64,000 nt of DNA. Source: a virus (taxonomy: Duplodnaviria; Heunggongvirae; Uroviricota; Caudoviricetes). Location of the stretch: the IMG/VR virus record IMGVR_UViG_2724679058_000003, one strand, 5' to 3'. Below the pieces are notes generated by a model. It made no database searches. It saw only the letters and a program-made list of their open reading frames with translations, and had not been told where the DNA came from. The position numbers were made by a program, and so were the translations under genes. Shown in pieces: positions 1 to 64,000 of the stretch. Numbering within the stretch: the stretch's first letter is position 1; the number at the start of each line of letters is the position of its first letter.

Positions 1-470
1 GCTGTATACTTCCCGTTAGCCAGGTCATATGCAGCCTTGACAGCTTTCGGTGTGGCGGCCAGCACTTCAGACGTGCTGTTAGTGGCACTACTGAGCTGAG
101 TGATGCCTTTCGCTGTCAACGAAGCTGTTGGCACACCAGTGATCTGATTCCAGGGATGTGTATGACTGGATGGTGCCTTTCCGGCTGCTAGATCGTATGC
201 AGCTTTAACCGCTTTTGGAGTTGCAGCTAATGTTTCAGAAGTGCTGTTGGTGTCGCTACTGAGCTGAACTATCCCTTTTTGAGCCGTGGTTGCATCCTGG
301 GCTGTATACTTCCCGTTAGCCAGGTCATATGCAGCCTTGACAGCTTTCGGTGTGGCGGCCAGCACTTCAGACGTGCTGTTAGTGGCACTACTGAGCTGAA
401 CTAATCCCTTTTGCGTTGTGCTTGCATCCTGCGCCGTATACTTGCTTTTCGCCAGATCGTAGGCTTTTTT
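1..470. repeat. Tandem degenerate ~150-bp coding repeats within the tail-fibre gene
   Basis: 1..100 is identical to 301..400; related copies at ~150..300 and ~400..470. Confidence 0.9.
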
Positions 471-1064
471 AACTGCCAGCGAACTCGCAGCAACATCACT
501 TCTGGTACTGGTTACAGAGTCTGAAATATCAATGCCGATCGTGCGGTTGATACGCTCGGATGTATCAATCATCTCTTGAGTAATGGTAGATACGCCAGCA
601 GGGATATTCACCGTACAAACCAGCAGTTCCCCATCACCTAACTGATATGAATCGGTATAGGTTCTGGCAACAAATTCAGCTGCATGAATATGTGACGCGG
701 TATTCACCTGATAGGTATCTTCTCCAAGAAGGTATCTTCCCTTCAGCACAATTGCATATTTCTTGCCTGCGTTAAGTGCAAGAGAGATATCCTTACGATG
801 CTGAATAGTTACCTGGTAGAATTCACCAATATCCACTGACGCTGCGCCAGCGGTTTTATCTCCATCCACTGAGGTGATTAACAGGTTCATCCCACCGCCA
901 GGCTTAGGCAAGAAACCAGCATAAAATCCCGGGTCAACAATTCCCCTGAATTTTCGGTTTAGAGCGGCTGACAGATATGGTTCGTGGTATTGCACATCAG
1001 ACACCAGAGCCAACGACTCGGGTGATGGGTAAGTAACCGATGTAACAACTGTAACGTCATTCAT
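1..1064 (-). CDS. Tail fibre protein (S-like), N-terminal part; gene runs off the window start
   Basis: Minus-strand ORF from ATG at 1064..1062 (MNDVTVVTSVTYPSPESL...) open to position 1; contains repeated SSATNSTSEVLAATPKAVKAAYDLANGKYTAQDA fibre motifs; not in the ORF track because no stop lies in the window. Confidence 0.85.
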   Translation of the reverse strand, partial: MNDVTVVTSVTYPSPESLALVSDVQYHEPYLSAALNRKFRGIVDPGFYAGFLPKPGGGMNLLITSVDGDKTAGAASVDIGEFYQVTIQHRKDISLALNAGKKYAIVLKGRYLLGEDTYQVNTASHIHAAEFVARTYTDSYQLGDGELLVCTVNIPAGVSTITQEMIDTSERINRTIGIDISDSVTSTRSDVAASSLAVKKAYDLAKSKYTAQDASTTQKGLVQLSSATNSTSEVLAATPKAVKAAYDLANGKYTAQDATTAQKGIVQLSSDTNSTSETLAATPKAVKAAYDLAAGKAPSSHTHPWNQITGVPTASLTAKGITQLSSATNSTSEVLAATPKAVKAAYDLANGKYT

Positions 1065-1075
1065 CAAGCATATCC

Positions 1076-1510
1076 TTATGCTGTAGTCGTGTTTATGGCC
1101 ATAACTGCGGTATATGTTTTGCCCACATACAGCGAGTCTTCTTGGACACAAATAATGGCGATTGGCTTATTCTCGTTATCCAGAACAACCAGAGTGTTGA
1201 ATGGGTAGTTTTTCCCTTCCTGCAACTGACTTTGATCAAGGTCCATTCGGACAGTAATTATCCCGCCTGAGTAGGTTGGGACGAGGTTGATGGTGCAAAA
1301 TTGACTGGTCAGTTCTGCCAGATCGAAAGCCTTTGGCAGTTCTCCAATCTCATAATTGCCATCTCCTTTCTTAGTAACCAGTGAACTGGTACCGAAAACG
1401 GCCTTGCTGATTAAAAATCGAGAGCCTTTGTTAATGGACGATTCAGCGCGCCGCTGATAGTAATAGTCCAACAACTGACTCTTATAGAGGTTTGTTGAGA
1501 CGTCAGACAT
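1076..1510 (-). CDS. Tail-fibre-associated protein (R-like position upstream of S)
   Basis: 144-aa ORF immediately upstream of the tail-fibre start; synteny only. Confidence 0.55.
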   Translation of the reverse strand: MSDVSTNLYKSQLLDYYYQRRAESSINKGSRFLISKAVFGTSSLVTKKGDGNYEIGELPKAFDLAELTSQFCTINLVPTYSGGIITVRMDLDQSQLQEGKNYPFNTLVVLDNENKPIAIICVQEDSLYVGKTYTAVMAINTTTA

Positions 1511-1588
1511 GATTTTCCCTAATCAATGTTGTGAAGCCTCATTGTAAGATAAGTAACTTGTCACCCCGCCCTGCGGACGGGGTGATTG

Positions 1589-2071
1589 TCACGCATCGCT
1601 ATCCAACAGCAAATCATCTGCGCGGGTGCGATCAAACGTAGGCGTTGCTTTCACAATAGTGCCGCCCGGCGTTGCAGTGATCGGGGCGTTAATCGACGTA
1701 ACTTCAGTAAGCGAAGTTGTATCCGAAGTTTCAAACCAGCAGAATGCTTTTTCGGTATCAGAAATCTCATTCAAAGTGATCATGTCGGCCTGTTCATTTA
1801 CAACAACCGACAAATAGAGCGTAAGCCCATCAAACACTATATGCAGTGGCAGTAGAGGCTTTACGAACTGATTAAACTTTCTGAGAATTTCTTCTGTAAT
1901 TGCGGACTGATCTATCGATCCAGTAATACCCATTGTCCGGGCCAGGTCGTTTATGGGAATACTGATCATTCCTCTGGAAGTCAGAAACATCTCGCCGAAT
2001 GTGCCGCCGGTGGTTTCCAGTGTGCTTTCTGGAATCAGGACCGTGCCATAGGGATGTCGTTCAAAGTCCAC
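1589..2071 (-). CDS. Hypothetical tail/baseplate protein
   Basis: 160-aa ORF with GTG start; frame stays open a further 12 codons upstream (to 2107); overlaps the upstream ORF by 37 nt. Confidence 0.5.
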   Translation of the reverse strand: MDFERHPYGTVLIPESTLETTGGTFGEMFLTSRGMISIPINDLARTMGITGSIDQSAITEEILRKFNQFVKPLLPLHIVFDGLTLYLSVVVNEQADMITLNEISDTEKAFCWFETSDTTSLTEVTSINAPITATPGGTIVKATPTFDRTRADDLLLDSDA

Positions 2072-2427
2072 CGGAGCATATATGGGATCCCATAAACCGA
2101 TATACCGTTAAATTCGCGATAAATTGTCTGGTTTATAGGGCGTTCAGTACCCTTAAAATGGATCTCATCAAACCGCTGTTGTAACAACATCGGAACGGAA
2201 GATGAATTCGACGTTCTGATAGTAAAAAACTGGCCAAGTTCATTTGTCCTGGTCTCCAGATCCTCCTTGCTCATGGAGAAAATAGACTTCCGGTTGGTAA
2301 TTCGCTCCAACCATGGGTCAACAAAGGTGTCCATCATTGACTGAACCAAATCAGCCAATGATTTATAAAGCAATGACTTTTGCTTAGCTGATGTAAGCCG
2401 GTTATTAAACCAGGAACGTTGCATCAC
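2035..2427 (-). CDS. Hypothetical tail/baseplate protein
   Basis: 130-aa ORF in the tail operon; may be one gene with 1589..2071. Confidence 0.45.
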   Translation of the reverse strand: MMQRSWFNNRLTSAKQKSLLYKSLADLVQSMMDTFVDPWLERITNRKSIFSMSKEDLETRTNELGQFFTIRTSNSSSVPMLLQQRFDEIHFKGTERPINQTIYREFNGISVYGIPYMLRWTLNDIPMARS

Positions 2428-3857
2428 TCCTCCTCATACGAAATATTGAAGGTGGAGTTTTCTGTATCCAGATAAACGAAATCGTAAAAGCCGTTGGACT
2501 CATACCACTCGACAAACTCCAGATAAAAGTCGCGGAAATAGCCCAGCGTTTCGATAAACGCCCAAACGTCTTTTTTCTTAATCAGGATGTACTTTCCGAC
2601 GCGGTTCGGATCAAAGAAAGTTGAGTCGCGCCCAAATTTTTTTTCCAGTGCCGACTTCAGCTCATCGGTCACATTCTCAATGGTCAGGCTTGCCGATATC
2701 CGTCCGGTGATGGTTATCTTAAATGGTAGTTTTCTGACCTCTTTATAAGAGAATTTCTTGTTCAGTTCATTCGGTACCTTCTTAAAGGCAGCCAGGATCA
2801 TTTCTTCAAGCTCTGACTGACTTTTATTCGGATGCCATCCTGAAATAAATATCTTATTGATATTCTGAACATTATAAGCACCATCTAATTTTTCTTGCTG
2901 ACCCTCGCCCCATGCCTTTACCCAGGACAGTCCCGGGATGTTACGCACCAGAAAATACGTATAGTCCCCGCCCCATACGACCTGATCATCATAGGCAAGG
3001 TAATATTGTGCACGGTTACGTGTGATCTCCGTTGTTTCGGCATCGGTACCTGTGGTTATAGGTGTCGTTGTCTTAACTGAAATCAAATTAGCTAAATTAG
3101 CCGCAGAATCGACAGGCGTCAGGTTTTGGCCAGCAACCAGGGTTATATCGCCGTTGGTGCACCATACCTTAAGCGTAATTGTCGAGCCTTCTGGCGGTAT
3201 TTGCCCAATTAGCCCATCGCCGAATCGAACTCCCAACTGCTCGGATGGTTTATAAAACTCAACGTAGACCTGGCTTTTACTACCGGCTAACCGGAACATA
3301 GTGCTGGAAGACCACTGCGTGGTCTTACCATCGGTCGTCACGAATACTTCCAGCTTATAGCAGACAGCAGTGAGAGCCTTTGATAACACGACTTCCAGAA
3401 ATTCTTTGGCTGCCGTAACGGTATATGTCACCTCCTGGATTTCCAACTGTGCCACTTCTACCGTACCGGTGCCGTCAACCAACCTGCATACATCCATAGT
3501 CATGTAAGGGTACTGGTCGTCAGATATTAAAGGCGTGTTTTTGGGGATTACCGCTGGAGCATCTTCACTTGTGGCTGTGATCTCAACCATCCCGGATGAC
3601 GGTGTTGGCTTGGTACCAACGTAACTATTCGTTTCTGCCGCTGCCAAGATAGAGGAACGCCGCGTCGCGGTCGATATAAAGCCTTCAGCCAGCGCCGCAT
3701 CGGCATACTGAAAGCACCTGTAGACAATCTGGGTAATAAACAATGTCAGCATCGAGACAAATTGAGAGCCGACAAACTTCGACCAGAATGAATCTTTCTC
3801 GACAAGCTCTTCAAACTCTGCACGAATACTGTCTTTAGTCGGTGTTGTTTTACTCAT
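2424..3857 (-). CDS. Baseplate structural protein
   Basis: 477-aa ORF, stop/start coupled to neighbours within the tail operon. Confidence 0.6.
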   Translation of the reverse strand: MSKTTPTKDSIRAEFEELVEKDSFWSKFVGSQFVSMLTLFITQIVYRCFQYADAALAEGFISTATRRSSILAAAETNSYVGTKPTPSSGMVEITATSEDAPAVIPKNTPLISDDQYPYMTMDVCRLVDGTGTVEVAQLEIQEVTYTVTAAKEFLEVVLSKALTAVCYKLEVFVTTDGKTTQWSSSTMFRLAGSKSQVYVEFYKPSEQLGVRFGDGLIGQIPPEGSTITLKVWCTNGDITLVAGQNLTPVDSAANLANLISVKTTTPITTGTDAETTEITRNRAQYYLAYDDQVVWGGDYTYFLVRNIPGLSWVKAWGEGQQEKLDGAYNVQNINKIFISGWHPNKSQSELEEMILAAFKKVPNELNKKFSYKEVRKLPFKITITGRISASLTIENVTDELKSALEKKFGRDSTFFDPNRVGKYILIKKKDVWAFIETLGYFRDFYLEFVEWYESNGFYDFVYLDTENSTFNISYEEE

Positions 3858-4213
3858 AGCACCACGTCCTGTGTGATAGTTATATCCCTGATACGAATGG
3901 ATATTTTCAACTTATCAAAAGCATCTCCCTCGGCTACTGACAAGCCAGAAATCGGTATGTCAGGTAAATCTACCGTCAGTTTTTGCAACAGCATTGCCTC
4001 AACCGCAATTTGAACATGCGACAAGTTGGTCGGTTCGTGTTTAAACTGCGGTAAAACATTGCCCCATGACGGATCTCCGTATACCTCACCCTGATAAGTG
4101 TTTAGCCACTCATATAAACGAGCGCCCCAGGCCTCCTCCTGGGACTCATACGTTTTTACGCCGGATAACTCCAGCGTCAGCAAAGGATCAATTTCGTTAT
4201 TGTTGGCCATCAA
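3854..4213 (-). CDS. Hypothetical virion morphogenesis protein
   Basis: 119-aa ORF overlapping neighbours by 4 nt. Confidence 0.55.
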   Translation of the reverse strand: MMANNNEIDPLLTLELSGVKTYESQEEAWGARLYEWLNTYQGEVYGDPSWGNVLPQFKHEPTNLSHVQIAVEAMLLQKLTVDLPDIPISGLSVAEGDAFDKLKISIRIRDITITQDVVL

Positions 4214-6252
4214 TCAACTCTCGCGTAGTCATTCATCAACGGATCATCAATTGACAGTGGTACCGTGCGCATAACGCCCGGCTGAGGCGTGCTGACCTTT
4301 ACGACAGTTCCCTGGCCTTTCGCCGAGTCTTTGGTGTGCTCTTCAATCCTGGCAAGCAATGAGGTCATCTGCGCAAACAGCCGCTTCGTTTCACCATCAA
4401 GTGAAACGGTATTATCAGCCAACTGCATTGTCGGCTTGGCACCGGAACCGCCAAGGTCACTAATAACCTGCCCGTCTATCTGCATACGACCGGTTGGTTG
4501 CTGCAAATCGTTGGCGGCAGTCGTCACCTGGGACGTGGAGGCTGGTTCAGGCGCATTATTTTTCCGCATCCCCGGCGAGTTGCGGAGTTTATCGAATAGT
4601 CCATCAATCCCCATTTGTGCGCCGAGATGGTCAAAGTAACTTGAGTTGTTGGCCACCGGACGCGCCTCTTCAACTGGCATCGGGGTATCAACATACACAT
4701 TGCCAGCTGCTGTTGCGGTCCCCTTCCCTCGTGCACGTTCTTCGAGCGTTCCCTGAACGACTTCCCGACGCATCCCCCGGCCATTCATGAATTTGTTGAC
4801 CAGATCGTTAACGCCAACAGCATTGCCGATTTTGTCTACCAGACCGCCTTTCTCAAACGGGCTATCACCAGGGGTAAACGCCAGGCCAGTAGACTGATCG
4901 ATAACAGCGTTATCAGGCAGTGGTCCCCTCACTCCATATTGCGCCCCACCCTGTGCTCCTGCTCCAGGTGTATAGATTTCACCACCTAAATAGCGAGCAC
5001 GATGAGTATTGACCTTGATCGCGTACTCACGGTTTTCTTTCGATAAGTCACCTGTGCCTTTTTTCCACTTATTAATAGTGCCAAACCCAGCATTATATGC
5101 AGTGATGGCCTCGTTTAAGTCTCCATTGGCTTGCTTCAGATACTTGCTCATGAGAAGAGCCGCAGCTTCTGCCGATTTCACAGGATCAAACGATTCACCT
5201 TCAGCTAAGCCAGTCTCTTCACGAGCAATCCCCGTGAACTGAAACATCCCCAGAGCACCGGTTTGGGATTTTGCATACGGATTACCACCAGATTCAGTTG
5301 CAGCAATCGCGTAAAGAGTGCCTTCTGGAAGACCGTATTTATTCTCTAGTTCAGCAAAATACGGAGCCAACTTATCGAGATTTGCCTTACCTTCAGCGCC
5401 AAGACTTCCGACTTTTACATCCAAGTTGCCATTGTTGTAGGTATCCGCAGCTTTCTGAATGTCATTCCTGGTACCAGTGGTATTAAGCGACGATGATGAC
5501 GAGCTATTTTGACCAATAGCTTTATCAATTTTCTGCAACGCGCTATTGCCCGTTTCTACGGCATTTGCATTGATAATCTGATTGGCAGTTTGTTTAACTG
5601 TTTTATTGCTATCTTTCGCTGTGTCCAGTGCCGCATTTATCACGCGGGTAGCAATATTACTCTGTTTGGCATCGGATTCAGTTTTAGAATCAGACGTCTC
5701 CTGGTGGCTATTAACCGGAGCTTTTAACTCTGGAGTGATTTCTTTCGCATTAGCCTCGCCGATCGGATTGGGTATTTTTGATACAATCATTGCCGCAGGG
5801 GTATTTTTAACGGCATCAACCGCTGCATCTAATGCTTTACCTGGTAAATTTTTAACCCCATCCCAAATATTACCAGCCGCCTCTTTAATGTGTTTCCCTG
5901 GGTTCTTAATGAAATCAATTGCACTATCAATTGCATCACTGAAAACCTGTTTCAGGTTATCGACAGTAAAGAAGTCTTTGATGGCATCCAGCTTTTCAAG
6001 CAGCTTATTAGATGTATCGCTAAACCATGCTGAAACAGCATCACCAATCTTTGCTGTGTAATCATCGAACTTGGTAGAAATGGTGTCGCCAAGGTTAGAA
6101 ATATATGTTTCTAAGTTGGTAATCCCACTATCAATGGTCTGGGCAATACTTTCCGTCGAAAATGATTGCAACATATTGCCGATATCCTCAAATCCAAGTG
6201 ATTTGAGAACCTCACCAATGGCGCTGCTAATACCAGATACCAGTCCCCCCAT
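4210..6252 (-). CDS. sit: Sit-like virion transglycosylase/tape-measure protein, C-terminal portion (SLT domain)
   Basis: 680-aa ORF with lytic transglycosylase motif LYAIAATESGGNPYAKSQTGALGMFQF; frame open upstream to 6313 and overlapping the 444-aa ORF. Confidence 0.75.
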   Translation of the reverse strand: MGGLVSGISSAIGEVLKSLGFEDIGNMLQSFSTESIAQTIDSGITNLETYISNLGDTISTKFDDYTAKIGDAVSAWFSDTSNKLLEKLDAIKDFFTVDNLKQVFSDAIDSAIDFIKNPGKHIKEAAGNIWDGVKNLPGKALDAAVDAVKNTPAAMIVSKIPNPIGEANAKEITPELKAPVNSHQETSDSKTESDAKQSNIATRVINAALDTAKDSNKTVKQTANQIINANAVETGNSALQKIDKAIGQNSSSSSSLNTTGTRNDIQKAADTYNNGNLDVKVGSLGAEGKANLDKLAPYFAELENKYGLPEGTLYAIAATESGGNPYAKSQTGALGMFQFTGIAREETGLAEGESFDPVKSAEAAALLMSKYLKQANGDLNEAITAYNAGFGTINKWKKGTGDLSKENREYAIKVNTHRARYLGGEIYTPGAGAQGGAQYGVRGPLPDNAVIDQSTGLAFTPGDSPFEKGGLVDKIGNAVGVNDLVNKFMNGRGMRREVVQGTLEERARGKGTATAAGNVYVDTPMPVEEARPVANNSSYFDHLGAQMGIDGLFDKLRNSPGMRKNNAPEPASTSQVTTAANDLQQPTGRMQIDGQVISDLGGSGAKPTMQLADNTVSLDGETKRLFAQMTSLLARIEEHTKDSAKGQGTVVKVSTPQPGVMRTVPLSIDDPLMNDYARVD

Positions 6253-6266
6253 ATCAAGAACATTAG

Positions 6267-7601
6267 CTAACGTATAAGCGGCTTTTGCTGGAATGATGGA
6301 TCTTGTCCTGATTTAAGCCCAAACGCTCGACGTTGCGCTTCTGTATCATTCCAACCGGTTACCGCATCATAAATACCTCCAGCCACTGTGCCGACTAGGG
6401 GAATTGCGCGTAACGCCCCTTTACCAACTGCCTTTAATCCAAGTTTACCTGCTGCCCGGGCAGCCAAATCTCCGCCTTCATGGGCGAGAGTCTTCTTGCC
6501 ACCACCGCGTAGCATTCCTACAAGTTTCTTTGCCCCCAGAGCGCCAAAAGCGAGTGCTCCAGCTTTTTTCAGCATGCCACGCCCCATTAACAACGACGCG
6601 ACGCCACCGGCCCCCTTCCCTAACAGGCTAAATAGTTTGGACAGCAAGCCGCCCTTCCTTTTCCCGGTGTTTTTGGCTATCTGATCAAGGGCGCTGAGAA
6701 TCTTGTCATTGCCCTCTTTAATTTCGCTGGTCTGCTCCTGAAGTTCCTGAACCGTCCGTTTTTGGGTGTTAACCTGAACGACATCGGCACTATTTTGCGA
6801 TTTACGCCTAAAAAAACCTTTTCTACGGCTGTTATCGTCATTGCCACGAATCACATCGGCAATAGACTTTCTGGCACCATTAAGCGATCCACCAACTTCT
6901 TTTGATATCCCGCCAAGCTCCTTCCCTGCTGCCCACAATGGACCAGCAACGGCATAACCTAACGCATCGACGGCACGAGTCTCTGAAGGGTTACCTATGC
7001 CTTCAGCTACTTTTGACAGTTTTTTTAATAAACCTGATTCAGCATTTAGACGCTCATCATCCTCTTTGCGCCTGGCCTTTTCAGCACGTTCAGCACGGGC
7101 ATCTTCCGCTGCGGCCTTACTCCCTGACTTTCCAATAAAACGACCACGCGCATCGCGTTGGTTTTGGCTTTTTTGCGCACCGCCTTTTTGACCGAACATT
7201 TCGCGAGCGTGTTCGGCTGCTTCGGTCCGTTGCGCCTTTACATCTTCTGTTATAGCCTTCTTGCGTCGTTTTTTACCCTTTCGCGTAGTTGATTTGGCCT
7301 GCGGTTCCTGTAGAGCAACATCCTCCTGAACTACACGAGAAACGTCCCCTAAATTAAGCCGTTTCATTGCCTCAACAATAGGGTCCACTGATGGCGCATT
7401 GGCCACAAAGTCTGGCCGGGAATTTTCGATTGTGCGATTTAATGCCGACACACTGCGAGAGACAGGATCAACAGTTGCAACGCGCCCCCCTTTCAAATCT
7501 TCAACAGCTTCCCGGATACCTGCAAGCTCTTCCAGCTCTTTTGCGCTGGCGGTTTCAACTGTCCTTATAACATCGTCAATGTTGGCGTTTTTTCTTTCCA
7601 T
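6267..7601 (-). CDS. sit: Sit-like protein, N-terminal portion (Gly/Lys/Ala-rich)
   Basis: 444-aa ORF ending 15 nt before the 680-aa ORF start, in the adjacent frame; a single-base change in the run at 6284..6287 would join them. Confidence 0.65.
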   Translation of the reverse strand: MERKNANIDDVIRTVETASAKELEELAGIREAVEDLKGGRVATVDPVSRSVSALNRTIENSRPDFVANAPSVDPIVEAMKRLNLGDVSRVVQEDVALQEPQAKSTTRKGKKRRKKAITEDVKAQRTEAAEHAREMFGQKGGAQKSQNQRDARGRFIGKSGSKAAAEDARAERAEKARRKEDDERLNAESGLLKKLSKVAEGIGNPSETRAVDALGYAVAGPLWAAGKELGGISKEVGGSLNGARKSIADVIRGNDDNSRRKGFFRRKSQNSADVVQVNTQKRTVQELQEQTSEIKEGNDKILSALDQIAKNTGKRKGGLLSKLFSLLGKGAGGVASLLMGRGMLKKAGALAFGALGAKKLVGMLRGGGKKTLAHEGGDLAARAAGKLGLKAVGKGALRAIPLVGTVAGGIYDAVTGWNDTEAQRRAFGLKSGQDPSFQQKPLIR

Positions 7602-7681
7602 GATCTTATCGCCTACCGTTTCGGTTTAAGTTTTTCTTCCAGTTTCTCCAACAGGAAAACGCATAGGATTCAGTAAGCCTT

Positions 7682-8563
7682 TCAGCGTCCTGAATCGGTA
7701 TACCCCCATACAAAACCAGGTTGGACACTAAGGTCTGATAGCTTTTCAATCCCCACCTGTGGAATGAAGTCGGTAGCCCGAAAGGGCACCCACAGACGGG
7801 TATATGCACCCTCTGTGGACTCCTTTTTATCCTGATTTGGGCATTTATGCGGCGGGAGACGAAGACGCATTTCACCTTTATCGATGTAGCACGGTAAACC
7901 ATGTTCGAGCTTTTCATGAGCCAGTCGGATGTGTGCCGCCAGCTTCATAAATTCAGTATCAATGGCCATCCGTTTAATCGTTTCATAACGACGCTCAGCC
8001 TGATCTTCACGAGTACCGCTAACATCGTTATAAAGCTCACACTGATAAGCGAATTCCCAAAAACGCAAATCAACGATCGCTTCTTTGAATTCCGCGTCGT
8101 CTTCAGGTGGCAATGCTGCACGGCGCATCTCCAGCATTTCCATTGCCCAACCATCAAGCGGCACGATACGCCATTGATAAGGTACTCCCTCGACAGACAC
8201 CTCAATATCGTCAATGAAAGGTTCCACTTCCAGGACCTGGATATCTTCAGCCAGAGCATTCATATCGCAATCGTAATAATGCTCTTTACCGCAATGTTTA
8301 CAGGTGTAGGTGAATGTCTCGACCGGTGTTTCACGGGAGCCGGTAAATATCCACCATAACGCGGTAATCCGGTCCTGCGCCGTCCATGTCAGGGGATCAT
8401 GTTTCGCAGGTTCAGCCAGCAAGGCTTTTAAATACGCCGTTGTCTGTTGTTCTTGTTCCTCCGGTGTTATCGAGTTGAAACGCATCGCATCAGCAATATT
8501 TGGCTGACGGAACTGGATCAATTCAGTTGGCCGCGATGGTAGCGGGAAAAGAGGTAAAAGCAT
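7682..8563 (-). CDS. Hypothetical morphogenesis protein
   Basis: 293-aa ORF in tail operon. Confidence 0.6.
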   Translation of the reverse strand: MLLPLFPLPSRPTELIQFRQPNIADAMRFNSITPEEQEQQTTAYLKALLAEPAKHDPLTWTAQDRITALWWIFTGSRETPVETFTYTCKHCGKEHYYDCDMNALAEDIQVLEVEPFIDDIEVSVEGVPYQWRIVPLDGWAMEMLEMRRAALPPEDDAEFKEAIVDLRFWEFAYQCELYNDVSGTREDQAERRYETIKRMAIDTEFMKLAAHIRLAHEKLEHGLPCYIDKGEMRLRLPPHKCPNQDKKESTEGAYTRLWVPFRATDFIPQVGIEKLSDLSVQPGFVWGYTDSGR

Positions 8564-8577
8564 CCTTGCTCCTTAAT

Positions 8578-9189
8578 TCAAAGAGAAAAACTAAAGCCCA
8601 GAAGGGAAGCCAAAGAACTTGAGGATTGGTTAAACGTGCTGTGCAATGCGAAGGTCATTGGGAATGACTTAAATTCAGTAACCTGATCTCGCGCATAGGT
8701 GACATCGCCGGTAGTGACCGGGAATACCGTCATCTCATTTTCCAGTTTGGTTAAGCCGGAAGACAGCAACCGATAAATACGCACATTGAGCAAATATTTA
8801 GACGGTATATTCCCGGTACCGTCCGGATTGATCACCCGACTTTTTGCCGTCTTAAACCAGTCCAAAACGAGGCCATCAACGGTATCCCTGACCATCATTG
8901 TTATCTGCCCTGGCGAACGCTCCGTTGGTTGAAGGATATTCCCTCCGCCGATTTTAATCGTTTCATATTCGATGCTGTAATCGTGGTAGGTAATATCTTT
9001 GGCAAAGAAGTCTGCCCCCTCCAGTCCATCAACTTCGACAGAGAACTGCCATCCTTGCGCGAACAGCATTTTGTTCATGATGATTGACGTCAGCTTACCA
9101 ACTTCCCGTTCACCAACGCCGGAGCCAAATAATGTCGTCGTTAATGCCGAAGATACATAAGACTTTACTGAAGCAACATTAAACCCCAT
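8578..9189 (-). CDS. Putative tail tube protein
   Basis: 203-aa ORF; size and position only. Confidence 0.45.
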   Translation of the reverse strand: MGFNVASVKSYVSSALTTTLFGSGVGEREVGKLTSIIMNKMLFAQGWQFSVEVDGLEGADFFAKDITYHDYSIEYETIKIGGGNILQPTERSPGQITMMVRDTVDGLVLDWFKTAKSRVINPDGTGNIPSKYLLNVRIYRLLSSGLTKLENEMTVFPVTTGDVTYARDQVTEFKSFPMTFALHSTFNQSSSSLASLLGFSFSL

Positions 9190-9199
9190 ATCAGCCCTC

Positions 9200-9790
<591 letters not shown>

Positions 9791-9916
9791 TTAACCGATT
9801 CTACGAGTAGTCATTTGTGACAGGTCATTTTGCGCGCTTTAGGCAGCCATCTTCAGGTGCCGCGTTGAAAAGCTCTGCGGCCTTACGTAGCGTAAATGTT
9901 GCGATTTTTTTTCCGT

Positions 9917-10300
9917 CTACGTATGCATCGAATGTTTTAACTTCCATATCAGGGTATCTGACCAAAAACCATACCAGTAACTATCACCCACAGAGGAACC
10001 GATAGAACTGATAGGATATTCATCATCACCAACTTTCAGCGTTATTTGTTCTTTTTTAGCATCAAATGACTCACCGCCAGGTTCTGTTTTCATGAGAGTG
10101 AGTAGTCGTGTTCCTACTTGATTGGGATCCGTATTATTAAATCCAACATCGCACTCAAATGTAAGCGTATAATTATCTTTGCTGGAAACAGCATAAGAAC
10201 GAACACCATGAGTCTCGCCGGTTGACCATTTGCTTACATTTGCCATTGATGAAAACGGAGTAAGCAAAGCAAGAATTAGAAAATATAGTTTAATGCGCAT
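9917..10300 (-). CDS. Exported small protein (Sim-region-like)
   Basis: 127-aa ORF with N-terminal signal peptide MRIKLYFLILALLTPFSSMA. Confidence 0.6.
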   Translation of the reverse strand: MRIKLYFLILALLTPFSSMANVSKWSTGETHGVRSYAVSSKDNYTLTFECDVGFNNTDPNQVGTRLLTLMKTEPGGESFDAKKEQITLKVGDDEYPISSIGSSVGDSYWYGFWSDTLIWKLKHSMHT

Positions 10301-10351
10301 TAATTTATCTCCTTTGGATATTAATATTTTAATTAGTTAACCACCATATAT

Positions 10352-11026
10352 TCACCATTCATAGGGTAAATTAAGCGCTTTTAAACCTTGCTGGAAAGTA
10401 TTAAGAGAGCCATTTTTTTGTTGTTCCATTTTTTCGCGTGCAGCTTTCTCATACTGCTCCATCCGTTGGTTATACTCTTGCAATTCCTCCGGGGAGAGGT
10501 TTCCCATTGGGGAGTTTGTACCCGGCCCCCTGGCCCGTTCTTCAAGCGTACCCTGAACGTTTTGATGGCGCATTCCCGGGGCGTTTCTGATTGAATCAAT
10601 GCCATTTCTTCCAACGTCTTCTTTATTAACAGCATTGCTCGCCACCAGTACGCCCCAGCTAGGGATAGCAAAATCAGGAGCGGTTTCGCATGCCTTTACC
10701 ATATAATCGAAAGAGCTTCGATTAATCTCGTTTGCGTCGGGATTTAATAGGCGAGAATATTGATATTTAGCATTTTCGTTGGTTGCGACTTTATACAGTT
10801 CTTGCTGCACCATCGCTTCAGAAAGTTTAAGGCGTTTCATATCTGACAGTAACTTCTTGCGCATGGATTCGTCTTGACTGACAGCAAAGCCGTAAACGTG
10901 CCCAAGGTATTTCGTATAATCGGTACAAATCTCCTTTACACTTGATGCTGCATTAACAGTCCCAGCCATAAATAATAACGGTAGTAATAGTTTTCTCATT
11001 ATAACCTCACCTGCCTTATAACTCAT
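10352..11026 (-). CDS. Secreted protein, SimC-like superinfection-exclusion candidate
   Basis: 224-aa ORF; signal peptide MRKLLLPLLFMAGTVNA; carries a segment homologous to the Sit C-terminal part. Confidence 0.6.
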   Translation of the reverse strand: MSYKAGEVIMRKLLLPLLFMAGTVNAASSVKEICTDYTKYLGHVYGFAVSQDESMRKKLLSDMKRLKLSEAMVQQELYKVATNENAKYQYSRLLNPDANEINRSSFDYMVKACETAPDFAIPSWGVLVASNAVNKEDVGRNGIDSIRNAPGMRHQNVQGTLEERARGPGTNSPMGNLSPEELQEYNQRMEQYEKAAREKMEQQKNGSLNTFQQGLKALNLPYEW

Positions 11027-11095
11027 TTAGGGTACATATTTTCGCCTTTAAAAAAAAGAGGTTATTAGATCCATTTGTGTGTTTATTATACAATT

Positions 11096-11112
11096 AATGC
11101 TCTAATAAATTT
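11096..11112 (+). promoter_or_regulatory. C1-type operator upstream of the icd/ant block
   Basis: AATGCTCTAATAAATTT, 16/17 match to the recalled P1 C1 operator consensus. Confidence 0.7.
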
Positions 11113-11426
11113 GTATTTTTAAGTCACGAATGCTATCTTTTCGCATCATATTGACCTTTTAATCGTTCAGGCTTATAGTTCCGCCGTCGTAGCAAATTCT
11201 GCGACCGGGTTTAGCAGCCTGAATGATTGTGCGGACAGCCGCAGATATCCGATATTGCGGTATTTTTGTGTCCGTAAAACCGCGTTACGCCCAAATTATG
11301 GTGGGGCGTGATGGGGAGGCTTCGGCCTGCTGGTTTCACAATCGCCAGTCTGCTAACCCCGTCACGTCCTGCCACCTGTTTAGCAGCGGGTAGCAGGTTG
11401 TTAAACCTGATTGTGAGGCCGTAACT

Positions 11427-11648
11427 ATGGTTAATGCCAATCCTTGCGCACGCCAAGAATTCATCTGGCGTTTCTATTCCTGTAAAAAACACCACTATCA
11501 CTTCGTTATCGCAGCAACTGAAGACGAAGCACGCTCTCAATTGCCTGATGGCCCCTGCATTTTTACTGCCCGTTTTTCAACTAACTCGCGCAATTCACTT
11601 AGTTACTGGAGCCTCCCCTTCTCTGCCGACGTTCAGGGGGGTTTATGA
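11427..11648 (+). CDS. icd: Icd-like small protein
   Basis: 73-aa ORF whose stop overlaps the next ATG (ATGA); size and position match the immI icd gene as recalled. Confidence 0.45.
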   Translation: MVNANPCARQEFIWRFYSCKKHHYHFVIAATEDEARSQLPDGPCIFTARFSTNSRNSLSYWSLPFSADVQGGL

Positions 11649-12133
11649 AAACACCTCTCGTCACCCGTAATGACATAGCCGAAGCGATCGCCCTGCATAC
11701 TGCCTGTATGCCGACACGGGAGATCCCCGGCGCAATTGCCAACTATTTCATGATAACCAGACGTTTTTATACCCGAACAGATAAGGCTGTGATCAACAAG
11801 CTACTGATAGCCGAGATCAGGGATTATTTGATTGAACAAGGACGTCTACGTTACGCAACAGTGGCAGCAGAAATGAGAAAGGAGGCACATAGAATGACCG
11901 GTAATAATTTAAATGTTGAAAAACCAGCACCTGTTGCTTCAGCTACGCCAGCACCAGCCGTGAATATCATTCCCAACACCGGAGACACAATCGACAGCCT
12001 GACACTGTTAAAGATGGTCAATGAAGCGCGTAAGTTATGTGGGGAACCAGAGGTTCGGAACAACAAATTCATCGAAAAAATACTCGATGAGCTTGATGGT
12101 GAGCACTACACAAAAAGTGTAGTGAAAAAATGA
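11645..12133 (+). CDS. Antirepressor-like protein, N-terminal module
   Basis: 162-aa ORF coupled (ATGA) to the following KilAC-domain ORF. Confidence 0.55.
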   Translation: MKTPLVTRNDIAEAIALHTACMPTREIPGAIANYFMITRRFYTRTDKAVINKLLIAEIRDYLIEQGRLRYATVAAEMRKEAHRMTGNNLNVEKPAPVASATPAPAVNIIPNTGDTIDSLTLLKMVNEARKLCGEPEVRNNKFIEKILDELDGEHYTKSVVKK

Positions 12134-12681
12134 ACAAAACATCAATGCTTGTCATAACCATGACTTTCAAACAAGCCCTGCGAGTCGCCGCGCGCGAGTC
12201 AAAAGCGGTCCGCCGTTCGCTGATCGACAAACTGGAAGAATTACAGCAGGCAAACTCACCTACCCCATCGATCCCCCAGACATTACCAGAAGCCCTACGC
12301 CTGGCTGCCGAGTTAGCAGAACAGAAAATGCAGTTGGAACAACAGCTGGTGGCCGCAGCCCCTAAAGTCGATTTTGCCGACCGGGTATCAGTGGCCAATG
12401 GAATCCTGATCGGGAACTTTGCAAAGGTCGTTGGACTTAAGCAAAACGCCCTTTTCTCATGGTTGCGCCAGAACGGCATTCTCATGGCTTTTGGTGCGCG
12501 CAAAAACGTACCGCGCCAACAGTACATCAACGCCGGGTATTTCACGGTGAAAGAAGTGGTACTGGATGATGAAAATGGCTACCAGATACGGCTGACGCCC
12601 CAATTAACGGGTAAAGGCCAGCAGTGGTTAACTCGCAAGCTACTTGATGCTGGTTTGTTAAAACCAGTAGCAATAGGTTAA
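12130..12681 (+). CDS. Antirepressor, KilAC (Ant C-terminal) domain protein
   Basis: 183 aa; LPEALRLAAELAEQK...GNFAKVVGL...TGKGQQWL closely parallels the C-terminal half of the 12845..13645 protein. Confidence 0.75.
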   Translation: MNKTSMLVITMTFKQALRVAARESKAVRRSLIDKLEELQQANSPTPSIPQTLPEALRLAAELAEQKMQLEQQLVAAAPKVDFADRVSVANGILIGNFAKVVGLKQNALFSWLRQNGILMAFGARKNVPRQQYINAGYFTVKEVVLDDENGYQIRLTPQLTGKGQQWLTRKLLDAGLLKPVAIG

Positions 12682-12692
12682 CAAAAGAAAAA

Positions 12693-12720
12693 ACCTGCCA
12701 GCAAACTGGCAGGTTTCTGA
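12693..12720 (+). terminator. Hairpin terminator after the ant block
   Basis: ACCTGCCAG-CAAA-CTGGCAGGT followed by TTCT. Confidence 0.5.
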
Positions 12721-12758
12721 GCAGATCGTCCAACCCGATCTGGATCGAGTCAGAAAAA

Positions 12759-12775
12759 TTTGCTCTAATAAATTT
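12759..12775 (+). promoter_or_regulatory. C1-type operator upstream of kilA
   Basis: TTTGCTCTAATAAATTT, 16/17 consensus match. Confidence 0.7.
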
Positions 12776-12844
12776 CGTTTTATAAGTGCAAAGAATCACC
12801 ATTTCGAGCTGGTGATTGAAGGTTGATGCAAATTTGGAGAAAAA

Positions 12845-13645
12845 ATGCAACAAACATTCAATGCGGATATGAATATATCAAACCTTCATCAAAATGTCGA
12901 TCCTTCAACCACTCTGCCTGTTATTTGTGGTGTTGAAATTACGACCGACCGCGCTGGCCGTTACAACCTTAATGCTCTACACAGAGCGAGCGGACTCGGT
13001 GCCCATAAAGCGCCAGCTCAATGGCTAAGAACGCTGTCAGCCAAACAGCTCATCGAAGAGCTTGAAAAAGAAACTATGCAGAATTGCATAGTTTCGTTCG
13101 AAGGCCGTGGCGGCGGCACTTTTGCCCATGAATTGCTCGCAGTGGAGTACGCAGGCTGGATTTCTCCCGCGTTTCGGCTGAAGGTAAACCAGACATTTAT
13201 CGACTATCGAGCCGGAAGATTACAACCTGCTATTCCGAAGAGCCTCCCAGAAGCTCTCCGTTTGGCTGCTGACCTGGCAGAGCAAAAGCAACGGCTGGAG
13301 CAAAAAATGCTGATGGATGCACCTAAAGTCGAATTCGCCGAACGCGTTGCTACCGCCAGCGGGGTTCTAATCGGCAACTATGCCAAAGTGCTCGGCCTGG
13401 GCCAAAACTATCTCTTCACCTGGTTGCGTGATAACGGAATTCTGATCGCAACCGGTGAACGCAGGAACGTCCCCAAACAAGAATACATATCCCGTGGGTA
13501 TTTCACCCTTAAAGAAACCGTGATCGATACAAGCAATGGAAGCAGGATTTCTTTCACGACTCGTATAACCGGCAAAGGTCAGCAGTGGCTGATGAAGCGA
13601 TTGCTTGATGCTGGTGTGCTGGTACCTGTCGCGGCAACGCGCTAA
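12845..13645 (+). CDS. kilA: KilA (KilA-N domain plus KilAC domain)
   Basis: 266 aa; N-terminal KilA-N-like region and C-terminal ANT/KilAC region. Confidence 0.8.
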   Translation: MQQTFNADMNISNLHQNVDPSTTLPVICGVEITTDRAGRYNLNALHRASGLGAHKAPAQWLRTLSAKQLIEELEKETMQNCIVSFEGRGGGTFAHELLAVEYAGWISPAFRLKVNQTFIDYRAGRLQPAIPKSLPEALRLAADLAEQKQRLEQKMLMDAPKVEFAERVATASGVLIGNYAKVLGLGQNYLFTWLRDNGILIATGERRNVPKQEYISRGYFTLKETVIDTSNGSRISFTTRITGKGQQWLMKRLLDAGVLVPVAATR

Positions 13646-13674
13646 CAGACGTAGTAAGAACCACCAGCATTGTA

Positions 13675-14175
13675 ATGCTGGCTAAAGTCACTTTCCTGAG
13701 CTGTATAACGATGAGCGATTTTACTTTTTCTGGCTATGAATTGGCCTGCTTTGTAACACACTCCGGTCTATCCCGTAGCGCCGGGCATATCCTGTCGCAA
13801 TGTGCAAATCTCGCGGCAACAACCAGTGAATACTTCATTCACAAGCCTCACCGCCTGATCGCGGCAGAAACTGGTTATAGCCAATCAACCGTCGTTCGTG
13901 CATTCCGTGAAGCTGTAAACAAAGGAATTCTGTCTGTAGAGATTGTTATCGGCGATCACCGTGAACGTCGCGCTAACCTGTACCGGTTTACACCATCCTT
14001 TTTGGCCTTCGCACAACAAGCCAAAAATGCGCTGATTGAAAGCAAATTAAAGATCTCTTCAGCGGCAACCAAGGTTAAAGCTGTTCTCGCTAAGACATTG
14101 GCTTTATTTAATTTTTTATCCACACCCCATGTCAAAATGATACCCCCTCCCCCTGTCAGGATGACGTGGCAATAA
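13675..14175 (+). CDS. repL: RepL-like lytic replication protein, N-terminal portion
   Basis: 166-aa ORF directly after kilA; ends in a CCCCCTCCCCC tract. Confidence 0.55.
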   Translation: MLAKVTFLSCITMSDFTFSGYELACFVTHSGLSRSAGHILSQCANLAATTSEYFIHKPHRLIAAETGYSQSTVVRAFREAVNKGILSVEIVIGDHRERRANLYRFTPSFLAFAQQAKNALIESKLKISSAATKVKAVLAKTLALFNFLSTPHVKMIPPPPVRMTWQ

Positions 14176-14519
14176 AGAATAAGAAGTCACAAGTTAAAAA
14201 AACAAAAAGATCAGTTTCCGGCGGTGCCGGAACGACCAGACTCAAAAAATTGACTTCATGGATCGCTGAGGCAAAAGCAAAGGCTGACAATCTGCGGTTA
14301 TCCAAAAAACGCGCTCAAAAACATGAGTTCAAGCAGAAAGTAGAGGCGGCAGCGCGGAAATATGCTTACCTGAAGAACAAGTGTTCTCCTGATATTGGCG
14401 GGGTATCAAACTTCGATAATCTGCCGCATTGCATGACGGTAAACGAAGCTCTTAATGCGGTTTTAGCCAAAAATAAAGATAACGAACAATGGGGTATACC
14501 GGCAGGATTCAGAGGGTGA
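14166..14519 (+). CDS. repL: RepL-like protein, C-terminal portion (adjacent frame)
   Basis: 117-aa ORF overlapping the previous one by 10 nt; its frame is open upstream to 14112; combined length ~283 aa. Confidence 0.55.
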   Translation: MAIKNKKSQVKKTKRSVSGGAGTTRLKKLTSWIAEAKAKADNLRLSKKRAQKHEFKQKVEAAARKYAYLKNKCSPDIGGVSNFDNLPHCMTVNEALNAVLAKNKDNEQWGIPAGFRG

Positions 14520-14815
14520 TAGATTGCTCTAATCTGGAGTCACCTGGCGTTTTCAGTTTGAGGTCGGAGATGCAATCTGATTTTTTACAGTTAGCGGTCG
14601 CTTTTGCAGGATATGTTTGTATTGGCTTCTGTGTATACATGATCAGCCGAAAAATGCTTGTCGATATCGACCGCAAAGAACGAGCAGAGGAGATCTTAGT
14701 ATGGATTTTCTTTGGCGCGGTCTGGCCATTAGGGATCATGTTTGCTGCAACATTTCTTCTGATGTGGATATTCACCCTTCCAGGTGATTTCTATAGAAAA
14801 AAAGCCAGACATTGA
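14489..14815 (+). CDS. Small membrane protein
   Basis: 108-aa ORF with two hydrophobic helices. Confidence 0.45.
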   Translation: MGYTGRIQRVIDCSNLESPGVFSLRSEMQSDFLQLAVAFAGYVCIGFCVYMISRKMLVDIDRKERAEEILVWIFFGAVWPLGIMFAATFLLMWIFTLPGDFYRKKARH

Positions 14816-14997
14816 TACAATCGTTGCGGGTGCTTGAGGCTATCTGCTTCAGGCATTACCCGAAAAGCAGATAGAAGAAAGCCCCAGATAACATTACGCG
14901 TCCTGCAAGACGCTTAACATTAATCTGAGGCCATATCTATGCTTAGCATACGTAGATTAACCCTCTCCCATTTTAAGGAGCAAGGAATTTTTTACTG

Positions 14998-15630
14998 CTA
15001 TGCCGCATTTCCAATTATGGATTCAGCGACCAGAACAACCCCATGCTTACTTCGATCTGGGTGTTCACTCCATATCTCGGATTCAGGAATACTTACCCCG
15101 TCATAGCAAACACGTTCGCCGTCAAACGGGTAATACTGAGCGGCATCGGTGTCGAGGATAAACACTTTTAGCTCGGAAGAGCGACGGGCGATGTGTTGCC
15201 AAAGAGCTTTTCCACCTTCGTATTGCTCATTATCACTGAGCAAAACAACACCAGCCTTTGAGGCTACGGTTTCGTAAACAAAAGTAGCTAAACCGACATC
15301 CCGGACAGTTCCATCAACCACGATACCTTCAATCTGGGCAACATCGCTATCCTCCCAGAACTTCCTTACCAGTACGCCTTCAAGCTGCGGGCGACGTTGA
15401 AGTTCAAGAGTAGCGACAACCTTATGCCGCATATCACCATCGATAATAGAAGGCGCAGCCTCTATTACAGCTGCAAATGGGGTTTTAGAATCCCATATAA
15501 CCTGGTAAAGCACACCCTGGATGGTAACTCCGTCCAGGATCGAAAATCGACGAGCGACAGTACCCGGGGAGTACGACATTGGAATCACAGCCATTTTAGA
15601 GTCCCCCTTTAACAGTACAGGCACAAACAT
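14998..15630 (-). CDS. Hypothetical protein
   Basis: 210-aa ORF. Confidence 0.6.
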   Translation of the reverse strand: MFVPVLLKGDSKMAVIPMSYSPGTVARRFSILDGVTIQGVLYQVIWDSKTPFAAVIEAAPSIIDGDMRHKVVATLELQRRPQLEGVLVRKFWEDSDVAQIEGIVVDGTVRDVGLATFVYETVASKAGVVLLSDNEQYEGGKALWQHIARRSSELKVFILDTDAAQYYPFDGERVCYDGVSIPESEIWSEHPDRSKHGVVLVAESIIGNAA

Positions 15631-15765
15631 CTACCTCAATAATTGTAGTTTATTAGAACATTAATAATCTAACATAAAACTCCAGACAATGTTATCGATG
15701 CATGTTTATATAAAATAGTTATAAAAAAAGCTCCCGAAGGAGCTTTAAAATACAAGGGATGACTC

Positions 15766-16275
15766 TTAATCCCAGTCAATCCAGTTGTAGACGATACGAA
15801 GTGACGGGCGCACAGCGGCAGTCACATCTTCGGTACTAAAGTCGATTGCATCACTGTAGATTTTGCAGTCCAACATTTCAATTGTTGTAGCAGCTTTTGT
15901 CACAGCTTTAACCCCGGAGGATTTGGATTCAGGAGTTGCAGCCATAGTGATATCAACATAGTCCTTCGCCGCAATGCGATCTTTAATGAATTGAAGAATA
16001 TCACCTTCGATAGTCTCCACGCACTGGACCTGGATTTCCCCGGAGTTACGGATCGGACCGTGCTGGTTGAACTTCACACCATTCGGACCATAGTCCTCCA
16101 CATCCTCGCGGGTCATTTCAGGGATTTGCGACGTGCGAACCAGTACGCTGATATCTTCATGGCCAGCAAAAGTGAGCTGGAATTCAGACGATACCAGTCG
16201 TTCGCCTTTGGCCGCGTTGGCTGTATAACGGCCCTTAATAAATTTACGGTTTCCCTTAGTGTTATTGTGTCCCAT
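15766..16275 (-). CDS. Hypothetical virion protein (tail-tube size)
   Basis: 169-aa ORF upstream of the sheath gene cluster. Confidence 0.55.
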   Translation of the reverse strand: MGHNNTKGNRKFIKGRYTANAAKGERLVSSEFQLTFAGHEDISVLVRTSQIPEMTREDVEDYGPNGVKFNQHGPIRNSGEIQVQCVETIEGDILQFIKDRIAAKDYVDITMAATPESKSSGVKAVTKAATTIEMLDCKIYSDAIDFSTEDVTAAVRPSLRIVYNWIDWD

Positions 16276-16286
16276 ATAAAATCCTT

Positions 16287-16733
16287 TTACTGGAACGCCC
16301 GAATGATATCGGAGCTGTTATATATCGAAGAACCCGTCAACTGGAGGTTGACTGTATTTTTCAGGAAATGCCCGTTGCTGTCCCTGGGCGCATCGAGATC
16401 GAAACTTAGGTCCTGGATAGCGACATCAATGATGTTGATCCGGCGACCAATGTTTAGCGTCACACGCTCCGGGATTCGACCACCAACACTGGCATCTTTA
16501 AGTTCCGGGCTAATCATCGCTGACAACGCGGCGATAGCTCCTGAAACCTCCGTAAACGGGTCAAACAAAGCAATGAAAGTTACTGGCAGCGTAAACGTCG
16601 GCGGAGTTCCCCCTTCCCAAACCATTAAGCTGTTCCAACGGGCAACCGACGTTGTTTCAGTACCAACCTGCGCAAAACCACTGAAGGCACCAGCAACAGA
16701 ACCCATGGACATACCAGAAAAGGAGCCTCCCAA
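16287..16733 (-). CDS. Hypothetical virion protein
   Basis: 148-aa ORF. Confidence 0.55.
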   Translation of the reverse strand: MGGSFSGMSMGSVAGAFSGFAQVGTETTSVARWNSLMVWEGGTPPTFTLPVTFIALFDPFTEVSGAIAALSAMISPELKDASVGGRIPERVTLNIGRRINIIDVAIQDLSFDLDAPRDSNGHFLKNTVNLQLTGSSIYNSSDIIRAFQ

Positions 16734-16902
16734 TTCTGGGCCATGTTCATTGCCGCCCCCTGACTGATATATCCAGTAACCTGATACTTAGAGTTAGTCA
16801 GAGTAACTTTCAGGCATGGTGATACACCATCAGCCTGGCCGTGAACGCCAAAAGGTATAGGTGCCATTCAAGTTAAAGGCCGGAGTTCTCCGGCCTCCTC
16901 CC

Positions 16903-17718
16903 TTAGCCGAGGCGCTTACGGCGCAGTTTCATTGACTTTTTGCGGGCCAGTTTTGCCGCACCGGTCTGGGCTTTACGACGCGCTTTTTTCAGCGCCGATT
17001 TTTGAGCCGCAGTCAGACGTTTTTTACGCAGGCGTTTACGGATGAGTTTGATCTCACCGTTACGAACAACTTTCTTAAATGCCTCCGTCAGCATTTCATC
17101 AGAAGTGCCAGCAACAACAAACGCAGCTTCCAGTTCGTCGCGGTCATCGCTATCCAAACCAGCAATAGCGGAACCGACATCAGCAGCTGCGTCGTCGTCT
17201 TCATCGTCAGCCAGTGCTTCGATCAGGTCATCATCTACACCACATGCTGCGAGGAAGTCAGCAACATTTGCCCATGCTTCGTTATAGGCATCATCCTGTT
17301 CTTCTGTAACTTCGGAGTCGTCATCATCAGAGATGCCAGCGATAGCCTGAACAAAACCATCAAGAGAGTCGAAAGTCAGATCACCGCTATCAGCCCAGGC
17401 GAAAACGGCATCAGCCGCATTACTCAACGCATTCTGCATAGCACTTCGATTTGCAGCTTCCAGAATCATCTGGTGCGCCTGTTCGACAGTCCATTCTTTA
17501 CCGTCTTTCCCCTCCAGGATTTGATCAGGGGCCGGGTCAGATTGAACATTCTCGTTAATCTGTGCCGCCGGTTCCGGATTATTATTAATCTCCGGTTCTA
17601 CTGGCGGTTGGGCACTTGCACGGGCAGATTCCATCAGCTGTACCGGATCAGCGTTTAAAGCGAAACGGGACAGGCCATTCCCCAAAAATGCCCCGGATTG
17701 AAAAAAGTTTTTGCTCAT
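16903..17718 (-). CDS. Acidic protein with strongly basic C-terminal tail (scaffold/internal protein-like)
   Basis: 271 aa; D/E-rich centre and KK/RR-rich C-terminus. Confidence 0.6.
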   Translation of the reverse strand: MSKNFFQSGAFLGNGLSRFALNADPVQLMESARASAQPPVEPEINNNPEPAAQINENVQSDPAPDQILEGKDGKEWTVEQAHQMILEAANRSAMQNALSNAADAVFAWADSGDLTFDSLDGFVQAIAGISDDDDSEVTEEQDDAYNEAWANVADFLAACGVDDDLIEALADDEDDDAAADVGSAIAGLDSDDRDELEAAFVVAGTSDEMLTEAFKKVVRNGEIKLIRKRLRKKRLTAAQKSALKKARRKAQTGAAKLARKKSMKLRRKRLG

Positions 17719-17727
17719 TGTATTCCC

Positions 17728-19317
17728 TTACTTAATAAGCAGCGGTATGCCCTGGATACGACGGGCTACACCTGTCGGGCAGCAGGCCCAGACCACTTCC
17801 CATTTATCGAATTCCGCCTGCGTAACTTTCAGCACATACGGTTCTGTACCGTCAGCATCCGGATCACGAGGAGCCACCAGAGCACCGGCAGCGACAAAGC
17901 GATCCAAAAGTTTGGTCATCCCTTTAGTCAGACCAGCGGCAGTAATACCATCAGGGCTATGCTTCATCTGACGTGCTAACTGGACAAAGAAACGGCTGAT
18001 TGCATTCATCAGGGATGGGACGTGCTGGAAGTGCAGATAGTTATCCTGCGTGCAGCAAGTTAAAGCATCGTCGATGATCATCTGGCCAGAGGTGCCGACA
18101 GATACTTTATTGAGGCGGCCCTTAACCATTGCTTCTTCGTCCGGGGTATCTTCCGGATACAGCGGTTGAATTGACGCACGAGCAATGATGGCGCGTTCTT
18201 CTCCAGCAGGAGAATAATGCCAACCGCCGACATCAGAGTTTTTCTTGACGCCACGAGCTTTCGCCGCATATGCCACGCCAGACAGACCAAAGACCACACG
18301 GGATTGGGTCCATTTGTCTTTGCAGGAGAACGGATAGTGATAGAAAGAACAGCTTACATAATCGGTACCAAGTAAACCGGTATCTTCAACAGCAGACAGC
18401 GCTTCCGTATACGTCAATGTCGGTTTAACATCAAAGAAGCCATCAATCAGGCGATCAGAGCAGATATTACCTAACGCGGTGATCGCCGCATTGTCATAGC
18501 AACCCAGGCCGAGAACAGCGGTGTACATGTACGGCGCATTGTTCAGCACTTTAACCGCGCGCAGGTAAGCAGCAGTTGAGATTTTCGACTGATCGCCGTT
18601 GGTGCCGCCAGTGAATGCCAGCGATTTTTTATTGGCTACTTTCGCTGTCGAAATCAGCTCTTCATTAACAACCGCGCGCAGATATTTAGAACGGGCTTCC
18701 AGAGCCGTAGGCAGGTAACACAAGCGGCCCATATCATCTTTCGCTTCTTCCGCCAAAGATAAAATATGTGTCTCCAGAGTCGTAACCACACCAAGCGAAG
18801 TCGTCTGGGTCAGTTTCAGAAGGAAGCGTTCATTACCTGCACTGTCCGCAGTTGCCGTTTCGATGGTTAACTCACGCGTAGGTGAAACGCATGGGTCGCC
18901 ATCATCAACATAGATTGCAAAGGCTTCGCCGCTATCAAGTTCAATTTCAGAACCGTATGGCAACGCGCTATTAGCCGGTTCACCTGATTCATCGAACATA
19001 ATAATCGGGAATTTTGCATCATCCGGAACAGCACGGACAACATAACCAGACGTTTGCTGAATAGCTTCGTACACATGACGAATTGGTTCGAACTGTGAGC
19101 CTGAAGACGGCTTCAGCGGTTCGCCGAGAACATCCTCGTAATTGGACTCATTAACAGGAAGAACAGTAAACGGCTTGCCACGCGCAAATACACCAATACC
19201 AGCCCATAAGCTGCTATTCAATGTAGCACCGGTAGATAACGTTGCATCAGCATTAATCGGACTAACCGCGACGCCGGATGCATTACCTAATGACTGTTGA
19301 ATTGAATATTGAGACAT
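17728..19317 (-). CDS. Tail sheath protein
   Basis: 529-aa ORF with myovirus-sheath-like composition; position next to the capsid-like gene. Confidence 0.7.
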   Translation of the reverse strand: MSQYSIQQSLGNASGVAVSPINADATLSTGATLNSSLWAGIGVFARGKPFTVLPVNESNYEDVLGEPLKPSSGSQFEPIRHVYEAIQQTSGYVVRAVPDDAKFPIIMFDESGEPANSALPYGSEIELDSGEAFAIYVDDGDPCVSPTRELTIETATADSAGNERFLLKLTQTTSLGVVTTLETHILSLAEEAKDDMGRLCYLPTALEARSKYLRAVVNEELISTAKVANKKSLAFTGGTNGDQSKISTAAYLRAVKVLNNAPYMYTAVLGLGCYDNAAITALGNICSDRLIDGFFDVKPTLTYTEALSAVEDTGLLGTDYVSCSFYHYPFSCKDKWTQSRVVFGLSGVAYAAKARGVKKNSDVGGWHYSPAGEERAIIARASIQPLYPEDTPDEEAMVKGRLNKVSVGTSGQMIIDDALTCCTQDNYLHFQHVPSLMNAISRFFVQLARQMKHSPDGITAAGLTKGMTKLLDRFVAAGALVAPRDPDADGTEPYVLKVTQAEFDKWEVVWACCPTGVARRIQGIPLLIK

Positions 19318-19331
19318 AACTTCCCTGTTAT

Positions 19332-19350
19332 GCGCCCCGCACGGGGGCGC
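19332..19350 (-). other. GC-rich stem-loop between capsid-like and sheath genes
   Basis: GCGCCCC-GCACG-GGGGCGC, 7-bp stem; no U-tract, so more likely a processing/stability hairpin than a terminator. Confidence 0.4.
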
Positions 19351-19376
19351 TATGTTAAACGGAGAACTTCCCCTGA

Positions 19377-21104
19377 TTACTCAGAGTCACCGGCATCAAT
19401 CGTGTCGCCGCTTATGAAGTTAAGCCCGCCTTTTTTGGCCATAGTCAGAGTTACACGGGTGAAGTAATCAGCGCCGTTGCGTGGGTGCATATCGTTGATA
19501 GCTGAACCCCACAGAGTGGTTCGGTTGACCAGCGCCGGAGTAGTCGGATGCTGGAACGGGATAGCTGGGACAGCATCACCAGTCACAAAGCCTGCTTTGC
19601 CCGGGTTTTCATCACGGACGTAGCACAGCACATCCATCGAGCTAAACTGAATGTTCTCTGTCGTTAAGTTCTTACAAATACCAGCAGGTACTTCGTACAC
19701 TTTCACGTTACCGAACAGGGTACCGATGTAGTGAACATACGGAGTCTGAATATAGTCTTCTGCTGGCTGGAAGAAATCCTTCGGCAACTGTTTGAAGAAA
19801 GATGCTGCATCAGCACCAGCAAACATCCCCATCGCACCAGAAGATTTAACGCGCTCAATAATATCGCGATATACAGTCTGGAATTTGCCACGAATGATGG
19901 TTGCCCATACATCAAAGGACTGGTTAACCGGTAGAGCGATGTCAAATGTGTCTGTCGCAAGAGTACGCCAGATCATGATGCGAAGACGCAACATATCCTG
20001 TTCATGAGACAGGTATTCCTTCAGAGTGCGGAACTGTAGAGAACCGAGGTCAAGACCAAATTCACGCTGTGCTTCATACGCCGCCTGTACCGTGTGCTCA
20101 GCTGCAATAACGAACTGGCTGGGGAACAGGGTGTATTTCTTCATTTCGTGGTTAATCAGCGGGATCAGCTCAGGAGCGGCTTCAATATTGATTTCCGTCT
20201 CAATTGCGATCTCGGTGCCTTTATCCGGCGCTTTGGAGAACGACAGGGCAATCTGACCAATGTTGTAGTTCAGAGAGCAGGTAACAGTGATTTGCTCACC
20301 AGCAGCATTAGTAAACGAGTGAAGTAGGCTGCCGGAACCGTTATCAACAACAGACTTAATACGGTTAACGTAGATGTTAGTGCGACCTTTTCGGATTGGT
20401 ACATTCTGGCCTTCGAAGTCTTCCATCTTGAAGGTTGCGGTTTTGCTGGTGCCATCGGAGCTTGCCACCAGCACATAGCGGCGACGTAACTGGCTGTACA
20501 CACCGACGGATTGCATGTCCAGAACATCACCAGCAGCATAAGAACCAAAAGAGGAACCTGCCACGTTAAAGACTTCATAGATGTCGGACTGGTCACGCGT
20601 AACCGGAATGAAGGTACACGCATCAGCGGTAGCTGCCCCCAACTGAACAGGCAGGATCATCGCGAGGAATAAAGGCAGACGCATAACACCGTCAGAAACG
20701 CTCATCATCTCTGCTGCGACGGATTCCAGCATCGCTTTATTAGTGGCATCCATGCTATTGCGGGTGGACTCAATCAGGCAGTTTTCCAGCGTCTGGTGGC
20801 AGGAGGCCAGAATTTCCGGACGCGGCATAGATTTATGTGCTGCGGCGTAGTCAGCCAGTGCACTTGCCCACGCTGTAGCGATTTGAGCGGTGGCATTATC
20901 AGAGATCCCCGCAAAAACCGGGTCTTTACGTGCAGCTTCAAGGATAGATGCGGCACGCGCGGCATCATCTTTGATGAATTGGTTATCAGTACCGAACTGT
21001 GCTGTACTTGCCCAGCCAAGAACGGCTTTAGAGCGTTTTGCGATATCTGCAATACGATTCTGGTATTCGCGTAAGTTACTCAAGTTACTCTTCCTTAAAC
21101 ACAA
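19377..21104 (-). CDS. Major head protein candidate
   Basis: 575-aa ORF adjacent to parS, matching the recalled P1 gene order sheath-head-parS. Confidence 0.5.
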   Translation of the reverse strand: MCLRKSNLSNLREYQNRIADIAKRSKAVLGWASTAQFGTDNQFIKDDAARAASILEAARKDPVFAGISDNATAQIATAWASALADYAAAHKSMPRPEILASCHQTLENCLIESTRNSMDATNKAMLESVAAEMMSVSDGVMRLPLFLAMILPVQLGAATADACTFIPVTRDQSDIYEVFNVAGSSFGSYAAGDVLDMQSVGVYSQLRRRYVLVASSDGTSKTATFKMEDFEGQNVPIRKGRTNIYVNRIKSVVDNGSGSLLHSFTNAAGEQITVTCSLNYNIGQIALSFSKAPDKGTEIAIETEINIEAAPELIPLINHEMKKYTLFPSQFVIAAEHTVQAAYEAQREFGLDLGSLQFRTLKEYLSHEQDMLRLRIMIWRTLATDTFDIALPVNQSFDVWATIIRGKFQTVYRDIIERVKSSGAMGMFAGADAASFFKQLPKDFFQPAEDYIQTPYVHYIGTLFGNVKVYEVPAGICKNLTTENIQFSSMDVLCYVRDENPGKAGFVTGDAVPAIPFQHPTTPALVNRTTLWGSAINDMHPRNGADYFTRVTLTMAKKGGLNFISGDTIDAGDSE

Positions 21105-21214
21105 GGCACTTGTGTGAATCCCTTTTCGGAAGAGATTTTATTAAAAGTCACTTGTTGACTTTCTCGCGAAAAGTAATTTTTTATTTTTTGTAGGGATAGG
21201 GGAGGAGGGTAAAA

Positions 21215-21305
21215 TCCAAGGTGAAATCGTGGCGATTTCACCTTGAAATTTTAGATGAATTTACTTTAAAAACAGATGGTTACAAATGAAATTTCAATGG
21301 CGAAA
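21215..21305. promoter_or_regulatory. parS partition site
   Basis: ATTTCAC heptamers and TCGCCA/TGGCGA hexamers (GTGAAATCGTGGCGATTTCAC ... ATTTCAATGGCGA) flanking an AT-rich centre, directly downstream of parB. Confidence 0.65.
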
Positions 21306-21307
21306 GT

Positions 21308-22309
21308 TTAAGGCTTCGGCTTTTTATCGAGGCTCTTTCTAAGGATATGCCCAATCATCCTGTCAAGTTCTTCCTGTAACTCTTTGGAGAGACGATTAAA
21401 CTCATAGGAAAAGGTACGGCCTTTCACACGCTTCCTTGCGAAACGATCTTTATCCTCAAATTTCCATAATTCAGTAACTACAGACTTATCTTTAGAGCCT
21501 TTATCCGTGAGTAACGAGGCTTCCTTTGTTATCAGGCGAAGGATTTTATTTTTCACTTCATCTTCGGCCATTTCTTCAATGGATAAGATGTCGTTTATTT
21601 CCTGGGATATGTTTTGAATAAGCTGATCAAACTCTAAATCCTTATTCCCCATTTCATCGCCAACAGCGCAAAGCGTTTTGTAGTCCGAAAAGGTTAATTC
21701 CGACTGCACAGGGAAAAGAGCGACTAATTCTTCCGGAGCGCTCGCAGCCTGAAGAGCACGCGTGACCTTCGCCTGAGATAGCCCTTCTTTAGCGGCAATA
21801 TCCTTCTGACTCATTCCATCATTTTTCATTCGCATCAAACGCAGACCTATTTCTCGAATGCTATGCTGCAATGCTGTCTGAAGGTCTTTCGCTAAATTTT
21901 GCGCTTCCTGAACGCTGATCTCCTGATCCGTGACTAAAACCCGCAATCCAACGTGCTCTAAGATGGCCGAAGCTCGACGCCGGGAACCATCCAAAATTTC
22001 AATTTTTCCTGTAGCCCGTCTAACACCTATTGCTGGATAAAATTGCTGATGCTTAATGGTGCTTCTGATGCTTTTTAATGATTTTGGTGTAAGAGCTGCC
22101 TGATCACGTCCGTTGTTATGCTGATCAACAAAGGTATCACCTTCTACCCGGTTCGGAGGGATTACCTCCTCAATGAATGTGGCCTGGCGACCTGTTGATA
22201 GCTTGAATACCTGCTCAACCCGATCACCAGAGGTAGAGGAACTATCAAATGCGCTTAATACTGAAGGATTAAGGGTTCGCCCAATTGTTGGTCTGTTTTT
22301 CTTTGACAT
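21308..22309 (-). CDS. parB: Partition protein ParB
   Basis: 333 aa; ParB motif KIEILDGSRRRAS; matches recalled P1 ParB. Confidence 0.9.
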   Translation of the reverse strand: MSKKNRPTIGRTLNPSVLSAFDSSSTSGDRVEQVFKLSTGRQATFIEEVIPPNRVEGDTFVDQHNNGRDQAALTPKSLKSIRSTIKHQQFYPAIGVRRATGKIEILDGSRRRASAILEHVGLRVLVTDQEISVQEAQNLAKDLQTALQHSIREIGLRLMRMKNDGMSQKDIAAKEGLSQAKVTRALQAASAPEELVALFPVQSELTFSDYKTLCAVGDEMGNKDLEFDQLIQNISQEINDILSIEEMAEDEVKNKILRLITKEASLLTDKGSKDKSVVTELWKFEDKDRFARKRVKGRTFSYEFNRLSKELQEELDRMIGHILRKSLDKKPKP

Positions 22310-22325
22310 GGCGTTTTCTTACTCC

Positions 22326-23522
22326 TTAGTTAGATCTGATAAATTCAATACGGTCAAAAACTGCTTTTGCAAAATCTTCAGCGGCGATGCGCGCGTTCTT
22401 CAGTGCGTCAGCACTACCAACATACGTTGCCGGATTAGCAGAAATAACAGTGTCAAAGGACTCGCCGCAGCGTTCGAAACCATCAAGGCGAGGGAGGACG
22501 ACATCGAGCATATCCCCACCGAAAACTTCTTTCGCCAGGCTATGGCAATACTTATGGTCTGCCTTGTTACTCAACTTGGACATAAAACCAATGTTAGTCG
22601 CAAGCTGGCACTCGCAGCCTTCATCCGAAATGAGTTTCACCAACTCAGGAAGGCGGGCAACGTATTTAAGCGATGAGTGGAAATCGACCGTTGCTGGTGG
22701 CAGAGGTGTAAACAGTATATTGGCCGAGGCCAAAGCATTTTTCAGGAAGGCGTCAAGGTGAGGACCACTATCAACAAGGATAAAGTCATAATCGCTCTTG
22801 AGCTTATCAATCACATTTTCTTTCAGGACTGCATGGATGTTCTGACCCGGTAGATGCTCATTGCATAGCTCTCTCCAATCGGATGCAATAAAGGCATCGT
22901 CAATCGACGCAGGCATAACGTCAACCCCAGGTACAACAGAAGGAACAATAAACTCCTCTAACAGCTCTTCACGGCTTACATTCTGCAACATAGCCTGTGC
23001 AGATGTTGCGTTTACGATACCAATAGAGTGTTTATGGCTTAAAAACATCGTTGCTGAAGATTGCGGATCAAGGTCAATAACCAGAATCCTTAAATCTTCC
23101 ATCAGAAGATGAGGGTGAGCACGCATTGCATGCGCCAGAGAAACCGTCGATACAGTTTTTGACACACCGCCTTTAAGATTGGAGATGAAAATCACATACG
23201 CTTCGCTGTAGCGATCCCGGTATTTTGGCACTCCGCGATGTTCATATATGTCAATGATGTTCTGAATTGACATCGCATATTTCATTGAAGAGCCAGCAGG
23301 GCGTTTATCGAAAACATAACCCTTTTCTTCCATTTCACTTACGGCATAGTCAACGTTCGCTCGAGTCAGTAGAGGCAATTTTGCCAGTGCCGCTTTCGCA
23401 TAGACCTGGTAAAACTCGTTCGCGTGTAGCTCATCCTTTTGCAACTGTACTTGTTCAGTCAGAACATTGAGCATTCTGTTTGCTCTTTGAGCAACCTTGT
23501 GAAGCTGGCTGGAATCACTCAT
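22326..23522 (-). CDS. parA: Partition ATPase ParA
   Basis: 398 aa; Walker A KGGVSKT; MSDSSQLHKVAQRANRMLN... matches recalled P1 ParA. Confidence 0.9.
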   Translation of the reverse strand: MSDSSQLHKVAQRANRMLNVLTEQVQLQKDELHANEFYQVYAKAALAKLPLLTRANVDYAVSEMEEKGYVFDKRPAGSSMKYAMSIQNIIDIYEHRGVPKYRDRYSEAYVIFISNLKGGVSKTVSTVSLAHAMRAHPHLLMEDLRILVIDLDPQSSATMFLSHKHSIGIVNATSAQAMLQNVSREELLEEFIVPSVVPGVDVMPASIDDAFIASDWRELCNEHLPGQNIHAVLKENVIDKLKSDYDFILVDSGPHLDAFLKNALASANILFTPLPPATVDFHSSLKYVARLPELVKLISDEGCECQLATNIGFMSKLSNKADHKYCHSLAKEVFGGDMLDVVLPRLDGFERCGESFDTVISANPATYVGSADALKNARIAAEDFAKAVFDRIEFIRSN

Positions 23523-23661
23523 CGAAAGTCATCCTTTATGCTGTATTTTTGAATTTAATTAAAAATGCTACATAAAATAATAATGTATGCGCAGATGCTT
23601 GTACATAGCATTCTCTGCATGTTTGGTTCATTTTGCACGATTGAGCGTTGCAAGGAGGGCA

Positions 23662-23684
23662 CAAAAAAGCCCCGTTCAGGGGCA
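23662..23684 (-). terminator. Rho-independent terminator after the T5orf172-like gene
   Basis: Minus strand GCCCC-TGAAC-GGGGC followed by TTTTTT. Confidence 0.6.
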
Positions 23685-23690
23685 TCAGTG

Positions 23691-24500
23691 TTATTTGCTA
23701 AGAGCAGCGAATAATCGTTCGAAATCGATAGTATCTATAGCACGCGTAAGCGCCGGAAGTTCAGCCTCAAAGTACCCGTGTCGATCGTAAAAGAAGGGAC
23801 CGAAGAGCGAGGCATGTTGGATTCTACTTCGCCCCAGCCCGGACACACAGTTAAGCCCATTACCGGTTAAAAGGCTAAAAAACTTCTCTGGATTATCGTG
23901 GTAAAGCTGGGAATCAATGGTGGCGGTTAACTCTTCCATAGGGAAGCACACCCGCCCTGTCTCCCAGGGATATTTAGTCCGAAGCATAAACATTGCTTTC
24001 AGCAATTCACATTGAGCGCGGATCGCGTCCGGGTCATAGCCAGATATGGAGACATAAGCCACGTCCCTCATTCCTGCGTCATCTTTGAAAGTCACGATAG
24101 AAGTAACATCCAGTTCTTTTTCGAAAGAGCGAGCAGCATCTACTGGACGCTGAAGTAAATCATTCGACTTAATGCGCTCGAGAATCCCTCCCCACATATC
24201 ATTTAGATATTCGATATGAGCCAAAACCTTATCAAGACACTCTCGTGTAAACCATTCAGTATGCCCGCCACCGGCGCTTTTCTCCCACGGCGCATTCCAG
24301 GGGAAAAAGGTTGCGTGTAAAGCCCGCTCAAGATTAACCATTGCCAAACGCGTACCACGATAGACCCGTGAAAGCGCAAAATCGGGACTCACTTGTAGCC
24401 CTTTAAACCGTGCCAATGGACCACATGAAATGCCGATTTTAAAAGTATCTCCGTTCTCCGGCACCAGAACGTAGAGGTAGTGTTGTTTCTCTTCTTGCAT
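23691..24500 (-). CDS. T5orf172 / GIY-YIG-like domain protein
   Basis: 269 aa; N-terminal YLYVLVPENGDTFKIGIS resembles the GIY-YIG/T5orf172 motif; lies between the downstream iteron array and parA. Confidence 0.6.
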   Translation of the reverse strand: MQEEKQHYLYVLVPENGDTFKIGISCGPLARFKGLQVSPDFALSRVYRGTRLAMVNLERALHATFFPWNAPWEKSAGGGHTEWFTRECLDKVLAHIEYLNDMWGGILERIKSNDLLQRPVDAARSFEKELDVTSIVTFKDDAGMRDVAYVSISGYDPDAIRAQCELLKAMFMLRTKYPWETGRVCFPMEELTATIDSQLYHDNPEKFFSLLTGNGLNCVSGLGRSRIQHASLFGPFFYDRHGYFEAELPALTRAIDTIDFERLFAALSK

Positions 24501-24519
24501 ATCAATACCACTGCTTGAT

Positions 24520-24795
24520 GAGAACCGCGCAAATGTTGACTATGCGCGAAGGTTAATGTGAATAGTTGACTATGCGCGATGTGACTACAGTCAAAAGTTG
24601 ACTGTAGTCGATTTAACTCCACCAAAGATCGACTATGTAAGATATTGTCGGGAGAAACGTTGACTATACGCGATGAAATGACCCTAAAAGCCATCTCAAT
24701 AGCGACTTGCAGAATATTGACGCCAGCAAAAATCCACCAGCGTCAACGAATGTCGTCTATAGTCAACTTCTCGCTATCGCATATAGTCAATATTA
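24520..24795. repeat. Downstream iteron array (incA-like copy-control locus)
   Basis: At least 7 copies of TTGACTATGCGCGA-like 14-16-mers in both orientations. Confidence 0.8.
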
Positions 24796-25554
24796 TGGAT
24801 TGCGCTTATGGATCTGGAAGCCGATTTTCCTGCCGTTTTTTATCTCTGAAAATTTAAGATATTCAATAGCTTCCAAATCTTTCATGGCTTTTCTGATAAC
24901 GCTATTTTGCACGCTAACGGATGATTTGAGATTAAGCCTTGCTCTAAGGCGCTCAATGCTGACAGGTGCCGGGTTGGCGGGTAGAGCCTCAAAGAATGTA
25001 TACAGTACCTTGGCCGTCTCTTTGCGCCCGAGCTTATCCAGCATCTTCAGCTTCAGGATTCGCTTATAGTCAACATAGTAAAGTTCAGATAGCTGTTTCT
25101 GCGGCTGGATCTCGATAACATCAAGCTCGGTATTCAGGCTGCTATATGCCAACAAGTTGACGTTAATGTTATTGAGATGACCTTTTGCCGCCGGGAAGCG
25201 GAATTTGACAACTGTCTGCTGAATGCGTGTCAGAGAGTCATCAATACTTTTACGGAACGCCTTTGAAAGGCGCTTACGTGGATAGCCGCATCGATCGGCA
25301 AACTCGGAGAATGGCAGGGTGATTATACCGTCATCATCAGGTGCGTAGTCAAACAACGCGGAGGTTATGCCCACCCACACCTTAAAATCAGTATCCATAT
25401 CCAGGCGTGGACCATGAATTTCAATTCCCTCATAGCCTTCCTGCTCAACAATTTTGAGGCTTGATAGTTCTTCGGTTGCGTTCGTTGTGTTTGTTGTAAC
25501 TGACGATCCGCGACGTAGCGCCACATTGGTAGATTTTAAGGTTGGCACAAACAC
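24793..25554 (-). CDS. repA: Replication initiator RepA (iteron-binding), annotated from an internal GTG
   Basis: 253-aa ORF flanked by iteron arrays; N-terminal similarity to recalled P1 RepA continues into the upstream overlapping frame. Confidence 0.75.
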   Translation of the reverse strand: MFVPTLKSTNVALRRGSSVTTNTTNATEELSSLKIVEQEGYEGIEIHGPRLDMDTDFKVWVGITSALFDYAPDDDGIITLPFSEFADRCGYPRKRLSKAFRKSIDDSLTRIQQTVVKFRFPAAKGHLNNINVNLLAYSSLNTELDVIEIQPQKQLSELYYVDYKRILKLKMLDKLGRKETAKVLYTFFEALPANPAPVSIERLRARLNLKSSVSVQNSVIRKAMKDLEAIEYLKFSEIKNGRKIGFQIHKRNP

Positions 25555-25556
25555 AC

Positions 25557-25676
25557 CTAACGCAACAAAGCAATGGGTTGTATAGTGCTGTTGTTATTGG
25601 GCTTCAGGCTGTGGATTTCTCCTGTATTTCCTGCAACTTCTTCAACGCTAAGGAAGCCTTTACTTTCTTCCGGCAT
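25557..25676 (-). CDS. Upstream 39-codon ORF: displaced RepA N-terminus or coupled leader peptide
   Basis: ATG at 25676, stop TAG at 25559..25557 two nt before the repA GTG. Confidence 0.4.
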   Translation of the reverse strand: MPEESKGFLSVEEVAGNTGEIHSLKPNNNSTIQPIALLR

Positions 25677-25755
25677 CGTAGTTTCTCCATGTGTGGCGCG
25701 GCCTGACGTCAATTTGGATGGCTGTTATCAACAGCTGTGAATATTCAGGCTCTAA

Positions 25756-25858
25756 AATCGCGTACAGTCAATGTTTCTGTCGCGTATAGTCAACATAAAA
25801 TCGCGTGTAGTCAACAATAAATCGTGTACAGTCAACATAAAATCGCATATAGTCAATG
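25756..25858. repeat. Origin iterons (incC-like), five direct repeats at ~21-bp spacing
   Basis: TCGCGTACAGTCAATG, TCGCGTATAGTCAACA, TCGCGTGTAGTCAACA, TCGTGTACAGTCAACA, TCGCATATAGTCAATG. Confidence 0.85.
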
Positions 25859-25859
25859 T

Positions 25860-25970
25860 TGATCACGTTTCAGGCCAGACATGGCGCGGCCTACAGCGAT
25901 CCGGGATCTTATTTGGATCTTCTTAGGTTCTCTTTTGGATCTGTTTATTGGATCTATGCTGTGGATAAGT
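25860..25970. promoter_or_regulatory. Plasmid origin accessory region: six GATC sites and a DnaA box
   Basis: GATC at 25861, 25898, 25905, 25916, 25937, 25951; TGTGGATAA (complement of TTATCCACA) at 25960..25968. Confidence 0.65.
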
Positions 25971-26019
25971 TGAATAAACCGGCCACTGAGGACCGATTTC
26001 TGTGAAGGGTTGAAGCGAA

Positions 26020-26421
26020 TTAGTTGTCGTTTTCCGTACCTACTTCTTCGATCAACAAACTACTTGTATAGATACGTAACGTATCACCTTTGTAGAGGAA
26101 TTGATAACCAACACCTCCCATGGCAGGGAGGTCGGGGAACATTTCAGAAGCAACCCCAGAGCAAATCACGGCGATACAATCATCCCGCTGTACATCCTTA
26201 CGCTCTGTACTCAAAGTTTGCTCTTCCCCGATTGCCTTTGTCATCTCCTCATCTTCGTACGCAACAGGGATATATTCAATCGCATCAGGCGTTTTGATAC
26301 CCAGTTCTTCAGCAATCTCGAACGCCTGTTTAAATTGATCTGAACCAGGATATCCAACGGTAATACTCTCAATTTCGAACAGAGAAGTAGCGTTATTTAT
26401 TTCTTGTTTAACCGCAAACAT
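26020..26421 (-). CDS. Hypothetical protein
   Basis: 133-aa ORF. Confidence 0.55.
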   Translation of the reverse strand: MFAVKQEINNATSLFEIESITVGYPGSDQFKQAFEIAEELGIKTPDAIEYIPVAYEDEEMTKAIGEEQTLSTERKDVQRDDCIAVICSGVASEMFPDLPAMGGVGYQFLYKGDTLRIYTSSLLIEEVGTENDN

Positions 26422-26491
26422 GTTGTTTGTCCTTAGTGGCTTCCTGCCAAAGTAAAGTCATAAGTGTTGATATTACGATTTCTACAGTTGA

Positions 26492-26851
26492 TTAAATCTG
26501 CTCGCTGAGCTTTTGCTTCAGCAGATAACCTTCCAGCGGCCAGATTTTCTCAATGGCTTTCTTACGGGCCACCTTACGGCCAATCTCCGCGTCGAAATTT
26601 TCAGGGCTGGCACAGGCGCTTTCCCCGGTAACAATGAATCCATTGCACAGCACCAAGACACAGATGGTCAGGCTACGCGTAGAGGGATGAACAGACAGCA
26701 CCTCACGAACGCCTTCATGCGCAGCGCGAATGCCGTCAAAAGCTGTGAAATAATGCTCTTCGGCAATCACACTCTCGATGTGATCAGGAGTCAGGCGTGG
26801 TGCTGTTTTGCCTTTGGCCAGAATCTCTTTTTCAATTTCCATATCGGACAT
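26492..26851 (-). CDS. Hypothetical protein
   Basis: 119-aa ORF. Confidence 0.55.
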   Translation of the reverse strand: MSDMEIEKEILAKGKTAPRLTPDHIESVIAEEHYFTAFDGIRAAHEGVREVLSVHPSTRSLTICVLVLCNGFIVTGESACASPENFDAEIGRKVARKKAIEKIWPLEGYLLKQKLSEQI

Positions 26852-26862
26852 AGTTTTTCCTT

Positions 26863-27114
26863 TTAGTTACCGCTGATAGCGCGGTTGTAATCATTAACGT
26901 TGCGATTCTTCCTGTTAATCCCCATCAGCATCGTTTCTGTATCGAGGATATACGCTGGCAGATCATCAAAATATTCACTGCTAAACTCTGGCATCCTGCA
27001 CATAAACGCACTTTTGGGGGCAGGGTGGTTAACCTTTGTCGGCGTCGGCGTTAAATTCGCTGATCGACTCCCGGAGCAACCGCTGAGTGTCAGCAGGAAT
27101 GCGCTGGCGAACAT
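26863..27114 (-). CDS. Lipoprotein, o-spanin-like
   Basis: Track ORF 26863..27195; likely start at internal Met giving MFASAFLLTLSGC lipobox signal; overlaps the next ORF in another frame. Confidence 0.5.
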   Translation of the reverse strand: MFASAFLLTLSGCSGSRSANLTPTPTKVNHPAPKSAFMCRMPEFSSEYFDDLPAYILDTETMLMGINRKNRNVNDYNRAISGN

Positions 27115-27478
27115 TACCCGCCGCAACCAGTTGTTTCTGAACTTCAGCTTTTCGTTCCATTTGCCTGTCAGCATATTTGGCTTGTTCTGATTCATTTTTC
27201 ACTTCCTGGCTGTGAAAATGTTGCTCTGCTTTGTTCATCGTCTCAATGGTCTGGTTAAGATCCATTATTGACTTATCACGTTCCTTAACAGCCTGATCAA
27301 GACTGCCAATTTTCTCGATGGCTTGCTTTAGCTGATGACGTTCCCATGCAAACCCAGCACCAACAAGTGCGCAAATCAGAACAAGAACACCAGTAGCAGC
27401 AAGTTTCTCCTTCAAAGACAAAGCTGTTTTTAACGTAGAAAAGAATGACATGTCTTCCTCCTGAAGAAAAATTATCAA
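27029..27478 (-). CDS. Membrane-anchored coiled-coil protein, i-spanin-like
   Basis: 149 aa; N-terminal TM helix then charged coiled-coil; 3' end overlaps the lipoprotein gene. Confidence 0.5.
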   Translation of the reverse strand: MIIFLQEEDMSFFSTLKTALSLKEKLAATGVLVLICALVGAGFAWERHQLKQAIEKIGSLDQAVKERDKSIMDLNQTIETMNKAEQHFHSQEVKNESEQAKYADRQMERKAEVQKQLVAAGNVRQRIPADTQRLLRESISEFNADADKG

Positions 27479-27490
27479 TGAAGTCCTTTG

Positions 27491-28336
27491 TTACTGTGCC
27501 GCTTTGTTTAATTCATCAAGAACAGAATCAGGAACCAAAGCAGCAACTGCGCTGGCTGTGCTGGCCTTATTTGCTGATGCTTCCGCAAGCGCAGTACCGA
27601 TAGCATGGTTATAAGCAGTTATGGCTACATTGGCGCTTTCATTCGCTCGTTCATACTGCTGTTGTAACGCAGTTGTGGGCGCTGTTGTCTGGTTGAAAAC
27701 AACCCCAAACTGTTCAGTTGCTACTTTCAGAGATTCAATTTGCTCTTCTGTTAGTGCTGGTGGGGGAGTGGCAGTGCCGCCGCCTGAACCAGAGCCTGAC
27801 GAGCTTCCTGAGCCAGTGTTAAGGGTCTGGTTAATCTCCCCCATAGCAGCGACTAAACTTGATGTATTAAGCGCGTTTACAGCGTCCTCAAGCGATTTAG
27901 TAATAGTCACATCACCAATGGCAATAGAGATCGGCAGTTCTGATACTTCTCGCTCATTAGCACGGCAGTAAACATCCCAACCAATATCGAGTTGAAGCAG
28001 CATTGACAGATCTGCATAACCAGCCAACAGGTCCGCGTGCTTAGTTGCCAGTTCTCCAATGTTCGTTAAGCCGGTTGTGGTTGTTCTGATCGTTGAAACA
28101 TAGCTGGTAATAGTGTCGGGATAGACAATTGTATCCAGAATTAATCCGGTCAATTCTTCTGCAAGCAGTTTTGCTGTGTTAGCACTGTTTCGTGCCGATG
28201 TTATGGCACCAGGTGTTTTCATCCCACCGGCGGCGGCCAATTTTTTATATGCGGATAACTGGTAGTCTTTTTCCAGCATGATATCTCCTAACTTACCTGA
28301 ACCAGGCCGTCTCCGGACGCTACGGTAGATCCGCAT
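27491..28336 (-). CDS. Hypothetical protein with Ser/Gly linker
   Basis: 281-aa ORF containing GSGSSSGSGSGGG. Confidence 0.6.
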   Translation of the reverse strand: MRIYRSVRRRPGSGKLGDIMLEKDYQLSAYKKLAAAGGMKTPGAITSARNSANTAKLLAEELTGLILDTIVYPDTITSYVSTIRTTTTGLTNIGELATKHADLLAGYADLSMLLQLDIGWDVYCRANEREVSELPISIAIGDVTITKSLEDAVNALNTSSLVAAMGEINQTLNTGSGSSSGSGSGGGTATPPPALTEEQIESLKVATEQFGVVFNQTTAPTTALQQQYERANESANVAITAYNHAIGTALAEASANKASTASAVAALVPDSVLDELNKAAQ

Positions 28337-28572
28337 GAAACAGGGTCACCAACGCATACGATCCCTTTACCATTGACGGTAAACCATGCCCTGGTTGATA
28401 TAGCTTGCCCACCGTGCGTACTGTTTCCATCGGTATGCTGTGCATATTGCTTACCATCAACTAACACTTCGACTCCGTTGACTTTAAGTAGTGGTTCACT
28501 CTCTACAGGAGGCCTGGATGGGAATCCTCCGTGCCCCGAACAAATGCTGTCTTTTGTTGCAATACTTGCCAC
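28288..28572 (-). CDS. Small Gly/His/Cys-rich protein (PAAR-like?)
   Basis: 94-aa ORF; composition only. Confidence 0.4.
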   Translation of the reverse strand: MASIATKDSICSGHGGFPSRPPVESEPLLKVNGVEVLVDGKQYAQHTDGNSTHGGQAISTRAWFTVNGKGIVCVGDPVSCGSTVASGDGLVQVS

Positions 28573-28653
28573 GTCATCACCAATTATTTGCTCTGATTTT
28601 CGTTATTTTAACTCAGGTTGTTTGTGGTCTACACGGAGTTCAACTATTGCAAA

Positions 28654-28670
28654 ATTGCTCTAATAAATAT
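28654..28670 (+). promoter_or_regulatory. C1-type operator upstream of the rdgC-dmt operon
   Basis: ATTGCTCTAATAAATAT, 16/17 consensus match. Confidence 0.7.
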
Positions 28671-51583: not shown

Positions 51584-52163
51584 TGCGTGTGGCATTTTTC
51601 GGCTTGTTACCGTACCCGCCTTGTTTTTGGACTTCTGCGCTAATTGCAAAGCCGCATGTCCTGATGGCTGACAACATCATCCCGGCACCAAAGCGCCGCC
51701 ATACCGGTATTGCGGCTGCACGACGCGAAGCAAAGAAACGCAGGAGAGCAAAACGATGAAAAACCGTAAAGCAAAGATTCTGTTAGTTCGTAGAAACGCT
51801 CCTGGCGTCTGGCAGTGGGTGAGACTCAGCAACCGACGGATGGGGTTGATGAAATATTACGGGATGATGGATTGTGGTTTTGCAAAAGCCCAGCGCGGCG
51901 CAAAACCGCTGGAAAAACCACTTGCGCACTAAAGGAGAGTGATGTGCCGACATTATTCAGAAAAGAATATCCGCGAAAAAGTAGAGCGACAGAATTTCTG
52001 TTTCTCATTCTGTTTATCGTGTTGATGACACCGATATCCCCGCTAATTTTTGTCTGGGTAATCGGGAAAATAATTGAGCCAGTTATTGAATTGTATAACG
52101 ACGTGGTATGGGCGTCGTTCAATACACTGCACAATAAAATTAATCCATATAAGGAAAACTGAA

Positions 52164-52529
52164 ATGGCACTGACGAAAAAACAACGTGCAGAGCTGCGCA
52201 TGAAGTTCGGCGGTCGCTGTGCTTATTGTGGCTGTGAACTTGGCGAAAAGTGGCATGCAGACCATGTAAAACCGGTCATTCGTTTTGCTGGGAATATGCT
52301 TCACCAGGAACGTGACGATATATCCAACCTGGTTCCGGCATGCCACCCATGCAATCTGCACAAGCATTGCAGTAGCCTGGAAGATTATCGGCGAATTATC
52401 AGTGATGGTCGTCGTGAATTCCTTGCGTCCGGGAAAGGCAAAGCGCTGGTTCGTATGGGATTGGTTGAAATGAAATCTGACCCGGTTGTGTTCTGGTTTG
52501 AAAAATATCAAGAAGGGGATACGGCATGA
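52164..52529 (+). CDS. HNH endonuclease
   Basis: 121 aa from ATG 52164; CAYCGC...HADHVKP...CHPCNLHK. Confidence 0.75.
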   Translation: MALTKKQRAELRMKFGGRCAYCGCELGEKWHADHVKPVIRFAGNMLHQERDDISNLVPACHPCNLHKHCSSLEDYRRIISDGRREFLASGKGKALVRMGLVEMKSDPVVFWFEKYQEGDTA

Positions 52530-52912
52530 CCACTATTACCAAAGAGCGACTGCTGACAATCAAGCAGTGGCGCGAAACATACGGACCTGGTAGCAACGTT
52601 GTACTGCCAGCAGAAGAAGCGGAAGAACTGGCACGAATTGCTCTGGCATCGCTGGAAGCAAAACCAATAGGTGCTTTCCACATTGCAGAACAGCAGGTCG
52701 ATGGCACAAGTGACTACATCAAGGATGGGGAATGGCCTATTGATAATGGAATTATTGAGGTCTACGCCGCTCCACCCGTTCCAGTAGTACCGGAAGAAAA
52801 ACCAATGCCTAATCCTCTTAGCATGTACGCGGTTGATGCTGTTGCCGCTATTGCAGAGGTAAGAGGCTGGAACGCCTGCCGTGCCGCTATGCTTGAGGGT
52901 AAAGGAGAGTGA
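52526..52912 (+). CDS. Hypothetical protein, paralogue of the N-terminal half of 53122..54006
   Basis: 128 aa; shares IALASLEA and GWNACRAAML motifs. Confidence 0.55.
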   Translation: MTTITKERLLTIKQWRETYGPGSNVVLPAEEAEELARIALASLEAKPIGAFHIAEQQVDGTSDYIKDGEWPIDNGIIEVYAAPPVPVVPEEKPMPNPLSMYAVDAVAAIAEVRGWNACRAAMLEGKGE

Positions 52913-53111
52913 TATGGACAAAAACACACCTGCTTACTGGAGTTTATCACTTGATACTGAATGCCCAAAATGCGGCCACAATTTCGATCTGCTTTGCGAT
53001 GCTGATTTCTGGGAATTTTCTGGAGCAAAACAGGCATGTGAAGAAATAAAAGGTTACGAAACATGCTGCCCAGAATGTAACCATGAATTTAAAACAGATT
53101 TTGTGTATTGA
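52881..53111 (+). CDS. Small zinc-ribbon protein
   Basis: 76-aa track ORF; CPKCGH ... CCPECNH. Confidence 0.45.
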   Translation: MPLCLRVKESDMDKNTPAYWSLSLDTECPKCGHNFDLLCDADFWEFSGAKQACEEIKGYETCCPECNHEFKTDFVY

Positions 53112-53121
53112 GGCATAACGA

Positions 53122-54006
53122 ATGACCACTTTTACTAAAGAACAATTAATAGAGATAATTAAGCGCAATATAACGGTTATGGATCGTTATCCTGATTTAG
53201 TAACTGCACAAATGGATCTGGAAGTATACAAAATCGCGCTGGCATCACTGGAAGCAGAACCAGTTGCTTATATTTTCAAACATCCGGCCGGGAAATTATT
53301 CTGGGCTTTAACGGATGAAAGCAATAAAGAGCAATCGGACGTTATTCCTGTTTATGCTGACTCACCTGCGCCGGTTGTGCCGGATGAAATAGACGTAAAC
53401 GATGTACCAAGGGCGGTGACATATTTCAAGACACACAGAGATTGTTACGCAGATGGCTGGAACGCCTGCCGCGCCGCCATGCTTCAGTCCGGAAACTTTC
53501 GGGAAAACAAGAATTCGTCAACCAATAATTTTCGGGAAATCGCGGAAACGTCAACCAACTATCCGGTAATTCCTAGTGAGGTGTTGTCCGCAATCCTGAA
53601 GGTTGCCAAGATTCGTGCCGATTTCGATGATTTTGACGGTGACAGGCGAGGTATCGGTGATTGTCTGGATGAGGCTGAGCAAGAGCTTATCGTTACCATT
53701 AACAAATATGCCAGTCAGTTGGCAGCAGAACCGATAGCGACTAATGACGTTCGAGAGCAGACAGCCATTCCGCAAGTTCCGGTAACTCCGGATGGTTGGA
53801 TAAGCTGTAGTGAGCGAATGCCGAATACCAAAACAGCCGTGCTTGTTGCCGTGGAGTTTGACAGGAAAGGTGACTGGCGAATGAAATGGGCTACTTACAT
53901 CCCGGGGCATCCTGACGCTAATGATGGGTGGATAATTCCTGGTGCGTCGTGGAAACCGTCACACTGGATGCCGCTACCAGAACCGCCGCAGGAGGTGAAT
54001 CAATGA
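53122..54006 (+). CDS. DUF551-like protein
   Basis: 294 aa; C-terminal WISCSERMP...GWIIPGASWKPSHWMPLPEPP. Confidence 0.55.
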   Translation: MTTFTKEQLIEIIKRNITVMDRYPDLVTAQMDLEVYKIALASLEAEPVAYIFKHPAGKLFWALTDESNKEQSDVIPVYADSPAPVVPDEIDVNDVPRAVTYFKTHRDCYADGWNACRAAMLQSGNFRENKNSSTNNFREIAETSTNYPVIPSEVLSAILKVAKIRADFDDFDGDRRGIGDCLDEAEQELIVTINKYASQLAAEPIATNDVREQTAIPQVPVTPDGWISCSERMPNTKTAVLVAVEFDRKGDWRMKWATYIPGHPDANDGWIIPGASWKPSHWMPLPEPPQEVNQ

Positions 54007-54070
54007 GCTGGCCTGAAGCATTCACCACGGTAGGAATTGTGATGGCGGCAGCGCTGGGTTTGTATTCAAT

Positions 54071-54322
54071 TTGTCGCTGGTGGTAACGATGGGGAAATTA
54101 ACTTTTGTAGTCGAATTTGAGGATGGTAAAGAGCCACCTGTTAGCGCCAATCTTGATGTTGCTGGTGGCAGGCTTGTTTCGGTTCTATTTGGTGACTACC
54201 GAGATGACTTCTTCCAACCAGAAGAAGTTGATGTAGTGCGAGAGGCATTAAACGAGTTAAGTGTTGACAACGATGATGCTCATGCGGAAATCATCCAAAA
54301 AATGGAACTGCTAACTCACTAA
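54071..54322 (+). CDS. Hypothetical small protein
   Basis: 83-aa ORF. Confidence 0.45.
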   Translation: MSLVVTMGKLTFVVEFEDGKEPPVSANLDVAGGRLVSVLFGDYRDDFFQPEEVDVVREALNELSVDNDDAHAEIIQKMELLTH

Positions 54323-54404
54323 ATTAGAAATTATGGTGCTATCACCTACGACACCGAGAGAAAATTTATAATGTCAAAAGTAAATGTTTTGATTTTTTCA
54401 GCAA

Positions 54405-54794
54405 TTGTTGGCTTTGGTTTTACTGCCGGAGTGCAGATTTATATTACGTGGGAAAAAATCATCAACTACGCATGGAGTTGTTTTATTAAGTGAGGTAAGT
54501 ATGTGGAGAGGTAATAGTCATGGCAAAAGCCAGATGATACTTACCGAATATCAGCTCGACCACAAAACCAATAAATCACGCTCAGTATATTTGCTCCGGC
54601 ACAATAGCCGTGTAAGAAATACCGTGCTGGAACAAAATCTGACAGTTGAAATGGATAATTACGGGGGCTTCAAGCCAACAATTTCGCTTGATGATTTTCC
54701 TCGTGGTTTAAGCGAAAGAGAAGCAATGCTGAAATTAGCAGAATGGCTACAAAGATTAAGCATTGCTATTGAAGATAACTGGTCTGAACCTTAA
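54405..54794 (+). CDS. Hypothetical protein
   Basis: 129-aa ORF. Confidence 0.45.
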   Translation: MLALVLLPECRFILRGKKSSTTHGVVLLSEVSMWRGNSHGKSQMILTEYQLDHKTNKSRSVYLLRHNSRVRNTVLEQNLTVEMDNYGGFKPTISLDDFPRGLSEREAMLKLAEWLQRLSIAIEDNWSEP

Positions 54795-54800
54795 ATTTAT

Positions 54801-55175
54801 ATGATGACACTAAAACATTTTCTTGACCGCCCATTATGGGCGGCAGCCGCAGGCTATGACTTTAATTATATGGATTGCATGTCTTATACTGCCAATGCAT
54901 ACGACCATTCGTTCACCCTGCTGTTTAATTCTTTAAGAATATTGCCGGAAACAGAAGTTGGAGAGCTTCATTTATGGCTATTGGGCTTTATCGCGGCTGT
55001 CGTTGGCATTGCTGTATGGCCTTTTATTTTCTGGCTGGTGGCTGTTGTAGTGTGGTTTAAGTGCAAGACATACCGGAAAAAGTATTTCTTGGGTGACGGA
55101 ATGACTGATATTGCCAAAATGAACATTGAAAAATGGACTAAGGAATGTGAAAAGAAATGGCGCAAAAAGAAATGA
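54801..55175 (+). CDS. Small membrane protein
   Basis: 124 aa with two hydrophobic helices. Confidence 0.45.
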   Translation: MMTLKHFLDRPLWAAAAGYDFNYMDCMSYTANAYDHSFTLLFNSLRILPETEVGELHLWLLGFIAAVVGIAVWPFIFWLVAVVVWFKCKTYRKKYFLGDGMTDIAKMNIEKWTKECEKKWRKKK

Positions 55176-55837
55176 CTACTCTAACGACAGCATACTTACA
55201 GCAATTGGTATTTTTTGCAGGCGAGGCTACTTGTCATCCTGACACAAACTATTTATTGGAATTTGAGAGGTTAGCGTCACCCGGTATCGTTCTGGAACTG
55301 GCCCAACAGGTACTGGCCTTGAGACAAAAAGAGCAACATGAAAGTAATACGTGTAGATTGAATTTTGAGCAGTGGCTGGAACAGCAACGCGGAAAAATCG
55401 ATGTGGACTGTGGTTGTGTGTCCACTGAAACATTCATGCACTGGCTGCGGGTAGCTTACGAGGCTGGCAACTATCCGGATATTCCGGATAGTTCGGTGTC
55501 AGCGCCAGGAAAGGGCGTCACCGGTGGACGTATCCGCATTAAGCCGCATGTTTATCGCGAACTGGTTAACCGTCTCCACGATACAGCGATCAAGTGTGCT
55601 GGCACCCAGCAATTACGAGAAAGAATTAGCCGTGTTTTGGGCGACGTTATTACGCCAGATCATCATAAACAAGCCGAGAAAAGTGGCTTGGAAAGGTGTC
55701 ACCTTGAGGCGGCATTAAACATTAAGCCGGGGCATACGCTTGGCATTATTGATGCACTATTGGTTCATAAGATGGCCAGGGCTTTATTGCCGCTGGTGGC
55801 TGAAAAGCATGAGGCGGACCATGCCAACGAAAGCTGA
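55157..55837 (+). CDS. Hypothetical protein
   Basis: 226-aa ORF. Confidence 0.55.
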   Translation: MAQKEMTTLTTAYLQQLVFFAGEATCHPDTNYLLEFERLASPGIVLELAQQVLALRQKEQHESNTCRLNFEQWLEQQRGKIDVDCGCVSTETFMHWLRVAYEAGNYPDIPDSSVSAPGKGVTGGRIRIKPHVYRELVNRLHDTAIKCAGTQQLRERISRVLGDVITPDHHKQAEKSGLERCHLEAALNIKPGHTLGIIDALLVHKMARALLPLVAEKHEADHANES

Positions 55838-56105
55838 GTTACAGGCGCGCATAGAGATTCTTGAAAAAGAGAATGCGAGTCTAAAAGGAATGCTGGCGCG
55901 GGCGGAAAGGGAATTATCAGGCAAATTATTGCCAGAAGAGCTGCCACCAGCAGATATACCTGATCGAGTGTCCTGGTGGATGAAGTATTTCCGTGCACCG
56001 TGGGAGGCGTTTTGGTGCTACGACCATCGCAGATGGTGTGATGAGCTTGATAGCAGTTTCCCCTATTTTGCGGAAGGGAACTCTTGCCCTGAATGTAGGA
56101 GTTAA
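55821..56105 (+). CDS. Small Cys-motif protein, paralogue 1
   Basis: 94 aa from ATG 55821; ends WCDELDSSFPYFAEGNSCPECRS. Confidence 0.5.
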   Translation: MPTKAELQARIEILEKENASLKGMLARAERELSGKLLPEELPPADIPDRVSWWMKYFRAPWEAFWCYDHRRWCDELDSSFPYFAEGNSCPECRS

Positions 56106-56410
56106 TGATGACCGGCGAGCTTTATTTTAAAATGGCACGGGAGCGGCGTGTGCATCTGGATCGGATATTTCATCTCCAGAAGAGAGTAGAAGAACTGGAA
56201 CGTCGTCTGAACTGTTATCCTGTTGATATGGTGTCTGCAATACCGCCGATTCCAATAGAAATGCAGATCCGCCTATGGATGGAAGAATATGGAATGCCGT
56301 GGGAGATATTTTTCTGCTTCGACCATAAACAGTGGGTAGATGAGCTGGATAATAGTTTCCCATATTTCACAGAGAACACATGCCCAGTATGCAGGAAGAA
56401 CGGAATATGA
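56105..56410 (+). CDS. Small Cys-motif protein, paralogue 2
   Basis: 101 aa; ends WVDELDNSFPYFTENTCPVCRKNGI. Confidence 0.5.
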   Translation: MMTGELYFKMARERRVHLDRIFHLQKRVEELERRLNCYPVDMVSAIPPIPIEMQIRLWMEEYGMPWEIFFCFDHKQWVDELDNSFPYFTENTCPVCRKNGI

Positions 56411-56931
56411 CAAAATTTGGAAAGCTGGAAGCTCATTTGCTAACTCGTAACTACCGCCATGATATACACCCATATAGACAGTGGATCGATGAAAGCGAAG
56501 GAGTAGTTACATTCCCTCTATACAGGTTTGATGGGATGTTGGCTGGGTATCAGACATATAGACCAGGTGCTCCTAAGCAGCATAGCAATCCGAAGATGGC
56601 CCGGTATTTCACGCGATCACACGGCAGACAGTTACTTTGGGGAACCTATCTTCCTTTAAAAGATGGCCCAATATGGATAACTGAGTCTATTTTTAAGAGC
56701 GCAGCTGTACACAATGCGGGCGGCAATTCGTGGGCGCTGTTAGGTTCGACTTTCTCCGCAGGATTACGCCGTCAACTTGCGATGCTGCCGTATGACTTTC
56801 GTGTAATAGGTGACAATGATGCGGCTGGTAAATTACTTGTGAAGTCTTTCGGAAAAGGTTTTGTGGCCCCGGATCTTGACGAGCTACAACCACATGAAGT
56901 GTCTCATTTGATTTTTAGCCATAGCAAATAA
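56380..56931 (+). CDS. Hypothetical protein
   Basis: 183-aa ORF. Confidence 0.5.
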   Translation: MPSMQEERNMTKFGKLEAHLLTRNYRHDIHPYRQWIDESEGVVTFPLYRFDGMLAGYQTYRPGAPKQHSNPKMARYFTRSHGRQLLWGTYLPLKDGPIWITESIFKSAAVHNAGGNSWALLGSTFSAGLRRQLAMLPYDFRVIGDNDAAGKLLVKSFGKGFVAPDLDELQPHEVSHLIFSHSK

Positions 56932-56991
56932 GCATCTCTCCCCTTTGAGGCCACAATTAGTGGCCTTAAACAATGTGTTTTCTACCTCGAT

Positions 56992-57573
56992 TTAGCCTCT
57001 ATTATCGTTTTGCATTTCTCTAATCCGGTTCAGAACTACTTCATGCTGGGCTTGGATAGCGGCTTTTTCGTTTTCAAGTCGGGCAATAGACATCTCTAAT
57101 TCTTTGCTGTACCAGGCGAGTTGGGCCAGGTTCATCCGGTTGTGGTCGAGAGTTGGAGACACGTCGACGCGCTCCCTTTCTTCCTGCTTTAATGAGAAGA
57201 GATTCATCTCATCCCTTGAGGAAAATTCAGCAACAATTTCTTGTTGATGATCCGGTCGCTGCGGCATCCTCGCCAGTATAAATGGCGGTTCTTTTGAAAA
57301 CATGAATGTCGGCTGTGACCGTGTTTTCACCCATCTAGCCTGCTGCCCTTCGGCAAGTTCACAGGCTTCATCATAGTTATTTGCCAAACCAAGCACGGAT
57401 GGACGGTCCCACGCGCCACCATTCAGACAATAAACAACAATTTTCCCGTCAGGTTGTGTAACCCCATAGGGATGGTCCCACCAGACGTCCAGCTGAGCTT
57501 TAGAGCGTTTCTCGTTAGGAGTGCAGTCAAAATTTTTGGGCAATACAGGATCGAGAGGAATGCGGGCAGGCAT
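56992..57573 (-). CDS. Hypothetical protein
   Basis: 193-aa ORF, the only minus-strand gene in this block. Confidence 0.55.
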   Translation of the reverse strand: MPARIPLDPVLPKNFDCTPNEKRSKAQLDVWWDHPYGVTQPDGKIVVYCLNGGAWDRPSVLGLANNYDEACELAEGQQARWVKTRSQPTFMFSKEPPFILARMPQRPDHQQEIVAEFSSRDEMNLFSLKQEERERVDVSPTLDHNRMNLAQLAWYSKELEMSIARLENEKAAIQAQHEVVLNRIREMQNDNRG

Positions 57574-57747
57574 AGCTAATTCCTTATTAACTGATTGGCA
57601 ACGAGGTTACGCTGATCCGTTGGTGATGAATAGTAGCAAAGCGCACAAAATCATCAGCGGTGGTTGATGTACGTAACGCGTTTGCACCAAAGGTGTCTCT
57701 TTAATGTATACTGTATAAATGAACAGTATTGTTGAGGTGAAAACGCT

Positions 57748-58137
57748 ATGGGCTTCCCTTCTCCTGCGGCGGATTATGTTGAAAGCCGAATTTCTCTTGA
57801 TCAGCAACTAATCAGGCATCCATCAGCGACCTACTTCATGCGGGCGGCAGACAGCCATCACCGTGAGGGAATATTGCAGGGTGCTTTGCTGGTGGTTGAT
57901 TCCTCGCTTACTCCGGTTGATGGTTCGCTGCTTGTCTGCGCTATGGAGGGTGAATATCGCATAAAGAGATACCGAAAGTATCCGCGCCAGCACCTGGAGG
58001 ATTTAAGCACCGGGAAGAAAGAGGCGTTACCAGTAGATGACGATGGTTACACGGGTAGTAATGCTGTTTTTGGTGTGATCACTCATGTCATCAATGATGC
58101 CCGAAGTGGGGAATTTGATGATTGTCCGGTGATTTAA
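57748..58137 (+). CDS. humD: UmuD'-like protein HumD
   Basis: 129 aa; matches the UmuD/LexA C-terminal domain fold; position upstream of phd-doc. Confidence 0.8.
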   Translation: MGFPSPAADYVESRISLDQQLIRHPSATYFMRAADSHHREGILQGALLVVDSSLTPVDGSLLVCAMEGEYRIKRYRKYPRQHLEDLSTGKKEALPVDDDGYTGSNAVFGVITHVINDARSGEFDDCPVI

Positions 58138-58209
58138 GCTGCAAAGTGCTGGTGCTTTATGCCTGTGAAGTTTATAATTGTGTACACATAACGAGTACAC
58201 GAGGTGTTT

Positions 58210-58431
58210 ATGCAATCCATTAACTTCCGTACCGCGCGCGGCAACCTTTCTGAAGTGCTCAACAATGTTGAAGCCGGGGAAGAGGTTGAAATCACCCGCA
58301 GAGGCCGTGAGCCAGCAGTAATTGTCAGCAAGGCTACTTTCGAAGCCTACAAAAAAGCGGCGCTGGATGCTGAATTTGCATCCCTGTTTGACACCCTGGA
58401 CTCCACCAACAAGGAACTGGTTAACCGATAA
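58210..58431 (+). CDS. phd: Antitoxin Phd
   Basis: 73 aa from ATG 58210 ([39 protein letters not shown]...); matches recalled P1 Phd. Confidence 0.9.
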
Positions 58432-58811
58432 TGAGGCATATATCACCGGAAGAACTGATAGCGCTTCATGATGCGAATATAAGCCGCTACGGCGGCCTGC
58501 CTGGTATGTCAGATCCGGGCAGGGCAGAGGCCATTATCGGGAGAGTCCAGGCCAGAGTTGTGTACGAAGAGATTACCGACCTTTTCGAAGTCTCCGCAAC
58601 CTACCTGGTGGCTACTGCGAGAGGGCATATATTCAATGATGCCAATAAGCGTACCGCGCTAAACAGTGCGCTGCTATTCCTACGCCGTAACGGGGTGCAG
58701 GTATTTGACTCACCTGAACTGGTAGACCTTACCGTAGGGGCTGCAACTGGTGAAATCGCCGTATCTTCAGTCGCAGAAAAGCTACGTGAACTATATGGTT
58801 CCAAGACCTGA
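58431..58811 (+). CDS. doc: Toxin Doc (Fic-fold)
   Basis: 126 aa; [11 protein letters not shown] Fic-like motif; start overlaps the phd stop. Confidence 0.9.
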
Positions 58812-58830
58812 GTAGTGGAGTTACGAAACA

Positions 58831-59106
58831 ATGTCGAAAATTAACTTAAGGACCGAATCTGCGGTGTTCAAGAATCCTACGTTTAACGTACCCAAACAAA
58901 CGCTTGATGAACTTGTGCCGATTGATAGTAGGTTTGTTATTCCTGCGGAACTGGTCGAGAACTGCAAAGAGAAGCAAAAGTCGTTAAAGGAAATATCGCT
59001 TTCTGAACTCCTCTCCCGCAGTGATGTAAGTAAGGAGGAGATTTTAAGGGCGATATCTGCATCTACTGCTACCACGCTACGTAGATTGTATGGTTCCGCG
59101 GAGTAG
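58831..59106 (+). CDS. Hypothetical small protein
   Basis: 91-aa ORF. Confidence 0.45.
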   Translation: MSKINLRTESAVFKNPTFNVPKQTLDELVPIDSRFVIPAELVENCKEKQKSLKEISLSELLSRSDVSKEEILRAISASTATTLRRLYGSAE

Positions 59107-59290
59107 ATTAATGGCACGTAAATACAACAAATTGTCCCGTGAAGCGTTAAAGATGCTTCTTGATGGCGTGAGTCGCCGCAAGGTAAAGCAATACCTGGTT
59201 GGTAAGCAAATTGGAGCCAGGACTGCTATTGCTGTGTTATGCCGTCAGGAAATGGTTGTGCTTAAACAGAGAATGCCGGGCAGCAGATAA
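59090..59290 (+). CDS. Hypothetical small basic protein
   Basis: 66-aa ORF. Confidence 0.4.
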   Translation: MVPRSRLMARKYNKLSREALKMLLDGVSRRKVKQYLVGKQIGARTAIAVLCRQEMVVLKQRMPGSR

Positions 59291-59317
59291 AGCCCAATCA
59301 GTGATGAAAGGTGTGAT

Positions 59318-60079
59318 GTGAAAGCCGTAATTACTCCCTTTGTACAAAAAGAGCTTGGCGTCGCCACATTCAAAGTGGATCAGGAAGTCAGAAAGCTGGT
59401 GGAGGCTGGCCGTAAATTTATTATGGAGCCGGTGCCGCGTGAGTTAATCGAGCACATGGACGACGGCCTCGTTGTTTCCGAGCAAACTATGGCAACAAAT
59501 GAGGCGTTGCAGCCGTTTTTTAACAGCGATGAACTGTTTCGCCGTATTGGTGGAATTGACGCGCTGGTGGCGTGGTTGCGCAGGAAAGAGGGGCAATGCC
59601 AGGCCGCAGATCGTAGCTGGTGTGACAACCATATTGTCCACGCAGAACGAGACAATAGCGCGGTGTTGTTGTGCTGGCATCACGATAACCATTACAGGAT
59701 GCGTGGTTTTAATGAGCTGAAAGAAACGCTGCATAATAATCGCGTTAACTGGATACTGGATGTCGCCCGTCAGGAAATGGGGCTTTCAGATGGCCATGAT
59801 TTAAGTATTCAGGAACTGTGCTGGTGGGCTTTCATGCGCGACATGATGCACCTTATGCCGGAAGAAGTCTGCCGTATATCAATAAATAAGATTAAGGCAG
59901 CAACGCAGGATAGCGGACCTCTGAAAGAGGCGGATATTCGCCCGTATGACGATCGCGCTACAGCATATGTTCAGATGATGGAAGAACGCGCCGCGCCGAT
60001 GCGAGCAAAAGTATGCCCTGTGGATGTTGACTCCGACCTGGCATGGCGCATTTCAAAATACCAAAACTGCAATCGCTAA
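59318..60079 (+). CDS. Hypothetical protein
   Basis: 253-aa ORF. Confidence 0.55.
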
Positions 60080-60360
60080 AATTACCTGAGTACATGGACT
60101 TTGTTGCTTCCCGTCCATGCTGTGGGTGTGGAGCTGCGGGAGCTGGCGCTCACATTACGCCTTATATCGTTCGTCATAGTCGATTATGCGCGCATGACAT
60201 TTATGCGATTCCTCTGTGCCAGTCATGCCAGCGTGATATTGAGCGTGACCGCGATAATTGGGAGAAAACACACGGCAGGCTGGCGATGCATCAACGATTG
60301 TTCTTTGATTACGCGCTTGGAGTCGGCGCTATCACAAGTCATTCGTCGAGCGTTAGATAA
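60043..60360 (+). CDS. Hypothetical Cys-rich protein
   Basis: 105-aa ORF. Confidence 0.4.
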
Positions 60361-60361
60361 A

Positions 60362-60378
60362 ATTGCTCTAATGTGTTG
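60362..60378 (+). promoter_or_regulatory. C1-operator-like site overlapping the lpa promoter
   Basis: ATTGCTCTAATGTGTTG, 13/17; then TTGCTA, 17 bp, TATTAT. Confidence 0.5.
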
Positions 60379-60448
60379 CTATTTCTTTAATCGAGGGTAT
60401 TATATTCCACGTTGATTAGTTGACATGGGCTAATCAGTAGGTGACAGG

Positions 60449-60901
60449 ATGTTACTTAACTGGCAGGGACGCCACTTCATGGAAATAAATCACTCACGAA
60501 TAACATCGTATGAGATTGCGGATTACATGATCCGCACTAAATCTCTTCTATCAGCGAAAGAACTCGCAGCAATCCTTGAAAAGGAATACCCGCATCTGGA
60601 TGTCGATAAGCGCGACGTTTATCTGCGCTTAAAGGCTATCGCTGTGTCTAAGTATTCGTCTGTTTTGATTGATGACAGTACACGCCCACGTAGATTTCAG
60701 ATCCACTCTCTGAACCCTGAATTCTTTCGCCGCAGCCGCGCACCGCGCCGGTTTGATGAAAAACTCCAGAACGAACTCTATATGACGCAGGACGAAAAGG
60801 AACGCCGGGAGCACCAGCCTTGGGTAATGGCGCGTCAACTTTTCAATAAGGTGGCCCGTCAGCACCGTAATTACGGTAATGCCACATCCGCACGTATCTG
60901 A
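60449..60901 (+). CDS. lpa: Late promoter activator Lpa-like protein
   Basis: 150-aa ORF immediately upstream of pacA behind an operator-controlled promoter; assignment by size and synteny. Confidence 0.5.
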   Translation: MLLNWQGRHFMEINHSRITSYEIADYMIRTKSLLSAKELAAILEKEYPHLDVDKRDVYLRLKAIAVSKYSSVLIDDSTRPRRFQIHSLNPEFFRRSRAPRRFDEKLQNELYMTQDEKERREHQPWVMARQLFNKVARQHRNYGNATSARI

Positions 60902-60986
60902 TTGATTGCTTGCCCGTTCCGGGCCTTTTGACATGTGACTTTCGTTACCCTCGCGTCAAAAAGAGTTTTTACGAAAGGAAGCATAA

Positions 60987-62180
60987 GTGACCTGGGACGA
61001 TCACAAGAAGAATTTTGCTCGCCTGGCGCGAGATGGTGGTTACACCATCGCACAGTATGCCGCCGAGTTTAATCTTAACCCTAATACCGCACGTCGTTAT
61101 CTCCGTGCCTTCAAAGAAGACACCAGGACAGCGGACAGCCGCAAGCCAAATAAGCCAGTCAGGAAGCCACTAAAAAGCATGATCATTGATCACTCTAATG
61201 ATCAACATTCAGGTGATCACATTGCGGCGGAAATAGCGGAAAAACAAAGAGTTAATGCCGTTGTCAGTGCCGCAGTAGAGAATGCGAAGCGCCAAAATAA
61301 GCGCATAAATGATCGTTCAGATGATCATGACGTGATCACCCGCGCCCACCGGACCTTACGTGATCGCCTGGAACGCGACACCCTGGATGATGATGGTGAA
61401 CGCTTTGAATTCGAAGCTGGCGATTACCTGATAGATAACGTTGAAGCGCGGAAGGCCGCGCGCGCTATGTTGCGTCGGTCCGGGGCCGATGTTCTGGAAA
61501 CCACTCTTCTTGAAAAGTCTCTTTCTCATCTCCTTATGCTGGAGAACGCCAGGGATACGTGTATTCGCTTGGTGCAGGAAATGCGCGATCAGCAAAAAGC
61601 CGATGATGAAGGTACTCCGCCTGAATACCGTATCGCGAGCATGCTAAACAGCTGTTCCGCGCAGATAAGCAGCCTGATCAACACCATTTACAGCATCCGG
61701 AATAACTATCGAAAAGAAAGCCGGGAGGCGGAAAAGCACGCTTTATCTATGGGGCAAGCTGGCATTGTTAAGCTGGCATACGAACGAAAGCGTGAAAATA
61801 ACTGGTCAGTGCTGGAAGCGGCTGAATTCATCGAGGCGCATGGAGGGAAAGTGCCGCCCCTGATGCTGGAACAAATCAAAGCCGATCTGCGTGCTCCTAA
61901 GACAAATACCGATGATGAGGAAAGGCAAACTGCCGTCGGTGGCCCTTCTCTTGAAGATCTGGACAAAGTTGCGCGAGAACGGGCCGCCAACCGCCGCGCC
62001 GATGCTGCATTGTGGATTGAGCAACGTAGGGAAGAAATCGCCGATATCGTTGATACAGGCGGTTATGGAGATGTTGATACTGAAGGTGTATCAAACGAAC
62101 CATGGCTGGAACAAGACCTGGACGAAGACGAGGAGGAAGACGAAGAAGTTACCCGCAAGCTATACGGGGATGATGATTAA
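60987..62180 (+). CDS. pacA: Terminase small subunit PacA
   Basis: 397 aa, acidic C-terminus; contains the pac hexamer cluster. Confidence 0.85.
61180..61340. promoter_or_regulatory. pac packaging site
   Basis: Four GATC-containing hexamers at 61181-61218 and three at 61311-61337 separated by ~90 bp. Confidence 0.75.
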
Positions 62181-63664
62181 TGGCCAGAAGTTGCGTAACG
62201 GATCCACGTTGGCGCGAGCTGGTGGCGCTATATCGTTATGACTGGATTGCGGCCGCTGATGTTTTGTTCGGCAAAACACCTACCTGGCAGCAGGATCTGA
62301 TTATTGAGTCTGTGCAGGAACAGGGTAGCAAGACATCTGTTTCGTCTGGTCACGGTACCGGGAAATCAGACATGACTTCTATCATGATCATGTTGTTCAT
62401 AATCATGTATCCCGGTGCCCGTGCCATTATCGTTGCGAACAAAATTCAGCAGGTAATGACCGGTATATTCAAGTACATCAAGATAAACTGGGCTACGGCC
62501 ACCAGCCGTTTTCCATGGCTTGCTGATTATTTTGTTCTGACAGAAACCGCTTTTTATGAAGTTACTGGTAAAGGTGTATGGACTGTAGTACCGAAGGGCT
62601 TTCGTCTGGGAAGTGAAGAAGCTCTCGCAGGTGAACACGCAGATCATCTTCTGTATATTATCGATGAAGCCTCCGGTGTCAGTGATAGAGCTTTCGGTAT
62701 CATCACCGGTGCTCTTACCGGACAGGATAACCGCATCTTATTGCTGTCACAGCCTACACGCCCAAGCGGCTATTTCTACGATACTCACCATAAACTGGCC
62801 AAGCGTCCTGGTAACCCTGATGGCGTTTATACGGCGATCACGCTTAACAGTGAGGAATCACCGCTGGTAACGCCAGCATTTATCAAAATGAAGCTGGCGG
62901 AGTACGGCGGGCGTGATAACCCTATGTACATGATTAAGGTACGCGGCCTATTCCCTAAATCACAGGATGGCTTCCTTCTTGGACGTGATGAGGTTGAACG
63001 TGCAACGCGGCGGAAAGTCAAGATTGCCAAAGGATGGGGCTGGCTTGCATGTGTGGACGTTGCTGGTGGTACGGGACGGGATAAGTCCGTTATCAATATC
63101 ATGATGGTGTCCGGCCAGCGAAATAAACGCCGTGTAATCAACTATCGAATGCTGGAATACACAGACGTTACAGAAACGCAGCTTGCCGCCAAAATTTTCG
63201 CAGAATGTAATCCTGAGCGATTCCCAAATATCACCATAGCGATAGACGGCGATGGCCTGGGTAAAGCAACGGCGGATCTGATGTACGAGTATTATGGTAT
63301 TACCGTACAGCGTATACGCTGGGGTAAAAAGATGCATAGCCGTGAAGATAAGAGCCTGTACTTTGATAAACGTGCTTATGCCAACGTTCAAGCCGCAGAG
63401 GCCGTAAAATCTGGTCGTATGAGACTGGATAAGGGTAATGAAACTATTGAGGAAGCGTCGAAAATCCCTGTAGGGATTAACTCCGCAGGTCAATGGAAGG
63501 TGATGAGTAAGGAGGATATGAAGAAAAAACTCAACCTGCACTCACCAGACCATTGGGATACATATTGTTTCGCTATGCTGGCTGATTATGTTCCCCAGGA
63601 TGAAGTGCTTAGCGTCGAAGACGAAGCGCAGGTTGATGAAGCTCTGGCATGGCTTAATGAATAA
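62180..63664 (+). CDS. pacB: Terminase large subunit PacB
   Basis: 494 aa; ATPase and nuclease-like regions; start overlaps the pacA stop. Confidence 0.85.
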
Positions 63665-63688
63665 CTCATTGACCATGCCGGATAGAAA

Positions 63689-64000
63689 CTATTGCGCGCT
63701 TTCGGGGTTGTCGTTTACTGGCTGCCCCTTCTTAGTTTTACGGCTGCGCGTAACTGATGCGGCTGATTTGACCTTTTTCTCTTCGCGAGTGATGGCAATT
63801 TGTTTTTTTACATTTTCAATATCTGCCAGGCGATATATTTTTGCCTGCGGCCAGCGGTCGCAGATGATCGGTTCTATAGAGTCATAAAGGCTAAATTTTG
63901 CTTTCTCGAATTCACCGTTGATGATGATTCCATCACGGAGAGTTTCATCGCAGATAAACACACCACACAGCGGCACATGGTAACTAACTGATTTACCATC
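63689..64000 (-). CDS. c1: C1-repressor-like gene, C-terminal part; runs off the window end
   Basis: Minus-strand frame open to 64000, convergent with pacB; assignment by synteny only. Confidence 0.4.
   Translation of the reverse strand, partial: DGKSVSYHVPLCGVFICDETLRDGIIINGEFEKAKFSLYDSIEPIICDRWPQAKIYRLADIENVKKQIAITREEKKVKSAASVTRSRKTKKGQPVNDNPESAQ

Follow-up and report, generated by a model that had tools for sequence, protein, structure and literature searches.

The 64,000-nt stretch of DNA analysed here (the window) was that of a P1-like (Punavirus) phage-plasmid in which the tail tape-measure gene, sit, was divided between two adjacent reading frames. On comparison with related sequences, this split is most probably, at odds of roughly three in four, an uncorrected sequencing or assembly indel error, and we infer that similar lesions elsewhere are likewise errors of the record; this reading is favoured because the same type of lesion was present in no fewer than 12 further conserved genes of the window. 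Specifically, one base would have been lost from an A5 run through an uncorrected mistake in base calling or assembly, of the homopolymer-indel kind known from flow-based or long-read-only sequencing, and sit in the real molecule would be one intact ORF of 1130 aa.

Identity and context of sit

The product of sit was a tail tape-measure protein of the P1/P7 type with a C-terminal SLT transglycosylase domain. The gene had been described in preliminary form as Sit-like and lying in two adjacent-frame ORFs of 444 and 680 aa, which the ORF list and tblastn with P1 Sit both bore out. Residues 1-440 of P1 Sit aligned to 7601..6282 at 98.0% identity, and residues 440-1140 aligned to 6285..4213 at 95.0% identity, in the frame adjacent to that of the N-terminal part. 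Because both parts of P1 Sit aligned, and in adjacent frames, the match was not attributable to chance, and the alignment confirmed the frameshift that had been proposed. Together the two ORFs covered P1 and P7 Sit end to end, and sit shared 96.8-98.8% nucleotide identity with JL22, P7 and P1 over 100% of the query. The features of the locus are as follows.

6267..7601, minus strand: N-terminal sit fragment, 444 aa (Sit residues 1-440 plus four out-of-frame residues, ending at a premature TAG)
4210..6252, minus strand: C-terminal sit fragment, 680 aa, from an internal ATG (Sit residues ~451-1130)
5032..5361, minus strand: SLT lytic transglycosylase domain, residues 298-407 of the 680-aa ORF, with TESGG, GALGMFQF and AYNAG
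6283..6286, minus strand: homopolymer at the lesion, one base short, A4 on the coding strand (T4 on the plus strand)
6267..6312, minus strand: zone of 46 nt open in both frames (from frame translations), containing CAA_AAG with AAG in the zero frame

The 444-aa ORF terminated in ...SFQQKPLIR at a TAG stop (6269..6267), and the 680-aa ORF began with MGGLVSG; no Shine-Dalgarno-like motif was present in the 20 nt upstream of the latter (CGTTAGCTAATGTTCTTGAT). The SLT domain matched the PF01464 profile with an E-value of 4.3e-27 and 94.4 bits, above the gathering cut-off of 21.3, across profile positions 2-115 of 117. Moreover, the predicted catalytic-type motifs TESGG, GALGMFQF and AYNAG were present in the 680-aa translation, where we took the SLT motifs to be a catalytic Glu-Ser followed downstream by GLMQ-like and AYNxG elements.

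Gene order also matched that of P1. The ORFs at 7682..8563, 3854..4213 and 2424..3857 corresponded to pmgB, pmgA and bplA, respectively, such that sit lay where expected in the late tail operon, flanked by pmgB on one side and pmgA/bplA on the other. The operon context pmgB-sit-pmgA-bplA and the SLT domain were shared with the genes encoding P1 Sit (YP_006507.1, 1140 aa) and P7 Sit (AAQ07509.1, 1130 aa), and the P7 and JL22 alleles had the same length as the window sit once one A was restored. Unlike P1 and P7 Sit, the window version lacked one A of the A5 run and was therefore read as 444 + 680 aa; P1 sit differed in addition by a 30-nt insert in its SLT region that was absent from the window, P7 and JL22. 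Hence the gene as written was not a single uninterrupted ORF of ~1130-1140 aa and became one upon restoration of a single A, and we attribute this failure to a recent mutation or an error in the sequence rather than to membership in a different family.

The adenine run and its alleles

Alignment with JL22, P7 and P1 sit at the nucleotide level identified the missing base as the sole indel that was not a multiple of three, upholding the earlier proposal of a single gene broken by one A missing from a homopolymer. The run was A4 in the window, A5 in P7 and P1, and A6 in JL22 (by a G-to-A substitution), and the same missing base appeared in the indel lists against P1 and plasmid pEND_Eco 12053-2. 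It lay at nt 1315 of sit, the only break in the gene. Although the preliminary description had recognized the run itself, its coordinates (6284..6287) were off by one. Similarly, the C-terminal frame was open as had been stated, but from 6312; position 6313 belonged to the TAA stop (6315..6313) that closes the frame, which then reads IRTRSIIPAKAAYTLANVLDMGG.

The two ORFs would be fused by a single inserted base, or by a -1 shift, at any point within 6267..6312. Adding one A gave ...SFQQKAAYTLANVLDMGG... and exactly one ORF of 1130 aa, in line with the ~1130 aa predicted earlier, and this repaired reading agreed with P7 Sit at the junction (...SFQQKAAYTLANVLDLGG...). Full-length Sit, whether made from an unbroken gene or by frameshifting, would carry the junction peptide ...DPSFQQKAAYTLANVLDMGGLV.... 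The repaired sit was a clean ORF free of decay: it differed from the intact allele of one IMG/VR contig (L043) at 2 of 3393 nt and, relative to 17 full-length homologues, had no private synonymous codons and one private nonsynonymous codon. We concur with the earlier view that sit, as it stands in the record, is unlikely to yield a functional virion protein.

A 37-mer with the A4 run had no exact match in genome_contigs, viral_contigs or metagenome_contigs, while its A5 counterpart matched exactly in 73 viral and 2 genome contigs (75 total). Among the 60 top matches listed for PLSDB plasmids, and likewise among the 60 listed for complete E. coli genomes, matches spanned 752 nt against the 751-nt query, with CP042617.1 as the lone exception because a different deletion offsets its length. 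Collections of phages, plasmids and complete E. coli genomes contained no 100% match, and the exact 680-aa product was not on record. The additional base was present in 71 of 71 reference contigs, a count that is circular for sit because the contigs were selected with the A5 pattern; the IMG/VR loci were consequently used only for sites neighbouring sit, where they are independent.

It is improbable in the extreme that the tape measure and a free virion transglycosylase are made naturally as two polypeptides in this lineage. The ORF structure as written is what speaks for such an arrangement. However, the 680-aa ORF starts at an internal Met that lacks a Shine-Dalgarno motif, a single base is all that separates the junction from that of the single-ORF alleles, and no homologue was organised in this way. 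The naturally two-gene homologues that would have overturned the earlier proposal were not found; the complete, intact relatives inspected all had a single ORF of 1130-1140 aa, and fragmented homologues were all multiply frameshifted at other homopolymers.

Slippage at the A_AAG site

The dual-open zone also bears on whether the A4 run could be real and partly compensated, with a few ribosomes slipping -1 at CAA_AAG to yield full-length Sit beside the 444-aa product. The tetranucleotide A_AAG is the minimal -1 shift site in E. coli and allows low-level compensation of nearby frameshift mutations, its efficiency varying with the two bases on its 5′ side (NNA_AAG) (Atkins et al. 2016, PMC5009743). 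In the window, the zero-frame AAG is preceded by A (C_CAG_CAA_AAG_CCG), and re-pairing of tRNA-Lys from AAG to AAA would give the exact wild-type ...QQKAAYTL..., such that the shifted reading equals the P7 protein sequence. The site resembles that of known corrective shifting (Atkins et al. 2016) in that CAA_AAG is in phase and a -1 slip restores both the wild-type frame and sequence. If it occurred, this would be a case of 'corrective' frameshifting in a phage structural gene whose product is needed in few copies per virion, and the small amount of exactly wild-type Sit made by unstimulated slippage would let the phage-plasmid survive with its tape-measure gene frameshifted.

Several observations nevertheless make such rescue very improbable. 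Shifting at A_AAG without stimulation is at a relatively low level (Atkins et al. 2016, PMC5009743). Only the minimal tetranucleotide (CAA_AAG) was present, the full X_XXY_YYZ heptamer being absent. Additionally, no downstream stimulatory structure was detected: the 101-nt fold at 6200..6300 on the minus strand had a z-score of +0.52, with 142 of 200 shuffles at least as stable, and the locus thus lacked the stimulator of programmed frameshifting. The two-frame arrangement was not conserved in relatives, all of which were one-frame, with A4 absent from the three contig collections; since all relatives encode Sit in one frame, the shift site is not conserved as such. Unlike the known cases, corrective shifting here has neither stimulator nor conservation and would be a mechanistic possibility only. 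It would also leave the other frameshifts in the window unexplained. A programmed frameshift as a designed feature was rejected, given a minimal A_AAG with neither downstream structure nor conservation.

Single-base indels across the window

The preliminary description overlooked how widespread such lesions were: counting that of sit, single-base changes had broken the frame of conserved genes at 13 or more points in the window. In comparisons with P1 and pEND_Eco 12053-2, two independent, complete references that agreed with each other, at least 12 conserved genes besides sit were hit by single-base indels. The genes broken in this manner are listed below; the C-termini of pmgM and pmgQ were also altered by single-base indels.

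Broken by single-base indels: gene 16, sit, 167-aa ORF, repL, pmgG
Broken by single-base indels, continued: RepB-type plasmid replication initiator, dmt, gene 5, gene 24, gene 25, pdcB

The interruption of ant1, on the other hand, was a diverged patch with several indels. Outside sit, the candidate lesion sites lay at 2094, 7656, 9952, 14125, 16718, 25561, 30085, 38168, 40057, 41115, 43409, 46076 and 60037. With at least 13 frame breaks across the window, the split is probably a property of assembly quality and not a peculiarity of sit.

The alternative that the deletion is real describes sit as a recent pseudogene of a defective, decaying P1-like prophage-plasmid producing a truncated 444-aa tape measure; without its SLT domain, such a protein would support no infectious particles with normal tails. 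We consider this unlikely. In its favour, the lesion is present in the given sequence, and homopolymer slippage is a common real mutation; indeed, homopolymer frameshifts are the commonest route to real pseudogenes in bacteria, which counts against the error reading. Indels in the window also fell within coding sequence about as often as coding density predicts, the pattern of mutations not under selection. The alignment of pmgT to P1 was interrupted by a 6.3-kb block, and a deletion at the gene 16 site and one at the repL site each recurred in one other contig (L024 and L077, respectively).

However, the balance of mutation types argues against decay. Despite at least 12 independent frameshifts, not one real gene carried a nonsense substitution over some 18,000-20,000 aligned residues, because the in-frame stops within the alignments were all antisense or non-genic or lay just downstream of a frameshift. 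As a control, P1 versus pEND_Eco 12053-2 had one broken real gene (pmgS) across ~28,000 aligned residues, and their 15 clean 1-nt indels were mostly noncoding, as placed from the P1 feature table. Moreover, positions 1..10000 of the window, where at least eight reference contigs aligned, had no private substitutions and four private 1-nt homopolymer deletions (2094, 6283, 7656 and 9952), and a fifth private 1-nt deletion was located at 14125. Left-normalised positions were used for this tally, as gap placement varies within homopolymers; indels near 11276, 12688, 46582 and 60970 were not counted as window-specific, being natural polymorphisms also found in some references. In real mutation spectra, substitutions outnumber indels, as seen in E. 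coli mutation-accumulation studies. The proximity of the repaired sit to an intact allele (only 2 nt) and the absence of A4 from the other public contigs searched also weigh against a pseudogene.

Functional considerations point in the same direction. Sit serves as the tape measure of the virion, and PmgG is an essential protein (PMC9024508). With a broken replication initiator and several broken essential tail and baseplate genes, the element as written could be neither maintained as a plasmid nor viable as a phage, and a frameshifted initiator should not be tolerated by a plasmid that is maintained.

Two further features count against an error of sequencing or assembly. The profile was not purely homopolymeric, because several indels lay outside extended single-base runs (GCGCTT to GCGTT at 25561, TT to T at 40057, and T to TT at 41115). 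Within sit, longer runs (A6 at nt 433 and 1037, T7 at nt 792) were called correctly, unlike the A5 run. The many private single-base indels, combined with no private substitutions and no nonsense codons, indicate that the record needs polishing before biological conclusions are drawn, and its main relevance is to data quality. A naive annotation would call sit as two pieces and split a dozen more genes, and might add 'novel' short proteins and a 'defective prophage' label. If the lesions were real, the molecule would be a dead P1-like plasmid and the biology ordinary.

Fragmented sit records also exist in plasmid pNCYU-26-73-2 (CP042617.1) and phages vB_EcoM-813R1 (ON470617.2) and vB_EcoM-673R5 (ON470615.2). 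Like the window, these have 1-nt homopolymer deletions; unlike it, they carry several breaks per gene, at nt 433, 792, 1037/1038, 2729 and others. Their break positions recur in independent assemblies and so behave like systematic sequencing errors. In these three records, sit is also broken by 1-nt deletions adjoining CCWGG sites.

The sit locus and its missing base

The sequence in the window belongs to a P1-like (Punavirus) phage-plasmid. Nucleotides 4210..7601 aligned over the full length with the sit genes of the Escherichia phages JL22, P7, and P1 at 96.8–98.8% nucleotide identity, and the neighbors pmgB, pmgA, and bplA followed the order seen in P1. In P1 and P7, Sit has been described as the tape-measure protein, carrying an SLT domain (PMC9024508). 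The gene assignment and the split proposed in the preliminary description were both confirmed, with two ORFs in adjacent frames matched by P1 Sit aa 1-440 and aa 440-1140, respectively:

6267..7601, minus strand: N-terminal sit ORF, 444 aa, last residues ...SFQQKPLIR*
4210..6252, minus strand: C-terminal sit ORF, 680 aa, internal Met start, MGGLVSG

The frame of the C-terminal ORF has a TAA at 6315..6313 and is open from 6312, its translation reading ...PAKAAYTLANVLDMGG. An SLT lytic transglycosylase domain was present in the 680-aa ORF (Pfam profile match to PF01464, E = 4.3e-27), including the motifs TESGG, GALGMFQF, and AYNAG.

In the nucleotide alignment with JL22, P7, and P1, the single indel in sit that was not a multiple of three was one missing homopolymer base. 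The window reads CAGC-AAAAGCC (A4), while the same run reads CAGCAAAAAGCC in P7 (A5), CAAAAATCC in P1 (A5), and CAAAAAACC in JL22 (A6, in frame). One missing A had been anticipated, although the run lies at 6283..6286 rather than 6284..6287, and adding it yielded a clean ORF of 1130 aa, as had been predicted, reading ...SFQQKAAYTLANVLDMGG.... Of the features expected of P1 and P7 Sit, the window lacked only a single uninterrupted ORF, which one restored base mends. The repaired gene differed at 2 of 3393 nt from the intact allele on IMG/VR contig L043, and, when set against 17 full-length intact homologues, it had a single nonsynonymous private codon and no synonymous one, a codon comparison that exposed no decay other than the missing base.

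Occurrence of the shortened run and of split sit in relatives

A 37-mer across the A4 run had no exact matches in the genome, viral, and metagenome contig collections; its A5 version was recovered from 73 viral and two genome contigs. Among the best 60 of 398 PLSDB plasmid records with at least 80% coverage, 752 nt were matched by the 751-nt query with a single exception (CP042617.1), and the same held for the best 60 of 382 complete E. coli genomes, such that the extra base is carried by those plasmids and genomes. The length of the match in CP042617.1 was due to a different deletion, its own sit having six 1-nt indels. Fragmented sit genes were also present in phage records ON470617.2 and ON470615.2, through 1-nt homopolymer deletions at positions other than that in the window. 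Each of these three records had several 1-nt deletions in sit, with break positions at sit nt 433, 792, 1037/1038, and 2729 common to independent assemblies, and some of those in CP042617.1 adjoined CCWGG (Dcm) sites. The recurring positions and the proximity to Dcm sites suggest that deposited Punavirus and plasmid sequences contain systematic errors of long-read origin. Naturally two-gene sit homologues, which the preliminary description had named as evidence that would count against it, were not found among the relatives examined.

Frame breaks across the window and their probable cause

All ORFs of P1 and of pEND_Eco 12053-2 (NZ_CP126930.1), a complete relative plasmid, were translated and aligned to the window.

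Genes whole in both P1 and pEND_Eco 12053-2 but in two adjacent frames in the window or, for pmgM and pmgQ, altered at the C-terminus (gene; window position; lesion)
gene 16; about 2094 (2094-2096); A4 to A3
sit; 6283; A5 to A4
167-aa ORF; 9952 (9952-9954); G4 to G3
ant1; 12107-12151; short, highly diverged patch, several small indels relative to P1 and pEND_Eco 12053-2
repL; 14125 (14125-14128); C5 to C4
pmgG; about 16718; one base missing
RepB-type plasmid replication initiator; 25561; GCGCTT to GCGTT
dmt; 30085 (30085-30087); A4 to A3
gene 5; 38168 (38168-38172); A4 to A5
gene 24; 40057; TT to T
gene 25; 41115; T to TT
pmgM; 43409; single-base deletion, C-terminus altered
pmgQ; 46076; single-base deletion, C-terminus altered
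pdcB; 60037; CCC to CC

The ant1 patch looks like a mosaic junction or local misassembly, not a single homopolymer error. Noncoding single-base deletions of this type were seen between pmgB and sit (7656-7659, A5 to A4) and between genes 23 and 22 (19321-19322, T3 to T2). The gene 16 and repL deletions were each shared with one IMG/VR contig (L024, 12849-12919, and L077, 7974-8049, respectively), indicating that the same runs are either recurrently miscalled or recurrently mutating.

No nonsense substitution was found in real genes across about 18,000–20,000 aligned residues; all in-frame stops within the alignments lay in antisense or non-genic ORFs or directly past a frameshift. In the control pair, P1 versus pEND_Eco 12053-2, one real gene (pmgS) was broken in about 28,000 aligned residues, and most of the 15 clean 1-nt indels were noncoding by our placement on the P1 feature table. 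This pmgS (about 80040-81295 in NZ_CP126930.1) is seemingly frameshifted, with T6 as opposed to T7 in P1 and the window, and lacks a CDS entry on an otherwise intact plasmid.

We further compared the window with 75 independent contigs spanning the sit neighborhood, at positions with at least eight aligned references. Window 1..10000 had no private substitutions and four private 1-nt homopolymer deletions (2094, 6283, 7656, and 9952), with which 38 of 40 (2094), 61 of 62 (7656), and 13 of 13 (9952) references disagreed; at the sit site the contigs are not independent evidence, having been chosen by the A5 pattern. A fifth such 1-nt deletion, at 14125, was contradicted by 12 of 13 references, and there were almost no private substitutions other than in the 10.2-14.4 kb segment.

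Many private 1-nt indels, mostly homopolymer deletions and spread over coding DNA regardless of gene essentiality, together with a near absence of private substitutions outside that segment and no nonsense codons in real genes, look like an error signature, and a technical, window-wide cause is most likely. The sit split and the other breaks would then be uncorrected sequencing or assembly indel errors, a reading to which, from these sequence comparisons, we assign a probability of roughly 0.75 for sit. Biological decay fits the pattern poorly: substitutions outnumber indels in real mutation spectra, and a plasmid whose replication initiator is frameshifted should not persist. Counting against an artefact, longer homopolymers within sit were called correctly, part of the indels lie outside homopolymers, and homopolymer frameshifts are the usual real route to pseudogenes. 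A real, recent sit frameshift in a defective element seems unlikely. P1 tail morphogenesis requires PmgG, and Sit serves as the tape measure of the virion (Gonzales et al. 2022, PMC9024508); with these genes broken as written, the element would also be non-viable as a phage, on several counts. The split is best classed as a sequence-quality artefact, with nothing resembling a new kind of system at the locus, and the interpretation in the preliminary description is partly supported. In practice it is useful as a warning to polish the entire window ahead of annotation.

The sequence at face value and other regions

The earlier view that the gene is unlikely to function as written is supported. 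Translated in this form, sit would yield a 444-aa truncated tape measure that lacks the muralytic domain and covers under half of a helical ruler of roughly 750 residues. No Shine-Dalgarno motif was found 5′ of the ATG of the C-terminal ORF, and this ORF alone is therefore expected to be poorly expressed. The zero frame at the run is C_CAG_CAA_AAG_CCG, placing an A directly before AAG. In E. coli, A_AAG is the minimal site for a -1 shift and is known to allow low-level compensation of frameshift mutations (Atkins et al. 2016, PMC5009743). If tRNA-Lys slipped by -1 at this point, the exact wild-type ...QQKAAYTL... would be restored, but at most as a leak, not a designed signal; that it accounts for the arrangement is highly improbable, given that no downstream stimulatory structure was found (fold z = +0.52) and that the two-frame arrangement was not conserved in relatives.

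Between matches to P1 pmgT aa 1-232 and aa 232-308 lies a block of about 6.3 kb with small plus-strand ORFs (49173-55455), probably the accessory region known to vary among P1-like plasmids, since pEND_Eco 12053-2 shares part of it (alignment to 50608, resumed from 54495). The plasmid replicon at 23621-26859 was unlike that of P1: its initiator was only about 41% identical to P1 RepA, whereas it had 99% nucleotide identity, apart from the frameshift, to the RepB-family initiator of pEND_Eco 12053-2, and by this comparison the region is a P7/IncY-like replicon swap.

Follow-up and report, generated by a model that had tools for sequence, protein, structure and literature searches.

A conserved motif shared by the tape-measure protein Sit and full-length SimA of a P1-like phage, and its possible role in superinfection exclusion

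The phage DNA analysed here (the window, 64,000 nucleotides) carries two genes on the same strand, 5.6 kb apart, whose products have a short segment in common: sit, encoding the tape-measure or injection protein, and a gene for a secreted protein of the SimA family (Table 1). The frame of sit is broken by an apparent 1-nt deletion in a homopolymer near 6285 into a 444-aa ORF (6267..7601) and a 680-aa ORF (4210..6252), and a single inserted A gives an 1130-aa reading frame again. Window Sit is 98–99% identical to the 1130-aa Sit of P7/Ro157c2YLVW, matches phrog_2533 with a score of 1448 and is collinear over its full length with P1/P7 Sit. Its earlier reading as an injected virion protein agrees with the presence of a soluble lytic transglycosylase (SLT) domain (E 4e-27) and with the detection of Sit as tape-measure protein in the P1 virion proteome (PMC9024508). 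In the P1 cryo-EM structure of 2026, Sit was not resolved (PMC12810830).

Table 1. Features of the sit and sim regions in the window (aa positions in Sit refer to the 680-aa ORF, those in SimA to the 224-aa ORF)
Feature	Position	Strand	Basis or remark
sit gene, tape-measure/injection protein with SLT lytic transglycosylase domain	4210..7601	-	Sit of P7/Ro157c2YLVW
SLT (soluble lytic transglycosylase) domain	aa 298-407, 5032..5361	-	Pfam PF01464 E 4.3e-27
Sit motif copy 1, NAVGVNDLVNKFMNGRGMRREVVQGTLEERARGKGT	aa 477-513, 4714..4824; core 4717..4785	-	BLASTP, profiles, hhalign
Sit motif copy 2, MGIDGLFDKLRNSPGMRKNN	aa 547-566, 4555..4614	-	first half only
YfjT-like secreted gene (phrog_3429)	9917..10300	-	immediately downstream of simA-full; truncated by apparent 1-nt deletion in a homopolymer near 9950
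simA full-length gene, 224-aa ORF	10352..11026	-	phrog_3933 E 4.8e-137; P1 SimA identity
Sec signal peptide, predicted, MRKLLLPLLFMAGTVNA	10949..10999	-	seen in sequence; cleavage after VNA
SimA-full motif, NAVNKEDVGRNGIDSIRNAPGMRHQNVQGTLEERARGPGT	aa 131-170, 10517..10636; core 10517..10585	-	BLASTP, profiles, hhalign

The product of the second gene had been described as a secreted, SimC-like protein. Secretion is supported by a predicted signal of canonical Sec type, judged from the sequence by eye and not by a predictor, in which MRKLLLPLLFMAGTVNA is followed by AS and whose n-h-c pattern is kept in all homologues, and by two invariant cysteines (Cys34 and Cys113) in the N-domain of the family, after which a NAPGMRxQ tail motif follows. 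The likeness to SimC had to be given up, as BLASTP with P1 SimC gave a best E of 29 and SimC falls into phrog_14355, whereas the window protein matches phrog_3933 over aa 10-224; homology to P7 Upf50.0/DUF5384 was also rejected by comparison. Because its aa 1-57 are 88% identical to P1 SimA and it belongs to phrog_3933 ('simA domain protein'), the protein is full-length SimA, hereafter SimA-full. The annotated P1 SimA (52 aa, 'putative superimmunity accessory function') has the same signal sequence and the first part of the mature domain but is truncated and lacks both the body of the N-domain and the motif, whereas the window contains the complete 215/224-aa gene. On this comparison, P1 simA is a 52-codon 5' relic of a larger gene that is full-length in the window. 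Translation of SimA-full probably starts at the ATG at 10999, with GGTGAGG upstream, which gives 215 aa, and 215 aa is also the length in the RefSeq annotation of Ro157c2YLVW. We found 22 SimA-full homologues at 59–100% identity and no match in PADLOC, NCBIfam or the PDB, the latter in both sequence and profile searches. The Pfam family PTPlike_phytase was not accepted because its score was sub-threshold (26.4 vs 27 bits; 6/11 members) and the catalytic CX5R motif is absent.

The simA-full gene lies between the late promoter LPsit (/pmgC) and the c4/icd/ant region, in synteny with P1, P7 and Ro157c2YLVW. The same slot holds simB/simC in P1 and two other secreted or lipoprotein genes in P7, and by gene order full-length SimA takes the sim-locus place of simB/simC. 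The region is known to be hypervariable among P1-like plasmids (PMC9603915). Together with the YfjT-like gene, simA-full makes up a two-gene cassette; a PF27224:YfjT gene also follows simA-full in three other loci (L004, L006 and L007), and a fourth (L008) has a similar, putatively related secreted ORF of 168 aa at this position. P1 SimC shares with SimA-full the genomic slot (LPsit/pmgC to c4-icd-ant) and a Sec signal peptide but is unrelated in sequence, and neither SimC nor SimB carries the Sit motif. Kliem & Dreiseikelmann (1989) and Maillou & Dreiseikelmann (1990) are reported to have described P1 SimC as a protein that is processed, resides in the periplasm and prevents infection once the phage has adsorbed. 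For SimA-full, we infer the exclusion label from its locus position only.

Pairwise alignment placed Sit-ORF aa 477-519 against aa 131-177 of the 224-aa protein, with 23 of 47 positions identical, one 4-aa gap and a BLASTP E of 5e-9 (in a single comparison, of which this was the sole significant local match). The observed score of 43.1 bits compares with 17.3 ± 2.6 (maximum 31.2) for the best scores obtained after randomising the 224-aa protein 500 times. Profile searches connected the two proteins reciprocally, since aa 138-180 of the secreted protein matched the Sit family phrog_2533 (E 9e-8) and Sit aa 479-520 matched the secreted-protein family phrog_3933 (E 2e-6), and hhalign of the two family alignments gave an E of 1.4e-5 over 24 columns. 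The segment that the original prediction had placed at 4720-4800, with DNA similarity at about 4730-4780 versus 10510-10560, is thus real and coincides with an ungapped core of 23 codons, in which 17/23 amino acids and 49/69 nucleotides are identical and the common consensus reads NxxGMRxxxVQGTLEERARGxGT. The proposed length of about 45 aa holds as the span of the gapped alignment, but the strongly conserved part comprises only about 23–25 aa. Likewise, the similarity is visible at the nucleotide level (71% DNA identity in the core), but 10 of the 17 identical core residues differ in codon. The likeness has therefore been kept at the protein level, and a recent DNA copy or gene conversion was rejected.

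Within the window, the motif occurs in sit and simA-full only. Sit contains in addition a partial second copy (aa 547-566, GIDGLFDKLRNSPGMRKNN), which resembles the first half of the motif (BLASTP E 0.01; also found as HMM domain) and lies within an insertion of about 55 aa that is present only in P1/P7-type Sit. The idea that the segment is a widespread low-complexity linker was rejected: a motif profile search of 1.84 billion protein representatives (E ≤ 1e-3) yielded 11 matches, nine of which were P1-family Sit, secreted-protein homologues or fragments of these, while the other two (P0033 and P0035) were unrelated, internally repetitive proteins with weak similarity in several stretches. 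A word-index search with a 126-aa Sit segment returned six Sit fragments and nothing else, and a search with the 680-aa Sit ORF had only near-identical Sit proteins among the matches listed. None of the other cassette proteins of the locus (P1 SimB/SimC, P7 Upf50.0/50.5 and the YfjT-like protein) has a segment in common with Sit.

Copy 1 is conserved in all diverged Sit homologues examined, and in the SimA-full family G151 and R153 are invariant, with N148, M152 and Q155 nearly so. GMR is invariant in both families, with the glycine encoded by GGA, GGG, GGC or GGT and the arginine by four codons per family; as judged from these codons, the motif is under purifying selection in Sit and in SimA-full. 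The shared segment is most likely a short linear motif. Its grammar would consist of a short helix followed by N-x-[P/R]-G-M-R-x-[Q/E] and usually by x-V-Q-G-T-L-[E/A]-E-R-A-[R/Y]-G. Alternatively, an old illegitimate recombination between sit and simA may have left a functionless fragment of sit in simA. Recombination is concentrated in the sim locus, where cassettes have been exchanged and remnants such as P1 simA are left behind, and numerous SimA-full homologues have kept the first half of the motif (NAPGMRxQ) and lost the second, with PSxxxxFKxC in place of VQGTLEERARG. The simA core is also sit-like in GC/GC3 (0.62/0.57 vs 0.33–0.44/0.18–0.45 in the flanks), but this excess results largely from the Gly/Arg/Ala/Pro content, and 23 codons are a small sample. 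Synonymous positions are saturated with change, yet GMR and its neighbours do not vary among SimA homologues with identities as low as about 53%, and truncated alleles still carry the motif, so that we regard a mere relic as improbable.

The two proteins of one phage match each other partially. In E. coli P1-type phages, QGTLEERARG is found in both Sit and SimA-full, and L006-type phages have APGMRHQ in both; Sit of other lineages reads QGTLAERAYG. In L004, LAERAYG in Sit is paired with LESRARG in SimA, and the SimA motif of the window is closer to L006-type Sit than to its own Sit (E 2.6e-11 vs 3e-8). Strict co-variation between the motifs of a phage's own Sit and own SimA was thus not upheld. 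The identical 10-mer in both proteins of P1-type phages would favour a direct poisoning of Sit, in which the motif is a Sit self-association element and SimA-full co-assembles with incoming Sit and jams channel formation. P1/P7-type Sit has the first half twice, which would suit an interaction repeat; tape-measure proteins form oligomers; and a direct-binding exclusion protein is known in T4 Imm, which binds the gp29 tape-measure protein and sets a precedent for tape-measure-directed exclusion (bioRxiv 10.64898/2026.03.06.709160). However, the motif is short, flanked by Gly/Pro and mostly coil in structure models, and the imperfect match between own Sit and own SimA also speaks against co-assembly, which we consider rather unlikely.

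AF2 predicted both segments as non-globular, in models that are too poor to support more than 'not confidently globular' (mean pLDDT 43 for SimA-full and 50 for the Sit C-terminal fragment, from shallow alignments). The SLT domain is the sole confident part of the Sit fragment; motif copy 1 has pLDDT values of 30–48, and the SimA-full motif is modelled as coil with block-mean pLDDT of 29–39. In phage T4, the periplasmic protein Spackle inhibits the gp5 lysozyme. SimA-full is similar to Spackle in being a small secreted phage protein that is putatively aimed at the muralytic part of the incoming tail, but the two are not homologous. By analogy, the motif could bind to the Sit SLT domain as a ligand or as an autoinhibitory peptide, and SimA-full would deliver it in trans to inhibit the incoming enzyme. 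The motif and the SLT domain are about 70 aa apart, with the motif on the C-terminal side, and phrog_13449, annotated as 'transglycosylase', aligned to Sit aa 296-520 with the motif included. However, one Sit homologue (P0029) combines the window-type motif and C-terminus with the other SLT variant, with a recombination breakpoint between SLT and motif. Because the motif block is thus inherited separately from the SLT type, a role directed at the enzyme is less likely. AF2 left the motif undocked on the SLT domain, at a confidence too low to test docking, and SimA-full has no Pfam match at E ≤ 0.1 to lysozyme or transglycosylase inhibitor families (Ivy, PliC/MliC) and no PDB sequence match to them. 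Inhibition of the Spackle type is therefore very unlikely in our view.

Beyond the motif, SimA-full alleles diverge. Some alleles stop 5–13 residues beyond the motif, with ...ERARGPGVAP as the end in 16 loci and a distance of 13 aa in P0018, and other alleles continue into unrelated tails with helix or Cys-hairpin modules. Across these alleles the motif behaves as a module on the SimA-full tail. The early ends resemble a processed product and may point to a shared signal that Sit and SimA-full each use independently for their own maturation, read by one and the same protease or chaperone of the periplasm or by a component of the envelope, with no mutual antagonism. Conservation of the motif in non-globular regions of both families would fit such a signal, and in other phages the tape-measure protein undergoes proteolytic processing (lambda gpH, T5 pb2). 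On the other hand, we know of no protease or chaperone motif that resembles the one described here, and its confinement to relatives of Sit and SimA-full among 1.84e9 representatives is odd for a general host-handling signal. OmpT-type dibasic cleavage, between GMR and the following R or K, was dropped because other Sit lineages read MRQQ, MRHQ or MRHE at this site. We assign a low probability to a shared processing signal.

Our preferred reading, to which we give somewhat less than an even chance, is that periplasmic SimA-full in a lysogen acts as a competitive mimic of the Sit segment. A role in decoy or competition, as suggested in the original prediction, is plausible and compatible with all results, among them the locus position, the signal for secretion and the conserved sequence. 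In its favour are also the restriction of the motif to the two families, its modular place on a tail and the partial agreement of motif variants within lineages. The Sit motif lies between the lytic transglycosylase domain and a conserved C-terminal block, in a stretch predicted to be non-globular, and this part of the tape-measure protein would be expelled into the periplasm at infection. Sec-exported SimA-full, whose gene is paired with that of a YfjT-like secreted protein in the hypervariable sim locus, adjacent to the immunity region, may display the same motif on a flexible C-terminal tail. If expressed in the lysogen, it could occupy the docking partner of ejected Sit, which might belong to the host envelope or be a further phage component that is ejected, and DNA delivery by superinfecting P1-like phages would be stopped after adsorption. 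The more specific proposal that SimA-full is a decoy, borrowing no more than a short linear motif from the tape-measure protein that the same phage injects, and that it excludes related phages by saturating the periplasmic or inner-membrane docking partner of the motif, appears doubtful. Against mimicry, exclusion by P1 is mediated by the unrelated SimC, which has no motif, and P1 simA is a 52-aa relic; the motif is thus dispensable for exclusion at the sim locus. The loss of the second half of the motif in many SimA-full homologues and the imperfect match between own Sit and own SimA also count against it.

Phage- or prophage-encoded envelope proteins that halt genome delivery at the tape-measure step include T4 Imm, HK97 gp15 and Ltp of the S. 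thermophilus phage TP-J34. To our knowledge, none of them has a tape-measure segment within its own sequence; all bind the tape-measure protein as membrane proteins or lipoproteins. SimA-full is not related to them in sequence, without PADLOC or Pfam match, and its observed link to the tape-measure protein is the shared motif. The concept of competitive mimicry has a parallel in exclusion by g3p of filamentous phages and in the Tol/Ton motifs of colicins, where a virion or translocation element made inside the cell occupies a periplasmic co-receptor and docking relies on short linear motifs in disordered regions. In g3p exclusion the blocker is the virion protein itself, whereas here a separate gene provides the motif only, and the Sit/SimA motif is unlike TolB or TonB boxes.

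The strongly selected 25-aa motif gives a defined site in Sit that can be mutated and makes SimA-full a candidate natural competitor, so that the entry step of P1, in which Sit crosses the periplasm and opens the inner membrane, and the function of the sim cassettes with their variation are now directly testable. If the decoy reading is correct, the motif would lead to a host or phage factor that P1 needs to deliver its genome, and exclusion would work through a linear motif that imitates an ejected virion protein. If it is wrong, Sit and SimA-full still provide a clear example of a linear motif that is conserved in both a virion protein and an accessory protein of one phage. The annotation of P1 'simA' is corrected to the relic of a larger gene; among 267 matching PLSDB plasmids, at least 82, mostly from E. 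coli, have this gene intact.

A segment common to the tape-measure protein Sit and the 224-aa secreted protein encoded in the window (here SimA-full) aligned with 23/47 identities in BLASTP of the window proteins (aa 477-519 of the 680-aa Sit ORF against aa 131-177 of SimA-full; E 5e-9), and its ungapped core of 23 codons encodes 17 identical residues. The score of 43.1 bits compares with 17.3 ± 2.6 (maximum 31.2) after shuffling of the 224-aa protein (n=500), PHROG profiles link the two proteins reciprocally (E 9e-8 and 2e-6), and alignment of the two families with hhalign gave E 1.4e-5, which bears out the original prediction of a shared segment. A widespread low-complexity linker, present in unrelated proteins, was rejected as its origin, because a motif profile of 59 positions run against 1.84 billion representative proteins (E<=1e-3) returned a total of 11 matches and the motif is confined to sit and simA-full within the 64-kb window. 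The matches were three Sit homologues (1081-1124 aa), three SimA-full homologues, three fragments, and two unrelated proteins with internal repeats that aligned weakly and in multiple stretches.

Coordinates of the features (window positions unless another locus is named)
Feature	Position	Strand	Details
Sit SLT domain	5032..5361	-	PF01464
Motif core in Sit	4717..4785
Sit second GMR copy / insertion region	4555..4700		Sit aa ~518-566
sit A-run, context	6278..6293	-
Motif core in SimA-full	10517..10585
PTPlike_phytase match in SimA-full	10672..10927		PF14566; aa 34-118
P1 simA relic	L001 (P1) 8635..8793		counterpart window 10856..11026; 88% identity, aa 1-57
YfjT-like ORF	9917..10300	-
YfjT-like gene C-run, context	9944..9960
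P7 cassette, same locus	L002 (P7) 7350..8414		TraT-like lipoprotein, DUF5384 protein
E. coli plasmid cassette, same locus	L008 2108..3510		YfjT-like protein, then SH3-domain protein
Adjacent ORFs	12130..12681 and 12845..13645	+

Sit is the tape-measure/injection protein, identified as tape-measure protein by P1 virion proteomics (PMC9024508), and carries an SLT domain (E 4e-27); it was not resolved in the 2026 cryo-EM structure of P1 (PMC12810830). The first motif copy was found in all Sit proteins examined, even at 44-47% identity of the C-terminal 410 aa. A second, partial copy at aa 547-566 corresponds to the first half of the motif and lies within a ~55-aa insertion restricted to P1/P7-type Sit. 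Since D6-like and Salmonella-type Sit have only one GMR copy and the second GMR is inside this insertion, it seems that the region around the motif was partly duplicated within the protein. The SLT domain occurs in two clearly distinct variants, which are exchanged independently of the motif and C-terminal block (window, homologues P0029 and P0031, locus L004), with the mosaic breakpoint immediately upstream of ...DQSTGLAFTPGDSPFEKGG. In P0029 the other SLT variant is combined with window-type motif and C-terminus, and the motif block is inherited with the C-terminal part and not with the SLT domain. This combination argues against an enzyme-domain-linked role of the motif, and the separability of the two blocks makes a Spackle-like inhibition of the SLT domain quite improbable.

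The 224-aa protein had been described as SimC-like, an identity that we reject: no similarity to P1 SimC was detected, nor to P7 Upf50.0, whereas its aa 1-57 match P1 SimA, with divergence beyond. From its sequence, we identify it as full-length SimA. Since P1 SimA comprises only 52 aa that are 88% identical to these first 57 residues, P1 simA is what is left of the 5' end of this gene, simB-simC having taken the place of the remainder. The protein's family, phrog_3933 ('simA domain protein'), was found only in P1-like elements of Escherichia, Salmonella, Klebsiella, Shigella and Cronobacter; full-length simA is present in 82 of 267 matching PLSDB plasmids, and the others mostly carry the relic only, a 25%-coverage match to aa 1-57. 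The ATG at 10999, with GGTGAGG in front, is the likely start and yields MRKLLLPLLFMAGTVNA, ending before AS, in which a canonical Sec signal is seen. Cys34 and Cys113 are invariant in the family, consistent with a periplasmic disulfide. PTPlike_phytase was matched below threshold in 6/11 family members (26.4 bits, cutoff 27), probably through resemblance of a helical region only, because SimA-full lacks the catalytic CX5R motif. A secreted YfjT-like gene follows simA-full in the window and in the related loci L004, L006 and L007; in L008 it is followed by an ORF for an apparently similar secreted protein of 168 aa. The other secreted cassettes of P7 and L008 have no segment in common with Sit.

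All SimA-full members consist of a helical N-domain followed by ...RKEDxGxxx...N-[AS]-[PR]-G-M-R-x-Q. The second half of the motif, (N/K)-V-(Q/E)-G-(T/A/S)-L-x-x-R-A-(R/L)-G, is found in the E. coli alleles and the homologues P0017, P0018 and P0030, and is replaced by one or two Cys-hairpin modules (PSxxxxFKxC...C) in other homologues. One common E. coli allele stops right past the motif (...ERARGPGVAP*), P0018 ends 13 residues after it, and the window protein continues with an extra predicted helix (aa 179-217, block-mean pLDDT 54-66 in AF2). Because these continuations differ and some alleles stop there, the motif is a module that stays conserved while the tail bearing it varies. AF2 models it with low confidence in Sit as well as in SimA-full (pLDDT about 30-48, from shallow alignments), which fits a linear motif within a non-globular region.

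Within the core, 49/69 nucleotides are identical, and the codons differ at 10 of the 17 identical residues. Across diverged loci GMR does not vary in either family, although each family uses all four Gly codons and four different Arg codons for it, and VVQGTL of Sit is likewise invariant despite codon changes. The likeness of the two proteins is thus kept by selection at the protein level. A recombination relic without function in simA, weakly supported by a GC/GC3 excess of the core, is unlikely, as the motif is invariant under saturated synonymous change and retained by truncated SimA-full alleles. Matching of the motif within each phage is partial. P1-type phages share the 10-mer QGTLEERARG between Sit and SimA, where Sit of other lineages has QGTLAERAYG, and L006-type phages share APGMRHQ; in L004, Sit has ...LAERAYGPGV and SimA ...LESRARGNGV, and the window SimA motif scores higher against L006-type Sit than against its own Sit.

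The decoy or competition in superinfection suggested by the original prediction is, as competitive mimicry of the Sit segment, the best explanation of the SimA-full motif, but we hold it tentatively, at somewhat less than an even chance. As Sit crosses the periplasm or a channel forms, its segment would dock on a putative partner, and SimA-full in the periplasm would present the same segment, blocking this step for superinfecting P1-like phages. Competitive mimicry is favoured because the motif is specific, conserved under selection and displayed on the tail of a protein with a Sec signal, and because SimC, the alternative cassette of the locus, is the known exclusion function of P1. A like case of blocking is offered by Ff g3p/TolA, in which an element of an entry protein made inside the cell blocks entry. 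Exclusion at the tape-measure step also has a precedent in T4 Imm, which binds gp29 (bioRxiv 10.64898/2026.03.06.709160); SimA-full would differ by carrying a copy of the tape-measure segment. Against competitive mimicry stand the function of SimC without the motif, the many SimA-full homologues that retain the first half alone, and the imperfect co-variation of Sit and SimA. Motif-motif contacts that directly poison the Sit oligomer are an improbable alternative, and we give a similarly small chance to a processing or handling signal common to both proteins that involves no antagonism. Exclusion aimed at the tape-measure protein is of an already known kind, and a secreted accessory protein that bears a copied tape-measure segment would, if true, be a new form of it. 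In the literature searched, neither the motif nor full-length SimA is described. At the sequence level the finding is solid and lends itself to sharp experiments; the mechanism is what we infer from it.

The window belongs to a P1-like phage/plasmid (Punavirus) with the gene order bplA-pmgA-sit-pmgB-tub-pmgC, variable cassette, c4/icd/ant. Over positions 4000-11200 its identity is 98% to Escherichia phage vB_EcoM-Ro157c2YLVW and, in the shared parts only, 97-98% to P1 and P7. In the window, one nucleotide is missing from an A-run of sit (A4 versus A5 in Ro157c2YLVW and P7), which splits the gene into ORFs of 444 and 680 aa, and adding one A restores a 1130-aa reading frame; the split probably stems from an error in sequencing or assembling the homopolymer and not from a true pseudogene. 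The YfjT-like gene has a 1-nt deletion in a C-run (C3 versus C4), giving 127 aa, where the Ro157c2YLVW protein has 158 aa. With two such homopolymer indels less than 4 kb apart, both frameshifts look like assembly errors and not true pseudogenes. Two adjacent ORFs with very similar C-terminal halves (…PEALRLAA[ED]LAEQK…GILI…GKGQQWL…LLDAG…) look like duplicated antirepressor/KilAC-type domains standing in for ant1/ant2 of P1.

Follow-up and report, generated by a model that had tools for sequence, protein, structure and literature searches.

Has the phage-plasmid encoded here lost its capacity for lytic replication, or is the interruption of its repL gene a fault of the deposited sequence? We analyzed a 64,000-nt stretch of DNA (the window), which an exact-protein look-up identified as positions 1 to 64000 of LNZU01000048.1, a 92,842-bp contig of the Escherichia coli draft assembly GCA_001611725.1; the genome is that of a Brazilian blaKPC-2/IncQ1 E. 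coli (PMC8213540). The element is a P1-like phage-plasmid. The repL split is real in the deposited sequence but was misplaced by the original prediction, which had put it at a CCCCCTCCCCC tract, and it likely represents an assembly or sequencing indel error and not biology.

The lytic replicon and the site of the repL lesion

The locus is a standard P1 lytic replicon in which P53/Op53 is followed by kilA and then by repL, with oriL inside repL (Table 1). Both the gene order and the promoter/operator stretch are those of the P1 lytic replicon (NC_005856, 49792 to 51591). The latter stretch, placed by carrying over the P1 annotation (promoter P53 at locus positions 642 to 670, operator Op53 at 660 to 676), showed no difference from the P1 sequence in the alignment, and we take it to govern transcription of kilA-repL. 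Residues 1 to 266 of P1 KilA matched the intact kilA ORF at 99% identity with no stops in a tblastn search. As in P1, repL sits 3' of kilA under the C1-repressed P53/Op53. P1 cannot replicate lytically without its initiator RepL; the protein works at oriL, which lies within repL, and can also do so in trans on a noncoding copy, with the A/T-rich element AT2 inside the gene as the cis-acting origin (PMC9948254).

A single uninterrupted repL ORF of ∼281 codons is absent from the window, the reading frame being split at positions 14125 to 14128. As the original prediction had stated, the ORFs at 13675..14175 and 14166..14519 occupy neighboring frames and share 10 nt, and the second frame is open from 14112, because a TAA occupies 14109 to 14111; the listed second ORF (117 aa) begins at a GTG at 14166. 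The prediction that these ORFs are two parts of one RepL-like gene also held, as one matches the N-terminal and the other the C-terminal part of P1 RepL in tblastn and PHROGs searches, and alignment with P1 repL shows that the gene is cut by a −1 frameshift. The product of the first ORF, deposited as KYZ99530.1 under the name "repL", carries RepL homology in residues 1 to 151, then has 15 residues in the wrong frame (HVKMIPPPPVRMTWQ) before it ends at a premature stop. RepL residues 147 to 281 match the 3' part at 93% identity, and the two fragments together account for residues 1 to 281 of P1 RepL. The repaired protein aligned over the full length of phrog_2418 (positions 1 to 291 of 291; E = 3.7e-157), and precomputed Pfam matches to PF26868 (Phage_P1_RepL) are present on both fragments. 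It is on these PHROGs and precomputed PF26868 matches that the family assignment relies, as no family for RepL emerged from our local scans of Pfam and NCBIfam, in which the N-terminal fragment drew only sub-threshold hits to MarR_2 and HTH_36, with a weak, sub-threshold MarR/HTH-like match spanning residues 61 to 96.

The lesion itself is the loss of one base from a run of five C's, which reads ACA-CCCC-ATG in the window and ACA-CCCCC-ATG in relatives. The CCCCCTCCCCC tract, where the extra C had been proposed to belong, is present but is not the lesion, as it is base for base that of wild-type records. Inserting a C there does restore a 281-aa product, as proposed, but leaves six foreign residues at 152 to 157, which read HVKMIP where the conserved PCQNDT is expected. 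The proposed junction peptide, ...KMIPPSPCQDD..., is therefore wrong, since the lesion lies in the C4 run and not in the tract. Adding one C to the C4 run instead yields a 281-aa RepL that differs at 5 aa from P1 RepL and at a single residue (R237C) from WP_023154394.1, the RepL of plasmid pSBF45b (NZ_CP067234), which shares 99.7% nucleotide identity with the window over positions 13600 to 14600. Records of the pSBF45b type carry CCCCC and a single 846-nt repL ORF, whereas the window carries CCCC and a split gene.

The sequence around the lesion is otherwise conserved. The A/T-rich stretch that follows the C-rich block and that likely corresponds to AT2 is unchanged from P1 and, between the anchors TGTCAGGATGACGTGG and GGCGGTGCCGGAAC, represents the majority allele (96 loci). 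Directly 3' of the repL stop lies the counterpart of the C1 operator Op55, of which the initial 11 nt (ATTGCTCTAAT) are conserved while the remainder departs from P1, as it does in pSBF45b. Unlike P1, the window lacks rlfA, rlfB, and pmgF downstream of repL and encodes other small ORFs instead, as do many P1-like plasmids such as pSBF45b.

A true shift would reduce RepL to its N-terminal 151 residues, with the C-terminal 130 missing, and we would expect no lytic amplification unless RepL were supplied in trans. The claim that a real shift would inactivate the lytic replicon is thus reasonable as a conditional, given that RepL is essential and that 130 of its 281 residues would be lost, but the shift is probably not real.

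Table 1. Coordinates of the lytic replicon, the repL lesion, and the single-base indels in the window
Feature	Position	Strand	Basis
P53/PkilA promoter and C1 operator Op53 (OrepL)	12741..12775	+	P1 annotation carried over by alignment
kilA, intact, 266 aa	12845..13645	+	ORF list; tblastn with P1 KilA
repL 5' fragment, 166 aa	13675..14175	+	ORF list; tblastn; phrog_2418 positions 1-154; PF26868
repL 3' part, −1 frame	14112..14519	+	tblastn; phrog_2418 positions 166-291
Frameshift site, CCCC here and CCCCC in relatives (1-nt deletion)	14125..14128	+	Alignments
CCCCCTCCCCC tract, wild-type length and sequence	14143..14153	+	Same as P1, MH422554, and pSBF45b
A/T-rich stretch after C-rich block, likely AT2, candidate oriL core	14168..14212	.	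Coordinates inferred
Op55 (Orlf) C1-operator counterpart, directly 3' of repL stop	14523..14539	+	P1 annotation (locus 2425-2441) via alignment
Replacement ORFs 3' of repL (14520-15700)	81 aa, 14570-14812; 198 aa, 15001-15594, minus strand		As in pSBF45b and NZ_CP126930
Single-base indels	2094, 6283 (sit), 7656, 9955, 12118-12149, 16718, 19321, 25561 (repA)		Versus P1 and/or NZ_CP126930
Single-base indels	30085, 34408, 38168, 40057 (gene 24), 41115, 43409, 46076, 60037		Versus P1 and/or NZ_CP126930

Frequency of the CCCC allele and other repL frameshifts among relatives

Across four collections, the CCCC allele was found in none of ∼1,150 relatives. An 81-nt query recovered it from 0 of 505 PLSDB plasmids, the best matches being the 82-nt CCCCC form, and from 0 of 514 complete-genome records of E. 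coli; a degenerate pattern spanning both C tracts recovered it from 0 of 93 IMG/VR loci and 0 of 42 metagenome loci. All 135 of the IMG/VR and metagenome loci have CCCCC at this site, and the CCCCCTCCCCC tract is exact in 131 of them, with only in-frame substitutions in the remaining 4. Nor are the two ORFs conserved as separate genes in relatives: repL is intact and full length at 110 of the 135 loci, frameshifted at 7, and cut by the locus end without a defect at 16. An exact 56-nt pattern for the CCCC allele had no matches in the genome-contig and viral-contig collections.

We dropped the idea that the allele is a private singleton of this contig when an exact-protein look-up returned the same out-of-frame peptide from other assemblies. 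A 154-aa form of the first ORF, with its start at 13711 and the same out-of-frame tail, occurs on 6 to 10 contigs from independent samples, 5 of which were confirmed to carry CCCC followed by an unchanged CCCCCTCCCCC; single wild-type RepL sequences each occur on >1,000 contigs. Four of the CCCC carriers are otherwise clean (SKEX01000393.1, ERR3506804, SRR8634331, and ERR296636), with every other fully covered P1 gene that we checked intact (4 to about 20 per locus), unlike the window. They represent three distinct haplotypes, SKEX01000393.1 and SRR8634331 being identical in this region. In the 1.68-kb kilA-repL region the window haplotype differs from every clean carrier at 13 to 17 positions but from the wild-type pSBF45b at only 9, making that plasmid closer to the window than any other C4 carrier. 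The four clean independent assemblies indicate that this exact mutation does occur in nature, where the C5-to-C4 change is a genuine, rare, natural loss-of-function variant that is probably recurrent.

Other frameshifts affect repL as well, and those at short homopolymers around the candidate origin recur in cleaner assemblies. Phage vB_EcoM-673R5 (ON470615.2) has lost one C from the second run of CCCCCTCCCCC (locus 2040 to 2080), and its annotation gives RepL as two CDSs; this is the very site at which the lesion had been suspected in the window. About 70 nt downstream, contraction of an A run (14196 to 14202 in the window) from A7 to A6 frameshifts repL in 5 IMG/VR contigs, with one more contig carrying a −2 change, and in 3 of 514 PLSDB plasmids; NZ_CP016549.1 and CP121349.1 are examples. 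The IMG identifiers of the IMG/VR carriers fall within a narrow range (2529292906 to 2534681832), and the A6 allele in these contigs may be a platform artefact or mark a clade. Like the window, vB_EcoM-673R5 and the A6 and C4 carriers have a repL gene split by a single-base contraction of a short homopolymer at or inside the candidate origin. More broadly, at least 210 contigs carry an annotated 89-aa fragment from the RepL C terminus, and PHROGs has one family for the N-terminal part and another for the C-terminal part (8046 and 7057).

ERR14686192, a P1-like locus with rlfA and rlfB downstream, combines CCCC with a 2-nt loss from the A run (2028 to 2110); with 3 nt lost in all, the gene is back in frame. 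It has further frameshifts in ant1, rlfA, pmgF, and pmgG, and because of these multiple frameshifts in the same contig it was probably built from error-prone reads.

Single-base indels across the window

The full window was aligned to two references, P1 (NC_005856) and NZ_CP126930, the closest of the finished plasmids. Against both references, the 48.6 kb that could be jointly aligned contain 14 isolated 1-nt indels, 12 of them deletions and 2 insertions, and two more occur where only NZ_CP126930 aligns. The window carries ∼16 single-base indels in its 64 kb. Most are contractions of 2- to 5-nt runs (A4 to A3, T5 to T4, A5 to A4, C5 to C4, T3 to T2, and CC to C). Roughly half of the indels occur in runs of 4 nt or more, a class that contains only 6.4% of the bases. 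Three of the indels other than that in repL are intergenic or at an alignment edge. The share of indels in coding sequence is about that expected from coding density, so selection has not filtered them.

At least 12 conserved genes are frameshifted, namely, gene 16, sit, ant1, repL, pmgG, dmt, gene 5, gene 24, gene 25, pdcB, an ORF in the sim region, and repA, the plasmid initiator of the RepB family. Tail and baseplate genes are among them, and the C termini of pmgM and pmgQ are changed by indels as well. Using the annotated P1 and plasmid CDSs as queries in a screen for gene breaks, we found no in-frame stops arising from substitution in the window, and the affected genes contain no IS insertions or larger deletions. 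This screen replaced one based on stop-to-stop ORFs, which had given 11 internal stops; two of these belonged to sequence read out of frame beyond a frameshift, and the others seemed for the most part to be pseudo-ORFs on the antisense strand. Downstream of each break the frame is open at 90 to 100% identity, and repA has 100% amino acid identity on each side of its break. The window's sit allele (T4) was found at 0 of 81 IMG/VR loci and its repA allele at 0 of 44, and nine of ten N-terminal peptides that result from the frameshifts occur nowhere else in a collection of 15 billion proteins.

The finished plasmid served as a control. In NZ_CP126930, 56 of 61 P1 genes are intact and one, pmgS, is frameshifted, the other four differences being structural or effects of the record origin. 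The pmgS frameshift lies at residue 46 (31040 to 32295 of NZ_CP126930.1), where no CDS is listed, and it indicates that even finished P1-like plasmids have single frameshifts, either in reality or in the deposited record. We had also considered plp and pmgT as split genes in the window, but the finished plasmid has the same arrangement, and we regard them as structural variants and not errors.

Sequencing error, recent mutation, or decay

The repL split is probably not real because the same contig holds a dozen similar frameshifts in conserved or essential genes. We infer that the indels are most likely technical and not biological, a reading favored by their enrichment in homopolymers, their deletion bias, their distribution according to coding density, and the lack of any other trace of decay in the affected genes. 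The missing C would then be a base-calling or assembly error, one of the ∼16 scattered over the window, and the true element would have a functional lytic replicon and an unbroken RepL of 281 aa. If the break in repA were real, moreover, this plasmid-sized 92.8-kb contig could not maintain itself. Some observations do point the other way. Short homopolymers are natural slippage sites too, and a deletion bias also arises naturally. Four independent assemblies that are otherwise clean share the C4 allele, and the P1-like plasmid pJIE250-3 is a documented case in which the lytic replicon was lost (PMC6906374). In our judgment, the clean C4 carriers count for less than what the remainder of the contig shows.

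A genuine and recent loss of function, in which replication slippage turned CCCCC into CCCC and silenced lytic replication so that the element persists only as a plasmid, is the strongest competitor of a technical error but is nonetheless unlikely. Under such a scenario RepL would end after residue 151, AT2 would remain intact and usable by RepL supplied in trans, and the remaining indels of the contig could be errors or not. The clean carriers speak for it, as they share the identical allele in assemblies of short-read quality on three haplotypes with intact, fully covered neighbors, as do the other repL frameshifts (in vB_EcoM-673R5 and the A6 alleles), the widely annotated 89-aa C-terminal fragment, and the fact that repL is dispensable for plasmid maintenance, with documented loss of the lytic replicon (PMC6906374). 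Against this stand the extreme rarity of C4, which is absent from the ∼1,150 relatives and found on 6 to 10 contigs versus >1,000 for a single wild-type sequence, and the failure of the window haplotype to group with the other C4 carriers. A technical cause is also simpler because the repL lesion is accompanied in this contig by a dozen other frameshifts, and some of these, like that in repA, would be intolerable. The broader proposal that the repL homopolymers (the C5 at 14125, CCCCCTCCCCC, and the A7 at 14196) are natural hot spots of slippage, at which lytic replication is switched off time and again so that P1-like phage-plasmids are left to live as plasmids only, with the window's CCCC as a genuine instance, strikes us as doubtful to a similar degree.

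It is far less probable that all of the frameshifts are real and that the window belongs to a decaying, defective P1-like prophage, for instance, one whose host is deficient in mismatch repair or one that another replicon carries along passively, with repL as one pseudogene among many. The number of broken genes would fit such decay, and deletion-biased indels associated with runs are what slippage in a mutator background is expected to produce. Decay is, however, hard to reconcile with affected genes that have no nonsense substitutions, IS insertions, or larger deletions, with downstream frames that remain open and highly identical, or with a repA that is broken yet identical on each side; the contig is sized like a free plasmid, the coding share of the indels matches coding density instead of being filtered by selection, and the window's sit and repA alleles are missing from every IMG/VR locus compared. 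We give almost no credence to a functional split, whether through programmed −1 ribosomal frameshifting that yields full-length RepL or through on/off phase variation of the C tracts. The overlap does hold CCC CCU CCC CCU, on which tRNA-Pro in the A site could pair again following a −1 slip, and C-run indels in repL are repeated. A programmed frameshift was rejected, as the two-frame layout is not conserved (RepL of relatives is encoded in one frame, with the in-frame run length in 1,150 of 1,150 relatives checked) and positions 14112 to 14175 contain no zero-frame X XXY YYZ heptamer, the CCC CCU pairs being preceded by A or T. A phase-variable contingency locus was likewise rejected, because five-base runs are established to be too short for switching at the high rates of known contingency loci and the run length is not polymorphic (C5 in 135 of 135 loci, C4 in 0 of 1,019 records).

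Since an error in the deposited sequence is the reading we prefer, the practical value of this analysis is a warning about apparent pseudogenes in LNZU01000048.1, where any pseudogene call (sit, repA, the tail and baseplate genes, dmt, or pdcB) is suspect and should not be taken as gene decay. Biologically, the finding means little: textbook knowledge of P1 already covers the gene, how it is regulated, and the origin within it, and nothing new follows from finding it frameshifted in a draft contig prone to errors. Were the shift true, the element would be one more P1-like plasmid without lytic replication, which would bear on the phage-mode spread of elements that often carry resistance genes. 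The outcome would then be the same as in pJIE250-3, although there the lytic module was deleted (Venturini et al. 2019, PMC6906374), whereas the window has a point frameshift that is probably not real.

Two other regions of the window depart from P1. The plasmid initiator (24796 to 25676) is of the RepB family, with both halves 100% identical to WP_001113742.1 of NZ_CP126930, and the IncY RepA of P1 has no match in the window; a GIY-YIG nuclease gene lies between the initiator and parA. Homology to pmgT stops at residue 232 and resumes 6.3 kb further on (55455 to 55685), and the interval (49173 to 55455 of the window) is a replacement or insertion relative to P1. NZ_CP126930 aligns to the initial ∼1.4 kb (up to 50608) and the final ∼1 kb (from 54495) of this interval.

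Follow-up and report, generated by a model that had tools for sequence, protein, structure and literature searches.

Judged from sequence comparisons, the GIY-YIG nuclease gene that lies between the control iterons and the partition operon of this P1-like virus is a long-standing, dispensable passenger of a swappable replication module. The stretch of DNA that was analyzed, called the window here, is 64,000 nucleotides of a member of the Caudoviricetes (IMG/VR record IMGVR_UViG_2724679058_000003). The initial annotation had described the gene as inserted cargo in the plasmid-maintenance core of a P1-type element, and this reading of the gene is probably wrong. The encoded protein appears to combine a nuclease domain of the T5orf172 family with a C-terminal domain that may resemble the DNA-binding domains of replication initiators. 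We tentatively propose that it acts against related plasmids.

P1-like phage-plasmids, which are widespread and carry ESBL and mcr genes, are typed by two replicons, IncY and p0111. The ORF is already annotated as a GIY-YIG nuclease family protein in hundreds of records. A full-text search of the literature found no relevant study on a GIY-YIG nuclease of P1-like plasmids. As far as the literature was searched, four findings are new. In at least four cassette lineages, one of them P1-type, the gene is a conserved part of the replicon cassette; an empty-site allele exists; the family is restricted to this slot; and the nuclease is joined to a C-terminal domain without sequence relatives that is, from its predicted model, maybe Rep-WH1-like.

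Organization of the locus

The features of the region are listed in Table 1. The ORF of 269 amino acids was confirmed, with an ATG start and a complete stop codon. Its position between the downstream iterons and the parA promoter was borne out, and so was the terminator of its own that the initial annotation had described. On the strand of the nuclease gene this terminator reads GCCCC-TGAAC-GGGGC followed by TTTTTT, and it begins 7 nt past the stop codon. A comparable hairpin and T-run follow the homologue in lineage L008. The final control iteron of the window is 30 nt from the ATG. In minus-strand order, gene 23 comes after parB. There are no transposon ends, IS elements, or integrase beside the nuclease gene in the window, and at 0.48 the GC content of the gene differs little from that of its flanks.

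Table 1. Features of the replication and partition region of the window.
Feature	Position	Strand	Remarks
upfA-like gene	26421-26020	-	First in minus-strand order, before oriR
oriR part, GATC-rich/DnaA-box	25875..25985		About 81-85% identical to P1 oriR; conserved backbone flanking the cassette
Five origin iterons (incC-like)	25757..25860		21-22-bp spacing; left edge of exchangeable cassette
repA, p0111 type	24793..25676	-	Rep3_N/Rep3_C; 42% identical to P1 RepA
Downstream (incA-like) control iterons	24531..24794	both orientations	At least 6 copies of TCGCGyATAGTCAAC
T5orf172/GIY-YIG-family ORF	23691..24500	-	WP_059257154.1, 'GIY-YIG nuclease family protein'; identical copies in E. albertii plasmids
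Nuclease domain, aa 1-105 (N-terminal)	24186..24500	-	Predicted T5orf172/GIY-YIG fold; Y10, K21-I22-G23, R31, H62, and E82 invariant across four lineages
Linker, aa 106-127	24120..24185	-	pLDDT <50 at residues 117-126; alignment gaps; length differs among lineages
C-terminal domain, aa 128-269	23694..24119	-	Predicted alpha/beta winged-helix fold
Intrinsic terminator	23659..23683	-	5-bp GC stem, 5-nt loop, T6; would end a joint repA-nuclease transcript before Ppar
Ppar and ParA operator region	23523..23630	-	Nearly identical to P1; Ppar itself 23605-23577
parA	22326-23522	-	Protein 100% identical to P1 ParA
parB	21308-22309	-	Protein 97% identical to P1 ParB

Replicon type and comparison with P1

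The region from 21000 to 26000 was compared with known sequences by megablast. Canonical P1 (NC_005856, AF234172/3, K02380) aligned only to 21001-23622, which holds parB, parA, and Ppar. RCS47, SJ46, phi456, JL22, and others aligned across the whole region at 96.7-96.9%. The block at 23620-26020 was found in 392 PLSDB plasmids (those with at least 80% coverage of the block) and 12 phage records, at 96.7-99.1% nucleotide identity; nearly all of the 392 plasmids fall within 95-99%. The nuclease gene itself is present in about 400 PLSDB plasmids and 12 phage records. The hosts of the 392 plasmids are Escherichia, Salmonella, Shigella, and Klebsiella. Among the records is pO111_2 (NC_013370), the PlasmidFinder 'p0111' reference. 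By these matches, the replicon of the window is a p0111-type cassette.

The RepA of the window is a true homologue of P1 RepA (E=9e-71), and the two replicons share an architecture of five origin iterons spaced by 21 bp, repA, and control iterons. The iterons themselves differ in sequence, TCGCGTATAGTCAAC in the window versus GATGTGTGCTGGAGGGA in P1. Identity to P1 is lost at about 23624-23630, 61-67 nt downstream of the stop codon of the nuclease gene, and this point is the right edge of the cassette. It restarts at about 25874, at the GATC/DnaA-box oriR. Thus, the gene lies within a 2.25-kb different allele of the whole replicon and not within a P1-type replicon.

Canonical P1 (NC_005856) does not have the gene, as had been supposed from the initial annotation; in it, Ppar and incA iteron 1 are separated by about 190 bp of non-coding DNA. 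No remnant of the nuclease gene beyond chance was detected in this spacer by tblastn with the four homologues or by blastn-short, so that loss of the gene is indistinguishable from its never having been present in P1 itself. P1 looks like an empty-site or loss state and not the ancestral state.

Homologues in other P1-like lineages

Relatives of the protein were searched for in 5.8 billion clustered proteins and 1.84 billion representatives. Outside of its own cluster, which is about 98% identical, there are three full-length relatives, P0004 (43% identity), P0009 (27%), and P0011 (25-30%). The 1.84 billion representatives gave 162 matches at E <1e-3, nearly all restricted to the N-terminal ~100 residues. 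Within the sequences searched, the full-length family is limited to P1-like elements, with four sequence types and one slot. All three relatives are encoded in the identical slot, between repA with its control iterons and parA. Each resides in a P1-like element of ~90 kb, with rdgC-dmt and PAAR/upfB/ppfA upstream and parAB, gene 23, and sheath downstream. The initial annotation had taken the replication and partition modules of P1 to abut directly. Comparison of this interval across P1-like plasmids agrees as to the absence of the gene from P1; it also found the same slot filled in three further diverged lineages, and in this respect the picture of an insertion was not supported.

The lineages that carry a homologue, besides the window type, are L003, L006/L007, and L008. 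The L003 cassette has a window-type RepA (84% identical) and the same iteron as the window. In L006/L007, from Salmonella enterica, both RepA (83% identical to P1) and the iterons are P1-type. L008 differs from both, with a third type of RepA, 43-48% identical to those of the rest, and with GGCTACTGnATGCTAC as a third iteron. The start codon of the nuclease gene lies 23-30 nt after the final control iteron in these four cassette lineages with their three iteron types.

The flanks of L003 and L006 are 96-99% identical (96-98.6% for the DNA of the two sides; ParA 100%, ParB 98%, gp23 99%). Between the two, alignment fails over a stretch that starts with the first origin iteron and stops 63-84 nt beyond the stop codon of the nuclease gene. 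Since they are nearly identical outside of this block and unalignable inside it, the origin iterons, repA, the control iterons, and the nuclease gene move from one backbone to another as one unit. The nuclease gene is at the right-hand edge of this moving block. In three independent comparisons, the breakpoints of recombination fall 43-85 nt downstream of the gene. Genes for T5orf172 nucleases have been found beside essential genes and at the boundaries of genetic exchange, and the breakpoints seen here match this published pattern (PMC10448857).

The Salmonella plasmid p21-SA00706-0 encodes a RepA that is 90% identical to that of L006, but it lacks the nuclease gene. L006 and this plasmid differ by a clean indel of ~937 bp between the final iteron and a conserved CCTCCCTG motif upstream of Ppar. 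There is thus a presence/absence polymorphism at one fixed slot between these two, and likewise between the window and P1. Together with the shared slot, the movement of the cassette as a unit, and the GC content, this pattern suggests that the nuclease gene is an ancestral or site-specific resident of the slot, with P1 in the empty state.

A census of genome contigs and viral contigs returned the window-type allele only, and the diverged types came from HMMER and Logan/NCBI look-ups. In PLSDB and INPHARED, tblastn found no IncY-type plasmid or phage with a gene of the diverged Salmonella type. The same gene was not found at >90% identity in unrelated contexts in the plasmid, phage, viral, or genome collections. 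Homologues of the N-terminal domain only are present in mixed settings. These include a chromosomal island, a mobilisable plasmid, and a stretch of phage DNA with many homing endonuclease genes, and no general linkage to replicons was seen in the contexts examined.

The nuclease domain

Pfam T5orf172 (PF10544, GIY-YIG clan) matched residues 8-85 with E=4.6e-6 and 27.5 bits, where the gathering cut-off is 20. The spacing of the GIY-YIG motif is present, with Y10, 11 residues, K21-I22-G23, 8 residues, R31, and then E82 in TEWF. The N-terminal GIY-YIG-type motif reported in the initial annotation is therefore upheld, and the HMM search places the protein in a nuclease-type family. Lysine instead of the tyrosine of YIG is usual for T5orf172. 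At the catalytic positions, R31 and E82 are, like Y10 and K21-I22-G23, invariant in the alignment of the four lineages.

Other profiles were matched against the 269-aa protein. Two more families of the GIY-YIG clan, MUG113 and Tox-URI2, were both under the Pfam threshold. PHROG 2876, of unknown function, is a full-length match (E=7e-193), and the 'endonuclease' family phrog_681 weakly matched residues 4-100 (E=5e-9). None of the PADLOC-DB defence models matched with an E-value cut-off of 1, and the protein was assigned to no NCBIfam family.

An AlphaFold model was made from the alignment of the four sequences, which improved it, and its mean pLDDT is 73. The N-terminal domain of the predicted model has the alpha/beta fold of GIY-YIG nucleases and matches Slx1. 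In BFVD, the catalytic domain matched T5orf172 phage homing endonucleases. The predicted nuclease is catalytically plausible.

The C-terminal domain

Searched on its own, the C-terminal domain had no meaningful match in Pfam or among PDB sequences (OB_POT1A, E 0.27; 2l9d, E 0.08), and it has no sequence relatives beyond the four P1-like types. It is poor in cysteine. With the predicted model of this domain, Foldseek found 6h24_A (E 6e-3, prob 0.99, TM 0.43), RctB (prob 0.82), and RepE54 (prob 0.44-0.6). WH1 domains of iteron-binding Rep initiators rank best in two structure-comparison methods, with modest scores. The fold may be Rep-WH1-like, a modest signal at the level of the fold. An alignment of the nuclease family was also compared with an alignment of P1-family RepA by hhalign. 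No similarity was found, and this rules out a recent Odn-style chimera with the element's own RepA.

Between the window and L003, the C-terminal domains are just 32% identical, in two lineages that share their iteron and have 84% identical RepA proteins. Identity is 15-26% in the other pairs of lineages. Such fast divergence would be expected of a specificity domain under conflict. Since the two domains are only 32% identical despite the shared iteron, simple conserved recognition of the iteron seems doubtful.

Selection, decay, and dispensability

A total of 48 loci of the window type were compared, namely the window, RCS47, pEA24_3, one genome contig, and 44 IMG/VR contigs. The gene is intact in 39 of the 48, which represent 26 distinct alleles with 28 synonymous and 34 non-synonymous variants. 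Among the 39 intact copies, pN/pS is about 0.35. Disrupted copies were found in 8 of the 47 loci other than the window, about 17%, with three independent nonsense mutations, one insertion, and one contig-end truncation. S112 is changed to TAG in five loci, including pO111_2, and this codon lies in the linker. Q228 is changed to TAA in phage SJ46, W68 is changed to TAG in one locus, and the insertion follows codon 98 in one locus. The window carries an intact allele, in contrast to pO111_2 and SJ46.

At these loci, the counts of intact copies were 47 of 47 for parB and 46 of 48 for repA. Since the nuclease gene is disrupted at several loci where parB is always intact, it is dispensable for both maintenance and phage propagation. 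It is not required for replication or partition. The gene is under moderate purifying selection, and the ORF has been kept open across divergence to 25% identity.

Expression

Between the repA stop codon and the nuclease ATG, a scan of the gene strand found no terminator and no consensus sigma-70 promoter, and by eye only poor hexamers are present. The Shine-Dalgarno sequences are weak in all four lineages. A search for C1 operators in the whole window gave nine sites, none of them near the cassette, and the nearest is at 28654. The P1 repA promoter is located inside the origin iterons and is autorepressed by RepA. The nuclease gene is probably expressed at a low level via read-through from the RepA-autoregulated repA promoter across the iterons, and thus in the plasmid (prophage) state. 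The terminator that follows the gene would insulate Ppar.

Proposed role and alternatives

The catalytic residues, the order of the domains, the fixed slot, the presence/absence polymorphism, the downstream breakpoints, the fast-evolving C-terminal domain, and the dispensability with sporadic decay together point to a site-specific selfish or competitive nuclease. From such features we infer catalytic activity, DNA binding, a target, a mode of expression, and an outcome of homing or competition. The explanation that we prefer is a homing-endonuclease-like or Odn-like nuclease directed against sister P1-like plasmids, and we hold it tentatively, with somewhat less than even confidence.

In this proposal, the protein would be a two-domain, homing-endonuclease-like enzyme, with an N-terminal T5orf172 catalytic domain, a flexible linker, and a fast-evolving winged-helix DNA-binding domain at the C-terminus. 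The gene would be the last in an exchangeable cassette that runs from the origin iterons through repA, the control iterons, and the nuclease gene to the terminator, and P1 would represent the empty site. Read-through from the repA promoter would allow low-level synthesis in the plasmid (prophage) state. The C-terminal domain would guide the enzyme to a particular sequence of a related P1-like element, one that lacks the gene or has another type of cassette. The target is probably at or near the iteron/Ppar junction. A rival plasmid that was cut could be lost, or it could be repaired from the copy that bears the nuclease. The outcome would favour the nuclease gene along with the linked replicon cassette. 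An iteron-anchored version is possible but rather doubtful. Here a Rep-WH1-like domain would dock at the control-iteron/Ppar junction of the rival, the T5orf172 domain would cut, and the rival would be eliminated or its cassette converted.

Several observations go against homing. The divergence of the homologues roughly follows that of RepA, which equally fits vertical co-inheritance in the cassette. Although the gene is missing from P1 and one Salmonella lineage, it is seemingly fixed in all p0111-type cassettes in PLSDB, so there would be no current empty p0111 site to home into. The C-terminal domain does not follow the identity of the iteron. IncY and p0111 cassettes have been reported at similar frequency, 31 versus 24 of 55, which gives no sign of drive (PMC9603915). 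About 1 kb adjoining the gene is 98-100% identical to P1, and divergence increases only farther out. A co-conversion gradient was not seen near the gene; mosaicism is present, and a simple co-conversion model predicts otherwise.

The gene could instead encode a domesticated accessory factor for replication or copy control. Its WH1-like C-terminal domain would bind the control iterons or form heterodimers with RepA, and it would modulate initiation, handcuffing, or the transcriptional boundary of repA and par, with the nuclease domain used for nicking or vestigial. The gene is always directly after the control iterons and is co-inherited with repA and the iteron type, the best structural matches of the C-terminal domain are the Rep WH1 domains for dimerization and iteron half-sites, and the gene is in a maintenance region expressed in the prophage, with no C1 operator. 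There is also a precedent in CapR, a domesticated DNA-binding derivative of the T5orf172 lineage (PMC10448857). However, P1 and Salmonella p21-SA00706-0 have the same architecture and replicate without the gene, and nonsense alleles are present in pO111_2 and the phage-plasmid SJ46. Invariant catalytic residues are unexpected for a pure binder of DNA or protein, and the C-terminal domain is poorly conserved where RepA is 84% alike and the iterons are identical. This role seems unlikely. To about the same degree we doubt that the protein is an Odn-like weapon or defence against unrelated plasmids, satellites, or infecting phages that protects the lysogen or the phage-plasmid. Odn of ICP1 is a T5orf172 nuclease with an initiator-type DNA-binding domain that cleaves satellite iterons (PMC8263062). 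One homologue of the N-terminal domain only, P0013, is encoded on a chromosome near Mrr, WYL/WCX, and Ymh-family genes, and phage-plasmids often carry defence genes. Against this stand the lack of a match in PADLOC and the occurrence of the full-length family in a single P1-like slot, where it co-varies with the cassette type and so points to a target within the P1 family. Moreover, no sequence similarity of the protein to any initiator was found, whereas Odn is 42% identical to the RepA that it targets.

It is improbable that the gene is a functionless relic, an old selfish nuclease gene that drifts to loss after it became fixed in the cassette. The share of disrupted copies, the weak Shine-Dalgarno sequence with no promoter detected, and the absence of the gene from P1 and its Salmonella relative would fit such a relic, but the pN/pS of the intact alleles does not. 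The full-length ORF and its catalytic residues have also been kept across lineages that are 25-43% identical, and this divergence far exceeds the time that a neutral ORF would stay open. Least probable is a recently acquired cargo gene in a P1-type rep-par core, as the initial annotation had it. Canonical P1 does lack the gene, and the gene does have its own terminator. Yet the replicon around it is the p0111 allele and not that of P1, orthologues occupy the same slot in four diverged cassettes, the GC content is like that of the flanks, and no transposon ends, IS elements, or integrase are nearby. Conservation of the slot, co-movement with the cassette, the indel at the empty site, and the matching GC content contradict recent insertion.

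A nuclease that is carried by the cassette, located at its boundary, and co-varies with the replicon type is a concrete candidate for a factor in cassette exchange and in the competition of co-resident P1-like elements. If the iteron-anchored version is true, it would be a nuclease-based layer of plasmid incompatibility and a driver of IncY/p0111 replicon swaps. The nuclease would also carry the theme of T5orf172 homing and Odn, known from lytic phages, into the maintenance modules of plasmids. Should the assignment of the fold be right, a nuclease would be linked to an initiator-type DNA-binding fold in a second case, independent of the first. If the function is mundane, the gene remains a dispensable, already annotated passenger of the p0111 replicon and not a novel insertion.

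Comparison with known systems

One of the closest known systems is Odn (origin-directed nuclease, gp88) of the vibriophage ICP1 (PMC8263062). Both have a T5orf172 domain with catalytic Arg and Glu that is joined to a DNA-binding domain of the initiator kind, which for the protein described here is a prediction. In both, specificity would be tied to the type of replicon and the setting would be a conflict between mobile elements. The DNA-binding domain is N-terminal in Odn, whereas it is C-terminal here. The RepA_N domain of Odn is 42% identical to the target RepA, whereas the resemblance of the modelled domain here is to the Rep_3-type WH1 at the level of the fold only. Odn is encoded by a lytic phage, while the present gene is inside a plasmid replicon cassette. 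The target of Odn was shown by experiment, whereas a target within the P1 family is a prediction here.

The free-standing T5orf172 homing endonuclease genes of ICP1, T5-like, and other phages share the family of the catalytic domain (PMC10448857). They are also beside essential genes, at the edge of exchanged modules, with presence/absence polymorphism and decay by point mutation. About 87% of them carry CapR, DUF723, or DUF4397 zinc-finger domains, whereas the predicted winged-helix-like domain here has few cysteines (PMC10448857). Those genes are sporadic, whereas the present gene is fixed in a single cassette type and is part of the prophage-maintenance region in a temperate phage-plasmid. 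In I-TevI and the T4 Seg proteins, also of the GIY-YIG group, about 100 N-terminal residues form the catalytic domain, which a linker connects to a DNA-binding domain at the C-terminus, a layout that is predicted for the present protein as well. They have the same motif spacing of Y, 11 residues, xIG, 8 residues, R, and then E. The protein here differs from them in that it belongs to the T5orf172 subfamily, has KIG for YIG, and is encoded by an intergenic, free-standing gene in a plasmid module.

The replicon and partition region of P1/P7 (IncY) has the same order of DnaA box/GATC, five origin iterons, repA, control iterons, and Ppar-parA-parB-parS. It differs in its RepA and its iteron, and a non-coding spacer of ~190 bp takes the place of the gene and terminator. 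In the paper on JL22, a p0111 repA' and an unknown gene, gp57, were described as replacing the IncY repA (PMC9603915). The window is itself a member of the p0111 replicon group of pO111_2, RCS47, SJ46, and JL22. At the nucleotide level it is 96.7-99% identical to them over repA, the iterons, and the nuclease gene, and it shows no difference in kind from them. Its repA has a private 1-bp deletion at about 25559-25560 (codon ~40) that breaks the frame.

Disruption and relatives of the nuclease gene

The nuclease gene has been disrupted independently in several loci whose cassettes are otherwise intact. The mutations are listed in the table, together with the features of the window. The amber mutation at S112 is situated in the linker, and its product would be a stand-alone 111-aa nuclease domain.

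In the Salmonella locus with a P1-type cassette (L006), the segment that bears the gene has iteron-like CAGCACAC(A/T) sequences on both sides (L006 8883-8925 and 7962-7980). The left one is the last iteron and the right one is a partial, iteron-like CACACAGCACATCC. These sequences could mark an insertion junction, or they could mark a deletion between short repeats.

Another homologue, P0013, is a 291-aa protein encoded on a chromosome (CP168302.1, GCA_041726985.1; L009 8001-8876). Its match to the nuclease family is limited to the T5orf172 N-domain. It is neighbored by genes for Mrr_cat/Zn-ribbon, WYL/WCX, and Hypoth_Ymh proteins, and this neighborhood looks like a defence island.

In the record of phage phi456 (OR339795.1), the Salmonella homologue P0009 matches the nuclease gene by tblastn (equivalent to window 23691-24500), and the feature annotated there is labeled "terminase small subunit". 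This label is almost certainly wrong. MOB-suite assigns the type "IncHI1B" to E. albertii plasmids that are near-identical, and this type, too, looks wrong for their p0111-type replicon.

Replication and partition regions

The repA gene of the window has a 1-bp deletion at 25557-25561 (minus strand), around codon 40, when compared with RCS47, with pEA24_3 of E. albertii, and with the more diverged L003. As a result, the reading frame ends at a TAG after 39 codons. Downstream of it, 253 codons are left in another frame, starting at GTG. This is the sole coding indel between the window and pEA24_3 in the 8.4 kb compared, and among the 48 loci with a window-type nuclease gene it was found in the window only. 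Either one sequencing error accounts for the deletion, or the initiator is truly defective or re-initiating.

A second variable patch (25977-26841) lies directly across the conserved oriR core from the first. P1 and RCS47 do not have its Gp49-family gene at the equivalent position. The gene is also found in the Salmonella plasmid p21-SA00706-0 (L060 3188-3550).

Window 15875-23624 has a mosaic pattern of identity to P1. Despite this mosaic DNA, the ParA protein is 100% identical to that of P1.

Features of the window and disruptions of the nuclease gene
Feature	Location	Observation
Ppar and 5' two-thirds of parA	window 22625-23624	98-100% identity to P1
Part of gene 23	window 20125-20874	98-100% identity to P1
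parA 3' end and parB	window 21125-22624	91-95% identity to P1
Further on	within window 15875-23624	87-96% identity to P1
upfA-like gene	window 26020-26421	divergent; second variable patch
"Gp49 family" gene	window 26492-26851	extra, 119-aa; second variable patch
Nuclease gene, S112→TAG	L015 (pO111_2, NC_013370), L014, L019, L021, L022	five loci
Nuclease gene, Q228→TAA	L044 (phage SJ46)	
Nuclease gene, W68→TAG and insertion after codon 98	L049, L052	remaining disrupted loci listed

Follow-up and report, generated by a model that had tools for sequence, protein, structure and literature searches.

The locus studied here raises the question of whether a short open reading frame (ORF) in front of a plasmid replication gene is a leader peptide coupled to it by stop and restart of translation, or the displaced N-terminus of the initiator protein itself. 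In the 64,000-nucleotide stretch of viral DNA that was analysed as a whole (the window), the initial annotation had described an ATG-initiated ORF of 39 codons whose stop is separated by 2 nt from the GTG opening a RepA frame of 253 codons, and which starts just downstream of the origin iterons. Both frames are present on the minus strand, and the ATG lies approximately 80 nt from the iteron array at 25757-25860. As written in the record, the locus contains the following features.

25676-25557, minus: upstream repA ORF, ATG start at 25676-25674, 39 codons (MPEESKGFLSVEEVAGNTGEIHSLKPNNNSTIQPIALLR); RepA codons 1-39 plus a premature TAG
25559-25557, minus: premature stop TAG, followed by the two bases GT at 25556-25555
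25554-24793, minus: downstream repA ORF, 253 codons, GTG at 25554-25552; RepA codons 42-294 plus the stop
25688-25685, minus: Shine-Dalgarno sequence GGAG, 8 nt 5' of the authentic ATG; the relatives annotate the same start
24793-25676, minus: whole repA gene for the p0111-type RepA of P1-like phage-plasmids, 884 nt here vs 885 nt in relatives
25559-25560, minus: frameshift site (gap placed at 25560/25561 by blastn against three relatives), TT here and TTT (CGT TTA GGT) in the closest relatives

Relation of the two frames to RepA

In related elements, repA is a single uninterrupted CDS of 885 nt encoding a protein of 294 aa (WP_001113742.1), which consists of the upstream ORF, a leucine, a glycine and the downstream ORF in this order. 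The two ORFs of the window are 100% identical to residues 1-39 and 42-294 of this protein, and residues 40-41 are regained by restoring one T. The one-T insertion by which the initial annotation had fused the two ORFs, reading the first as a frame-shifted N-terminus, thus reproduces WP_001113742.1 exactly, and the translation of the intact gene runs through ...QPIALLRLGVFVPTLKS... within one ORF of 294 aa. An uninterrupted ORF of 294 codons is not present in the window, where a 1-nt deletion leads to a TAG after codon 39; tblastn of RepA against the window returns two adjoining HSPs in frames -3 and -2. In the alignment, the window has CGTTAGG where the relatives have CGTTTAGG or CGCTTAGG (more widely, TTGCGTTAGGTGTG against TTGCG(T/C)TTAGGTGTG, one base fewer), and the missing base places the downstream codons in the -1 frame. 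The 1.3-kb region matches 12 phage and 456 plasmid records with 97-99% identity, among them the phages RCS47, SJ46, JL22 and phi456, while the plasmids are mostly Escherichia P1-like phage-plasmids. The juxtaposition of the ORFs is not a matter of chance, since each matches one of two successive parts of a single known protein with 100% identity; judged by this identity, the 39-codon and the 253-codon ORF are one 294-codon repA gene of a p0111-type P1-like phage-plasmid.

The position of the break within the protein points in the same direction. It lies centrally in the N-terminal block of highest conservation, NNT(I/V)QP(I/V)AL(L/M)R/LG(V/L)FVP (the slash marks the break), which is common to the RepA proteins of P1 and SSU5. 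P1/P7 RepA aligns with the window-type RepA at 42% identity from residue 24 to the end, and SSU5 RepA at 45% identity from residue 13, both across the break. The resemblance of the fused sequence to the N-terminal stretch of P1 RepA, which the initial annotation had pointed out, was borne out by the P1/P7 alignment. Since the P1/P7 and SSU5 proteins align across the break and within this conserved block, the 39-codon ORF is, on the evidence of these alignments, the N-terminus of RepA, and the supposed GTG start is its Val42. The motif at the break corresponds to P1 RepA 36-RLGVFVPKPSKSKG-49, a segment described in PMC5395669 (citing Kim et al. 2002) as containing residues important for DnaK recognition. 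Both Pfam matches, namely Rep3_N (WH1, 22.0-22.7 bits with a cut-off of 22.4) and Rep3_C (WH2, 27.3-27.7 bits with a cut-off of 21.1), are located downstream of the break and correspond to residues 113-285 of the intact RepA.

Replicon type and origin architecture

P1-like phage-plasmids have two replicon types, IncY and p0111 (PMC9603915). The replicon of the window is of the p0111 type, and the synteny expected of a P1-like element is found as well (parA/parB, gene 23, ban, dam, repL and others). The p0111-type RepA proteins of RCS47, SJ46, JL22, phi456 and pEA22_2 are identical to the translations of the window across both ORFs, and the DNA of these relatives is 97-99% identical over repA and the origin. 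They also share the same neighbours, that is upstream iterons, a DnaA box, a GATC cluster, downstream iterons, a GIY-YIG gene, parA and parB. The window differs from them in that one base is lacking in codon 40, by which the ORF is split as written. Around repA, the elements of the putative origin and of copy-number control are arranged as follows.

25757-25860: incC-like origin iterons, five of 19 bp with a spacing of 21-22 bp; the layout matches the annotated P1 oriR/incC
25898, 25905, 25916, 25938 and 25951: five GATC sites, matching the five Dam sites annotated in P1 oriR
25960-25968: perfect DnaA box TGTGGATAA, corresponding to the DnaA box annotated in P1 oriR
24531-24794: downstream iteron array with repeats in both orientations, an incA-like copy-number control locus; P1 incA is annotated in the same position

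Direct repeats adjoining the rep gene and a DnaA box, as expected for an iteron plasmid, are thus both present. A promoter and terminator consensus scan of the locus did no better than on shuffled sequence and had no hit on the repA strand. By analogy with P1, full-length RepA would be made from the ATG at 25676 and would repress its own promoter within the iterons. DnaK/DnaJ/GrpE would turn RepA into monomers through the RLGVFVP site, the monomers would bind the five origin iterons, which adjoin the DnaA box and the Dam sites, and the copy number would be limited by the downstream array, whose iterons would titrate or handcuff RepA. All of these functional steps, including the presumed binding of RepA to the iterons and the initiation of replication, are carried over from P1.

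The P1/P7 replicon (IncY; RepA of 286 aa, oriR/incC, incA) shows its elements in the order found in the window (DnaA box, five Dam sites, five 19-bp iterons, repA, iteron array), and the RepA proteins of P1 and of the window both carry the block NNT(V/I)QP(V/I)AL(M/L)RLGVFVP with the DnaK site of P1 inside. P1 is nevertheless a different replicon type with a RepA identity of only 42%, and its par promoter directly follows incA, whereas in the window a GIY-YIG/T5orf172 gene lies between the downstream iterons and parA. This gene of the GIY-YIG/T5orf172 nuclease family (269 aa, 23691-24500, minus strand) is present in all p0111-type relatives examined. On the other side of the origin, at the position of upfA in P1, the segment 25986-26858 is replaced relative to most relatives and matches pEA50_2, in which its counterparts encode a 133-aa hypothetical protein and a Gp49-family protein; the ORFs of the window in this segment are 26020-26421 and 26492-26851, both on the minus strand. 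P1-like elements are known to vary in this region, among others.

Among more distant systems, the initiators of the Rep_3 or RepE class (F RepE, pPS10 RepA, SSU5 RepA) combine Rep3_N and Rep3_C with an iteron-built origin as in the window. The window RepA differs from this class by an N-terminal extension of approximately 75 residues before the WH1 match, and its homology to the wider Rep_3 family is weak, with Pfam scores near the threshold. Coupled rep leaders such as repA/tap in IncFII and repY-repZ in IncI resemble the locus superficially, namely in a short ORF that ends beside the rep start. In IncFII and IncI plasmids, the leader is a conserved peptide without sequence relation to Rep, and antisense RNA controls it. 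Unlike these, the apparent leader in the window is the N-terminus of Rep itself, and its two-ORF state is found in no relative.

Occurrence of the split among related replicons

Using a 70-nt probe centred on the site, the deletion was found in 0 of 395 PLSDB plasmids and 0 of 406 complete E. coli genomes; the extra base was present in every match, and no match in either set reached 99% identity. An exact 36-mer across the deletion had no match in the genome, viral or metagenome contig collections, indicating that the deletion allele does not circulate in these three data sets. In the protein collection, the form of 294 aa is the dominant RepA, with one member on 483 contigs, and the shorter entries are labelled as partial and have many lengths (87-261 aa). 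Homologues starting at the GTG without any similarity to the upstream peptide, which would have spoken for a separate leader, were not seen: full-length homologues do not start there, range from 286 to 340 aa and carry the N-terminal motif. A conserved arrangement of two ORFs, as expected for translational coupling, likewise occurs in none of the 395 plasmids and none of the 406 E. coli genomes. The relatives, all of which encode RepA in a single frame, thus rule out a conserved coupled leader as well as a conserved programmed frameshift. Among the two alternatives offered by the initial annotation, the shifted N-terminus is hence upheld, whereas the stop-restart leader as a designed arrangement fails, given that its two-ORF state is absent from approximately 800 related replicons; an error in the sequence was not among its options.

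The exact product of 253 aa is recorded once, on a Logan contig (SRR35014599_1277, 1-170), in which the end of a multi-copy mobile element interrupts a repA of the same type exactly at this GTG; the origin and the first 41 codons of repA are gone. We considered this match as a second instance of the 1-nt deletion and rejected it, because the end of the mobile element directly abuts GTGTGTTTGTGCC. The break in this contig is a genuine and independent disruption of repA. More than 5000 plasmids contain the mobile element, a single record having as many as 17 copies, and its terminal repeat GGCTTTGTTGAATAAAT looks IS903-like.

An exact look-up of the 39-aa ORF returned eight contigs, all of which end in ...TTGCGCT(T) and represent partial genes at contig ends. 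These eight unrelated Logan/ENA contigs stop at most 3 nt from the frameshift site (...TTGTTGCGCT/T). A natural hot-spot of variation at this site was considered and set aside as the less likely reading, since partial RepA entries exist in many lengths (87-261 aa) and the look-up selects a single one; the coincidence of the eight contig ends is therefore probably a selection effect of the exact-length search. A local branch point of the assembly graph at the frameshift site is a less likely explanation for these contig ends.

Origin of the missing base

To judge whether the missing T is a property of the element or of its sequence, the whole window was compared with pMTY10828_p0111, pEA22_2 and pLR-21-1_3, three complete relatives that are approximately 97.5% identical over 53-55 kb. 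Single-base indels were counted as private to the window where all three relatives agree with each other. By this definition the window carries 16-17 private single-base indels including that in repA, of which 13-14 are deletions and 3 are insertions, corresponding to about one per 3.4 kb.

Private deletions: 2097, 6287, 7660, 12125, 14129, 16718, 19323, 21183, 25560 (repA), 30088, 40058, 43409, 46077 and 60039
Private insertions: 37651, 38172 and 41116

About nine of these indels lie in runs of at least three identical bases, vs 17% of the window bases that belong to such runs, and coding and non-coding DNA are struck alike. When the 70 annotated proteins of pLR-21-1_3 were compared with the window by tblastn, 12-13 were found to be split into two frames at sites of private indels. 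The genes affected are those for the tail tube, Sit (680 + 444 aa), the Ant antirepressor, RepL, a 72-aa hypothetical protein, RepA, Dam, the baseplate hub, a further baseplate protein, a 405-aa tail protein and a DUF968/HNH protein, and a VRR-NUC gene and a gene of 233 aa are split at their C-terminal ends. The gene of the lytic-replication initiator, repL (13675-14516, plus strand), is frameshifted by the shortening of a run of five C to four at 14129, while the intact RepL homologue is 98% identical to P1 RepL. With repL and repA both frameshifted, neither replication initiator of the element is intact as written.

The C-terminal two-thirds of Sit (4213-6285, minus strand) are only about 77% identical to pLR-21-1_3, and in comparison with pMTY10828_p0111 compensating indels are seen at approximately 4570-4946. 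The tape-measure/transglycosylase gene is mosaic or hypervariable in this segment, which is separate from the private frameshift at 6287.

Apart from the indels, the window is unremarkable. It has 344 singleton substitutions, the fewest of the four genomes (407-661 in the others), no stop codon independent of the frameshifts in approximately 15,400 aligned codons, and unbroken genes that are 95-100% identical to those of the relatives at the protein level; on these three grounds, it bears no signs of decay other than the indels. The private single-base indels of the relatives themselves fall between genes or into hypervariable segments, and the number of genes marked as frameshifted by PGAP in these plasmids is 0-2 per 100 kb. 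Two other private indels of the window were probed and were absent from 402 and 478 related plasmids, respectively.

This pattern suggests that the missing T in repA stems from faulty sequencing or assembly and is a residual single-base indel of an error-prone assembly, a reading to which we assign a probability of roughly 85%. The restriction to indels, the bias towards deletions, the enrichment in base runs and the rate of about one per 3.4 kb are what residual errors of an incompletely polished assembly would look like; a rate of this size would be in keeping with assembly from long reads only. If, on the other hand, RepA, RepL and at least five tail and baseplate genes had really been lost, the element could neither persist as a plasmid nor propagate as a phage, and other marks of decay would be expected, none of which is seen. 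Three points speak against an error. The run at the repA site comprises only three bases, unlike a classic long homopolymer; short runs also acquire single-base indels in mismatch-repair-deficient hosts; and P1-like elements with a disrupted repA occur in nature, as exemplified by the Logan junction at the same GTG. All in all, we regard a genuine private mutation as unlikely, but as an explanation that deserves to be weighed.

Were the deletion real, it could in the first place be a null or crippling allele of repA in a defective P1-like element that makes no full-length RepA, whether the element is decaying, is a copy residing in the chromosome or on another replicon, or has passed through a mismatch-repair-deficient host. 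The deletion is, after all, present in the sequence as given, other natural disruptions of repA and chromosomal P1-like copies exist (P1-like sequence was found at eight chromosomal places in E. coli genomes), and the many other frameshifts of the window would agree with a loss of selection on the element. However, 12-13 frameshifts are seen here without the nonsense substitutions, excess of missense changes, deletions or IS insertions to be expected in such an element, and the indels show a bias towards deletions and an enrichment in base runs, as sequencing errors do. Moreover, repA, repL and at least five tail and baseplate genes would be dead, yet the partition and addiction genes and all others are 95-100% identical to those of working relatives, and none of the three indels probed occurs in any other of approximately 800 records. 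We therefore consider a null allele improbable.

Considerably less credible is a real deletion that is tolerated by the replicon. Ribosomes would in this case terminate at the TAG and reinitiate at a GTG 2 nt (Val42) or 8 nt (Val44) further on, so that an N-terminally truncated RepA of 251-253 aa would drive the origin, accompanied by a free peptide of 39 aa. The geometry TAG-GT-GTG-TTT-GTG fits bacterial termination-reinitiation, a Shine-Dalgarno-like AGGTG overlaps the stop 5 nt before the second GTG, and WH1 and WH2 are both encoded downstream of the break, so that the truncated protein could still fold and bind iterons. Yet AGGTG and the GTG codons are ordinary coding sequence for Leu-Gly-Val-Phe-Val in the intact gene, and the arrangement is kept in no relative. 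The truncation would furthermore delete the N-terminal motif with the strongest conservation and cut the homologue of the DnaK site in two, and the dozen other broken genes of the window lack any such rescue.

Programmed recoding, in which a -1 ribosomal frameshift or transcriptional slippage at CGT-TAG would yield a regulated full-length RepA, is effectively refuted: a -1 shift at this site would formally rejoin the frames, but the junction TTGCGTTAGGTG (context TTG-CGT-TAG-GTG) contains no slippery heptamer of the type X XXY YYZ and no run of A or T long enough for slippage of the transcript, every relative encodes RepA in one frame, and the shift is private to the window whereas programmed frameshifts are conserved features.

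An artefact of sequencing or assembly thus remains the preferred explanation, and the consequences for annotation are straightforward. A single repA gene should be called here, marked as frameshifted or with its frame corrected, in place of a RepA of 253 aa with a leader peptide. The whole record should be treated as indel-prone, as about a dozen other genes are broken in like manner. Gene and replicon were both known before, and the split is most probably not a biological feature; on the control of P1-type replication, nothing new is learned from the locus. A real deletion would represent a natural N-terminal truncation that cuts through the DnaK-site homologue of a P1-class initiator, which would be of modest specialist interest in the field of iteron plasmids. 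A plasmid maintained by a RepA lacking its first 41-43 residues, and with them half of the DnaK-site homologue, is a prospect to which we give very little credence; it would possess a chaperone-independent or deregulated initiator together with a free peptide of 39 residues.
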